Source: Balamuthia mandrillaris
Taxonomy: Eukaryota
Direction of reading: 5' to 3'
Assembly (NCBI GenBank): GCA_031835245.2
Contig: JAVKOQ020000008.1
Location: 62,001-126,000 of the forward strand
DNA length: 64,000 bases
The notes beneath the pieces are model-generated. The model ran no database searches. It saw only the letters and a list, made by a program, of their open reading frames with translations, and was not told the origin of the DNA. Below are positions 1 through 64,000 of this stretch, in pieces; positions within the stretch are counted from its first letter, which is position 1, and the number at the start of each line of letters is the position of its first letter. The position numbers were made by a program, and so were the translations under genes.

Positions 1-14518: not shown

Positions 14519-16749
14519 TTACCAGAATTTAATGGTGATGTTATAAACATGCAGAACAGAAGCGACGAGGGAGGCGATGAGGAGGTAGGCGGTCAAAACT
14601 GTGAGAGCGGTTGTGTCGCTGGCAAAGATGGTCTTCATTCCAAAGTTGACCACACCAACTAACAAGTTGCACTGCACAAGGTGGAAAAAAAAACGCAGGA
14701 TGAGAACCAAAGTGTGTGAGAGAAACAAAAGAAGGAAAAACGAACCAAAAGAAAGAAGAAAAGTTGATTGCGGTTGATTGCAGTGAACAAGTTGGTAGGT
14801 GAAGAAGGAGCGGAAACAAGAACAAGGTCCAGACAGAGCAAGGGCCATAACGTTTGTAGGTTGAGAGCCAAGGTGTAGAAGACATATGTTGCATTCACCT
14901 ACAAATACGTTTTGAGGTAAATATTAAAAGCAATATGGAAGAGAGGAAAGATAGATATAAAGCAGCACAATAGGCAAGAGGAAGCAGAAGGCAGAGAAGA
15001 AAGAAGTGGAAAAAAGGTACCATGCGTCGTGAACTTGGTTCGATAAAGTGTTCAGCAACGAGTGCTAACACCCAGAAGAGGAGGCTGAGTAGAAGGAGGC
15101 GTTGAAATACCGACCTCCACTCTTTCCGGCCGCGCCCTTCGGAACGCAACACAAAGTTACCCAATTGTGCGCCTATAAAGTATAACGCCAAGTAACCTTT
15201 GCCGAGGATATCAAAAAACGTGAACAACATGAAAAAGGCCAGAAAAACAGTGCCTGAAGTTAAATACCAATGGAACTGCAAAAGCCTTCTTTGTTTTGAT
15301 GAAACAAGTTGGTTCGTGGATGTTCCAGAATGTATTCTCTTAAACCCATGTTACTCAGGCAAAACTGATAGCCTTTTTTTTTTTTGTTGCAATGAGATAG
15401 TGCCAACTGCGAAAGAAGAGAAAGGGCGGAGAAAAGCGAACCAGTCAACAGAGCAAAGCCAAAAAGTGCACTATACGAGACTGGTAAACTTAGCATGCTT
15501 GCAAGAAACGAAATCAATGCAAGGGTAAAGAAAAAGTTCCAATGCACTCCATACTCGCTTACGTGTTCCTGTTATATGACAAATAAACAAAACGTAGCAG
15601 GCAGAAGAAGAATTAATATACCTGATAGTCCGTTCCTTTGACCATGGCGAGCCGAACAAAGCCAAGAATAAGCAGAGGCAGCGCTCTGTAGATGCATCGC
15701 AATAACCCATTTCGTTCTTTTCCTTCCCTATACGTCAGCGCTGCAGAGAGCACAAAGCAACCCACTCCTATGTCCATCTTTTCGTTGAATTCAAACGCAA
15801 TAAGAAGAAAAGAAGAAAAGAAAAGCAGCAAGCGAAGGATAAGAATAAGGACTATCAGCAGAAGTAGAAGATGAACTCAGAAACTACCAAGGACAAGCCA
15901 TAACTCTCGGTCTTGGCAAAGCGTCGAGGAAAGATCGGAAAGTCGACTGCTAGAATGCAAATGCAGGTAGCCAGCATCATCCCACTGCGATAATAAGTGA
16001 GAAAAGGCTTTCGTTGTTGCTGTAAAGGTGCCAAATATGCTGCTGACGTTGTTGTGTTATCATCAGTCTTCTTCACATTTCTCTCGTTGTAAGCGCTTTG
16101 AAAGAGTGGCTTCTGCGATACTCTTATTTGAAAGAGCATCAGAGTCATGAAGTAGAGAAATGAAGGAGAGAAGGTGAGAATGCGAGCAGAAAAGAGAAAT
16201 GAGAAGAGAAAAGAGAGAAGAGAGCAAGAGAGGAGAGACAAGAGAGAGAAGAGAGAGAAGAGAGAGAAGAGCGAGAAGAGCGAGAAGAGAGAAGAGAGAA
16301 GAGAGAGAAGAGAGAAGAGAGAGAAGAGAGAAGAGAGAGAAGAGAGAGAAGGTGAAGAAGAGAGGAGAAGAGAGCCGAGGAGTAAGAAAGAGCCGAGGAA
16401 GCAAAGGTGAGAACTCACTAACAGTTGAGAATAGGCAGCAAAGGCAAAAGTAACAGCAACCAAGGCGGCATAAATGAGGAGCATATGCTGTGGCAGCGTG
16501 AACACCAGCAACATGGGCATTACCAACAACGCAAAGTCCACCACGAAAGAGGACTGTCTCATCGTCGAGGCAACGACTCTGTGAGCCAACGTTGAGACCT
16601 ACCAATAACAAATTTTGTGAGAAAGATGAACAAAAGAGAAGAGATGGATGGAGTACAGGTAAAACAAGAAGCAGCAAAGCGAGCTCAAGAGCGGAGCCAC
16701 CTTCATGTCCACTCACAAACTGTTCTTTCTGCTGCTTGTAGCTGTCCAT
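14519..16749 (-). CDS. PIGW: GPI inositol acyltransferase PIG-W/GWT1, multi-exon
   Basis: [72 protein letters not shown] and PSSRRM are GWT1-family motifs. Confidence 0.95.
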
Positions 16750-16799
16750 CGTTTTACAGAGTGCGTTACGCCCGCTTCTTTCTTTCTTTCTTCCCTACC

Positions 16800-16911
16800 G
16801 TCGACAAAAATCGGAAGTTTCCGTTGTCGACAGCAAATCAGTCACGTCGTCACAAGTCCGCAAATAATATGTCGACATTATTGTAATTCGTGTCGTCTTG
16901 ATAAAGTCGAC
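16800..16911. promoter_or_regulatory. Cluster of four GTCGAC palindromes in the divergent PIGW/PP2C promoter
   Basis: GTCGAC at 16800, 16826, 16871 and 16906. Confidence 0.55.
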
Positions 16912-16983
16912 ATTAAACTATATATGGCCATTCCATTCACATACAGGAATCTCAACAAGCAACAACAAGAACGAACAACAAAA

Positions 16984-18746
16984 ATGCATCCAGACAGCCC
17001 GGTGATAGAGCGTGTATCACGTTCGGCGCAGGAGTATCCCAGGTTGAAACGATGGGGGGCCTTCATGGACAGAGGCCGACGCGGAGAAGACCGCTTCGTC
17101 GTCTTGGAAAATATCGGGCGACCGTTCAGACGTCAAGCTCGTTACAATAGCTCCAGTCGTTTCGACCAACAACCAGAGCAGCTTTCAAAGGAAGAAGAAG
17201 AAGAAGAAGGGGTAGGGTCAACGAGTCAAGCTGTAGAGGAAGAAGGACCGTCGTACTTTGCTGTGATAGACGGCCACAGAGGGCAGCACTGTGCGGAATT
17301 TGTAAAGAACCGCTTGCACAGACATATTTTTTCTCCCGAGGCTCGTTCCCTCTTCTGGCTTCCTCCCAAAGAAGCCCCTGATGTTGAAAGGTTTTTTTTT
17401 TCATTTTTGTTTCTTGTTTTGTTTTGTTTCTGTTCTTTCTTGCATCATTGTTCTTGTTCTTGTTTGGGTTCTTCTTTTTCTTGTTCTTCTGCTGCGTTCT
17501 TGTTCCTCTTCTTGTTCTTCTTGTTCTTGTTCTTGTTCTTCTTCTTCTTCTTCTTCTTCTTCCCTCTTCTTCCCTCTTTGTTTCTTACTCTTCTCAAAAC
17601 AAAACAAATAATAGTATAACAGAGCACATCATTAAAGCCTTTGCCGAAGTGGAGGAGCTCTTCCTCTCTCGCGCCCGTCGCAAAGGCCACAAGAGCGGCT
17701 GCTGCGTGACGGCCGCCATCCTGGTCCGCTCTCACCTCTTCGTGGCCAACTTGGGCGACTGTCGAGCCGTGCTTGCCCAAAGGAACCACGGCTGGAAGGC
17801 CTTTGTGGCGGCGCAGTACACTCCCGTTTTCCTGACGGAGGACCATGAACCGATAGAGAACAAAGTGGAGAGGGAAAGGCTGGCAAAGTATGGCCCCGAG
17901 TTAGTAGACAAGGACGGGAGGTTGTTGGGAAAGATCTTAGTCTCCAGGGCGTTTGGAGATTATAGCTTGAAACAGATGAAGCCTCCTACACATCCTCCAG
18001 GTTTGTTGTTTCTTGTATTGTTGTTCTCCTTGTTGTTCTTGTTCTTTTGCTGCTTTGTTCTCTTCTTGTTCTTCTTCTTCTTGTTCTTGTTCTTCTTCTT
18101 CATGTTGTTAAGCTGCTAACATTCATACAACAAAACAGTACAGCCTCCTAAAACGTATGCAGGAAAGTTGCTCTACTGGTGGTTAGGCAAAGAAATACCC
18201 ACTCCTCCTCCTTCCCCCTCTCTACCTCCCTCTCCTTCTACAGCTTCTCCTCCCACCAACGAAGCCAAAGAGGAACAAGAGCAAGAAGCCTTCAAAGAAG
18301 TGGAGCTCAAAGAGCTGGATGCAGCAAAGATGAAAGCGGAGGAGCAGGTGCTCATCGCAGTGCCCGATGTGCGAGTGCACTGCTTGACGGAGCGAGACAA
18401 GTTCTTGGTATTGGCCAGCGATGGCTTGTGGGTCGTTCTCAGTGCTGGAACGGTGATTGATGCAGTTGCCGAACAATTGGAGGAAACGACAGCAGCAGCA
18501 ACCGCAAAGGAAGGAGAGAATGGTGCTAAGAAAAGTAATAAGGAGAAAGGTGCAGAGAGTAACAGCAGCAGTGAAGAGGAAGAAGAAGAAGAAGAAGAAA
18601 AAGATGAAGAAGAAGAAGCCAAGAAATCGGAAAAGATGTCCCTTAGGCAGAAAGAGATGGACGATGTGTGCGTGAACTTGGTGGCTGCAGCGAGGGCTCA
18701 GGAGTCACATGACGATGTTGCCGTCGTTTTGGCTTCTTTTGTGTAA
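16984..18746 (+). CDS. Protein phosphatase 2C (PPM family), 3 exons
   Basis: GRRGEDR, YFAVIDGHRG, SGCCVTAA, ANLGDCRAVL, TEDHEP, VSRAFGD, FLVLASDGLW, SHDDVAV. Confidence 0.93.
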
Positions 18747-18749
18747 ACT

Positions 18750-18794
<45 letters not shown>

Positions 18795-18911
18795 TTGCTT
18801 CTTCGGGTTTCGCAACAACACACGCCGGTAATATACATAAAACTTGGTATATAACGTAACTATAACATAACTTTTAGGCTCGTTTCGCTTAACAACAAAC
18901 AGCAACTGATT

Positions 18912-18961
<50 letters not shown>

Positions 18962-18968
18962 GAAAAAA

Positions 18969-19231
18969 ATGCAAATGGCAGAGGAGCTCGCAAGGCGAAG
19001 AGAACGGTTGCGGAGCATAGAGACCAAAGACCGAAGCGTGCCTGTCCTTACCGCCGGTACTTCAGCTCTTGTGAGTTTTCAAAGAAAGTAAAACTAGCTA
19101 AAAGCTTCTTCTTGCTTCAGACGTCTCGCCGGAAGTGAAGCGCCTCAGAGAACACATTAACGCCGTCAACCTCGAAAACTGGTACTCGCAGCTTCAGGTA
19201 TCCTAACTTCTGTTTTCTCTGTTGTTCCTTC

Positions 19232-19268
<37 letters not shown>

Positions 19269-20671
19269 CTCTCTTCTCGCTCTTCTCTCTTTCTCTCGTG
19301 TCTCTCTCTCTCTCTCTCTCTCTCGCTCTTCTCTCTTGTTTCTTTTCTCTTCGTTTAATATCACAAAGCAATACACGTTCGAGACAGCGTTCCTGAACTT
19401 GTCGTTGGAGGAGGCCCGTGCCATCTTAGCCGTTCACAAATGCAATAAAAGTCGCCAACCACAACAACAAGAACAAGGAGCTGAAGCTGCTGAACCACAA
19501 CTGGTGTTAGCATCATTGAAACAACGCATCGATGAAGCCTTGAAACCGTTCGTCATGGAGGAAGGAGCAGGAGGAGCGTTTGTTCGCCTCTCCTCACGTT
19601 CGCCGAAAGATGCCACCATCGCCGGCGAGAAGACCATGCAGCTCTTTGAAGAGGAACTGGAACGAATGGAAGAGAGAGAACAGAAGGAAGAAGGCCAAAG
19701 TGGCATGAACGTGAGAGACGATGAGAATTCGAGGTTGGTGGCTCTGCTTGTGGCTTCCACGAAAGTGATGATGGTTAGAACTGGCGACGAAGCCTTAAAG
19801 CTCTTCATTGTACGCATCTTTAGCTTTGACTTCTTGTTCATCGTTTCCTCTATTCTCTCTTGTTGGTGGGCTTCCTCTTTCTTAAGTTATGTTGTTTATT
19901 CTAGACAAGCGAACGAAGCTATGAAGACTTGGTGCTTGCGCTAGAGTTCCCAGAGAAATGGGACATGAAAGTCATCATCCGTGAATGGGTGGACATTCAT
20001 CCTTGTACGTGTTCTTCCTTTGTTGTTTACTGTAGTCCTGAGGGTAACTCACTGTTATTTTTTCTTTGGAACGTGTGCATCAGCGATGGAGTTTAGAGGA
20101 TTCGTCTACAACAAGAACCTTACAGCACTTTCACAGTACTTTTATGTCGCATTCTTTCCTCAACTGCAGCAGCACAAAGACTCCATCTGTGCCAAAATTC
20201 AAGGTTTTCTCTCGCTGTCTTCTCTCAGTTCTTTCGCCGCTTCCCCGGTCTTGTGGAGGTTCTTTACTTACTTGGTTCATTGCGCTTGCAGAGTGTTATG
20301 ACAAAGTGAAGGGCCTCATTCCAATTGATAACTTCATCATCGACTTTGCCATTCTTGATGATGGCCAAGTTCTCGTTATTGAACTCAATCCTTACCACAA
20401 GTACGAAACCTCTCCCTTCTCTTCACCTCTCTGCTTCTCTGCTTCATCTCTTCTCCTCACTCTTCCCTATTTACTCTTCTCTTTGCATTTCTCATCTTCA
20501 CCCAAAAGTGGAACAGATGCAAGTTTGTTTAGTTGGAAGACAGATCGCAGTGTCCTGGAGGGAGAGGCCCCCTTTGAGTTTCGCTTCCGGGAGGCTCCTT
20601 TCGACGTCAAAGCAACCATCATTGATCTCTGGAAAGATATTGTGCGTGCACCCTCCTCCACCTCTCCCTGA
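18969..20671 (+). CDS. Cdc123/R2K-clade ATP-grasp protein with N-terminal WH2-like motif, paralog 1 (multi-exon)
   Basis: Spliced product: M(Q)MAEELARRRERLRSIETKDRSVP...NLENWY...AFVRLSSRSPKDA...SERSYEDL...IIREWVDI...MEFRGFVY...ALSQY...IIDFAIL...IELNPY...DASLFSW. First intron 19057-19120. Confidence 0.85.
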
Positions 20672-20791
20672 ACCCATTCATTCGCGTGTTTCTCCTCCTA
20701 GGATCCCGTTCGTTTTATACTGTGCTGTAATAAACAACTCTTGAAGAAAAGAAAAAGAAAGAAAAGAAGAGAAAAGAAAAAGAAAAAGAAA

Positions 20792-20822
<31 letters not shown>

Positions 20823-20985
20823 GAAAAAGAAAAAGAAAAAGAAAAGAATCAATCGTTAGGATCTTCCAACCAAAAATCAAAAAATGAGATCTGTCATCAA
20901 GATTAGTCAATCAAAAATCAAAAAAACAGTTATGGGAATGCTTACAAATCAAAAACGAACGCAAAGGGAAACGAAAGCATAACAA

Positions 20986-22714
20986 ATGTCTCTGGTGGAA
21001 GAGCTGCAACGCAAGAAAGGAGGGCTGCGCACCGTGCAAGAACTCAAAGACCGAAGCAAGCCTCTTCTGGATGGTATCTTTTCTCTTTTTTTTTTTTCTA
21101 AAAAAAATTACCAAACAAACATGGACCTGTCTCGTTTTTTTGCTTGACATCGATGCCGCACCAGAGTGCAACAATAGCAGTAGGTCGGGAGTACAGGACT
21201 TTAAGAACAATATTCACGCCGTCAACCTTGAAAACTGGTATCCTCAGCTGAAGGTATGCATTTCTTTATTATTTTTTCTTTTTTTTCTTATTTTTTTTTA
21301 ATTCACTTTATTTTTTCTTTATTCGTTGTGTTATTTTTTCTTTATTCGTTGGTTGCGTTTAACAAAACAAAACAAAACACTAGGAATACACTTTTGAAAC
21401 AACCTTCTTGAACCTCTCGCAAGAGGAGGCTCGTGCTATAGTCTCCACTTATCAACAAAAACAAAGACAGGAATGCGGCAAAGAACAACCTGCAGCAGAA
21501 GAAGAAGAACAGCTCCATCTTCTATCTCAACTCAAAGAACGTATCAACGACGGAATCAAAGCATTTGTTGGTGGAGAAGGTGAAGACGGAGGAGCGTTTG
21601 TTCGGCTGTCCACTCGTTCGCCCAAGGACGCGACGATTGCAGGAGACAAGACGATGAGACTGTTTGAAGAAGAGCTGGAGCGAATGGAAAAGGAAGAACA
21701 AGTGGAGAACGCGAGAGAGGATGAGAACGCGAGGTTGGTGGCGTTGATTGTAGCTTCCACCAAAGCCATGATGGTTCGCAGCGGGGAGGAAGCGTTACAG
21801 CTCATTACTGTTTGTATCTTTGTGCTTTGTTTCTACATTCTTCTTGTTCTTCTCCGTGTCTTCTTCTTCTTCTTCTTCTTCTTCTTCTTGTTTTTCTTTT
21901 CTTCTTCTTCTTCTTGTTCTTCTTCTTCTTCTCCTTCTTCTTCTTCTCCTTCTTTTGGCTAACGTAGTAATGGCCAGACAAGCGAACGAAGCCACGAAGA
22001 TCTGTTATTGGCATTGGAGTTTCCTGAAGAGTGGGACATGAAAGTGATCATTAGGAAATGGGTCAACATTCATCCCTGTAAGTTCTCTCTCTCTCTCTCT
22101 CTCTGTTTTTCGTTCCTGTTACTAACGAATTACCAGCAATGGAGTTTAGAGGTTTCGTTTGCCATAAAAAGTTTACAGCGTTGTCTCAATACTTTCACAT
22201 TGCTTACTTTCCTCAACTGAAGCAACAAAGAAACTCCATCCTTGCCAACATTACTGGTTTGGTTTTTTTTTATCACACACTTTGTTTTTTCTTTTCTGAT
22301 AACGTGTTCTTCCAATGATAGAATGCTATGCCAAGGTCCAGGATCTCATTCCAGTGGATAGCTTTATTGTGGACTTTGCTGTTTTGAACGATGGTCAAGT
22401 TCTGGTTATCGAACTGAATCCCTTCCATAACTATGAAGGATGGTTCGTCTTTCCTTCTTTGCGTTGTTTCTCTTTCTTTCCTCTTCTTCTTTGTTGGGTG
22501 CTGTTCGTTTCTTGCTTCTGTTCTGTTTTTTCTTACAATCTTTTTTGCCGCACAATTAAACAGCGGAACGGATGCTGGCCTGTTTAACTGGGCGCTTGAC
22601 CGTAAAATAGTGGATGGGGAGGCCCCCTTCGAGTTTCGTGTCAGGGAGGAGGCGTTCGACGTGAAACAGAACCTTATCGGCCTTTGGAGAGACATTGTTC
22701 GCTTCCCAAAATGA
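20986..22714 (+). CDS. Cdc123/R2K-clade ATP-grasp protein with N-terminal WH2-like motif, paralog 2 (multi-exon)
   Basis: MSLVEELQRKKGGLRTVQELKDRSKP...NLENWY...FVRLSTRSPKDA...MEFRGFV...IVDFAVL...IELNPF...DAGLFNW. Intron positions largely match paralog 1. Confidence 0.85.
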
Positions 22715-22950
22715 TGATGCTTCATTCATTCCTCCCTATTTCTTAATTTTTTTTATCTTTTGTTGTTTGCATATTTTTTTTCCCGGTTTGTTATCTCCTT
22801 CTCTCTCTTGTTTCTCTTTCAGAATGCATGTCGTCGTTGCTCTTCCTCTTTCTGCTGTTCGCTTTGTCGTCCGCTCTCCTCTTCGCTTTGGCACTTTATC
22901 GAATACTGTAAAAATAAATAAATTTAAATAATTAATGATTATTTTTTTGT

Positions 22951-22984
22951 GTCGACATTGTATTCACGTCGACGTTATGTCGAC
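22951..22984. promoter_or_regulatory. Cluster of three GTCGAC palindromes
   Basis: GTCGAC at 22951, 22968 and 22979 in AT-rich intergenic DNA. Confidence 0.5.
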
Positions 22985-23672
22985 ATTAATAATTTTTGTA
23001 GACATTCTGCACCGCAGCAAAGAAAGGATGGAAGACGAAGGTCGTCCGGTTCGTTCGACCGTCAACAAGATTGCATGAATCGTCAGCCGAGCGGGGGTAC
23101 CGATGCTTCCTCTCCGCTGGTTTTTTCCTGTAATTTTTTTTATTTATTTTGGCTTGCTTTTCAAACATGTCACAAAACCCCAATTTATTTATTGTCTTTA
23201 TAACAATTTATTTAGTGGATATCTGTGCATTCATGGTTATAGACCATTCTGCCCTCTTTTGTTGCTGACTCCGGTGAAGCTCATACAGAAAAAGGACCGA
23301 GCAGTTCCTTCTTGCTTTTCAAACATGTCTCGCATTCCCAGAACCACTTTGGGCTTGGCATCAGAGAGCAAGGGAAATGAATTGAAGGAAGAAGGGATGG
23401 GAGTGGCCCGTGCCCCGTCCGGAGGGAGAAACGCGGCAAGACAAAAAGGAAAAAGGGAGATATATTGACCTCGTGACTCCACCGCATAGATCCATGGTTC
23501 TGTTGGTGCTTTAGTAATAAGCAACAGATGTTTGTGACCCAACCTATATTACTATACTTGTGTCTCCAAACAGGTATTTAAACGGACTCGAATTGTCTGC
23601 TTCTTCCTTTCCATCACCGACAAACAACCAACCAAACAAACAAACTGAACTGAACTGAACCACATAAACGAA

Positions 23673-25342
23673 ATGCAAACCAAAAGTTTGTTGATGCTGT
23701 TTGCCGGAGCTTTGCTCCTGTGCTGCATGGCTGCCTCCGCGGTCGCAGAAGAAGTCGACTTTGGCGACATTTATGGTTCGTTTGTTCTTTCACTTTCTCC
23801 TGCTTCCCTTTCCACTAACTTAAACCCATGTCTAGCTCGCTCGAGAGAACTTCCTGAGGAAAGAGAGGTGCTGGAGAGCATTACCTTCCAAATCCATCCC
23901 AACCCCAAAGGCATGATGCAACGCCGCACCGTCACCAACTCCACTTTTAACAGCGGCCACTCCCTGACCCTCTCCTTCAAGGCCCTGCAGCGTGAGTTCT
24001 CCGCCTCGCTGCACCACAACGCCGAAGTCTTCCACCCTCAGGCCGTGGTCTCCATTCTCTCCGAGGGCGAGCTGGTGGAGTCCTACGCTCCCGAGAGCAA
24101 TGCCTACCTCGGCGAGGCCACCATCGATGGACGTGAACGAGCCTCTGTCTCTGCCGTGCTGGTGGATCGGGAGAAGGGCATCTTCCACATGAGCATCATG
24201 TCGGAGGAAGAGAGCGGTGATAGCTATGTGGTGGAGCCGACCTACCTTCACCCCACCCTGTCCAAGAGGAGCAGCGAGGACTCGGTGGTGGACATGTTGG
24301 GCAACAACATGGTGGTCTTCAAGGACAACCTCTCCGAGCTCAGCACCATCAATCCTCCTTCTCACGACCAGGACGAACATGCCGAAAGAGAAGAGCAGGC
24401 TGCTATCTCCTGTGGAACAGTTGCTGACGATGTCAGCCAAGACGACAACGAGGAGCAAGAAGGAGAAGAGGTGTTTGGAGATGCCAGCGCTACTCGCAGC
24501 TGCCCTCCCACCCGGACCAGCTATCTCCTCATGGGCGTGGCCACGGATAACCAGTACGTTCGCAAGGCAGGCGGCTCCACCGGCACCCGCAACACCGTGA
24601 CCTACATCTTCAACACCATGCAGGGCCACTACTACCGTGCCGTCCGCAACAAGCCGGTCCTCAAGTCCTTGGTCATCAACACCAGCCCCTCTTCCTCCTC
24701 CTTCTCCTCCAGCTACAACACCAACAGCTGCCCCTCCGACGTGCAGACCCGATTGACCCCCTTCTGCAACTGGAGGACCAAGCAGACCGACCGCTCCATC
24801 GGCTTGTGGCACCTGCTCTCCGGCTGCCTGCCCGACCGCAGCGGCGTGGCCGGCAGGGCCTACTACAGCGCGGTGTGCAGGTACACCACCAGGGGATGCG
24901 GCATCACCGGCTACATGGGCGGCAATGCCCGTTGGGTCATCCCTGCCCATGAGATCGGCCACAACTTTGGAGCTCGCCATTCCAGCAACATCATGGCCGT
25001 ACGTTCCTCTTCTCCTCCTCCGTTTCGTTCTGTTTGCTGTTTGTTAATCCCTTCTTTGTGGTGGCTGATAACCAGGCCTCGGTGAACAGCAGAGCAACGG
25101 CATTCTCCTCCACATCGGTGCGTGAGATGTGCAGCTACACCTTCAGCAACAGCTACCGCATGGCCTGCCTGGTGAACAGTCTGCCCAGCGGCCTGCCCTC
25201 CATCCCTGGCGTTGGCGGCGACAACGACGACGACTGTGAATGCAGGACCACAGCTTCCAACCACAACAACAAGGCCGGCTCTGAGGAGGAGTCCTCTTCT
25301 GCTGCGCCAACCGTTGGACTCATGCACCAAACTTTCTTCTAA
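23673..25342 (+). CDS. Secreted reprolysin/ADAM-type (M12B) zinc metalloprotease
   Basis: Signal peptide, pro-domain with cysteine-switch-like SCGT, zinc motif HEIGHNFGARH, Met-turn (NIMA). Introns 23776-23835 and 24999-25075. Confidence 0.88.
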
Positions 25343-25786
25343 AGTTTTGTTTTTGTTGTTTATTTATTTTTGTTTTTTGTTTTTGTTTTTCTTTCTTTTG
25401 CTCACCTGCTTACTAGCAGAAAAATATTAGCTACTTACTAGTAGCTGCTGCTATGGTAGTTTTTGTATTTGCGAACCATCAGAGTAAAAAATAAAACCTG
25501 TTCTCATTTATAGTTATGCGACTATGATTATGTTCTGCTTGCTCTCTTCTTCTTCGTCTTCTTCCCTGCTCTCCTCAGCTTACTCTTCCCCGGTTGGGCT
25601 TGGAACCCTTCGTACGTGCATGTCATAGTTCTTCTTCAACCCTTGTTGTTGTTCTTGTGTGTTCCAGCGAGGAGATATATTAACCCATGGATCGGTGGGA
25701 TGATGCACAAAGGAATGGATAAGAAAGAAAGAAAGCGAGTCACAGTCGGTTGTTCTGATGATAATAAATAATGTGTTTGTTCTGTT

Positions 25787-26518
25787 CTACGAAAAAGGGT
25801 CAAAAGTGTAGGGGTCTTCTTCTTGTGGCGAGGAGCCGAAAAGATTTGGCTGGGGCACAAAAAGAGTAGGAGAAAAAGAAGAAGGCGTTGAAGCTGATGA
25901 GGAAGACGAGGAGTGCCCGTTACTCTGCGCTCCGTTAGAGGTGTGATTGTGCGCATCAAAAGAGGATGTAGAGGAAGAAGACGACGAGAAGACAAAGAGA
26001 CGAGAAGAAGAAGAAGAAGACAAAGATGACGAAGAAGAAGCAGAAGGAGAAGATGAAGAAGGGACAGCAGGAGAAGAGGAAGAAGAAGCAGAGGAAGGTG
26101 TTGGTAAAGATATGCTGAAAGGAAGTTGATGAGGAGTTCGTCGTTGTCGCTGTTGATCGGCGAGAAAGGTTTGTAGCCCTTCCAACGTCATACAAAGCAA
26201 CTAAATGTTTCAAAAATGTTATAAATAAACGAAAAGCTAAAACAAAAGTAAAATTACCTTTTGGGCTTTGGCGATTGTCTGCATAGGTTTGCTATCAGAG
26301 AGCAAGATTATGTGACGATATTTGGCGATATGAATGAACGACATTTTGAGCGCTGAACGAATGATAGAGGGCACTTCGATGTTGTGGCTGTGAGATTCCT
26401 CCTCTGGAGCGATGGTCTGCACCATTGCCTTTGGAATGGTGCTCGTTGGAGATGAATCTAATGAATTAAAGTGGTAAGCGAGAACGAGGGATAAGAGAAG
26501 TTACAGAAGAGAGGGAGA

Positions 26519-26553
<35 letters not shown>

Positions 26554-27747
26554 AATACATTTGGTAATGTGTTGAACGGCAGCAGATGCTCTTTCAGAAG
26601 TTACTTTGAACTTAAGTTGTTGTACGTCCTCTGATGATATCTTGACCACCCATTCTCGCCCTTCCTTTCCTTCCTGTAACATAAAACAACCAATCAAAAT
26701 GTGTTTAAACAAAGTAACAGAAACTCGAAGGAGAGAAAGAGAACCTCTTCTAATATCCGGACAAGGTCAGCTATCAAGTTGTCTCGATTGAGAATAGTCT
26801 CGATGGGAACTACAATGAGGCCTCCAGAGGGAAACAAGACGTTTTGCGGCGGAGGCGGTAGGAATTGTTTCGTTTTGCAGCAGTTTTCCAGATAGGTCAT
26901 GTCTCGTATAAACAATACCCAGGGGTTCAATCGACACTCTAATATACCTGGTATCTCGCAAATCAGCTTGTGTAACACTTTGCTATTCACCTGAAAGCAA
27001 ACGAGACAAGGAGAGTCAGAGAAAAAGAGCGAGAAAACAGGAGACAAGAGAGGAGATGGAAAAAGTGTTTAGGCACGTACAATAATTAAGTTGATGTCAG
27101 CAGAGACAAGCTCGTTTTCATGCTTGTAAATGGCACCACTCGTTTTAGCCAGAAACGAAATGATGTTGGTGGCCAAGTTCGAATCGGCTATGCCGCCAGG
27201 ATCCGTTGGAGAGAATCCCACAAGGGCGTACTTCACTCCTGGCATAAATCGTTGCTGTTCTTTTGTTGAAAGACTGCCAACTTGTTGTTGCTGTTGTGGA
27301 AGAAGAGCTGCCATCGCGGAGGAGGTGGGTTTGACTTTTGGCTTTGGTTGTAACACGCAAGAAAGTTTTTTCTTATCGTGAGAACTGGGCTCTTGGTCGC
27401 TGTCCAAATAAGCTGGATAGATATACAGATTGCTAGTTGGGCTCCCAAAACACCATATCTTTGGTTGCATTTAAAACAAATGAGTTAACGCAGAACTAAA
27501 AACAAACAAAGAAAACACAAGAAACGCACCGAACGGTTATCCCAGAGAAGAGCGCTAAAGTACTCAAAGCTGCGTCGCTCACGTCCCGGAAGAACTTGCA
27601 ATGGGATGAGTGGATTGGCAGCATGCGGAGAGTTAAATGGCAACGATGCTGCTTTCTCGCCGGTAAGCATGCCTTGCGGCCAGTCACGTGCGTACTTTTG
27701 GCTATCATTGCATAAAAGTTACGGTCGTGAGCTCTAGCAGACTGAAG

Positions 27748-27791
<44 letters not shown>

Positions 27792-29976
27792 ATACCAACG
27801 GCTCTCATCGCTAGGATTGCCTCGAAAAGAGACGGTGATCTCACCGACTGGTTTGCCCTCAAAGCTGATAGTGCCTCTCCAGAGTATCACTGTTTTCGTT
27901 TGTTGTTTGCTGACCGATGTCTTTGTTGTAATTGGAGGAGCATAAAATGAATCGGTTATCGTTGTTGCATTTCCGTTGTTGCTGTTATTGTTGAGAGTTA
28001 ATGTAGATCCAGTTTCGCCCAAAATACTACCCAACACATCGACTTTGCTGCTCGAAGAAGATGTAGAGGTAGTTGGTGTTAATTTAGAATTGGTAGGAGA
28101 AGTAGCCGTTTGTGTAGTCGAACGAAGAGCGAAGTCCAAAGCCAAAGCATTTGCGTTGAGATCGTTGGTTGGAGCATGATAAAAGTCAACAACTGGTAAA
28201 CCGTTATTCGTGGATGATGCTGTAGTTAGCGGTTTAGCGTCTTCTCGACTTGCTGTGCTAGCCATCCAATCCCATCCTCCAGTTTCTTCGTTCTTAAGCC
28301 CATCTTTCTGCACCACATCAACAGAAAAAGGGTCGAATGAAGCAGCAGAAGAAGCATTTAGTGATGACGCAGTAGAATGATTATGATCGGAAGCGTGAAT
28401 GAAAGGAGAGACTAAAGTAGGAACCCGTTTGTTGAGCTGCATGTCGCACTGGTCGCAAAACCAATCGCCTTCCGGTATTTCGTCCAAAGGAGGAAAGATG
28501 CAGTACGTGTGATAGGCTTTGTTGCAGTTCTCCCCATCGCAGAGTAACATGTTTTCTGGATCGTCTTCACGACCACAACATTCGCATTTGGTGTCATCTT
28601 CTTCATCGTCTTCATTCTCTTCTCCGTTTTCTTCAGTTTCCTCCTCCTCTTCCTCTTCCTCTTCTGCGTAAGAGTTTAATCGTGCGCTTCTTCTTGTTCG
28701 AAGGCTTGTTCGGCGTTCCTCTTTCTTTATGCCTGTAGAAACCTGATTGTTTGGTGTTGCTGTTTCGGTTTGTTTTCGGAGCTTTTGTCGAAACTCAGCA
28801 GCCAGTTTTCTTCTTGCTGCTTCCGCTTTCTTTCTGGTCATACTCTTTTGAATCCGTTGTCTCAATCCAGCTTTTCTTCCGGTTTCCATCACCGTGCCAT
28901 CTTCTGAGTTATTGTCTTTGCGATTTGTTCTCTTTTTCCTCGTTTTCGTTTCGTGTTCTTTTGCTTCCTCTTGATTTTCTTTCTCGCTTACACTATTATT
29001 AGAGTTGCCGTTTTCTTGCCGTGATCCACTCGATCTTCTGGAACGTGACCGAGACGTAATCTTTGCATAAATGCGTGCTTCGTCATCAGCATCTTCTTCG
29101 CTTTCAGTGCCATCTCCATTTACTTCTTCCTCTTCCTCCTCTTCCTTCGGTGGCATAAACTCTTCGTCTTCCATTGAATTATTTTCTTCCACTTCGTCTT
29201 GTTCTTCATCTTCTTCCTCCTCTTGCTCTTCTGTTTGTTCTGTTTCTTGCTTTTCCTTTCCTTCTGCATTTTCTGCTTTTTTCTGGCAGCAACGAGGGCA
29301 AAACCAGTCTCCTTCTGGCACGGCCTCCAAAGGAGGATCCAAGCAGAACATGTGCCATCCGCTGTCACAACCATCGCACAGCAACATCTTTTCTGCTTCC
29401 GTATCTTTTTTACATATTTCACAAAGCTTATGAAGGAAGAGAGAATGGAGAAGAGAAAGAGTTAGCTTTAAACATTTGATACCAGTAAGGTTCTACGTAC
29501 CTCATCTTCCTCTTCCTCCTCCTCCTCCTCTTCTTCTCTCCGTTTCTTTTTGGACCTGGCTGCCGCTTGCTTTGAGCGTGTGCTGCTCCTTCGCGCACCC
29601 CCTTTGTTTTTAGCGCCGCCCTGAGTCCTCGAACTTCTTCTGCTCGGCCTTTTTCTTCTAGAGAGCTCTCGTTCCTCCTCTTCCTCCTCCGCCTCTTGCT
29701 CCTCCTCCTCTATCCATCGCTTACGCTTGCTCTGTGTCTGGCCTCCTGTTTGTTTGGTGTTTGTATTTAAAAAAATGTATTAGTATTTTGATCAACAAAA
29801 AAAAACGTAGCGAGACACTTCATCAAACAACAAAAAAAAGTTTTTTGGTTACCTCTACTCTTGGAACGGGTGGAGTAAGGATTCCTTGTGGAGGAAGCAG
29901 AAGATCCACCACCACGGGCCGAAGACGATGCTGAAGCAGTTTGGTCAATCCCATTTTCTTCAGCAGTGTTGCTCAT
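25787..29976 (-). CDS. Double-PHD-finger protein with C-terminal SPOC + DomII + PIN-like module (TASOR/Chp1-like); 3' end uncertain
   Basis: PHD1 CEIC...LLCDGCDSGWHMFCLDPPL...GDWFCPRC and PHD2 CECC...LLCDGENCNKAYHTYC...WFCDQC. SPOC-like ILWRGTI...DWPQG...FEYFSALL...LYIYP. C-terminal LIIVNS...ICEIPGI...LFPSGGLIV...REWVVKI...YRHIILLSD. PHDs are certain; the C-terminal assignment is by recall. Confidence 0.8.
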
Positions 29977-30087
29977 TTTTTTTTTTTCTTTGTTGGAGCT
30001 TTTTTTTTTTGTTTTTCAGCGTGGTGTGCGTGTCGTTGTCTGCTGTGGTTCGATCCGCGTACGGTTTCTTTTTTTTTCAAAAACAAA

Positions 30088-30293
30088 AAAACGTAGTGGC
30101 AGAGAATAGAACAGCACAAAGGGAGCGAGCCTCTTGCTACTTTGTATGCGTGTGTGTAGAGCTCTGTTCGCCACCGCCGCTTGCTTGCTTTCTTTTTTTT
30201 AAAACGTAGTGGCAGAGAATAGAACAACACAGGGAGTGGGCCTCTTGCTACTTTGTATGCGTGTGTGCGTGCGTGTAGAGCTCTATTCGCCAC
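30088..30293. repeat. Two direct copies (about 90 bp, period 113) of a hairpin-ended element
   Basis: aaaacgtagtggcagagaatagaac...gcctcttgctactttgtatgcgtgtgtg...tagagctct(g/a)ttcgccac at 30088-30174 and 30201-30293. Confidence 0.9.
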
Positions 30294-30565
30294 CCACCGC
30301 GTAACAACAACAACAGAACAAAAAAAAAAATGGCTTGGCCGCTGTCACTGCAGTCTTATTTGGTGCTGTATTGTATTTTTATTTTGTTGTTTTCTTTCTT
30401 GGCTCGTCGCAGATTTTTCATTTTTTGTCGACGGGAATTTCCTCTTTTGGGGATGATTGTTCCCATAATTTCTATGTATGGAAATGGAAACGAGGGTTAT
30501 AGATCTGGTCACGTGGATTTTTTGAATTTTTATTGGAGGAAACTTTGGGGTAGAGGTACGAAAAT

Positions 30566-30773
30566 TTAGATTTGACGTTTGCCGCTGCCGAAGAGAAGGT
30601 AGAAAAGCAGAGCAGCGGCATATATCGAAGCCGCTATCCAAAAGACAATCTGCCATCTGCTTTCGTCGCTTTCGTCATCGCCCACTATCGCTCCTGTTAA
30701 GGTTGGTGATACGATTCCTGGAATCGTTGCAGCTGTGTTTGGTTTTCAATGTAAGAATTACTGTGCCCTTCCT

Positions 30774-30821
<48 letters not shown>

Positions 30822-32960
30822 TCTCTCTTCTCTCTTCGTTCTCTCTTTTCCACTTCGCGGCTTTGCTTCTCTTCTCTCGTTCTCAAACCTGTGTTGGTGA
30901 GGCCCATAAGAAGTCCAGCATAGTTGGGCGCAATATCCAAGTGATTCACCTGAAAACCAGAACTGCATAGCCCGCTGAAACCAGTGGAAATGGTCATGAA
31001 TGCCACGCTAACCGGCACGGAGTGGCAGTAACCAGCTCCTAAGAGCGTTCCCCCTGCCACAACGAAAGCTAGGGTCTCGAATATCTTTCTCACAATTGTA
31101 GTACTGAATATTTTGCCTTGTTTTAAAAAGAAGATTGAAACAAGAAATGAGAAGAGGAACAACAAAAAAAATACGAAGAACAAGCGAAAGAAGGAAAAGA
31201 AGGAAAAGAAGGAGAAGGAACAACAATAAAAATACCATTACCACCAAGAAGAAGAAGAAAAAGAAGAAGAAGAAGGAGAAGAAGAAGAAGAACAACAACA
31301 ACAACAAAAATGAGAAGGAACGTACGAGTAATGAGAAAGTCGGCCACAATGCCAGAAAGAATCCATGCGAAACTAATTGCAACGTAAGGAAGAACGGCGA
31401 TGAACCCTGCGTGCTTGATATCGAAGCCGAGGACTTCTTTAAGGTACTTTGGCAACCATGTAAGCATTGTATAAAAGGCCTATTAAAAGTACATTAACAA
31501 CGTTAAAGAAGAAATAGAAAAGAAGAAAAAGAACAAGAAGAATTACCCAATTGTTGGCAAAATGGTTTGTAAGAATAGCCCAGAAGGGAAGACACATGAG
31601 AATCTTGCGCCATGGCAATTGCAACAGAGATTCTTTCTTTGGTGGAGGAAGAGAGAACACAATATGCTCATATTCCTTTTTTGAAGAATAAAAATAAGGG
31701 AAAAGGACAGCAACAAAGCAGGAGAGAGAAGACGCACTTTTTGAGAAATAGTGGAATGGACCGCTGGAGAGTCGGCAATAAAGTATGCCCAAGGCACAAA
31801 CCACAGAATGCCTACAATGCCATACACATAAAATACAGCGGGCCAACCACCCAAAAAGCTAGAGTCCACAAGAGCTCCCGAACTGGGAAAGGCAATGATG
31901 GTTCCTACGTACGCTCCGCTGTAACACAGAGAGACCATGCGAGAACGTTCGGAGGGGGGTGCCCATTCGCCAAACATGGCGTGCATCGCGGGATAGGTGA
32001 CGCCCTCTCCAATTCCTTCTGCAACACGCAACGCTATGACAAACCTTCAAAAATTGTTGGGATGAGAACGAAGCAGAGAGCGGAGGAGAAAAGAGAGGAG
32101 GGGCAGTCAACCCTATGTGGAGCTTTGCAGCAATTGGTGTGAGAAGTGTCAGCAGAGCAGTACAAAGAATGCCGATACCATAAACCCACTTGCCGCCAAA
32201 TCGCGAAGCGAACCATCCGCCAGGTATCTGTCATAAAACAGTAACACTATGTCAGTATTATGAACATTTGTCGTCTTCTCCTGTTCATAGTCATAGTGTT
32301 CTGTTCCTTCTTGCTCCATTGAAAACGAAAAGAACCGAAAAGTTACCTGCGTAAGAATGTAGCCAATGAAGAAAGAGGAGAGAACAAAGCCTTGGTTGAA
32401 AGAGCTCCATTTATACTCTTCTCCCATGGGATCAATTGTTATGCTCATTATGACTCGTAAAACTGTTGGAGACAAAAAAATGCCAAACGTAAGAAGAAGA
32501 ACAAGAAAGAAACGAAGAAGAAGAAGAAGAAGAAGAAGAAGAAGAACAAGAACAAGAACAAGAACAAGAACAAGAACAAGAGGAAGAAAAAGAACAAGAA
32601 GAACGAGAACGAGAAGAAGACGAAAGAAATCTGAAAACAAACAAGAACGGAATGACAAACAAGAAAGTGAAGGGCAGCAGTACTGTAGACGTTCAGGAAC
32701 CCAAAGAAACCGAGCAGGACCAGTATGTACCGTTTGGGGAAGTAGTACCGGCCTTGCGCTGGTCTCACTTTGCCATCCCCTTTCCCGGCTGTTGTGCCGG
32801 CCAACAACTCGTCGGTGCCTTCCTCGTCCGCGCTGTAGAGGGTAGCGGAGGAAGTGGCCTCCTCCTCCCCCTCCACCGACAAGGAATAGTACGGTGGTGG
32901 TTGGGGTGTTCTGGCCGCATCCTCATCATGGAACAAAAGCGGAGAGGTCTCCTGCGCCAT
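30566..32960 (-). CDS. MFS anion:cation symporter (SLC17/sialin-like), multi-exon
   Basis: [86 protein letters not shown], last exon ATIPGIVSP...WQIVFWIAA...GSGKRQI*. N-terminal ETSPLL. Confidence 0.92.
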
Positions 32961-33558
32961 TTTTTTTTTCAAGATGATGCAATCACCTCTAACGAAAAGA
33001 AGAAAAGAGAAACAACAATGGAGAGAGCAAGAGAGAGAAAAAGAAAGGGGGCAGTATTGGTCCTTGGGTAGTTGGGTAGTGCAAGAAGGAGCGTTTCAGA
33101 CTCGCGTTCTGCTTGCCTCAGTTGTTCATGTCGTCACGGTGTTTAATGCGTTCTTCGATTTCACGATCTCATTTTCTATTGAGGCGGAGTTAAAACATTC
33201 ACGTGTTTCATGATTAAAGTCGCTTGATTCCATCCGTTCCTTGCGCGGACATCTTTTGTCCAGCTTTGTGGGCCTTGGGAAGCGATGGTGGTGTTTTACC
33301 GTTTCCTAACCCGAAGTTGATCAGGTGGACTTTTAAATGACTTTCCAGCCACTCTACGAGGAATTTCGGTTTGGCCGGAAAGAAGAAAGAAATGAAAACA
33401 GGAGGCATCGTCCCTGTAGAGTCCCTCTTCTTTCTCCCCTCCTCTCTTCTATGCTTTCTTTCTCTCTCCCTAGACAAACGTTTTAAAAAATAGTGTTTGG
33501 TTGAATCAAAAGAAAAAATAAAAACAAGTCCTTCCTCCAGTTTGTTTTTGTGTTTTTT

Positions 33559-35076
33559 TTACGTGTAAATATGCTTTGGTGCCGTCGAGTTGCCACCTGC
33601 ATCGTTTTCAAGTCCGTTCACGTCCAAAGTCTCGTTCGTTTTCAAAGTTCCCGTTGTTGTGAAGCTCCTGCGGCCAAAGGTTCCCTCAGGGGTGAGCGTA
33701 GCCGGCTCTCCTTTCTCCGCTTGCTTCCCGTTTGGTTGAGCGTGGGCTCCATAGAAGTGTGCGACCAAGCCCCTTCCGCCGTTGCTTTGCGGTTGCGATT
33801 GCGCAAGGGTTTGTTGTGATGAAGAAGAAGTGCTGCTGTTGTTGGCGTCCTGGATCCGGTGGGTTGCTTGAAGCGGTGAGCTGCGTAACTGCTCTTCTTC
33901 CTCCTTCCAGCTGGTCATGATAGCAGAGGCAGCGGTGTCATGGGATTTGAAGGCGGGAGAAGAGGTGGCGGATGGTGATGAAGAGGAAGAAGGGGAGGAA
34001 GGGGAGTGAAAGCTAGCGTTTGCCTCTGCAAAAAGTTTTTCTCGTGTGTCCTTGTCCAAGGTGTGGACGGCGTTGTGGCGCTCCAGAAAGGCGAGGTCCT
34101 CATCGACCTCCTGCTCTTCGATCGTGTAATTCACTTTCAGCAACGGCGTAGCCGCGGTGGCGCCTGTCCCTGTCACCTTTCGCCGCTCTTCGAGTCTTCT
34201 GTCCTCTTCCTCTTCCTCCTCCTCCTCCTCCTCCTCCTCTGCTTCACCACCGCCGCTGTGCACTCCGTTTGGAAGGAGCTTGGCCGCCGCGTCGTGTGCT
34301 GTGCCTTCCTCTTCCTCTGTGCCTGCTTCTCTCTCCCTAACAACCTCCATACCATCCGCCGCCTCCTCTTCCTCTGCCTGCTCCTTCTTTATCTTATTCC
34401 TCGCAGCACCCATCCCAACCAACGTTGCACCAGAAGCACCCTCAGCACCACCAGAGGACAAGCTAAAGCATGGTCGCTTGGGCGGGGCTCCCTTGCAGCC
34501 CATGCGCCTCCACTTCCTGGCCCTGTAGAGCCACCACTGCTCCTCCACCATCTTTTGCTTCTTCCGGAGGCGCAGCTTGAGCTTGTCCTGGAGGACGTCT
34601 ATGGCATGGCCGTACTCCTCCTCGGCCTGCTGCAGCTGGGCCTGGAAGACGTGCAGCACGTTCTCCTGGCTGTACTGCCGCCACTTCTCGATGCTCCACA
34701 GCTTCTTGCGCTGGAGCTCCGCCAGGTGGGCCACCTTTTGGAGGTATCCCGCGTGCGTGCCCTCCATGATGGCCTGCAGCTCCGCCTGATGTTGCTCCAT
34801 TGGGCTGCTGGTCTCGTGGTGGTGGTGGTCGGTGTTGTCGTTGCCAGTGGCGGCGGGTGGGTGGTGTGGGTTGGAGGAGGAGGAGGAGGAGGCGGCAGCA
34901 GCACTCGCTTCAGCTCCCTCAGCCCCACCACCACCCCCCATGCTGGGCGAGGAGAGGGCAGGAGGTTGGATGATGGCGGAAGGCTTGGAAGGAGGGGGAG
35001 AGGAGGAGGTGGCGGGTCCACCGCCATCCCCTCCTTCCGCCGAGTTGGTAACTTGAGTCCCTTCTTCTCCTTCCAT
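33559..35076 (-). CDS. Sds3/BRMS1-like Sin3-HDAC complex subunit; 3' end may be spliced further
   Basis: ELQAIMEGTHAGYLQKVAHL...QAEEEY...LQDKL coiled coil and later YTIEEQEVDEDLAFL motif are typical of the Sds3 family. Confidence 0.75.
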   Translation of the reverse strand: MEGEEGTQVTNSAEGGDGGGPATSSSPPPSKPSAIIQPPALSSPSMGGGGGAEGAEASAAAASSSSSSNPHHPPAATGNDNTDHHHHETSSPMEQHQAELQAIMEGTHAGYLQKVAHLAELQRKKLWSIEKWRQYSQENVLHVFQAQLQQAEEEYGHAIDVLQDKLKLRLRKKQKMVEEQWWLYRARKWRRMGCKGAPPKRPCFSLSSGGAEGASGATLVGMGAARNKIKKEQAEEEEAADGMEVVREREAGTEEEEGTAHDAAAKLLPNGVHSGGGEAEEEEEEEEEEEEDRRLEERRKVTGTGATAATPLLKVNYTIEEQEVDEDLAFLERHNAVHTLDKDTREKLFAEANASFHSPSSPSSSSSPSATSSPAFKSHDTAASAIMTSWKEEEEQLRSSPLQATHRIQDANNSSTSSSSQQTLAQSQPQSNGGRGLVAHFYGAHAQPNGKQAEKGEPATLTPEGTFGRRSFTTTGTLKTNETLDVNGLENDAGGNSTAPKHIYT

Positions 35077-35948
35077 AGTTATCGAAAAGACTTTTTGTTT
35101 TGTTGTTTTCTGTTTTTTTTTTTTCTATTCCGAAATTATTTTTTTGCTTTTTAGATAATTTTATTTATTATTATTTATTTTTATTTTTCTTTTCTTTCGG
35201 TTCTTTTTAAATGTTTGGATGTTCTCTTCTCTTATACTCTTATTTTTTTTTAAACTTTAAAATAAACAAATAGACAAAAACAAGTTAAGCGGAGATATGT
35301 TATGGAACAAAAAGAAAAGTGTGGATTATGGTTTTTTTTTTTCCAACAACAAACAAAGGAGCGGTTTATTTTGGTTGCTTTGTTTTGTTGTTTTTGTGGG
35401 TGACACCGTCCAATCGATAACAAGAAGAAGTCAACTTGCAAGTTCACCGTTTCATTTATTTTTGTTTGGTGTGTTCCCAACTATCACGTACCAACATGGA
35501 AGAGAGACAGAGAGCTTGACCGAGTGAGTGCTGCTGGGTGAGCTCTATTGTCAAAGAAAAAAACGCATGGGGGGGGTGGAGAAAAGAAGAGAGGCATAGA
35601 AGCGGTTCATCGCTGTGCTCTCTCCTCCTGCTGGGTCCCGTGTGTAGTGAGTTTCAGCTTTGATTTCTGATTGAGAGTTTAAAGTTTGATTTTTCATTAG
35701 TCACGAAATTTGTCTTGCAATCGTTTTTCATAAATTCTCCTTAATGCAAATCACTGGTTTTTTCGATTTTCCATTGGCCGCTATTCTTTTAGCCAATTCA
35801 TTTTCAGATATTCGATCGATCTCGCCTAAAGGAAAGAACATTTTTAAGGAGGCGCGTAACGAACAAGAAGAGGTCTCTAGCACTGCTTGGGAAGTCCGAC
35901 TCCTGCGTGCCCGCTAATGCGGAGATTGTCAACCATCGCGAACCCCGA

Positions 35949-37354
35949 ATGAGTGTGTCGCTAAGCTCCCTGGACCTAGACCTCAGCACCAACGAGATCG
36001 TTTGCCTCACCTTGTCCGTGGCCTTGTTTTGTCTCTACCACGTCTTCTACTTTTGGGTCGTTGTGTTCAAGGAAGGGGCCGTCACTTTGGGGAAGAACCT
36101 GCATTTCCGGCGGGAATGGACGAGGACCTTGGCGCTTCGTGCGGAGGTTGAGCCCATCCTGGCGATTCAAACTTTTCGCAACAACAACATGGCCTCCAGT
36201 TTTCTTGCCTCCACGAGCATCATTGTTGGGTTTGGTATCCTTAACATCGGTACATAGTTCTTGTTCTTGTTATTCTTCTTGTTCTTGTTCTTGTTCTTCT
36301 TCTTCTTCTTCTTCTTGTTTTTGTTCTTCTTCTTCTTCTTCTGCTTCTTCTTCTTCTTCTTCTTGTTCTTGTTCTTCTTCTTCTTCCTGTTCTTCTTCTT
36401 CTTCTTCTTCTTCTTCTTCTTCTTCTTCTTCTTTTCTCTTTTTTTTTTTTTTGTTTTGTTTTGTTTTGTTTTTTTTGTTTGTTTTGTTTGTTTTTTCTTC
36501 TTCTTGTTCTTCTTCTTCTTCTTCTTCTTCTTCTTCTTCTTCTTCTTCTTCTTCTTCTTCTTCTTCTTCTTCTTCTTCTTCTTCTTCTGCTTCTTCTGCT
36601 TCCGTTCTAACGCCTTTTTTTTACAGCAATCGATCCAGGCAACGAGCTTGACGACAACAGCATCCTTCGAATGGCTATTCTTTCCATTCTCTTCTTTATT
36701 GCGTTCTTCTTTTTCTCCCTCTCCATTCGGAGCTACAATCACTCTGCCTTTCTCGCCGGTATACAGCCACCGGCAGAGGGATGGGGCAAAACCTCGTCAC
36801 GGTTAGGCAAGGTTCGTGTTGGGTTCTTGTCTTATTTGTAGCTTCTTTTTTTTGTTGCTTTCTTGTCATTTCTTGTAGTTACGTTTGTTCTTGCCGTTTC
36901 TTTCCGTCATTTCTTTCTTGTGGAGTCTTCCATCTTCCTACAGTTTCTTGCCGTTTCTTTCTTGTTCTGAGTTGCTTGCGATTCTGTCTTTCAGTTTAAG
37001 AAATGGAACCACCACAACAATAATCACCACTTGGAGACTGACTTGACAAAACGAACTTCTTCAACCACAACCTCAAGCCAACAAGTTGAAGCGAATACCT
37101 CAAATGTCAACGAAGACGACAAGAAAGATGCATTGGGAAGAGCCATCACGCTGAAGGGAAAAAAGAAATGGGAACTGCATTACAGCGTGCTAAAGCACCA
37201 AATGACAGCTGCTGCAGTCTACTGGACGCTTGGACTGCGAGGATTCTACTTTGCCATCCCAATTGGCTTCTGGTCCGTAGGCCCCTTTTGGATGTTGGGC
37301 ACTTGCTTCATTGTGCTGTTGATTGTATTGTTACAAGACTTTGTTATAGCATAA
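35949..37354 (+). CDS. DUF599-family membrane protein, 3 exons
   Basis: YHVF...RREW...ILAIQTFRNNNMASSFLAST, AFFFFSLSIRSYNHSAFL, YWTLGLRGFYFAIPIGFWSVGP. Confidence 0.88.
36258..36600. repeat. Long (TTC)n/(TTG)n intronic microsatellite in the DUF599 gene
   Basis: Seen directly. Confidence 0.95.
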
Positions 37355-37373
37355 AAAGAAAAAGTACAAAAGT

Positions 37374-38707
37374 TTAACTGTTCTCTTGTATCCATTTATA
37401 AAGATCCAAACTTTTGGTGTGCTTTATCACCAACTCACGGTGCCAAGGGCACCCATGTTTCCTTGCCCACCTAAGCACTTTCAAATGTCCACCTCTCACC
37501 GCCTCTGTGCAAGTGGCTTCATTCCACGGGCACCCATTCTCACGTGCCCATTTCACGACTTTAAGTTGCCCGCACCTGGCGGCCTCACTGCAGATTCTCT
37601 CATCCCATGCGCACTGCGCCGTCTCTCTCAGCCATTTCAACACTTCCAACTGTCCACTGGCAGCTGCAAGACGACAAGCGTCCTCCTTTGGCCAGTGCAA
37701 GTCTTGTTGATGAGCCCATTGCAAGACGTTCAGGTGACCATCCTCTGCTGCCCGACAACAAGCCAGACCATCCCACAGAGAAGGATCTTGTTGGACGATC
37801 CACTGCAACACCTCCACATGACCTCGCTGCCCTGCACAGATACAAGCCCATTTTTCCCAACGGCAGCCCTGTTGGCGAGCCCACTGGAGCACTTCGAGGT
37901 GGCCAAACGCGGCAGCGCTGGTACAAGTAGAGTATGTGAGAGGACAACCTTGTTTGCAAAGCCATTTTAATACTTCCAGGTGACCTCCCTCTGCTGCCAC
38001 CTCACAGGATGCACCTATTGCGTGTTTGTTTTTTTGTTGGTACCAAAAGGAGATACAAACGCTCTATAAAAAAGAGTAAGCAAACCCCAAGGGCATCCAT
38101 TCTCATGAGCCCACCGCAGCACTTCTAAGTGCCCGTGCTTGGCTGCTGCAGTGCAAGTAGTTTCATCCCAATGACATCCGTTCTCCCGCAACCACTTCAA
38201 AACTTCCAAGTGACCTCCCCTGGCTGCACTGGCACAAGTCCAACTATCTATCAACAAACCACCTTTTTGCATCAGCCACCGCAACACCTCGAGGTGGCCT
38301 TTGGCTGCAGCGTTGTTGCACATCTGCCTCTCATTCCAAGGACAGAGTTGCTCATGCAGCCATTGCAACACTTCCAAGTGGCCTCCCTCCGCAGCCTGAG
38401 AGAAGGTCCACTGGTCCAGGCGCCGGTTCTCTTCATTGACGTGCTTGAGCACCGCCAAGTTCCCTTGGGCCGCAGCTTCGCCAGAGGTCTCGTTGCATAA
38501 GTGGTAGCCGTTGTGTAGCGCCCATTGAAGGTTGCCCACGGAGCTGCACGCCCACGGGATCGAGAGCCTGCGTTTGTTGTTGTCCACCTCCGGCGGGAAA
38601 CAAGTGCAAAAGAACCATCGACGGCAGGTCCTGGCGGCCAACCCCACCGCTCCTTTGGGCAGGAAGCTTAGGACATGCGCGACCAGCTCTGCCGGTAGTT
38701 CTTCCAT
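37374..38707 (-). CDS. F-box + ankyrin-repeat protein (GHLEVLxWxxxxGCPW type)
   Basis: F-box MEELPAELVAHVLSFL...TCRRW followed by many AAxxGHLEVLxW repeats. One intron, 38085-38015. Confidence 0.9.
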
Positions 38708-38725
38708 TCATTAGTTCCGGTTGCT

Positions 38726-38958
38726 GAATGTCGACGTTAAAAGAACAGAACACAGTTTGTTGTCAAATGCTGCATTTTTTGTTCTGTTTGAATGTCGACA
38801 ATATCGTGAATGTAGACGTTAAAGGACGGAACACAGTTCGTCGTCAAATGCTGCAATTTTTGTTCAGTATTTATGTCGACAATATCCAGAGATGTCGACA
38901 TTAAAAGAACGGAACACAGTTCGTCGTCAAATGCTGCAATTTTTGTTCTGGTTGAAGG
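38726..38958. repeat. About 82-bp tandem repeat (roughly 2.8 copies) with GTCGAC-containing inverted ends
   Basis: Units start near 38726, 38808 and 38891: atgtcgac(g/a)ttaaaagaac.gaacacagtt.gt.gtcaaatgctgca.ttttgttc....atgtcgacaatatc. Confidence 0.92.
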
Positions 38959-39209
38959 TTTTTCTCATTTCTTTCTGTCGATTTTTTCGATAAACATTTC
39001 ATAATTATTAACAAAAACAAAAAAAGAAAGTTAAAGAAAAATAATTTGGATTTGGTGTTTGATTCAAAGGTGACCTTTTCCTTCCTTCCCTCCTTCCTTT
39101 CCTTCCTTCTCCCCTCCCTCCTTATTCTTCTTTCTTCTTCATGCACTCTTCTCTCCCTCACGCTTTCTTTTTCTTTTTTTCTTGAAACACACCCAAAAAA
39201 AATAAATAA

Positions 39210-42200
39210 ATGAACAAAACATCATCGTCAAATGCAGCGGCGGCACCAGCAGCAGGAGGAGGAGGGAAGCACGGCGGCAGATCGAGCAGCAGCAAAAAAA
39301 TGCCAAAGAAAAAGACGGAAATAAAGGTGCAGATCGAGCTCACCCTCAAGACGCTCTACAACCTCTCCAAGGAACTGAACGGCAAGGAGGTGGCGATCGC
39401 GTGGCGGCGCGGCTCCAAGGCGGAGAACAGGGGGGAGAGCAAGACCAGCGCCATCCGCAGCGGCATCGCTGTCTTTGGGGACCAGTTCACGCTGCACTGC
39501 ACCCTCTTTCAGGACCCCTCTTCCCTCAAGTACGAAGGCAAGAAACTCGAACTCCTGGTGAAACTACAGGTTTCGTTTCCTCTCTTCTTCGCTCTTCTCT
39601 CGTTCTCTCGTTCTCTCTTCTCGCTTCTCTTCTCGCTTCTCTCTTCTTTCGTTCTCTCGTTCTCTGCTTCTCTGCTTCTATCTTCTCTGCTTCTCTCTTC
39701 TCTCCCTCTCCTGTGTCTCTGTCTCTGTCTCTGTCTCTGTCTCTGTCTCTGTCTCTGTCTCTGTCTCTGTCTCTGTCTCTGTCTCTGTCTCTGTCTCTGT
39801 CCTCTGTCTCTGTCTCTGTCTCATCTCTCTCTCTCCCCGCTCTCTGGTTTCTCTTTGAGGTTTTCATATTTGCTGTTCTTCTCTTGCATTTGTTGCTTTA
39901 AAAGGGAGAGGGAAGCAGTTCCTCATCAAAAAAGAGCACCAGTGGGGGAGGTAAACCGTTGGCCAAAGCGGTGGTGGACTTGACCGAGTTTGCGACCAGC
40001 GGCATCAAAGAGAACATCTCCTTTCCTCTCGTCATGAAAGGAGAGCATCACAAGAAGAAAGGCAGCAAAATCATTGGCCGGGGAAAGAGCAAGTCATCCG
40101 CTTCTTCTTCCACTCCAGGAAAGGACAAAGGCAAAGTTCCAGCGATCAAAGCAGACGTGAAGACCGTTTGGACGCATTACAACAAGAAAAAGATTGCTAC
40201 CAAAGCAGAGGCGGACTCCCTCGCTGCATCTTCTTCATCATCTTCTTCTTCTGATCCAACAGCAGCAACGACGATTACAGATGCCTCCACTCTGTCATCT
40301 TCTACAAGAAAGAAGGACACAGTGAAGATAGATGGAGTGGAGCATGACTTGATAACGGTGGATGAGGGAGGTGCCTCCGAAGAGGAGCAAACTACTGTTG
40401 CTGAGTTCACCGAAATGGAAGACGACACCGAAAGCGAGTTTACAGAGTCATCAGAGGATGATGATGACGAAGATGAAGATGATGGCTTCAAGAAAAAAGC
40501 AGTAACGAAGAAGAGAGCAGAAAAGAGCGATGAAGAAGACAAAAGTGTTGAAACACTTTCGACGTTAACAACTGCATCCCTTCGTAACAGCAGCAGCATA
40601 GAAACGACTTCTTCTGGTGGTAAAACGCTTTCGCCTTCCCGTAGTTTCGAAAATGTTGCTGTCGCAGAGAAGGTAACAAAAGGGAAAGAAAAGAAAGAAG
40701 ATGGAGCAAAGGAGGATGGTCACGCAAGAAACTTGATGATAGCCTCAACTGCCGTTCCGAAAGATTTACTTCTTCATGTTGCTGAAGATGAAGAGAAGAA
40801 TGCAACAATCAAGAAACTTCAAGCTGAGTTGAAAAAAACTCAAGAAGAGCTCCAACAAATGGAGAAAGAGAGAGAGAAAGACGCTCAACTGAATGACGTC
40901 AGCTCAAAACAAGAAGTGAAACAGCTGAAGAAAGAAGTTCTAGAGTTGAAAAAGTTTCAAAAGGAGGCGCAAAAAAGTCAAGAAGAGCTCAAACGATTAG
41001 AAGCGGAGTTGAAGGAGGAGAGAAGAAAAGTGGAAGTGGAAAAAAGAGAAAAGAGGGACATGGAGCGAGATATGAAGAACATGGAAAGCAAATTGCGAAC
41101 GGCAGAGAAAAAAGTGGACGAGTTCGAGTCGAAGAAGAAGAAACAGGAAGAAAGCAATAACACCAATAAGAAGCTGACTAAGAAAGAGTTAATGGCGACT
41201 GCGGCAGCTGCAAACGAAACGATCGCAGCAATGAAGGAGGAGAAAGAGAGAAAAGAAAAAGAGTTGGAGCAAGCCAACAAAGAAAAAATCAAACTATCGA
41301 AAGAGGCGGAACTACTGCGTCAGCAAACAGAAGAGCAATCAGCGGAACTGGAACGAAAGGCAATGTTGTTTACCGCGTTGAGAGCAGAGTTTGAGAAGTT
41401 GAAAGAAGCCACTACCATGTCCTCTGCTTCGGCTGCTGCTGCTTCCGAAACTTCTGCTTCTGCTGCGTCGTTGTTGGAAAAACGAAATGCAGAATTAGAG
41501 ATTGAGATAGCGAGAGTAAGCGCAGAATTGGAGCAGACCAACTTCATTGTGGTGGAAAAGGACAAAGAACTGCTGCGATGGAAAGACAAAGTTAAAGCTC
41601 TCGAGCTCGAAGCGAAGAGAGTGGAGGAGAAATGCAATGCTCGTGTAATGGCCGCTGAAGCAAAAGCCAAATCAGCGACTCTGAAAAAGGATGCAACAAA
41701 GATAGAAGAAGAAAAAGAAAGAGAAGAAGAGATAGCACGGTTGAAAGAAGAACTAGATGATAGAAAAACAAAAATAGAGGAGCAAAAGAAACGCATAGAA
41801 CGTTTGGAAGAACAGCTTGAAGAACTTCAAGAACAACAACATCAACATGATGGAGGAGATCAAACCATGAGCAAACAGGCAGATGAAGAGGAAGAGGAAG
41901 AAAAAGAGAGGTTGAAAGAGATGAAGAAGAAAGCTGAAAAGGCCGTGAAGCGTTTGGAAGAAGAGAATCGAGAAAAACAACTGACAGTAGAACGCCTTCA
42001 AAAACTACTCAAAAAATTGGAGGAAGAGAGGAAAAAAGAAAAGAAAGAGAAGAAAGAAGCAAACCACAAAGACGAAAGAGAAGACGACGATGAAGAAACA
42101 AAAGTCATTCAACAGTTAACAACACAACATATTTATTGCATGAAGAACGCTTTCTCGAAGGAAGGAACTCATATCTCAGCCGCTCAACTGTGCAAAGAGT

Positions 42201-43539
42201 TGGTGGAAATGAGAGCATTAGAGGATGACCCACCACACGAAACTCTGTTGGCAGCTATCATTACGTCGTTGAAGAACGTCTCGACTGCTGCTCGCGAGGA
42301 TAACGTTATGCTTGTTCGTTGGCTTTCGTTTGTTTGTCACTTTCATGAACAGCTGGAGAATGAGGTTGGGACCAGCGAAGATGAGAACAGTGGCGACATT
42401 CCACGAAATGGCATATGGATACCTCCTTCGCGTCGAGTAACAGCGCTTGTACCGACGAGCGAGAACGGAGATACGAGTCACCAATACGATGACGAAGACG
42501 ACCAAGATGAGGAGGATGACGATGCTGTCGCTCAGTTCTTCAAACGGCTTGAAAGGCTCATATTCGAGATCTACTCCAACTTTGTCTCCAACTGTTTAAA
42601 GGTATCTATCGCTTCTATGTTATTCTTCTTTTTATTCTTACTGTTTTTTTTTTAAAAAAAAAAAGAGCATAAACACTGTCGTAGTTGGTGGAATACTTCA
42701 ACAGGAATTATCTATCTTTGCTACTGATGGGTATGGCTACTTTCCTCTTATCATTTATTTTTGCCACACAAATAACAAAAAACAAAAAAAAAACACCAAA
42801 ACACAGTACTTCGATAGCTGGACACGAATCTTCCAACAAAGAGTTCACCTCCGTGTTGACAAAAGCTCTAAAGCTGTTGCGACAACAACATCTCTTCGAC
42901 TCTGTCATTCAACAGTTCTTTTGTCAGCTGTTCTACAACACAAACGCCCGCATCATCAACACTTTAGTTGACAGGAAGGAGCTGTGCACCTGCGGCAACG
43001 GCTTCCAGATAAAACTTGGTCTCTCACAGCTGGAAGAATGGGTTTCTAAGCAAGGAAGAAAGCTTTTCGGTGTGGCTAGGTTTGTTTCTCTTCTTCGCTC
43101 TCTTCTATCTCCTCTTTGTCTCGCTCTCGCTCTCTTCCCCCACGTTTTCTCTCTATTTTCCTATTCTGAGAAAATTGTATAAATAGACAATATTTAAGCC
43201 ACGCGACGGAAGCGGCGAATGTGTTGGTGGTCGATAAGGAAATGTTCGGCGATGAAGCCATGATAGCCTCCATCTTCCCCACTCTCTCCGTGTTCCAGAT
43301 TTATCACCTATTGGACACCTTTCAACCTGATCAGTGCGTTTGCTTCTCTTATCTCCACTTTTTTTCGCTCTCTTGTTAACGAAATGCAATAACATACAAA
43401 CAGGTTTTCTCCGGAAGGAGTATCATCATCGGTGCTTCGCCACTTGGAAGGACTGTGCTCCAAAGCCAAACAACATCAATCCACTTCGCTAAAACTAAAC
43501 GAGACAGCGCTCTTAACTTTACCCACGAACAAAAGATGA
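39210..43539 (+). CDS. NT-type C2 + long coiled coil + DIL (dilute) domain protein, paralog A
   Basis: NT-C2: VQIELTLKTL...AIAWRRGSK...FTLHCTLFQD...KKLELLVK...AKAVVDLTEFA. Coiled coil. DIL: QQFFCQLFYNTNARIINTLVDRKELCTCGNGFQIKLGLSQLEEW...AANVL...LLDTFQPD. Stop TGA 43537-43539. Confidence 0.88.
39713..39800. repeat. (TGTCTC)n intronic microsatellite
   Basis: Perfect hexamer run seen directly. Confidence 0.95.
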
Positions 43540-43590
43540 AAGAGAAGAAGGAAGAAAAATACTCTGTGAATAGCACTTTTTTTTTTAAGA

Positions 43591-46500
43591 TTAAACATCT
43601 CGAACGAGCTCTTTCAAAAAGTGTTTTGCGTTCTTGAAAAACTCCACCTTCTCCTGTATCATCGTTTGTTCGGCTTCGCTCTTCTTCTCCTTCCATGAGG
43701 CGATCTGCGACAAGTCACGGACGGCCCTCACCAGGCATGTGTCCAACTCCATGCTGACCTCATCCCGCACGCGATGCCACACCATCTCCATCTGATGGGC
43801 ATATTCTCCGCTCGGTTGTTGTTGCTCCATTCTTCTCCCGCCGTTTTGTTGCTGTTGCGCTGCACGTCTTTCTTCTCTTGCAACAGGAGAGAATGGTTTT
43901 GTTTTCAGGAGATATAGCTTGATGTGAGTGAAGATGAGATAAAGCGCCACTTCCATGCAGTAGAACAGTAACTTGCTTTGCGTGAGCCTGTCTTCGAGCT
44001 CGGTTGCGAGTAACGAGGAAGAGGAAATGGTGTTGTTGTTCGTTTCGCTTTCTTGTTGATCTTTTGATGGTGATGAAGAGGAAGAAGGATGCAGAGAAGC
44101 AAGAATGGACGAGTACATGCCATCCGGATAGTACATGTTCTTCAAAGCCACAAGACAACTGCTCATCGATTTGATCAAAGCGCCAATGGAAGGAGACGTT
44201 CTTCTTCCCTCCTCTCCTTCGTTTTCTTCCGCCATTGTAGTATAATCTCCTTCTTCTTCCATTCGTGAACCTCTTCTTCTTCCACCACCTCCTCGAATGG
44301 GATGTTCAACATCCATTCCACGCATCCATTTGCTCGCTCCAGAGACAGCCAATGAAGTAGGTAAAGAAGGTGATGAAGATGTGAACTCCAAATGAGCAGA
44401 GGGAGTGAACAAAGGAATGAAGGTGTCTAAATCAAGATCTGTAATGGCGCTGCTCTTCTTTCGTTCGGCAGTCCGAGTCAAAGGAACGTCTGGTGAGATG
44501 ATGCGAACAAAGGAGAGAGCGTTGCGAAGGATGTGATAGGTCTGTTGTTCAACGAGGAAGAAGAAAGGTTTGCGAAGGAGAGGCTCCGCATCGTCGACTT
44601 CTTGTTTGGCATTGTAATCTTTAGAGGAAAACAGAAACGACCCTTGTCTCTGTTTGCGTTTTTCTTTGTTGAGTTTTTGTTTGTTTTCTTTTTCGCTGTC
44701 AGAGTCATCTGTTTCTTTCTCTTTCTCTTTCTCTTTTTCCTTGTCTTTTCCTTTACCTTTCTTGTTGTTTTGTTCTTCGTTGCGTTGCTTTGAAGAAAGA
44801 GAAGAAAGAGAAAATGCGGAGGATGACGACGATAGTGCTAATGTGGTCATCAACTTTCGTTCATTGAGAGAAATGGGAGAGGCGCATCGAACCAGTTGTG
44901 TTGGTGGAAGAAGAAGTACCACACTGTTCTGCAACAAGGTCAACATTGCCATTCTTTTATTTTGTGGTGTGTGTATGTGTTAACATTAGTATAACGAGCG
45001 AAGAGAGAGAGACAGAGAGAGATTAAAAACAAACCGAAAATGATGATAGGAACGAGCGGAGTAAAACTTCCAATACTTCGGACGCCGACCAAGTTCATAG
45101 AGCAAAGCCGTGGTTCTTTCAGCCTCTTCCAACGCAGCAAGAGTGATATGTGGTGCCACATTTCGATGAGAAGATGATGAAGAAGGAAAAAGCGTTGATG
45201 GCGTAGTTGATGTGAGAGATGAAAAAGGAGAGAGACCAATAGATATTGATGTTGGAGATGATGAAGGAAGAAGAGATATAACGCGTAATGTTTGTGAAAG
45301 ACGGTGTTGGTGTACGTTTATAAACTCGGTGACTTGCTTCACGAATGCTTCGCTTTCTCCAAGTGTGCGCAGCATCATTGTCACGAATGCGAGCACTAAA
45401 CACCACACAGAGTGCCATCGGTTACGTTCTCCGTCCTAAAATACCATATGGAAGACATTGTTAGAGAGCGAAAGGGATATTTTAAAAAAAAAACAGGAAA
45501 ACAGGACTAAGCCAACACAAATCGAAAAAAGAAGGCATTTAACGGAAGACTTACTTTGTTGTAAGCGTTGGCTATCATTTGAAAGAATGGGTAGCTGTCA
45601 TTGCACAACAGATACATAACACCCTCTAGAGCTAAAGACTCTGCCATCAACGAGTTGGAGGCAAAAGACAAGAATAGATGAAGTAACATTTCCGCTGTTT
45701 CCAAATCGTCGTTATGTGAAAGTGGGCCTTCAACAGCAGCTGCTTCTTTCTTCAATGAAGGTGGAGAAGAAAGATCGCTTGTAGTTGACGTTGTGGAAGC
45801 AGATGGAAGAGAGGAAGTTGGAGGCATGAAAGTGGCAGTTGATGGACCCGACATATCGAATGAAGGCGGGCGAAGAGGAATCAATCTAGGCGTTGGTTTA
45901 AAAGTGGAAGGAGGCAAAGCGTAGAAGAAGCTGCAGAGGTGGACGAAGGCGTTGAAATGGATGATGTGAACGACGATGCAGAAAAGGATTGTTGAAGCAA
46001 GTCTAGAAGATAGCCAAAGATGGCGTTGCTTTGAAAGTTGGAGTGGAGAGCATTTGATGTTGTCTCAATGTTGTCATATGTTGTTCCGTTGCTGTATTTA
46101 AAGAGAATGGCAAAGAGAGAAAGAACCAGATTGCGCAGTAGAGGTCGCTCCAAGCAACGCCCTAGTTGTGGCAATAATATTATCAAAGTTTGAGCTACTT
46201 CGGGCCATTCGCTATAATGAGAAAAAGGGTTAGATGAAGCAGAAGAATAAACGAAGAACGCGAAGCGTATTGCACTGTTTTCATGCAAATACGAAGGTAG
46301 AAGCACGAAGAGAAAGCAAAAAAAAAAACCTTAGAGGAGTGTGTTTGGCAGTAACAAGGAGACAGCTGAGCAGAGATATCCACAAAGATATAGTGGCTTG
46401 GGAACGGAGCTGCATTGCTGTTCGCAATGTATCCACAAATCGTTTTGTTGGGAATGTCCATCCTCCATTTCCTGTTCTCACATTCATTAGTATAAAGCAC

Positions 46501-49500
46501 AGCCACAGAAAGAAAGTAAGATAGGAGGAAATAAAACTAAAAGGAAGCAGAAGAGATTAGCAGAGAGGAGGGAGTGAGAAAGTGAGAAAAAGCAGAGAGA
46601 TAAACCCTTGGCTTTCTCTGCGCCCAACGCTTGAGCAAACTGGAAGTGCTTCCGCAACAAGAGAAGCAACAAAGATGCAATCTCCTCCATCTTCAAATTC
46701 AGTATCTTATCCTCTCTTTCCTCGTTAGCCAAAACTTGAGTTAAGCCAAGGATTAACGAGAGAACAACACTCGATTCTTCTTTTCCTTTGGATACTGATG
46801 CATTCATGAACACAGAAAGAGCGGGTTGACGAAGAACAGAAACCTCCAAAAATGATTTCCAAGCGACGAGATACTGCAGTTGAGCATCGACGAGAGACAA
46901 CGAGAGATTGACGCGACGAGTCATCAGCAAGAACTTGCGTAGCGTTGAAGAGAGTCTCTCTTCCGTCATTTCCATTAAAGTCATTCTTGCTTCATCATCA
47001 AATTCCATCGTTGCTTCTTCTTCTTCTATTGTGTCCTCGTCACCTACTTCGGTTTGGTGAACAAGATGAAAGAGTTTCTTGGCCATAAGTTCAACGTCGT
47101 AGTAATAATTCGGACCTGGTTCCTTTCTTCCCTCCTTCAATAACAAAAGCCGATTTTCGTTCCCAACATTATTCGTAGTCGTTATTGTCGCCGTTGACCC
47201 ACTTTGTTGTTGCCATACTTTTCTCTTTCTTCCCTGTTGTTGATAACCTGCCAATGCTGTAGGGCTCATTTGTTCTTGTTCTTGATGTAGTAGATGTTGA
47301 GGACTGAGATGTTGGGAATGAGTGCTGCTCATCATTACCATCGTTATAGAATGTAAGAGCTTCAGTTCTTGCTTTCTTAGGCGAGTGTATAGAGAAGGCG
47401 TGTAAGCGTTCATCGTGGGAATGCTTCGCAGCCAACACTCCAGTTGAAGCTTTGGGGAGGAGTTCAACTGTTTCACCTCTTGCACTAGGCTTGGGTCTAA
47501 CGTTCCGTTGATCGGCACGTAGTACATTTCCAAAGCGAGAATGGAGAAGACAGAGGAACCTATGATGGTCATATAGGTTCTTTGCAGATTTGTTTGCTCT
47601 CGCTTTGACTCTTTCTCTATCATTGCCACTTCGCCGTTTTCTTGTCCTTTTTCTTTTTCGTTTCCTTTCTCGTTTTCGTTTTGATCAAAGGATTGAACTT
47701 CCAGAGAGACTATTTGGAGCGTGTTGACGAGTTGCTTCCAAAAGCCTTCTGTGTCGCGTAACGCTTTGATGATGGTGTGGTGGTCTGGGGCTACTTGCCA
47801 TAATGAATGAAGTAGATCCATTGCTTCACAAAACAAACGAGTTTCTCTGGTTATGTTAGACGCGTTGTTAGTAACAAGACAGGAAACAAGAAAGAAACGA
47901 AGAAAGGAAAACGAAAAAAAATAAATAAAGAGGAGAAAGGTATCAATACGTATGAATGGTTTGGTCTCTGTTGGCAATGAGGGATAGAACGGTGGAGAGA
48001 CAACTGTTGGAACCGATTTCGTAGATGATGGAGCTTTGATTGTTTTCTGTAACGCTGTTTTTCTTCTTTCTGGAAGTGATATTTATGAATAGAAGCGCTA
48101 AACCTGGTTGACAGTCCAGTGCTGTTGTTACCAACCGCAAAATAGCAATTCGTAATTCCTGTAAATGTATTTTTTGTTCGGACGTGTCAAAAAAAGAAGC
48201 TTGCAATTTGAGAAATAGACAACAAAACAAATAGCCAAACAAACAAAAGGCGCCACACAATTACCTCACTTTCAAGGGGATCCTTCAATCGGCTCAAAAA
48301 CGCTGTTCGCAAGAAAAGAGCGTGCGACCCCAAGTAGCCCACCAAAGACGGAGGACGAGGGTGACTGTGCAGCGTGATGCGACACAACAGAGTGAGCAAG
48401 CGAGTGGCTAAGAGAGGAAGATTGTGGTTGTAGGGATAGTGGATGTAGGAGGCAATGATTCGAATGAGATGAGCTTCTTCTTTGAGTCTGCCTCCTCCGC
48501 TGGGTCGTGTTGGTAGTCCAAATCCATTTGTTTGTGTATCTGACTCTGTTGCTGATATTTGGCTGTTTTCGAACGAATCTTTAACTTGAGCTGACAGAAT
48601 AAATAAAGAGAAAATAACAATAACCAACCTAACTAACGTCGAATCGTTTTCATTTGCTGCTAATACAGCAGTCCGACTTAAAAGCGAATATTCCAACGAC
48701 GATTGTGCTGAAAACGGAGTAGAGGCAGAGTCAGTGTTGTCTCTTCTGCTCAATTGTTCCTCCACTTCGTTTTCTCTGTTCAACAAGACGAGCTCCAAAA
48801 CGTTAAACGCTTTCACCAACAACTTCTCCAATGTTTTGCCTTCTTTGACCTTTCGCCTTGCAATGAGTCTCTCCAAGAATTTAGTGCCAATACCGACAAT
48901 GTTGAGCAAAACTTTGTGAAAGGAGCTATCGTAGAGAATAGAGTTGAGTAGCGAACGTTTGAGAGAGACTATTACATCTCCGCTGTTGATGACGTTGAGT
49001 TGTGAAGAAGAGAATCTTGTTCTCTTTTGTTGTTGTGAACTGACGTTGATGTTGGTTGGAGATGGAACTATGCTTACATCTCGCAAAATATCTTGAAAGA
49101 TTTTTAAGATCTACAACGTTTAACAAAAAGAGTTAACAAAAATAGAGAAACAAAAAGGCGTGAAAGACTACAAAGGAAATTACCTTGATGCCAATTTGCC
49201 AACGCTCATAGATATGAGTGTATCGCCACGTATCAAAAGCTGTGAAGAGGTCCGTCATAACATAAGACAAACACGGGTGAAAGTCGGCAGCAGAGATCAT
49301 CGTTGTGGAGGAGGAAGAAAGGGAGGAGGAAGAACGAAGTTGCCACCGTTGAGCAAAAGATAACAGAGTGGAAAGCAGATCAAGGAAAGAGAGGGTGACG
49401 GGGTAACGGCCAGTTGGGCATTCCATCGTGTGAAGAAGGTGACGAATGCAACCACTAAATGCTTTTGTTGTTCGCTCTGAGGCAATCTATAGAAAAAACA

Positions 49501-52059
49501 ATCCAAAAAAGAAAATTTGTGTCAGATTCTAATTAACTTTTGTGTTTTTACGTTTAGTGGAAAGTGTTGAACGTACTTCATCAAGAAGTCCGACTCGGCG
49601 CATGTAGACCCAAACTTGCATTGGATGTGTGTGAGCAAATCCATTTATGCAACGAAGGCAAGCAGTGAGCAGCTCTGCTGGCGGATTAATGAGAAAGGAG
49701 GCATGTTGCAGTATGAGGAATAGACGTGGTAATATCTCCGATGTGTTAGCATAACTAATTGTAATAAAGTGATTAGCCAAGAGAAAAAGTGCAGAGAGAG
49801 AGAGAGAAGAAAGAGCAGGAATGTTACTCTGAAATGGGAACATTTCGAACGGCGAGAATATTGGGAAATATCTCAAGCAAATGGTTTTGGATAATGGTTG
49901 TAAAGTTCTTATCAAAAGATAAGAGCTGATTGATGAGCTTCAGAATGTGATAAACTGAAGAAATCTGTTGTTCGGTAACTTTGGAACCTCCCAAAAGTCT
50001 CTTAAGGAAAAAGTCTAAAACTTTAAGAAGGTACTCCCATATCGAATATTTATGCTGTTAAAAAATGAGCAAAAACAGATTAAAAGAAATGGTAACGTTA
50101 ATCAGAAGAATGCAACGAGGGAAGAGAGAGTTCTTGTTGACAAACCTCCCACTGAATAAGAAGAGAATTGTCCACTTTGAAAATGCGTCCTCGAGTGCCA
50201 GCCGGAATTATAAACATTGGAACGGACGACGAAGCATAAGCATTCGCCGTCAAACGTTGCCCGACCGCAGAATCCATTCCCCTCGCGTTTCTTTCGCTCT
50301 CATCTCCACCGACAGAAGAGCACAATTGGCCGACGTTCAAAGGCAAATCGCGTTGCAAATACGCTTCCAAGTGAGCCGCTTCTAACATAGTCGCAAACGC
50401 CTCCTCAGCGCTGCGCCAATTCGTTGTTGCCAATCGCATTCCACCGTCGTCGTTTGGATCACGACAGAAAGAAGGAGGAACCATCGCGGCAAAAGTGGAA
50501 AAGTTTGTCATGTGACAGAGCTCCCAAAAGACGCGATGAGCACAATCGTGGTCACCCGCCAAGGCACTTAAAAGTTTGAGCAGTTGGTTGAATTGGATGG
50601 GCCAACAAGAGATGGCGATGGTCATTAGGGCTCGTCGAGGAGCGTGTTGATGATCATGCTCCCAGTATTGTCGGCACAAACCAGGTTCGGTCTTTGTTAA
50701 AAACATATAATATTAGAGTTGGAGAGGGACAAAAGGGGAGAGAGAGAGAATACTTGGAAGAGTTCACAGTAAAACTCCACAATGAGCTCATAGTTCGGAA
50801 AGAGAGAAATGTCAAAAGCTGTGAATATTGCAGTAACCAGTCCCTTCAACACGCTCTTGTAGCCTGTCAGGTTGGGCTTTTAACAGCAATACAAAGAATC
50901 AAGTTAGCTAAATTCACGAAGCTATGTTCTTCTCTTTTTTTCTTATTCTCTTTTGCTAGTAATCGAGTTACCTCTTCTGGATCAAAGCCATTTTGAACCA
51001 TGTTCTTCAAGAATTGAAAAGCAGAAAGACGAAGCGCTTTCACTCCATGTTGCTGATAGGGAACGTTGTCCTGCAGTAATGTTAGTGAAGGAAAAAAAGA
51101 AGAGGAACCAGAGAAAGACAACACATACCACCATGTCAGAGAATTGAGAGACACGACAAACCAAGCTGGCCCAAGCCAACAACACCGGACCTTGGGGCAC
51201 TGTAGTACCCCATCGTTGAAACTCTTCGTCCAACTCTAGAATGGCGCTTTTATTTGCCACTATCGGATGTGCGGCAAGACTTATTCATGCAAGGAGAGAC
51301 AAAGCAAGATAAGTTAGAAGGAATCCAAAAGCACACTCTCTCGTTCTTTCCTGTTACCTTTCTTGATCGGCTTCTTCGAGCAAACTTTCCAAGTTAAAGC
51401 TTTCCACTAAGATGAGTACACAAATGTAGCTCATACGAACCACCGTTCCTCTTCCAACCTCGTTCAACAGTGTGTAGTTGGGCTGTTTGGTCCCAAATGC
51501 TTGTTTCTATACCATAAAATGCACAATAAGAAGAATTATAAGACCAGAAGAGCAAATAGCGTACGTTAAAGAGCTTACAAAGGTGTTTTATCATGGAAGC
51601 ACTAATGGGCGTCTGCGCGTAGTATACCAAGAAAATGATCTCCAAGCATGCCAGTTGCTCCTCCACGTTTTGGTTGGCCCATCTTTCTTGGTCTTGTCGC
51701 TCCGTCTTTTACAGAAAAGATTATAATTAGCTCCTCTGCTCTCGGTTCTCTTCCCTCTATCTTTTTTCTAACAATTTGTCGGGTAACGTTGTACCAAATG
51801 TTTTGGAATAGTAGCTTTGGCTAAAGACTTGTACTGTTGAAGGACTTTGTCCACCAGCCCATCGTGCAACAACCGTTCAACGATCTCGCTAGCCTCCACA
51901 AAGTAGAGATGGTCTTCGTCATGTCCATTCCTTAGCAGTGAGCTCACGCAGCGTAACAGGCATAACCGCTCATCATTGTAATAGTCTGCAATCTTTGGTT
52001 TGTAATTTTTAGTTGTTGAATGTTGAGAGAGAGAGAGAGAGAAAGAGAGAAAGAGAGAG

Positions 52060-52096
<37 letters not shown>

Positions 52097-52422
52097 TGAA
52101 GAAGGCGAACCTCCTGCAAAGCAGTTGAGCTGTAATCAAATGTTTGTCCCTTAACTTCATCTCTTAAATAGTTCCGAAACAATAACAAGCTTTGCACTTC
52201 ATCCAAGTTCTTTTTGTGGTAGAAAAGGAGGCATTAGCGTTCGTAGTAAGAAGGAGAAGACCAGAACAAACAAAAGAGAAGAAAGCAGAAAAGCTTAGAA
52301 AAAAAGAGAGCAGAAGGAGACAAGAGAGAGGAGAGAGGACTAAAGAACGAGAGAGTAAGAAGCAGTGAACGAGAGGAATGAGGAGGAAGAACGAGCGAAA
52401 AGGAGACAAATAATAATAGGAA

Positions 52423-52470
<48 letters not shown>

Positions 52471-52867
52471 TAGTACACACCAACAGACGACTGATCTTCT
52501 TCACAAAGTCTTGTTGGTTCTTGTCCACAGGATAGGTCTTTCCTCCATACTTCACTTTTCCCGATTCCAACGCTTGCAGTGACTCCTTCGACGGCGGCTT
52601 GTACGACTGCAGCATCGCCAACAACCGCTGATAGTTCCTCTTCAACAGAGAAGCCTTTTTTTTTTTGAGCAACAGAGAGAGAGTGAGAGAGAGAGTGAGG
52701 GATGCGTTTCCAAACTAGTCTTTAAAAAAGTGCAACAAAACAGGGTAGGTAGTAACCATTCCTTCAGGGCTGCACGACCCATCTGCACGCTCCAACGTTT
52801 CCAACAAGCGGCGATTCGTCCGGTCGAAGCGACCCAACGGCCCGCTGGCCGCCGCTTCCCCCGCCAT
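43591..52867 (-). CDS. NUP188: Nucleoporin Nup188, multi-exon
   Basis: SYKPPSKES, ISRLL-LDEVQS, IADYYNDERLCLLRC, GPVLLAWA, ECPTGRYPVTLSFL, FDTWRY...ERWQIG, QPGLALLF. Long alpha-solenoid spanning about 9 kb. ATG at 52867. Confidence 0.85.
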
Positions 52868-53034
52868 CCGCGTTGTTATTTTATTATTTTTTTTTTTGAT
52901 CGTTTGCAAAACGAATGCACGAACGAGAGAAATGCGTAGCAAACAACAACAACAATCCGGATCCAAAATCTTATTTTTTTGATTGGAGTTTTTTTTCTCT
53001 TTTCTTCTTGTTAACTTTTCGACTCCTCAAGCGA

Positions 53035-53048
53035 TTTTGGCGGGAAAA
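53035..53048. promoter_or_regulatory. Possible overlapping dual E2F-type site TTTTGGCGGGAAAA upstream of NUP188
   Basis: Matches TTTSSCGS-like consensus on both strands, about 170 bp upstream of the ATG. Confidence 0.3.
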
Positions 53049-53293
53049 AAAGACCCTCACTAGGTGAAGGTCTCTCGCGGTCCATTCTCACGTCCATGAA
53101 ACTATTTTTATTTTTTTTTCGTGCGCGGCTCTCTCGCTCTTCTGTCCGGTCGGCGAAGCCTGGAGGAGCCGGGCCTGATGCGTACGGAGTCGTGCTTGGT
53201 GCGGTGTACTCCCATAGTTGGCCAACAGAGCACACTCGCCGGAAATGCCATAAACCACCAAAGGAATGTGCTTGCCCAACGTGCTAAAGTATT

Positions 53294-54664
53294 TTACATA
53301 TTGTTATTTTTATTTATTCTTTTCTTTTCTTTTTTTCTGTTTTTGCTGCCTCTTGCAGGCTTTTTGTCAGGGCAGCCGTTCTCTTCAAGCCATTGCACCA
53401 CCTCCCAGTGTTTGTGCAGTTTTGCCAATTCCAAAGTTTTGTGACTCCAAGGACAGTCCTTTGCTCTTGCCCACTGCAAAACCGCCAGCTGGCCGTTCCT
53501 GGCAGCTATGTCACAGAGCTGGTAGTATGAAAAAATAATGTGGGTGTCTTTGGCCCACTGCAAGACTTCCACGTGCCCATTCTTGGCTGCGAAGGTCCAT
53601 ATTCTACCGTCCCACGGGCATCTGTTCCTTCTGAGCCATTGCAGCACCTTCAGATGGCCATTCAAGGCCGCATTCGCTGCGGTGTCTGAATCCCAACGAC
53701 ATCGATTGGCTCTGGCCCATTTCAAGACCTCCAAATGCCCGTTCTTGGCTGCTAAGGTGCATATCCTACTGTTCCACGGGCATCCATTTGCTCTGGCCCA
53801 TTGCAAGACCTTAAGGTGGCCCTTTGTGGCCGCAAAGAGGCAAGTCTGGTCATTCCAAGGACAGCCGTTGGCTCTGGCCCATTGCAACACCTCCAATTGT
53901 CCGCCTCTAGCAGCAAAGGCACAGGTCAATTCATCCCAAGGACAGCCGTTCATTCGTAGCCATTGCAACACCTCCAAGTGACCTTTTGTTGCGGCATATG
54001 CGCAAGTCTTTTCGTTCCAACCAATTCCATTCTCACTCGCCCATTGCAAAATGTCCAAAAGGCCATGCTTTGCTGCCATGGAGCAAGTATATTCTCCACA
54101 AGGGCAGCCAGCGTCTTTCAGCCATTGCAGCACCTCCAAATGGCCGTTCAAGGCAGCCTGAATGCAAGTCACTTCATTCCAACGACAACCGTTGGCTCTA
54201 GCCCATTTCAAGACTTTCAAATGGCCCTTCGTGGCAGCGTTGGTGGAGGTCCGTTCGTCCCAGCGGCACTGGTTCCCTCTGGCCCATTGCAGCACCTCCA
54301 GATGGCCGTTTAAGGCAGCGTTGGAGCAAGTCTCTTCATTCCAAGGGCACCGCTTCTGTATTGCCCACTGCAATACCTCCAAATGGCCCAGCTGAGCAGC
54401 CATGGCACACACCTCCGGGACCCAAGGACAGCCATTCGCTTTGGCCCATTTCAAAGTGTTCACGGAGGAGCAAGCCCACCGCAAAAAGAACCTTCCCGAT
54501 CGCAGAAGAGGGGGGCTGCAGGAGAACCAGCGACGGCAAGTGAGGGCTACTGGGGCCACGTTCTCCTCGGGAAGCTGCTCAAGTATTTGGGACAGTATCT
54601 CCTCTGGCAAGTCTGCTATATTGAGCCCAGTAGTCGATTGGGTCTCGTGTATTTGCTTTTGCAT
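53294..54664 (-). CDS. F-box + ankyrin-repeat protein, intronless
   Basis: IADLPEEILSQILEQL...TCRRW F-box followed by more than 12 AAxNGHLEVLQWARANGCPW repeats. Confidence 0.92.
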   Translation of the reverse strand: MQKQIHETQSTTGLNIADLPEEILSQILEQLPEENVAPVALTCRRWFSCSPPLLRSGRFFLRWACSSVNTLKWAKANGCPWVPEVCAMAAQLGHLEVLQWAIQKRCPWNEETCSNAALNGHLEVLQWARGNQCRWDERTSTNAATKGHLKVLKWARANGCRWNEVTCIQAALNGHLEVLQWLKDAGCPCGEYTCSMAAKHGLLDILQWASENGIGWNEKTCAYAATKGHLEVLQWLRMNGCPWDELTCAFAARGGQLEVLQWARANGCPWNDQTCLFAATKGHLKVLQWARANGCPWNSRICTLAAKNGHLEVLKWARANRCRWDSDTAANAALNGHLKVLQWLRRNRCPWDGRIWTFAAKNGHVEVLQWAKDTHIIFSYYQLCDIAARNGQLAVLQWARAKDCPWSHKTLELAKLHKHWEVVQWLEENGCPDKKPARGSKNRKKEKKRINKNNNM

Positions 54665-54873
54665 TGATGCTTTAGTGTTCCGCTAGTATACAACTACAAG
54701 GAGTCGAGGCTTAGATGACTGAAAAAACAAAGACTTCTTTCGTTGTTTCGTTGACTTTCTTGTTGTTTCTTCGTTGTTGAAATTAATTAGTTGCCACGAT
54801 AATATCCACGTTCTTTTTCTTCATTGCGTGGCGACGCGAGAGAGCCTTTTCAAACAAAAACAAAAACTCGCGT

Positions 54874-55748
54874 TTACTGAGAACATAGCCAGATAAAGTT
54901 TTGTACCGCAAGAGCCGTGGATTGCTCGTTCTGCCCTGTGATCAGGGTTCTATCTATTATGACGTGAGTTTCATCAACGTCGCTGCCTAAAACACAAACA
55001 TCAGTCTTCCTACACATCAAAGAAATAAAAAACATTGCGGCACGCACAATTGTAAAAGCCTCCATGGTCTTTGATATAGTCCTCGATAATAAGCGGCAGT
55101 TTGGAAAAGTAAGGAAAGCGTGCTGTCTCAAAGTTTGAAATCTAGTTTTCATTTTTTCACACAAGAAGTAGGAAGAGAATTAAGCAATAAGAAGGAAGGA
55201 AGTAACAAAACAAACAAAGAAGCGTGAGAATAATGACACTACCGCAGTAAGGTTCCATCCTGAGAAACACCACTTGTCATTTTCATTGAACGCTTTACAA
55301 AGGCCTGTCACTCCAAACCCAATTGCACAAATCGGTTCTAACCCGCAGTTAGCTGAAAGCAGGACAAAAATAAAGAAGCACAAGAAAAGAGCTGAAGTAC
55401 TTTGAGCAGATTGAAACTGCCGAACGAGGTTGCCAAGAGAGACGTCGTTGGAGAGATCAGAAACACCGCCGATGGAACTGGGTAACACCAATCCACAATA
55501 CTTTACAATGTTGCTCTCTGTCCCAGTGTAAAGAAACGACAAGAAGAAGGACAACGACACGAAACAACATAAAGAGAACGAAACGACAGTAGGAAAGAAA
55601 GACAAGAAGTAAGCAGCAGCAGCAGAAGAAGAAGAAGAAGAAGAAGAAGAAGAAGAAGAAGAAGAAGAAGAAGAAGAAGAAGAAGAAGAAGAAGAAGACA
55701 AGAAGGAAGAAGAGAACAAAAGGAAAGAAAGAAAGAAGAAGAAAGAAA

Positions 55749-55793
<45 letters not shown>

Positions 55794-56414
55794 AGAAACG
55801 ACAAGAAAGAAAGACAAGAAGAAAGAAAGAAAGAAGAAGAAACACAAGAAAGAAACGACAAGAAAGAAAGAAAGTAATGAAAGTAAGAGGTAACGACAAG
55901 AAACGACATAAAGACAACAAAACGACAATAGGAAAGAAAGACAGAAGAAAGAAACCACCAAGACCGAATAATAGAAGAGCGTAACGTGCAAGAAGAAAGC
56001 AGGAAGAAGCGACACGAAACTAGAAATAACAGAAGTAAAAGTGGTTTGAACCTTGCTTGATGAGTTCAGCCGTGGAGAGCGGGTGAGCGAGCAGTTGGTT
56101 GTGTTCTTTCAGCCACGAGACGGAGGCCTCGTCCGGGTAGTGAAACTCTGGTGGGGCAGCGTTGGGCGTGGCTACCTCCACCGAGAAGCCGTTATGCTCC
56201 AAGAGCTGCACCGCTTGAATGAACGACGTGACGGAGACGCTGCCTTTTGTCATGTTGTGTCGTTGGAGGGAAGATGAGAAAAGGTTTTTTTTTCTTGTTG
56301 AAAGAGAGATCAACAGTTGTTGTGGAGCAAAGGAAGAACACTGTTACCCGTGTAGTTTGTGTCAACAGAAGCTGCCGAAGACACGGCCACCAAACAAGAA
56401 CCTTTAGAGGGCAT
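54874..56414 (-). CDS. GATD1: GATD1/PDDC1-like DJ-1/class I GATase-fold protein, multi-exon
   Basis: MPSKGSCLVAVS...SVTSF...VATP...GLVLPSSIGGVSDL...KPICAIGFGV...WCFSGWNLT...HVIIDRTLITGQNEQSTALAVQN closely parallels GATD1. Confidence 0.82.
55749..55792. repeat. 44-nt poly-G run within a GATD1 intron, next to a long (GAA)n
   Basis: Seen directly. Confidence 0.95.
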
Positions 56415-56805
56415 CTCTGCGCTTCTCTCTCTTGTTGTTTTTCTCGCGCTTTATAGTTATCGATATTTTTGGCCACGTCAGCAACCAATCGATATATTTA
56501 CGATAAGTTGACCTAATCTGATTTTATCGATGTATTGCAATTGTCATCGATTTTCAGAAAATTTTGTCGATAAATAATGAGCAACAATTTGTTCAGCAAG
56601 TCTGCGCGGTACAGAGGAGGTACAGGGACGACTCACGAGCTCCCAGTTCAAGGAGCACGCGGCGCACGTACTCGCTGGGGGTGGCCTCCTACATACAGTC
56701 CCATACCTCCAGGAGTAAGCTTTCAAAAAAAAGAATGGACATTTTACTTATTTTCTTAAGTTAGAGGGACAAACAAAGAAGAGCTATTGAGACTGAACAG
56801 ATTCA

Positions 56806-56986
56806 TCAATGGTTGAGAAGGTCTTCCTCCGTGGCGAGGAACAGAGGTGAAGCCACGTTCTTTGCGGCTTGTTCTTCCACCATCTGGCACAACAGCTTCC
56901 TGCAGTTGGCTGGGACCACATCTGGAGCCATTCTTTGGAATTCAAAAATCATCATCATCAGTTTTCGAATTCGCCACAAGAGACAG

Positions 56987-57026
<40 letters not shown>

Positions 57027-60000
57027 TACTCATCGGGTTGGAACAGATCGAGAATGTGGAGGATTTGCATTGAGTTAAGCACAGGAAAGGCCTCCTGAAT
57101 GTTTTGTTGGTTGAGAAAGAGCGACTTGTCTGTCATCAACACATTTGCTGCCTCTTCCAAATGTGCAAATTGTTCTCTTCATGTGGCCAAGACAAAAGTA
57201 TAAAGTTAATAAAGAAAAACTAAAGAGGAGAAAGCAGAGAGATGAGTGAAATACTTGGCTTGCAGTAACGCGTGATCACGCATGAACACGTTGTTCTCAA
57301 ACAACCACGAAGTGAGCTGTGATAAGCCAATTTTCACCTGCAATGCGTTGCCGCACGTGCAAAACTTGCCATTGCGCAGCATGGCGTTGAACAGGACAGA
57401 GTTCATGCAGGAGAACAAGTCCACGAAGCATTGTCCTATGAGGCTTGGGTAGACGCCATAGTAGGCCAGCAAAGCTAGGATGCTGTCCAAGGCGTCCACA
57501 ATGGTGGAGGGAGTGTTTGCAGCTCTTCTCTTGGATACAGCGGACCCTCCAGCCTTGTTCTTCTTTCTTCTCTCTTTTCTTTCGGGAGTTGTTCCAGCGA
57601 TCTTCGTTGGTGTTCCCGTTGTTGTGGTTGTTGTGGTAGGCTTGCTGTTGGTGGCGACACGCAAAGAAGGAAGTGAAGCTACCGTCACTTGTTTAGCCAA
57701 CGGGTCGTCTTCCCATTCTTCGTTATGTTCTTCCTCGTATTCCTCATCATCGTCATGGTCTTCATCTGCACCATCATCTTGGTCGTCGAGCGATATGGTT
57801 TCAAACTCGGAGCTTCGCCCGTGTTTCTCTTTTTCTAGAGTTTCGAGGAGCGAGGGTTGGGCAAGAATGGCTGGAACTAGGCTCGGACGGAGCCAACCAG
57901 AGAAAGAAACGCGAAGCAACTGTTGGTAGACTTTCCACATCAACTGTTGAAGCTCCCCCACAAACTCCTTCAGCGCTCCTCTTCCCTTCTCCTCCTTGTT
58001 CTTTTGCTTTTGTTCTTCTCTGTCTTTCGTTCTCATGGATCCAGCTTTTGGTTTCCATGCTTTCGGATCGGAAGCCGAAGAGGAATGTAGAAAAGGGCGA
58101 AGGCGGTCATCCTGAAGTAGGTGATGGAGAAACGTGGAAAGAAAAGAGAGCCACAACGCAGCTCTTCTCGCCTCGTCCATTTCTCCTCTTATCGTACGAT
58201 GTTGTTGGTTTGAAGAAGGAACAGATTGTCTCAAAAGTTGAGCGACAATTCCCAAAAGACTTCTCCATGCACTCGGCTCTCTTCCTTTCTCCCTTCCTTC
58301 TTCTTTGCTGTTGTCAGAAACAAGAAGTGGGATAAGAACATCCACCAACGCAGCAAACAACTGTTTTGCCATATCCTGAGCCAAACTATTCGTCAACGAT
58401 CCAGAATTTTCCTTTAAGAAACGAAGCGCCTCTTCGGCAGAGAACGAAGTCTTCTTTCTTTCGCGTGGGCTTCGGATGTCGTGTGAAGCTGAATTGAAGA
58501 AAGTGGCAGTGAAGGAGGTTGGTACATCGTGAGTCGTAACATCCGTGGTAGCGATGCAGTATACACTCCCTTCCAACTCTTTTCTCAATGTAGTTTCTGC
58601 TCGCAACAATCTCAGCTCTTGTTCGTAGTTTGTTCGTTGTTGGTTCCTCTCTTCAGAAAGCATCAGCGTTTGCTCTTTGACTTCCAACAGTTCTTGCTGC
58701 ACGGAGCGGTAACGTTCTTGCAGCTCGGAGGCTTGTTCTTTGAGCTCCTTCTCTTTGGCTAGCGTTTGCTCCATCGTCTTCCATCGCTGCATGTCCAATT
58801 CTTTCTCTCGTTCGCTCACCGTTTGGGCCTCCTCCTTCCACTTTTTCTTCTTATCTTGTGCTTTTTGAAGCTTGCTCTCCAGGTCGACGCATCTCTGCTC
58901 CATTTTCTTGCATTCCACTTCGGTTTTAGTCCTTTCGTTGCGAAGTTGTTCTGCCTCTTCCTCTCGGAGAAGCAACAACCGACGACACTCCTCCAACGAG
59001 CCTTTAAGTTGAACCTTTTCGCTATCTGCTGCTTTACACTGTTCCTCCAACTCGTTGATAACTTTCTCTTTAAGTTCTACCTTCTGCTGAGCTTCTTCTT
59101 TTATCTTCTCTAACTTTTGATGTAATGCAGCAACTTCCTTCTCTGCTTCTTCTTTGGCGATTTGCATCCGTGTCATTTCTTGTTGATGTCTTCCTTCTCT
59201 TTCGGCTGCGTCAACTTCCCTCTCTTTCCTGTCCTTATGCTCGCTGCTTTTGAGCTGTTCTTGAGCTTCAGTCGCACGTTTTAGCTCTTCTTGCAACTGT
59301 CTGAGCTGTCCCATCGTTTCGTCTCTCTCTCGACGAGCTTCATTCGCTGTCTTGACTAACTTCTTCTCTTTCTCTTCCATGTGTCGCACCAACATGTCCT
59401 TTTGTTCTTGGAGTGCAGTTAAGAGTCGTCTTTCTTTCTCCAACGAACGAACCAATCCTTCTTTTTCTTCCTGCATCTCCTTTTCTTTCCTCTCCCATTT
59501 CTCTCTCTCCTCCAAAGAGAGCGCTTCCTTTTCTTTTCTGTTTCTTTCCTCCATGTCCTCCTTCTCTTGTTGCAGCTCCTTCACTTGCTTCTGCGCTTCC
59601 TCTATCTGATGATGCATCATCGCTTCCTTCTTCTTCCATGTCTGCTCCTCTTTGGTCTTCTCCAAAATGAGGTTCTGAAGAACCTGCTGCAAACGATCCT
59701 CCAGCTCGTTTCGTTCTCTCTCCGTTCTCGCCAACTGGTCCCTCAGCTCTAGCACTTCCTTCTCCCTGGCAGCAGCTGCCTCTTGAAAGTGTCCCTTTTG
59801 AAGCTGTCTCTGCACGGAGGGAGGAGGATACTCTCCCACCGCCCAACGCCTGCCTATCTCCTTGGACAGCTGCTGCACCTCCTCTTCTTTCACAATTCGG
59901 TTGAGCTTTGTTGTTATTGTTAAGGTTCGTCATCATCTCTCTCAAGTCTTTCTCCGTTAGACGCATCAACGTGTCGTAGTCATCCACTTGGGAGTAGAGC

Positions 60001-62084
60001 ACGGGGATGAGATGCTCCAGGTGCAGTTGGAAGAGCATATCTTGAAGATAGCGACGGGAGGTTATCTTGGAAAGTTTGCCCTCCTTCAAGCGTTTGCGGT
60101 TGGCAAACATGTACTTGATTGTCTTGTGCTCATCGTACGGTTTCAGAAACTCGGCTATCTCGGCCTCGTTGTAGAAGAGAGGAGGCGGCGCTGTTGTTAC
60201 CGATGTTGCAATGGAAGAGGCATCAGTGGAAGGCTTCTTCCAGTTTTGAGGGATGATGGCGCGACCCTGCATGCCACGAGGAACAAACCTATTCTCTTCT
60301 TTTGTGAGTTCTATAGTTGAAGAAGAAGAGGGAGATGTTGATGCAGAAGAGACAGGCGAGGCAGAGGCTGATAATGCAACCTCAACTCGTAGTTCGGGTG
60401 GTGGTTCTTGGCGCTCTGTTTCTTCGTGTTGCTTTGCGTCAGGTTTGCTAGAAGACTTGAGAGCAAGGAGAGACTCGTGCAAAGCTCTAACCTCTTCTTC
60501 CTTGTGGACTAAGTTCTGTTGAACTTCGGTCATGCGTTCCTTCTGCGTCTCTACCGTCTTCTTCATCTTTTCATACTTCTTTTTCAGCTCTTTGTATTTG
60601 CTTTTCTCTCCTTTTGTCTTTCCCTTTGCTTTCTCCTTTCGTTGCGAAGAAGACATGGACGTTCGTCTTCCATTCGCCGCTTTTTGTTGTTTCTTTTCAT
60701 CCTTTTCTTTCTCTTTTGCTTTTCTCTCCTCGCTCTTCTCTTCGCTTGCAAGTTGAGTTGATGCTTCAGCGATAGTGGCACCGGCAATCATCGAAGGTGG
60801 CGGTGGTTGTGGGGTCGGTAAACGATGCCGACCTGGCCCCGTTGGGCTCTGCATTGGTTGCAACGGATTACTGTTGTTGCTGTTGCTCTCAGTTGCAGTT
60901 GTTGATGTTGACGGTTTAGGAAGGTTTCGCAGCCAAACTTGCATTCCAGTAATACTGCTATCTTCATCAGAGGCTTTGGCTCTGTCGTCAGCCTCTTGCT
61001 CATCTTCTGCTTCAGAGCCAGAAGAATCGCTCTATAGCAAGAGTTCCGTTTTAGCGAGGCAGAAAGAGAGAAAAGAATGGAAGAATGTGAGAAAAACTGA
61101 GCAACTACAAGAAACAAAGCAAGAAGTGTTACCATGTCGTTCGTATCAGTCCACTCCGTCTCAGAGTCATCCACAGTTTCAAGGTCAAACTCTTCTTCCT
61201 CCGGTTGCTGCTTTGCATCGCTTTGTTGTTTTGCGTCCACATTCTTCAAGCCTTCTGTAGTCTTCTTCTTGTTTAACCACTCGCACTTGAATTGAACCTT
61301 TTTTTCGTTTCTTTTAGTGACAATAACAAGAAGAAGAAAAAAACGAGAACTTACGGTCATGATCGCAGCGGTGGAGGATGCACTCCTTCCGTGCTTTAAA
61401 GAGTCCTTTAAAGAGCTTGGAGCCGGAAAGACCAGATCTTTGAGGGCCACCATTCCATCGCCAGCTACCGGCCCAAGCTCCAGTTCCATCTCAAGCTTCA
61501 CGTCTTTGCTTCCATGCTTTGTTATTAAGATAGTAAGCAACAATAAAACCCCAAAAACAAACAACAAAAAGTAAAACTGAAAATAAAAGTAGAGAAGAAG
61601 AAGAAGAAGAAGAAGAAGAAGAAGAAGAAGAAGAAGAAGAAGAAGAAGAAGAACGAGGAGAAGAAGAATAAATTGAAAGAAAAACCTTTTGTAAACTCAG
61701 TTGTAACGTTTTGTCTTCAAACTTGGACAAGTGCTTGTAATAGCGTAGCGTCGTTTCGAAGCTAATCACAGGAGGCGGAGTCCATAAGGCGCAGCCCTGC
61801 ACGACGTCCACGGGCGGCGTGCTCCCTTGCTTCTTCTTGCCGTTGCCTCTCTTCCACGCCACAAAGACTTTGCTGCCGGGCGGGAAGGAGCGCTTGGAGT
61901 CCAGGCCGGTCACAGCCTTTACCGTCAGGGTGAGGCGGAGCTTGACGTTTTGGGAGGACTTCAGCTTGCGAGAAGAGGTCTTTGGGGCTTTGCTGAGCTT
62001 GCTGTTGTTGTTGTGCTCCACCTTTTTCTTGGTGCCGGCTTTAGAGGAGGAGGAGGTGTTCAGCTTTGTTCTGGAGCCCTCCAT
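56806..62084 (-). CDS. NT-type C2 + SAM-like + coiled coil + DIL domain protein, paralog B (apparent 1-nt frameshift near 59905)
   Basis: NT-C2 VFVAWKRG...ISFETTL...DKTLQLSL. SAM-like LFQLHLEHLIPVL...DYDTLMRLTEKDLREM. DIL QCFVDLFSCMNSVLFNAML...FCTCGNALQVKIGLSQLTSW...AANVL...FQPDE. Confidence 0.82.
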
Positions 62085-62386
62085 TTGTGCTCCTTCTTCG
62101 CTGGTAGTAGTAGTAGTTGTTTGTTTGGTTGGTGGGTGTGCTGTTGCCTACCTCAAGAGAAGAGAGAGGAAAGGTCGGCAAAGGAAGAGGTTTTTAGGCC
62201 TAAAGAAAAAAAAAAAGATAAAGGTTGTTGTTTGTCCGAAAAGGTGCCCCCGCCGGTTCGAATCTCACTGGTTGCACCCTGATTTTTTTTTCTGAAAGAG
62301 GTCGATTGCGAGTTCGAATCTCGGTGTATTCATTCTTTTTTTTTAATCGTTTTTCTTTTCTTTTTTTTGTTAAGCTTAAGACGCAT

Positions 62387-64000
62387 TCAGAATCCTGTGG
62401 GGCGTTTCCTGGGTGCACGTCCGGATGCTTGTGACGATGATGCCCTGCTGCTCTTCCTCCCGATGGTCGGAATCGGGGTGGATGAGGTGGATGAGGCAGA
62501 GGAGGAAGTTGAAAGCTGTGGTTGTGAAGAAGAAGAAGGAGAAGCAGTGGCTGATATCCTTGGTCTCTTTCGCGAAGAAGAGGAAGAAGAGGAAGAAGAC
62601 GATCGAATCTTTGGAATGGCACCACTTTGTTGAGAAGGAGAAGGTGAAGCGACAGAAGCAGCAGGAGCAGCAGAAGGAAACAGGCGAAATGATGAAGAAC
62701 CTCTTTCCTCCTCCTCGTCTTCCTCTTCATCGCCAAACATTGGTTGTGATTGTGATTGTGAGAAAAAAGAAGACGAAAAGGCAGACCAATCGATCTGCGA
62801 AGAAGACGAAGCGTCAATATCTTCTCTCCTTTCCTCTTCTCTTTCCTCTGCTTTTCTTCCTTTGTCTTCCACTACAATCATCGGTTGCTGAAGTTTGGAT
62901 AGATGAGCAAACGCAGAGGAAAAGAGCGGATTAATGCGACGTTTCTCCAAAGAGGTGAAGAACTGAAGTTGTCCTTGTTTCCAACTCTGTGCCAATTCAT
63001 CCAATCTCTGGTCATATATCGCTAATCTCTCTTCTCTCTCACTCTTGTACTTTTTCTTACGTTTCGTTGTGGTGTCTAATGTTGTGGTTGTTAACGGAGG
63101 TACAGGAACAGAAGAAGGAGCATCAGTCGAAAGAGAGAGTGCCTGAGAAGAAAGTTGAATTGGGGAGAAGAAGGAATCGTCCACATTGTTGCTTTTGCTG
63201 GTGTTGTCTCCCGTTGTCAGCGATGGAAGCGAGGCAGCGATGGAGGCAGCAATTCTTTGCGACTGAGTTTGTCTTTCTTGTTCTTGTGGTCCTTCTTTGT
63301 TTTGTGTTGTTGTTGCTGCTGTTTCTGAGAGTTTGTCTCGCAAAGAAACAAAGAGATGGCTGTAAAGCAACCGCTCATGGTCCAAATGGTTAATCCTCTC
63401 TTTCTCATCAAACTCGTTGAATATATGTAAGCGCGAGAATGGCAGCGAGTAGAATACAGTCTCATCCATTGCTCTTGCTTTTTTCAGCCTTTTACGTAAC
63501 TTCTTCTTTTCTTCATCGTCCTCATTATCTTGTGTTGTCGTTGAAGCAGAAACAGAAGTAGACGCAGAGGATGAAGAGGGTTCAATAGTAGAAAAATGCA
63601 GGAGTGAAGAAGGATCTGAAAGTGACGACACGGAAGAACAAACGGGCAATACAGTAGGAAAGTTCGTTGCCCCAACACGATGTGAAAAGATGGAGAGTGC
63701 AGTGCCATCGCTCTCTACGAGAGGCTCTCTCGGCGTGCGTAAAAACCGGAAGAGAGCTTTCCTCTTCGTTTCAGCCACTGAAAGTCCGCATTCCTTCTGC
63801 AAAAAGTATTGAATCTCATCGACCGTTTGAGGTTTTTCTTTTAAGAAGATGAGAATCTTGTAGAGATTCTCCTCTAACACTTGCTCACGTTGTCTTCTCC
63901 TTGCCAAATGTCGTTGTCGTTTAATTTCCTCTTTCTCAAGTATCTCTTTTCCCTTTTCATTATCTGTTACTAGTTCTTTTTCTGTCTCGTTGTTTGTTTC
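62387..64000 (-). CDS. Hypothetical Ser-rich protein, 5' partial
   Basis: Frame is open from the window edge to the stop at 62387 (more than 530 codons), with globular-looking patches (LYKILIFLKEKPQTVDEIQYFL; YSLPFSRLHIF). Confidence 0.65.
   Translation of the reverse strand, partial: ETNNETEKELVTDNEKGKEILEKEEIKRQRHLARRRQREQVLEENLYKILIFLKEKPQTVDEIQYFLQKECGLSVAETKRKALFRFLRTPREPLVESDGTALSIFSHRVGATNFPTVLPVCSSVSSLSDPSSLLHFSTIEPSSSSASTSVSASTTTQDNEDDEEKKKLRKRLKKARAMDETVFYSLPFSRLHIFNEFDEKERINHLDHERLLYSHLFVSLRDKLSETAATTTQNKEGPQEQERQTQSQRIAASIAASLPSLTTGDNTSKSNNVDDSFFSPIQLSSQALSLSTDAPSSVPVPPLTTTTLDTTTKRKKKYKSEREERLAIYDQRLDELAQSWKQGQLQFFTSLEKRRINPLFSSAFAHLSKLQQPMIVVEDKGRKAEEREEERREDIDASSSSQIDWSAFSSSFFSQSQSQPMFGDEEEDEEEERGSSSFRLFPSAAPAASVASPSPSQQSGAIPKIRSSSSSSSSSSRKRPRISATASPSSSSQPQLSTSSSASSTSSTPIPTIGRKSSRASSSQASGRAPRKRPTGF

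What the first reader, a model, noticed from the sequence alone, without database searches (positions are those of the whole stretch)
18969..22714. Tandem R2K/Cdc123-type ATP-grasp enzymes led by a WH2/actobindin-like actin-binding motif
Seen: exon 1 of each paralog encodes MAEELARRRERLRSIETKDRSVP and MSLVEELQRKKGGLRTVQELKDRSKP, a short helix + LRxx + DRSxP. Known: verprolin/WIP WH2 motifs (LKKAETNDRSAP-like) and amoeba actobindin (LKHAETVDKSAP-like) have this signature and bind G-actin. The body has R2K ATP-grasp motifs (RSPKDA, EFRGFV, IELNP) that differ from canonical Cdc123 (PKLNWSAPKD, IDFNP). R2K enzymes are predicted peptide ligases with unknown substrates. Inference: these may be actin-recruited or actin-activated ligases that modify actin or its partners, analogous to TTL-family ATP-grasps acting on tubulin. 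The motif sits on its own exon and is retained in both diverged copies.
Basis: partly seen in the sequence, partly recalled or inferred. Interest (0 to 1): 0.8.

Follow-up and report, generated by a model that had tools for sequence, protein, structure and literature searches.

The report
WH2-led Cdc123-like ATP-grasp gene pair
Two neighbouring genes of the amoeba Balamuthia mandrillaris encode Cdc123-like ATP-grasp enzymes that begin with a WH2-type motif, which is predicted to bind actin monomers and would make actin the likely target of an enzyme family whose substrate is unknown.

Summary
Window 18969-20671 and 20986-22714 (+) are two tandem seven-exon paralogues, 61% identical, with introns at matching positions. 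Gene B's model equals the NCBI Balamuthia mandrillaris protein 'Cell division cycle protein 123'.

Both pass Pfam D123. Gene B folds as Cdc123 (pLDDT 91.8), and the ATP-grasp active-site residues are kept.

Exon 1 of each encodes the quoted peptide. Spliced contigs join exons 1 and 2 of gene B.

The motif is conserved. An iterative search seeded only with gene B's first 30 residues pulls in the N-termini of 57 of 195 homologues, and none of 1265 shuffled N-termini hit. Named carriers are Acanthamoeba, Luapelamoeba, Dracoamoeba, Flabellula, Anaeramoeba and the foraminifer Nonionella.

A profile of 32 such N-termini finds, as its best solved chains, the actin-bound WH2 peptides of WIP (E 1.9e-7) and MIM (5.4e-6).

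Burroughs et al. 2015 guessed that amoeboid Cdc123 paralogues modify the actin cytoskeleton. I found no paper noting the WH2 fusion.

Best reading: an actin-monomer-tethered ATP-grasp, likely a ligase (inferred).

The parts
18969..20671 (+). Gene A: WH2-led Cdc123-like ATP-grasp, 365 aa. Exons 18969-19056, 19121-19197, 19369-19809, 19905-20004, 20084-20203, 20292-20400, 20509-20671 (stop included)
   Evidence: Hand-built GT-AG model. It is 87% identical to NCBI protein P0001 from another Balamuthia assembly, which uses the same exon 1-2 join. RNA reads of run X3 cover exons 5-7 and dip in introns 5 and 6. There is no RNA evidence for exons 1-4.
18975..19043 (+). Gene A WH2-like motif, residues 3-25 (MAEELARRRERLRSIETKDRSVP), wholly inside exon 1
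   Evidence: Aligns with the family N-terminal motif. The leave-Balamuthia-out profile gives only E 0.065, 7.7 bits.
19597..19614 (+). Gene A RSPKDA (second basic residue of the R2K signature, ATP phosphate contact)
   Evidence: The column is K in 129 of 130 homologues.
20089..20106 (+). Gene A EFRGFV (invariant E and R of the first strand of the kinase-like half)
   Evidence: E and R are each invariant in 130 of 130.
20378..20392 (+). Gene A IELNP (ExN metal-binding motif)
   Evidence: E is kept in 129 of 130 and N in 130 of 130.
20986..22714 (+). Gene B: WH2-led Cdc123-like ATP-grasp, 364 aa. Exons 20986-21073, 21165-21253, 21384-21809, 21978-22077, 22137-22256, 22322-22442, 22564-22714 (stop included)
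   Evidence: The model equals P0002 exactly. Pfam D123 81.4 bits against a cut-off of 24. AF2 pLDDT 91.8. The ten best Foldseek matches are all Cdc123. Contigs of run X1 join exon 1 to 2 and exon 2 to 3.
20992..21063 (+). Gene B WH2-like motif, residues 3-26 (LVEELQRKKGGLRTVQELKDRSKP), wholly inside exon 1
   Evidence: Leave-Balamuthia-out profile E 5.4e-4. It seeded the jackhmmer run that converged on 57 of 195 N-termini. AF2 gives helix 3-11 followed by an unstructured stretch 12-35.
21615..21632 (+). Gene B RSPKDA
22142..22159 (+). Gene B EFRGFV
22408..22422 (+). Gene B IELNP

Best explanation
Two tandem seven-exon paralogues encode divergent Cdc123-family (R2K.1) ATP-grasp proteins whose first exon carries a WIP/MIM-type WH2 motif. 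That motif is predicted to dock the enzyme on monomeric actin, so that the ATP-grasp body would likely ligate an amino acid or short peptide to actin or to a protein held on it.

Shown:
- the gene structures;
- membership of the D123 family, the fold and the intact ATP-grasp active site;
- a short N-terminal helix followed by an unstructured LR(T/S)(V/I)...DRSxP stretch about 10 residues ahead of the folded body;
- conservation of this N-terminus across deep branches of the family in amoeboid eukaryotes;
- its significant profile match to WH2 peptides solved on actin.

Inferred:
- the helix sits in the cleft between actin subdomains 1 and 3, and the LKK-like part runs towards the pointed end, as in solved WH2 complexes;
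- the short tether then holds the catalytic cleft next to the bound monomer;
- the reaction is an ATP-dependent carboxylate-amine ligation, like that of TTL and TTLL enzymes on tubulin.
For: - Family and fold. Pfam D123 is above its cut-off (P0002 81.4 bits, P0001 61.6, cut-off 24). The whole-family profile hits human and S. pombe Cdc123 structures at E 3e-36 and 6e-29. The AF2 model has pLDDT 91.8 and pTM 0.87. The ten best Foldseek matches are all Cdc123, followed by Ddl, RimK and LysX ligases.
- Active site in 130 homologues: K/R133 130, K140 129, R227 130, E237 130, R239 130, D292 130, E305 129, N307 130. These correspond to the features listed for the R2K clade (PMC4431377, section 5).
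- WH2. The profile of 32 N-terminal 30-mers has as best PDB hits 2a41_C (WIP, E 1.9e-7, 33.8 bits over 25 positions), 2d1k_C (MIM, 5.4e-6) and 3m3n_W (N-WASP, 0.0048).
- Conservation without WH2 knowledge. jackhmmer from gene B residues 1-30 converges on 57 of 195 N-termini. 54 of 55 significant profile hits start within the first 40 residues, and 0 of 1265 shuffled N-termini hit.
- Co-inheritance. On body-only trees the label needs 17-18 changes against 43.7 for shuffled labels; 0 of 500 shuffles are as low.
- Named carriers are amoeboid organisms of three supergroups.
- In transcriptome-derived homologues the motif and the body lie in one ORF.
- Canonical Cdc123 starts right at the WY motif and has no such leader.
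Against: - The Pfam WH2 model (28 positions, cut-off 23.1) finds nothing in the Balamuthia proteins. In 59 homologues it gives only 3 sub-threshold hits of 11.5-13.2 bits.
- Neither Balamuthia protein fits the strict WASP-family WH2 pattern of PMC3298513. Only 3 of 197 N-termini do.
- The second basic residue of LKK is T or S here.
- Gene A alone scores E 0.065. A single-sequence search of gene A's N-terminus against the PDB found nothing.
- The unselected whole-length profile retrieved no WH2 chain at E <= 1.
- The 32 N-termini were picked by eye and by a WH2-inspired pattern. 27 of the 32 are also in the jackhmmer set, which used no such pattern.
- About half of the family lacks the motif (66 of 130), so the body works without it.
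- No ligase activity has been shown for any Cdc123-family protein. Canonical Cdc123 is described as an eIF2 assembly chaperone and ATPase (abstracts of PMC8844851 and PMC12860950).
Confidence: 0.35

Rival explanations
1. The WH2 binds actin, but the ATP-grasp body would act as an ATP-driven assembly chaperone rather than a ligase, as canonical Cdc123 does for eIF2. It would hold an actin monomer and hand it to, or assemble it with, a partner.
For: The only function tested in this family is chaperone-like. Cdc123 assembles eIF2, and ATP hydrolysis may regulate that step (abstracts of PMC8844851 and PMC12860950). Solved Cdc123 structures carry a bound client domain (entries 4zgn, 4zgq, 8phd). 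The WH2 evidence is the same as for the main reading.
Against: The family keeps the classical ExN motif and the arginine typical of amide-forming ATP-grasp ligases. Actin folding and handover already have dedicated machinery (CCT, prefoldin, profilin, CAP; my own knowledge). No client-binding surface was examined here.
Confidence: 0.2
2. The WH2 only places or regulates the enzyme, either at actin-rich cortex or by sensing the pool of free monomers as RPEL proteins do. The substrate would be another protein, for example a translation GTPase related to eIF2-gamma such as eEF1A, which bundles actin in amoebae.
For: Canonical Cdc123 binds domain III of eIF2-gamma (PDB titles). Other family members carry other targeting modules instead of the WH2: P0092 has an N-terminal SH3 domain (E 1.3e-9) and P0149 a ZZ finger. 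Half of the family has no WH2. This fits a swappable address label on a common catalytic body.
Against: The tether between the motif and the body is short. The motif ends at residue 26 and the first body helix starts at 36. This favours action on the bound monomer itself. The eEF1A idea rests on recalled knowledge only, and nothing here tests it.
Confidence: 0.2
3. The N-terminal peptide is a family-specific leader that merely resembles WH2 and does not bind actin. It could be an autoinhibitory or partner-binding helix for something else.
For: No Pfam WH2 hit. The strict WH2 pattern is unmet, the helix is short, and many members show h-x3-h-x2-h rather than hh-x2-h. Short basic motifs can converge.
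Against: E 1.9e-7 and 5.4e-6 against two different WH2 peptides solved on actin, with the match running over helix, LKKT and DRSAP. The carriers are amoeboid organisms.
Confidence: 0.15

Closest known systems
Canonical Cdc123 (D123, R2K.1 ATP-grasp; eIF2 assembly factor; PDB 4ZGN-4ZGQ, 8PHD)
   Same: Same Pfam family, same fold and same active-site layout.
   Different: Only 16-20% identity to the solved proteins. FV(K/R)LSxRSPKDA and IELNP stand in place of PKLNWSxP(K/R)DA and ID(F/I)NP. The genes are multi-copy: this tandem pair plus at least P0202 and P0192/P0217 in Balamuthia. Canonical Cdc123 has no N-terminal leader.
'Second set' of fast-evolving Cdc123 paralogues of amoeboid eukaryotes, Legionella and giant viruses (Burroughs, Zhang, Aravind 2015, PMC4431377)
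   Same: Multi-copy, divergent R2K.1 members in Acanthamoeba and other amoebae. The authors proposed that they might modify the actin cytoskeleton by analogy with tubulin ligases (passages read).
   Different: The main text never mentions WH2, verprolin, thymosin or WASP (0 occurrences), so the proposal had no sequence evidence behind it. I did not place Legionella or giant-virus members in my trees. The paper's Additional file 1 was not opened and could show the N-termini.
WH2 domains of WIP/verprolin and MIM (PDB 2A41, 2D1K)
   Same: A short helix followed by LKKT-x-T-x-DRSAP. The family consensus reads sllseLskvK-LKKTetkDrSaP against ALLSDISKGKKLKKTVTNDRSAP of WIP.
   Different: The motif sits at the very N-terminus of an enzyme. 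In the Balamuthia pair the linker is two residues longer and LKK is LRT or LRS. The Pfam model does not reach its cut-off.
TTL / TTLL tubulin ligases
   Same: ATP-grasp enzymes that add amino acids to a cytoskeletal protein. This is the working analogy for the mechanism.
   Different: They belong to another ATP-grasp family. Pfam TTL gives only a stray hit of E 0.16 on one homologue, P0004. They recognise tubulin through their own domains, not through a short linear motif. The analogy is by function, not by membership.
Actin cross-linking domain (ACD) of Vibrio MARTX/VgrG1 toxins (recalled, not examined here)
   Same: An ATP-dependent carboxylate-amine ligase whose substrate is monomeric actin, which shows that such chemistry on actin exists.
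   Different: Glutamine-synthetase-like fold, a bacterial toxin, no WH2. No sequence or fold link was seen here.

Membership tests
Cdc123 / D123 (Pfam PF07065; R2K.1 ATP-grasp) | Pfam D123 score above the gathering cut-off | tested here: met
   P0002 (gene B) 81.4 bits and P0001 (gene A allele) 61.6 bits against a cut-off of 24. Single exons give partial hits.
Cdc123 / D123 (Pfam PF07065; R2K.1 ATP-grasp) | Cdc123-type ATP-grasp fold | tested here: met
   AF2 pLDDT 91.8. Foldseek ranks 1-10 are all Cdc123, E 8e-15, target TM 0.80.
Cdc123 / D123 (Pfam PF07065; R2K.1 ATP-grasp) | R2K signature: a basic residue in RAGNYA strand 2 plus a second K/R in the next loop, an acidic residue in strand 4, and an E/DxN motif (PMC4431377, section 5) | tested here: met
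   R133 (K or R in 130 of 130), K140 (129 of 130), D292 (130 of 130), E305-x-N307 (129 and 130 of 130). The mapping onto human K104, D233 and D246xN248 is by the alignment.
Cdc123 / D123 (Pfam PF07065; R2K.1 ATP-grasp) | Orthology to the single-copy eIF2 assembly factor (binds eIF2-gamma domain III) | tested here: not met
   Divergent motifs, 16-20% identity to solved Cdc123, a tandem pair plus further paralogues in the same species. eIF2-gamma binding itself cannot be tested here. The genes are family members but not the canonical orthologue.
WH2 domain (Pfam PF02205) | Pfam WH2 score above the gathering cut-off (23.1 bits) | tested here: not met
   No hit at E <= 10 on either exon-1 peptide or on the whole proteins. 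0 of 59 homologues reach the cut-off, and 3 of 59 give 11.5-13.2 bits over the LKK...DRSA half of the model.
WH2 domain (Pfam PF02205) | A helix of about 10 residues with hydrophobic h-h-x-x-h, a variable linker, then L-[KR]-[KR]-[VTA] (pattern from PMC3298513) | tested here: inconclusive
   Gene B has L3-V4-E-E-L7, a 6-residue linker and L14-R-T-V. Gene A has M3-A4-E-E-L7 and L14-R-S-I. AF2 gives helix 3-11. The strict pattern is unmet in both and is met in 3 of 197 N-termini. A relaxed pattern is met in 36 of 197, against 1.96 expected from shuffles.
WH2 domain (Pfam PF02205) | Significant sequence similarity to WH2 peptides solved in complex with actin | tested here: met
   At family level only. 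The profile of 32 N-termini gives WIP 2a41_C E 1.9e-7, MIM 2d1k_C E 5.4e-6 and N-WASP 3m3n_W E 0.0048. Gene B joins that profile at E 5.4e-4 and gene A at E 0.065.
WH2 domain (Pfam PF02205) | Binds monomeric actin | not testable with these tools
   Complex prediction was busy or its queue was full, and nothing was folded.
TTL / TTLL (Pfam PF03133) | Pfam TTL match | tested here: not met
   No TTL hit on P0001 or P0002. There is one stray hit of E 0.16 on P0004. The likeness is of function only.

The most novel reading that the evidence does not exclude
These genes belong to a widespread family of WH2-guided ATP-grasp ligases that write amino-acid tags onto actin. This would be an 'actin code' counterpart of the tubulin tyrosination, glutamylation and glycylation enzymes. 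It would be shared by amoeboid cells of Amoebozoa, Rhizaria and Metamonada, and built on a Cdc123-like body that also occurs, without the WH2, in Asgard archaea.
Probability: 0.25. Interest if true: 0.9.

Novelty: new variant of a known kind. Interest (0 to 1): 0.7.

Why it matters
No ATP-grasp enzyme is known to act on actin, and no enzymatic product is known for any Cdc123-family protein. In 2015 it was guessed, from phyletic pattern alone, that the extra Cdc123 copies of amoebae act on the actin cytoskeleton.

A conserved WH2 leader gives that guess its first sequence-level support. It also turns the guess into a simple bench test: does the peptide bind G-actin, and does actin gain mass or stimulate ATP turnover?

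A positive result would name a substrate for an orphan enzyme family and reveal a new kind of actin modification in amoeboid cells. Those cells include opportunistic pathogens such as Balamuthia and Acanthamoeba. A negative result would show that WIP-like motifs can arise for other uses.

Tried and rejected
- Complex prediction of residues 1-45 with an actin (P0255, from a metagenome contig) and ATP: the tool was busy or its queue was full at every allowed try, and nothing was folded. This gives no evidence either way.
- Single-sequence search of gene A's N-terminus against the PDB: 0 hits.
- Whole-length family profile against the PDB: Cdc123 only, no WH2 chain at E <= 1.
- The whole genome of the window is not held. 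I therefore could not look for the canonical Cdc123 or for the actin genes of this organism.
- RNA: no RNA holder was listed for the stretch. Of three raw RNA runs with the same species label, one laid 0 reads, one 2 and one 7, and only on the 3' half of gene A and the 3' end of gene B. Gene A's exon 1-2 join is therefore not seen in RNA.
- The search for related loci with alignments A2 and A3 in prokaryotic genomes failed for lack of a conserved stretch. With the single protein P0010 it found one Helarchaeota locus.
- Seven loci from viral contigs encode short R2K relatives (22-23% identity), and none has the N-terminal motif.
- Earlier findings of this scan: none for this genome.
- Protein Atlas: D123 clusters only, nothing new.
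- My first pattern-based count (30 full, 60 core, 45 none and 18 fragments, of 153) was too loose in its 'core' class. I replaced it with the aligned-column count and the jackhmmer set.
- Neighbouring genes (RasGEF, GWT1, PP2C, a reprolysin-like protease, a PHD protein, MFS, Sds3-like) give no functional lead.
- Literature searches: 'Cdc123'+'WH2' found 0 papers. 'ATP-grasp'+'WH2' found 3, with 1 listed and unrelated. 'WH2'+'D123' found 3 unrelated papers. 'Cdc123'+'actin'+'amoeb' found 5, of which only Burroughs 2015 is relevant.
Full report
WHAT IS THERE

The stretch 18969-22714 holds two genes on the + strand. I built both models by hand from open frames and GT-AG sites.
- Gene A has exons 18969-19056, 19121-19197, 19369-19809, 19905-20004, 20084-20203, 20292-20400 and 20509-20671. 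It encodes 365 aa.
- Gene B has exons 20986-21073, 21165-21253, 21384-21809, 21978-22077, 22137-22256, 22322-22442 and 22564-22714. It encodes 364 aa.

The six introns lie at matching positions in both genes, and the products are 61% identical. On a body-only tree the two are each other's nearest relatives (support 95-96). Their next relative is a Dracoamoeba/Stereomyxa transcript (support 99). This is a lineage-specific tandem duplication.

A search with exon 3 found four database proteins. P0002 is identical to my gene B model and is named by NCBI 'Cell division cycle protein 123 [Balamuthia mandrillaris]'. P0001 is 87% identical to gene A, lies on a 57-kb contig of another assembly, and uses the same exon 1-2 join. 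The organism is thus Balamuthia mandrillaris.

RNA EVIDENCE

Two contigs of run X1 skip 21073|21165 (GT..AG). This is exactly intron 1 of gene B. A third contig passes from exon 2 to exon 3. X1's RNA label is a guess, but a form without the intron argues for cDNA.

For gene A, a few RNA-seq reads of X3 cover exons 5-7 and the 3' end, and they dip in introns 5 and 6. Nothing covers exons 1-4. The exon 1-2 join of gene A is therefore supported only by the NCBI model, by the frame and by homology.

THE BODY

Both proteins pass Pfam D123 (81.4 and 61.6 bits, cut-off 24). Gene B also passes R2K_2 and R2K_3.

A search of 1.84 billion representatives with P0002 gave 2669 relatives at E <= 1e-3 and 250 at E <= 1e-30. 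I aligned 130 full-length ones out of the best 150. I left out 23 fragments before aligning.

With that alignment the AF2 model of gene B has pLDDT 91.8 and pTM 0.87. Its ten best Foldseek matches in the PDB are all Cdc123 (E 8e-15, target TM 0.80). D-Ala-D-Ala ligases, RimK and LysX/ArgX follow. The family profile hits human Cdc123 at E 3.1e-36 and S. pombe Cdc123 at about 6e-29.

The residues that define the R2K ATP-grasp clade (PMC4431377, section 5, read) are kept in the 130 homologues:
- K or R at 133 in 130;
- K140 in 129;
- R227, E237, R239 and D292 in 130 each;
- E305 in 129 and N307 in 130.

The solved proteins read FPKLNWSAPRDA / LIDFNPF (human) and PKLNWSTPKDA / LIDINPF (S. pombe). 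Here the motifs are FVRLS(S/T)RSPKDA and VIELNP.

Identity to the solved Cdc123 proteins is 16-20%. Balamuthia has further paralogues, P0202 and P0192/P0217. These genes are therefore members of the family but not the canonical eIF2 assembly factor.

THE N-TERMINAL MOTIF

In the AF2 model residues 3-11 form a helix (pLDDT about 77). Residues 12-35 are unstructured (58-68), and the folded body starts at 36. Canonical Cdc123 has no such leader: the human chain aligns from the WY motif onward.

Many homologues start in the same way. Examples are MSITQKLSHVKLKKVETDDRSAP (P0068), MAFLKDLGKVKLKAATTNDKSGP (P0046), MSLLEELARKKEGLSRVETADKSGP (P0056) and MDLAQQFGAVKLKKAAGGTHDRSAP (P0162, Acanthamoeba castellanii ACA1_389360).

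Counts:
- At the aligned columns, 64 of 130 have an LKK-type tetrapeptide, and 33 of 130 also have D-x-S.
- A jackhmmer run used no knowledge of WH2. It was seeded with gene B residues 1-30 and run against the first 45 residues of 195 full-length homologues. It converged on 57 of them. That set includes gene B itself, its allele P0005, P0001 and three near-duplicate cluster members.
- A profile built without the Balamuthia rows scores gene B at E 5.4e-4, its allele at 1.6e-5, Acanthamoeba at 5e-8 and the further Balamuthia paralogue P0202 at 0.0025. Gene A scores only 0.065.
- 54 of 55 significant hits of that profile start in the first 40 residues. The exception, P0181, carries the motif at 127-146 behind an N-terminal extension.
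- 0 of 1265 shuffled N-termini hit.

On trees made from the body alone, the presence of the motif needs 17 changes (FastTree) or 18 (IQ-TREE). Shuffled labels need 43.7 on average, and 0 of 500 shuffles are as low. Clades of 24 and 20 rows carry it in 21 and 17 members. The leader has therefore been inherited together with the enzyme over deep divergence.

IS IT A WH2?

Evidence for: a profile of 32 N-terminal 30-mers was searched against all PDB chains. The best hits are:
- 2a41_C, the WIP WH2 peptide (E 1.9e-7, 33.8 bits, profile positions 2-26);
- 2d1k_C, the MIM WH2 peptide (E 5.4e-6);
- 3m3n_W, N-WASP (E 0.0048), and two Cordon-bleu/MIM chimeric peptides further down.

The de-novo trefoil proteins in between match only a repeated TRDRSDP. 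I picked the 32 rows by eye and with a WH2-inspired pattern, which is a bias. However, 27 of them are also in the jackhmmer set, which used no such pattern.

Evidence against:
- Pfam's WH2 model gives nothing on the Balamuthia peptides or whole proteins.
- In 59 homologues it gives only three sub-threshold hits, all over the LKK...DRSA half of the model.
- The strict WASP-family pattern quoted in PMC3298513 (passages read) is met by 3 of 197 N-termini and by neither Balamuthia protein. A relaxed helix-plus-LKK pattern is met by 36 of 197, against 1.96 expected.
- The whole-length profile found no WH2 chain.

My reading is that this is a short WIP/MIM-type WH2. The LKKT...DRSxP half is strong and the helix is minimal. 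The two Balamuthia copies are among the more derived members: they have a longer linker and LRT/LRS for LKK.

WHO HAS IT

Named carriers are Balamuthia, Acanthamoeba castellanii, Luapelamoeba hula, Dracoamoeba/Stereomyxa and Flabellula baltica (all Amoebozoa), Anaeramoeba ignava (Metamonada) and Nonionella stella (Foraminifera). Several of these are assembled transcripts in which the leader and the body form one ORF.

Most other carriers are unnamed metagenome proteins. Seven viral-contig relatives lack the motif. Homologues labelled as Asgard archaea also lack it.

HOW IT LIKELY WORKS

Shown: a WH2-like leader sits about 10 residues ahead of an ATP-grasp body whose active site is complete.

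Inferred from what is known of WH2 (PMC3298513):
- the helix binds the cleft between actin subdomains 1 and 3;
- the LKK part points towards the pointed end;
- the short tether would therefore hold the catalytic cleft against the bound monomer.

I commit to an ATP-dependent ligation on actin or on a protein bound to it, by analogy with TTL and TTLL enzymes, at about 0.35.

The rivals are:
- an ATP-driven chaperone, as described for canonical Cdc123 (abstracts of PMC8844851 and PMC12860950): 0.2;
- a localising or monomer-sensing leader with another substrate: 0.2;
- a look-alike leader that does not bind actin: 0.15.

In favour of a swappable address label, one relative has an SH3 domain in place of the leader and another has a ZZ finger.

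WHAT IS KNOWN

Burroughs, Zhang and Aravind (2015, PMC4431377) defined the R2K clade. They noted fast-evolving, multi-copy Cdc123 paralogues in Entamoeba, Acanthamoeba and Naegleria. They suggested that these might modify actin-cytoskeleton proteins as TTL-like enzymes modify tubulin (passages read). Their main text contains no 'WH2', 'verprolin', 'thymosin' or 'WASP'. I did not open their Additional file 1.

Full-text searches found the following:
- Cdc123+WH2: 0 papers;
- ATP-grasp+WH2: 3 papers, 1 listed and unrelated;
- WH2+D123: 3 unrelated papers;
- Cdc123+actin+amoeb: only the 2015 paper is relevant.

None of the precomputed Pfam lists of 120 relatives shows PF02205. The enzyme family and the actin idea are known. 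The WH2 fusion appears to be unreported.

VERDICT

It has significant but not textbook support for WH2. Actin binding and catalysis remain untested. I rate the finding a new variant of a known kind, with interest 0.7.

Noticed in passing
L124:3001-3882 (Helarchaeota MAG, 844-kb contig); proteins P0010, P0087, P0166, P0187: Intronless homologues in genomes labelled as Asgard archaea (Helarchaeota, Promethearchaeota, Hodarchaeota, Heimdallarchaeota) are 35-43% identical to the Balamuthia proteins. They are the nearest motif-less neighbours of the Balamuthia clade on the tree, and they start directly at the N-I-E-N-W-Y motif. This divergent Cdc123-like body may be old in the archaeal-eukaryote lineage, or it may have been transferred.
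   Followed up: partly
P0092 residues 28-81; P0149 residues 375-410: Other members of the family carry other add-on domains: an N-terminal SH3 domain (E 1.3e-9) in P0092 and a C-terminal ZZ zinc finger in P0149.
   Followed up: partly
P0176, P0188, P0043, P0053, P0078, P0240, P0253 and others (first 45 residues): A different conserved leader marks another subclade that includes Physarum: F-x-S-P-H-W-L-x-D-E-E-I-x-x-L-G-V-x-x-x-x-V-E-x-Y-R-R-x-x-Y-Q-x-x-F-G-I-x-x-W-Y. Its meaning is unknown.
   Followed up: no
P0046, P0061, P0104, P0115, P0129, P0131, P0136 (residues about 22-32): In one large WH2-bearing clade the motif is followed by a conserved P-K-[LV]-T-G-[YF], which is absent from the Balamuthia pair.
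   Followed up: no
P0001 and P0005 (57-kb contig of another Balamuthia assembly) against window 18969-22714: The second assembly's copies are 87% (gene A) and about 92% (gene B) identical in protein, so they come from a divergent haplotype or strain. The P0001 model reads through intron 5 and mis-splices intron 6, which gives a false C-terminus. Exons 1-2 of gene A are identical between the two, while exon 3 differs at 7% of residues.
   Followed up: partly
window 20991 (run X1): One contig matches gene B from the start codon onward but has 42 different letters upstream. This is an alternative or allelic 5' leader.
   Followed up: no
window 18750-18795, 18917-18960, 19222-19330, 20740-20845, 21860-21950: Long (CT)n/(GA)n, (AAAGA)n and (CTT)n microsatellites fill the intergenic spacers and introns around both genes.
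   Followed up: no
window 12897-14167 (+), 14898-15350 (-), 18120-18746 (+), 23649-25082 (+), 27708-29492 (-), 31546-32046 (-), 33562-35124 (-): The neighbours are ordinary nuclear genes: RasGEF, GWT1, a PP2C phosphatase with an acidic tail that ends just upstream of gene A, a reprolysin-like M12 metalloprotease, a PHD-finger protein, an MFS transporter and an Sds3-like protein.
   Followed up: partly

Follow-up and report, generated by a model that had tools for sequence, protein, structure and literature searches.

Chp1 (RITS) and TASOR (HUSH) are silencing scaffolds (PMC7532188, PMC7619638), and the likeness between the two systems has so far been drawn from just two widely separated lineages, fission yeast and vertebrates. 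The TASOR DomII-PIN architecture has been described for vertebrates (PMC10578480), Chp1 and Tas3 are reported absent from Mucor (PMC12863538), and in Acanthamoeba it is unexplained how heterochromatin is directed to mobile elements and viral inserts (PMC12210455). Whether amoebae possess a scaffold of this kind is the question raised by a gene within a 64,000-nucleotide stretch of Balamuthia mandrillaris DNA (the window), which a preliminary description had read as two PHD fingers followed by a TASOR/Chp1-like tail. Our literature search retrieved no published description of an amoeba family joining PHD fingers to such a module.

Gene structure and RNA support

The gene lies on the minus strand (25787..29976), as do all features given below, and was delimited by its spliced frame together with RNA joints and bridging contigs. 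It starts at 29976 and stops at 25787, exactly as previously proposed, and its nine exons encode 1174 aa with a single stop in the spliced frame; all motifs quoted in the preliminary description were found in this translation, in the order stated. The eight introns are uniformly GT-AG and 57 to 107 nt long, and retention of any one of them truncates the 1174-aa frame. Exon 1 (29853..29976; aa 1-41), placed by the frame and the intron 1 joint, carries the start codon and is of low complexity, and exon 2 (29501..29745; aa 42-123) contains basic and acidic tracts that are likely nuclear localization signals. Supported as an open reading frame and by Pfam, exon 3 (27796..29426; aa 124-667) encodes in one frame PHD1, a charged linker, PHD2, an S/T/N linker, and the first two strands of a SPOC-like domain. 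Exons 4 (27530-27701), 5 (27081-27458), 6 (26745-26990), 7 (26559-26673), 8 (26258-26457), and 9 (25787-26200) follow from the spliced frame, and composition marks the C terminus as a Ser-rich disordered tail (25787..26146, including the stop; aa 1056-1174). The locus had been called invisible in the ORF track, which holds for the C-terminal module, hidden by introns, but not for exon 3, which shows as a 595-aa stop-to-stop frame.

RNA-derived contigs skip seven of the eight introns. Introns 1, 4, 5, 6, and 8 are listed RNA joints (that of intron 1 in run X1 and two reads of X4), and in run X1 single contigs cross introns 3 and 7 just where the model places them; for intron 2, the RNA data examined gave no joint. 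One contig crosses intron 3 and another introns 6 to 8, none covers the full gene length, and raw reads are sparse (one or two per run at introns 1, 4, and 5). Run X1 was taken as RNA because its contigs lack introns, no record listing the holders of this stretch as RNA. RNA joints within low-complexity tracts were discarded as cross-mapping. No functional link was found among the neighbouring genes.

An amoebozoan family with a reader fused to a three-part module

The PHD fingers are followed by a module of ∼420 aa, whose three contiguous parts together match the Chp1 core in size. The module family occurs in four named Amoebozoa, spanning Discosea and Evosea. Two of these four encode the PHD fingers and the module in a single transcript-derived protein, and locus L002 is also fused. 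A chromatin reader accompanies the module in all four lineages with a visible N terminus (the window, P0011, P0020, and L002); the PHD and C-terminal exons, for which separate transcripts had been considered, belong to the same protein here and in other amoebae. The window module is colinear over ∼420 aa with proteins of Soliformovum (E 5e-55) and Thecamoeba (E 5e-52), and it scored 30, 86, and 156 bits with the three sub-profiles of the family, where shuffled sequences reached at most 7.5, 4.6, and 3.5. P0005, a shorter isoform of P0020, was excluded from the conservation count, and P0010 was dropped as a false positive with cadherin repeats. The ranks of P0001 to P0003 and of some short matches may be inflated, because these are likely intron read-throughs and the query kept an intron at the same site.

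Pfam models of TASOR domain II or PIN were matched weakly, and always under the cut-off, by 5 of the 19 search hits, and were absent from the other 14. PIN_TASOR (PF24630) appeared in four hits (best E 4.8e-6) and TASOR_alpha-beta (PF23314) in two (best E 0.0021), the best TASOR-model scores being 26.8 and 18.6 bits, each set against a cut-off of 27. P0016 matched both models in the right order and place, and in P0011 and P0013 PIN_TASOR outscored the generic PIN_4. The window's own exon pieces, scanned piecewise rather than as the whole spliced protein, matched no TASOR, SPOC, or PIN family; its link to Chp1/TASOR runs via relatives of 30 to 40% identity. The family profile does not recover Chp1 by sequence. 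PDB sequence searches with exon 6, an exon 5-6 read-through, and two family profiles returned chance matches only, and exon 6 found no usable match in the ESM Atlas. Word-based searches, a method nearly blind here, yielded 0 of 22 candidates with exon 6 and, with the family alignment, 1 of 7,975 (itself) and 3 of 7,996, none of them TASOR or Chp1. In viral contigs, none of the 81 pattern matches was confirmed.

Predicted folds of the module

Domain II (26838..27248; aa 795-901; exons 5-6), similar to DomII of Chp1/TASOR, and a PIN-fold domain of TASOR/Chp1 type (26147..26834; aa 903-1055; exons 6-9) were assigned from Pfam matches in relatives, structure, and profile. Structural comparison was made on the AlphaFold model of the Thecamoeba relative (31% identical), in which both domains have a pLDDT near 90. 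Foldseek against the PDB placed 3TIX, the Chp1-Tas3 core, first (E 5.0e-10; next entry 1.1e-4) with one alignment covering both domains, a rank to be read knowing that BRCT+PIN fusions of any origin would tend to place 3TIX on top. VIA aligned residues 131-386 of the model with Chp1 664-958 (Z 16.5, rmsd 4.6 Å, 234 aligned; next Z 13.2), at 12% identity. Domain II is predicted to adopt a BRCT fold.

The SPOC-like, beta-rich domain (27309..27899; aa 633-774; exons 3-5) scored 30.3 bits on the family profile (best shuffle, 7.5) and is a conserved stretch of 140 aa at the position expected for SPOC. Its strand and helix order was compatible with the SPOC topology (PMC4981400) on a joint reading of two low-confidence models (pLDDT ∼50 or lower). 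A model of the SPOC-like part by itself (P0008 aa 1-120), in which strand 1 is incomplete and the last strand poorly aligned, had a mean pLDDT of 51 and gave a best Foldseek E of 2.4 and a best VIA Z of 3.6, values that weigh neither for nor against a SPOC fold. Pfam SPOC matched none of P0011, P0020, L002, and the window exon pieces. A SPOC domain at aa 633-774 is a plausible reading. The proposed SPOC-DomII-PIN tail of TASOR/Chp1 type is supported for DomII-PIN, which matches Chp1 in structure and, weakly in relatives, the TASOR Pfam models; its SPOC part is a plausible proposal.

Two PHD fingers resembling readers of unmethylated H3K4

PHD finger 1 (29289..29423; aa 125-169) falls in the KDM5-PHD1/BAZ2/CHD4 class and PHD finger 2 (28446..28586; aa 404-450) in the KDM5-PHD1/ATXR5/UHRF class by Pfam and PDB matches, both being significant in Pfam (E 4.6e-24). 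They had been described as tandem; two fingers are indeed present, but ∼235 aa apart. The top PDB sequence matches of both belong to the class of KDM5 PHD1, BAZ2, UHRF1, CHD4, and ATXR5, whose preferred ligand is H3K4me0. The cage tryptophan of PHD fingers sits two residues before the zinc-binding histidine, a position occupied by Gly or Ala in 7/7 PHDs examined and never by tryptophan. As judged from their sequences, both fingers are likely histone readers, which resemble readers of unmethylated H3K4 rather than of methylated H3K9; the suggestion that they replace the chromodomain reader therefore does not hold like for like. Outside the PHDs, aa 1-632 are charged or poor in hydrophobic residues. 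In the disordered linker, GGWDW and the four residues after it (28254..28280; aa 506-514) make up a short Trp motif, kept in L002/L006 and absent from P0011 and P0020, which is a candidate partner-binding motif.

Comparison with Chp1 and TASOR

Like S. pombe Chp1 (RITS; 3TIX), the protein combines an N-terminal histone reader, a long linker, and a contiguous three-domain core of ∼420 aa, but it has two PHDs where Chp1 has a chromodomain (and RRM). No chromodomain matched in exons 2 to 9 or in full-length relatives, the unscanned exon 1 being 41 aa of low complexity, and no Chp1-named Pfam family was found among the relatives scanned; the missing chromodomain rules out identity as Chp1 itself. 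The likeness to human TASOR/TASOR2 (HUSH) lies in the sub-threshold, ordered matches of relatives to TASOR_alpha-beta and PIN_TASOR. Unlike TASOR, the protein lacks the DUF3715 pseudo-PARP domain that HUSH silencing requires (no DUF3715/PARP match in the window exons scanned or in full-length relatives), which rules out identity as TASOR itself, and its reader is built in, whereas HUSH obtains one from MPP8. Domain II follows the SPOC-like domain after ∼20 aa, so that neither DomI nor the ∼600-aa SPOC-DomII linker of TASOR would fit. In a human reporter assay, DomII/PIN of TASOR was dispensable for transgene silencing; in yeast, the Chp1 PIN has an effect at subtelomeres only.

A proposed silencing scaffold

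We hold with high confidence that the module is homologous to the Chp1/TASOR core. Since PHD fingers accompany a tail that in relatives is Chp1-like in predicted fold and weakly TASOR-like, it is likely that the scaffold by which yeast and humans silence repeats, transposons, and viruses exists in amoebae too, in an ancient form so far overlooked. On balance, analogy favours a silencing role for the amoeba protein, and we lean with similar restraint toward a non-enzymatic scaffold that would dock on nucleosomes and bring silencing factors to repeats or foreign DNA. This proposal starts from the gene with its splicing and PHD fingers and from the conservation of the family in both Discosea and Evosea, and adds the Chp1-like arrangement of domain II and PIN predicted on a relative. 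From the closest solved structures, the PHDs would bind H3 tails unmethylated at K4, that is, chromatin without the active-promoter mark. By analogy to Chp1, in which Tas3 sits between the barrel and domain II, a Tas3- or Periphilin-like partner may occupy a cleft flanked by the SPOC-like domain and domain II, and the PIN domain would serve as a binding surface rather than a nuclease. Hypothetically, the complex would link recognition of nascent RNA to RNA decay and to methylation of H3K9 or of DNA.

We advance only tentatively, as more doubtful than probable, that RITS and HUSH are built on one SPOC-BRCT-PIN silencing platform from the amoeba-fungus-animal ancestor, to which each lineage would have added its sensor (a chromodomain in fungi, pseudo-PARP and MPP8 in animals, PHDs in amoebae), with BRCT as the identity of Chp1/TASOR domain II. 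By reading unmethylated H3K4, the amoebozoan form could then seed silencing de novo on new transposon or giant-virus DNA, before H3K9 methylation. An Amoebozoa-wide family with a Chp1-like layout and TASOR-like sequence would provide an outgroup, dating the core to that ancestor and favouring common descent over convergence. The family would also be a candidate factor for the heterochromatin targeting seen in Acanthamoeba, and its predicted BRCT fold and invariant surface residues offer a handle on the conserved, functionally unexplained DomII/PIN of TASOR.

Alternative explanations

A protein of Chp1/TASOR-core ancestry might instead be a general adaptor for RNA polymerase II elongation or RNA processing, like PHF3/DIDO/Bye1, with no special role at transposons. 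A PHD upstream of a SPOC-like domain is shared with these proteins, of which PHD plus SPOC is the hallmark (PMC10111866); TASOR itself associates with elongating polymerase and CCR4-NOT, and domain II also matches the BRCT of Fcp1, a CTD phosphatase (Z 10.4). However, no TFIIS-like domain was found in exon 3, P0011, P0020, or L002, the PHD-to-SPOC region being S/T/N-rich, and the PHDs match the KDM5-PHD1/BAZ2/UHRF class, whereas those of Bye1/DIDO bind H3K4me3 via an aromatic cage. DomII-PIN is moreover absent from PHF3-type proteins, and amoebae have TLD-SPOC proteins as a separate set; this alternative is unlikely.

Fold matches of the PIN domain after Chp1 (Nmd4, SMG6, SMG5, and Rrp44; Z 10.7-13.2) and its nearly invariant acidic patch (aa 989-991) and basic residues (R1004, K1008, K1016, and R1018; eight aligned sequences) would also suit a chromatin-tethered nuclear RNA-decay adaptor, whose Nmd4/SMG5-like or active PIN passes aberrant nascent RNA to helicase or exosome without heterochromatin writing. 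We consider this less probable still: the two-domain Chp1 match (Z 16.5) exceeds those of all single-domain PINs, the TASOR-specific PIN model scores above PIN_4, and the Nmd4/SMG5/SMG6 likeness (Z 10-13) is confined to the last domain of otherwise unrelated architectures. Mapped by PIN motifs rather than by superposition, the catalytic site has a non-acidic end of strand 1 and variable residues past the last conserved strand, with conserved acids at 914, 920, and 989-991; the PIN is likely non-catalytic. Such a decay role does not conflict with the scaffold explanation and could form one of its components.

Convergence of common folds, through an independent amoebozoan BRCT+PIN fusion serving DNA repair or replication, is also improbable, and slightly more so. 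The low identity to Chp1 and the many repair BRCTs matched by domain II (PARP4, XRCC1, ECT2, and TopBP1; Z 9-12) fit it, but single BRCTs, including that of Fcp1, match domain II alone within unrelated architectures, and no Pfam BRCT family scored in the relatives scanned, where TASOR_alpha-beta and PIN_TASOR score in order in P0016. Domain II and PIN superpose on Chp1 jointly, and a third beta-rich, SPOC-sized domain occupies the SPOC position of Chp1. Phosphopeptide-binding BRCTs carry Ser/Thr before the strand-1 glycine, whereas the residue before G805 is hydrophobic in 8/8 aligned rows.

Finally, a wrong joining of separate PHD and C-terminal genes, or a pseudogene, is scarcely credible and largely refuted, for despite the low read depth, the unseen intron 2, and the lack of a gene-spanning contig, both PHDs and the first strands of the module share one exon, contigs bridge intron 3 and introns 6 to 8, and the fusion recurs at L002 and, in two further amoebae, in proteins derived from transcripts.

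Gene model and protein anatomy

The gene under study is a single minus-strand gene in the window, with its start at 29976 and its stop at 25787. Splicing of nine exons through eight GT-AG introns of 57 to 107 nt yields a frame of 1,174 amino acids with one stop; retention of any of these introns truncates the frame, and introns 3, 4, 7, and 8 each give the full-length frame from only one tested acceptor. Introns 1, 4, 5, 6, and 8 are skipped at listed joints in contigs of run X1, whose sequence varies slightly from that of the window, and single X1 records bridge introns 3 and 7 at the modelled positions. Raw RNA reads (3 to 5% of the runs concerned) provided one or two reads per run at introns 1, 4, and 5. 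No contig covers the entire gene, and support for intron 2 was seen neither in these contigs nor in the sampled raw reads. The spliced protein is colinear with its Soliformovum and Thecamoeba relatives well past the segment used as a query (aa 725 to 932), thus providing an independent check of the splice model. The nine-exon frame and the intron-skipping contigs confirm the single spliced gene at 25787..29976 proposed in the preliminary description. An imperfect direct repeat of ~110 bases (30038-30290), probably within the promoter, lies just 5′ of the start codon.

Two PHD fingers (PHD1, aa 125 to 169; PHD2, aa 404 to 450), both significant in Pfam and set apart by a charged low-complexity linker, precede an ordered module (aa 633 to 1055), as had been claimed. 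The remainder of aa 1 to 632 and the tail past aa 1056 appear disordered. Exon pieces of the window, scanned singly or through two in-frame introns, did not match the SPOC, TASOR, or PIN models, nor did exon pieces match solved structures in sequence.

The module defines an amoebozoan family

A HMMER search with exons 5-6 against 1.84 billion representatives (E up to 0.001) returned 19 matches, one of which, with cadherin repeats, was a false positive. Lookup of 10 of the 19 identified four species-named relatives, Soliformovum irregulare, Thecamoeba quadrilineata, Pellita catalonica, and Paradermamoeba levis, all of them Amoebozoa and representing both Evosea and Discosea. The window protein is colinear over ~420 aa with those of Thecamoeba (E = 5e-52) and Soliformovum (E = 5e-55). 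The former carries two PHDs and the module, whereas the latter (P0020 and its shorter isoform, P0005) has one PHD, the module, and a weak Tudor-like match (aa 152 to 201) where the second PHD would stand; the reader end of the family therefore varies. The module also occurs in six metagenome loci (from 47 pattern matches), five of which seem to come from a single species or from closely related strains. Locus L002 encodes the module together with two PHDs, and its reading frame breaks where introns 3, 4, and 5 sit. The predicted fusion of PHD and module in one protein is thus shared by Thecamoeba, Soliformovum, and L002. On family sub-profiles made without the window sequence, its three module parts scored 30, 86, and 156 bits, the middle score being partly circular because that part had been the search query; the maxima of 500 shuffles were 7.5, 4.6, and 3.5.

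A GGWDW-containing motif is kept between the Balamuthia gene (28254-28280, minus strand) and the metagenome loci L002 (about 1917-1945) and L006 (about 816-845) within an otherwise diverged disordered linker; the Thecamoeba and Soliformovum proteins lack it. It may serve as a docking motif, Argonaute-hook-like or of another kind.

Relationship of the module to Chp1 and TASOR

AlphaFold2 was run on the module of the Thecamoeba relative (31% identical to the window protein) with 12 aligned sequences. The resulting model, me75daadf844e, has a pLDDT of ~90 at residues 141 to 389 and mainly <50 at residues 1 to 140. Foldseek placed the Chp1-Tas3 core on top (E = 5.0e-10 and 5.8e-9, against 1.1e-4 for the entry ranked second), as did VIA-align among 48,161 representatives (Z = 16.5; rmsd, 4.6 Å), over 234 residues matching Chp1 664-958 at 12% identity. 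The next VIA-align rows were PIN domains for model residues 244 to 386 (Nmd4, Z = 13.2; SMG6, 13.0) and BRCT domains for residues 138 to 243 (PARP4, 12.0; ECT2, 11.5; XRCC1, 11.3), the BRCT matches ranging from Z = 9 to 12. Domain II of the amoeba family is thus predicted to adopt a BRCT fold and, by transitivity, that of Chp1 and TASOR may do so too.

The Pfam model PIN_TASOR matched 4 of the 19 search hits (E = 4.8e-6, 2.8e-5, 0.0011, and 0.054) and TASOR_alpha-beta matched two (E = 0.0021 and 0.026), every match falling below the curated cut-off of 27 bits; 14 hits matched neither. Taken alone, single matches are weak pointers. Relative P0016 carries both, arranged as expected; that two TASOR-named models among 24,736 should fall on adjacent, correctly ordered segments is difficult to ascribe to chance.

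The first module domain is conserved, and its position matches that of SPOC in Chp1; we take its short motifs to resemble those of SPOC proteins. Two low-confidence models jointly suggest seven strands in the order described for the SPOC of FPA (PMC4981400). Neither Pfam nor fold searches with the low-confidence models found SPOC. We regard this domain as quite probably a SPOC. Of the proposed Chp1/TASOR-like C-terminal architecture, domain II-PIN is supported, with the Chp1-Tas3 core (3TIX) as top match for the Thecamoeba model, whereas SPOC was recovered by neither search. The amoeba protein lacks the pseudo-PARP and DomI, and so is not TASOR, and lacks the chromodomain, and so is not Chp1; it presents the core common to both in a new architecture.

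PHD class and PIN residues

The closest counterparts of both PHDs are KDM5/Lid PHD1, BAZ2A/B, CHD4, ATXR5, and UHRF1/2, and Gly or Ala occupies the position two residues ahead of the histidine in all seven family PHDs examined. PHDs of this class recognise the H3 tail when K4 is unmethylated and have no methyl-lysine cage. The two PHDs would thus not read H3K9me as do the chromodomains of Chp1 and MPP8, for which they had been suggested to stand in. At the PIN catalytic positions, as mapped from general PIN motifs, the usual first residue is non-acidic and the last one varies. Conservation is nearly complete at an acidic patch (989-991) and at several basic residues. Judged from these residues, binding is a more likely role than catalysis.

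Proposed function

The protein is most likely a scaffold. Its PHDs would bind chromatin that lacks the active mark, the barrel/domain II cleft would hold a partner as that of Chp1 holds Tas3, and PIN and BRCT surfaces would recruit RNA-decay or chromatin-modifying factors. Given the observed anatomy, a silencing scaffold, with presumptive targets and partners, seems to us slightly better than an even bet. This reading is weakened by PMC7532188, in which transgene repression by TASOR requires DUF3715, SPOC, and DomI and not DomII/PIN, and the Chp1 PIN is required at subtelomeres only. The same anatomy might belong to a polymerase II adaptor, which we hold rather improbable, to an RNA-decay adaptor, which is less probable again, or, with a somewhat lower chance still, to a repair protein that converged on it. 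An artefact is scarcely credible.

No such amoeba protein is described in the titles and abstract openings covered, and the literature portions examined make no TASOR-BRCT link; supplements, subscription journals, and InterPro could already hold protist members or the BRCT fold, as could the Douse supplement alignments and the Schopp and Appel phylogeny data.

Neighbouring genes

Tandem paralogues (19207-20671 and 21384-22725, plus strand), presumably resembling CDC123-like ATP-grasp (R2K) proteins, had no Pfam match in their first-exon frames. The long multi-exon helical protein at 43591-52721 (minus strand), which we assume to be possibly a Nup188/Nup205-type nucleoporin, had none in three scanned frames. 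Two similar large genes combine NT-C2, a long coiled coil, and DIL (39206-43182, plus; 57206-62147, minus); Pfam confirms NT-C2 and DIL only for the latter. F-box-like proteins with ankyrin-like repeats (37374-38707, minus; 53294-54682, plus, in one long open frame) are presumably of the kind known from amoebae and their giant viruses. A gene for an M12B/reprolysin-like metalloprotease whose N-terminus is signal-like (23649-25342, plus) is convergent with the PHD-module gene; its long exon has 61% GC versus ~45% in the surroundings. Directly upstream of the PHD-module gene is an intron-split major facilitator transporter (30700-32950, minus). A GC-rich gene for an Sds3-like Sin3-HDAC subunit (33559-35124, minus) shares the strand of the PHD-module gene and lies 3.6 kb upstream of it, a closeness that is probably due to chance.
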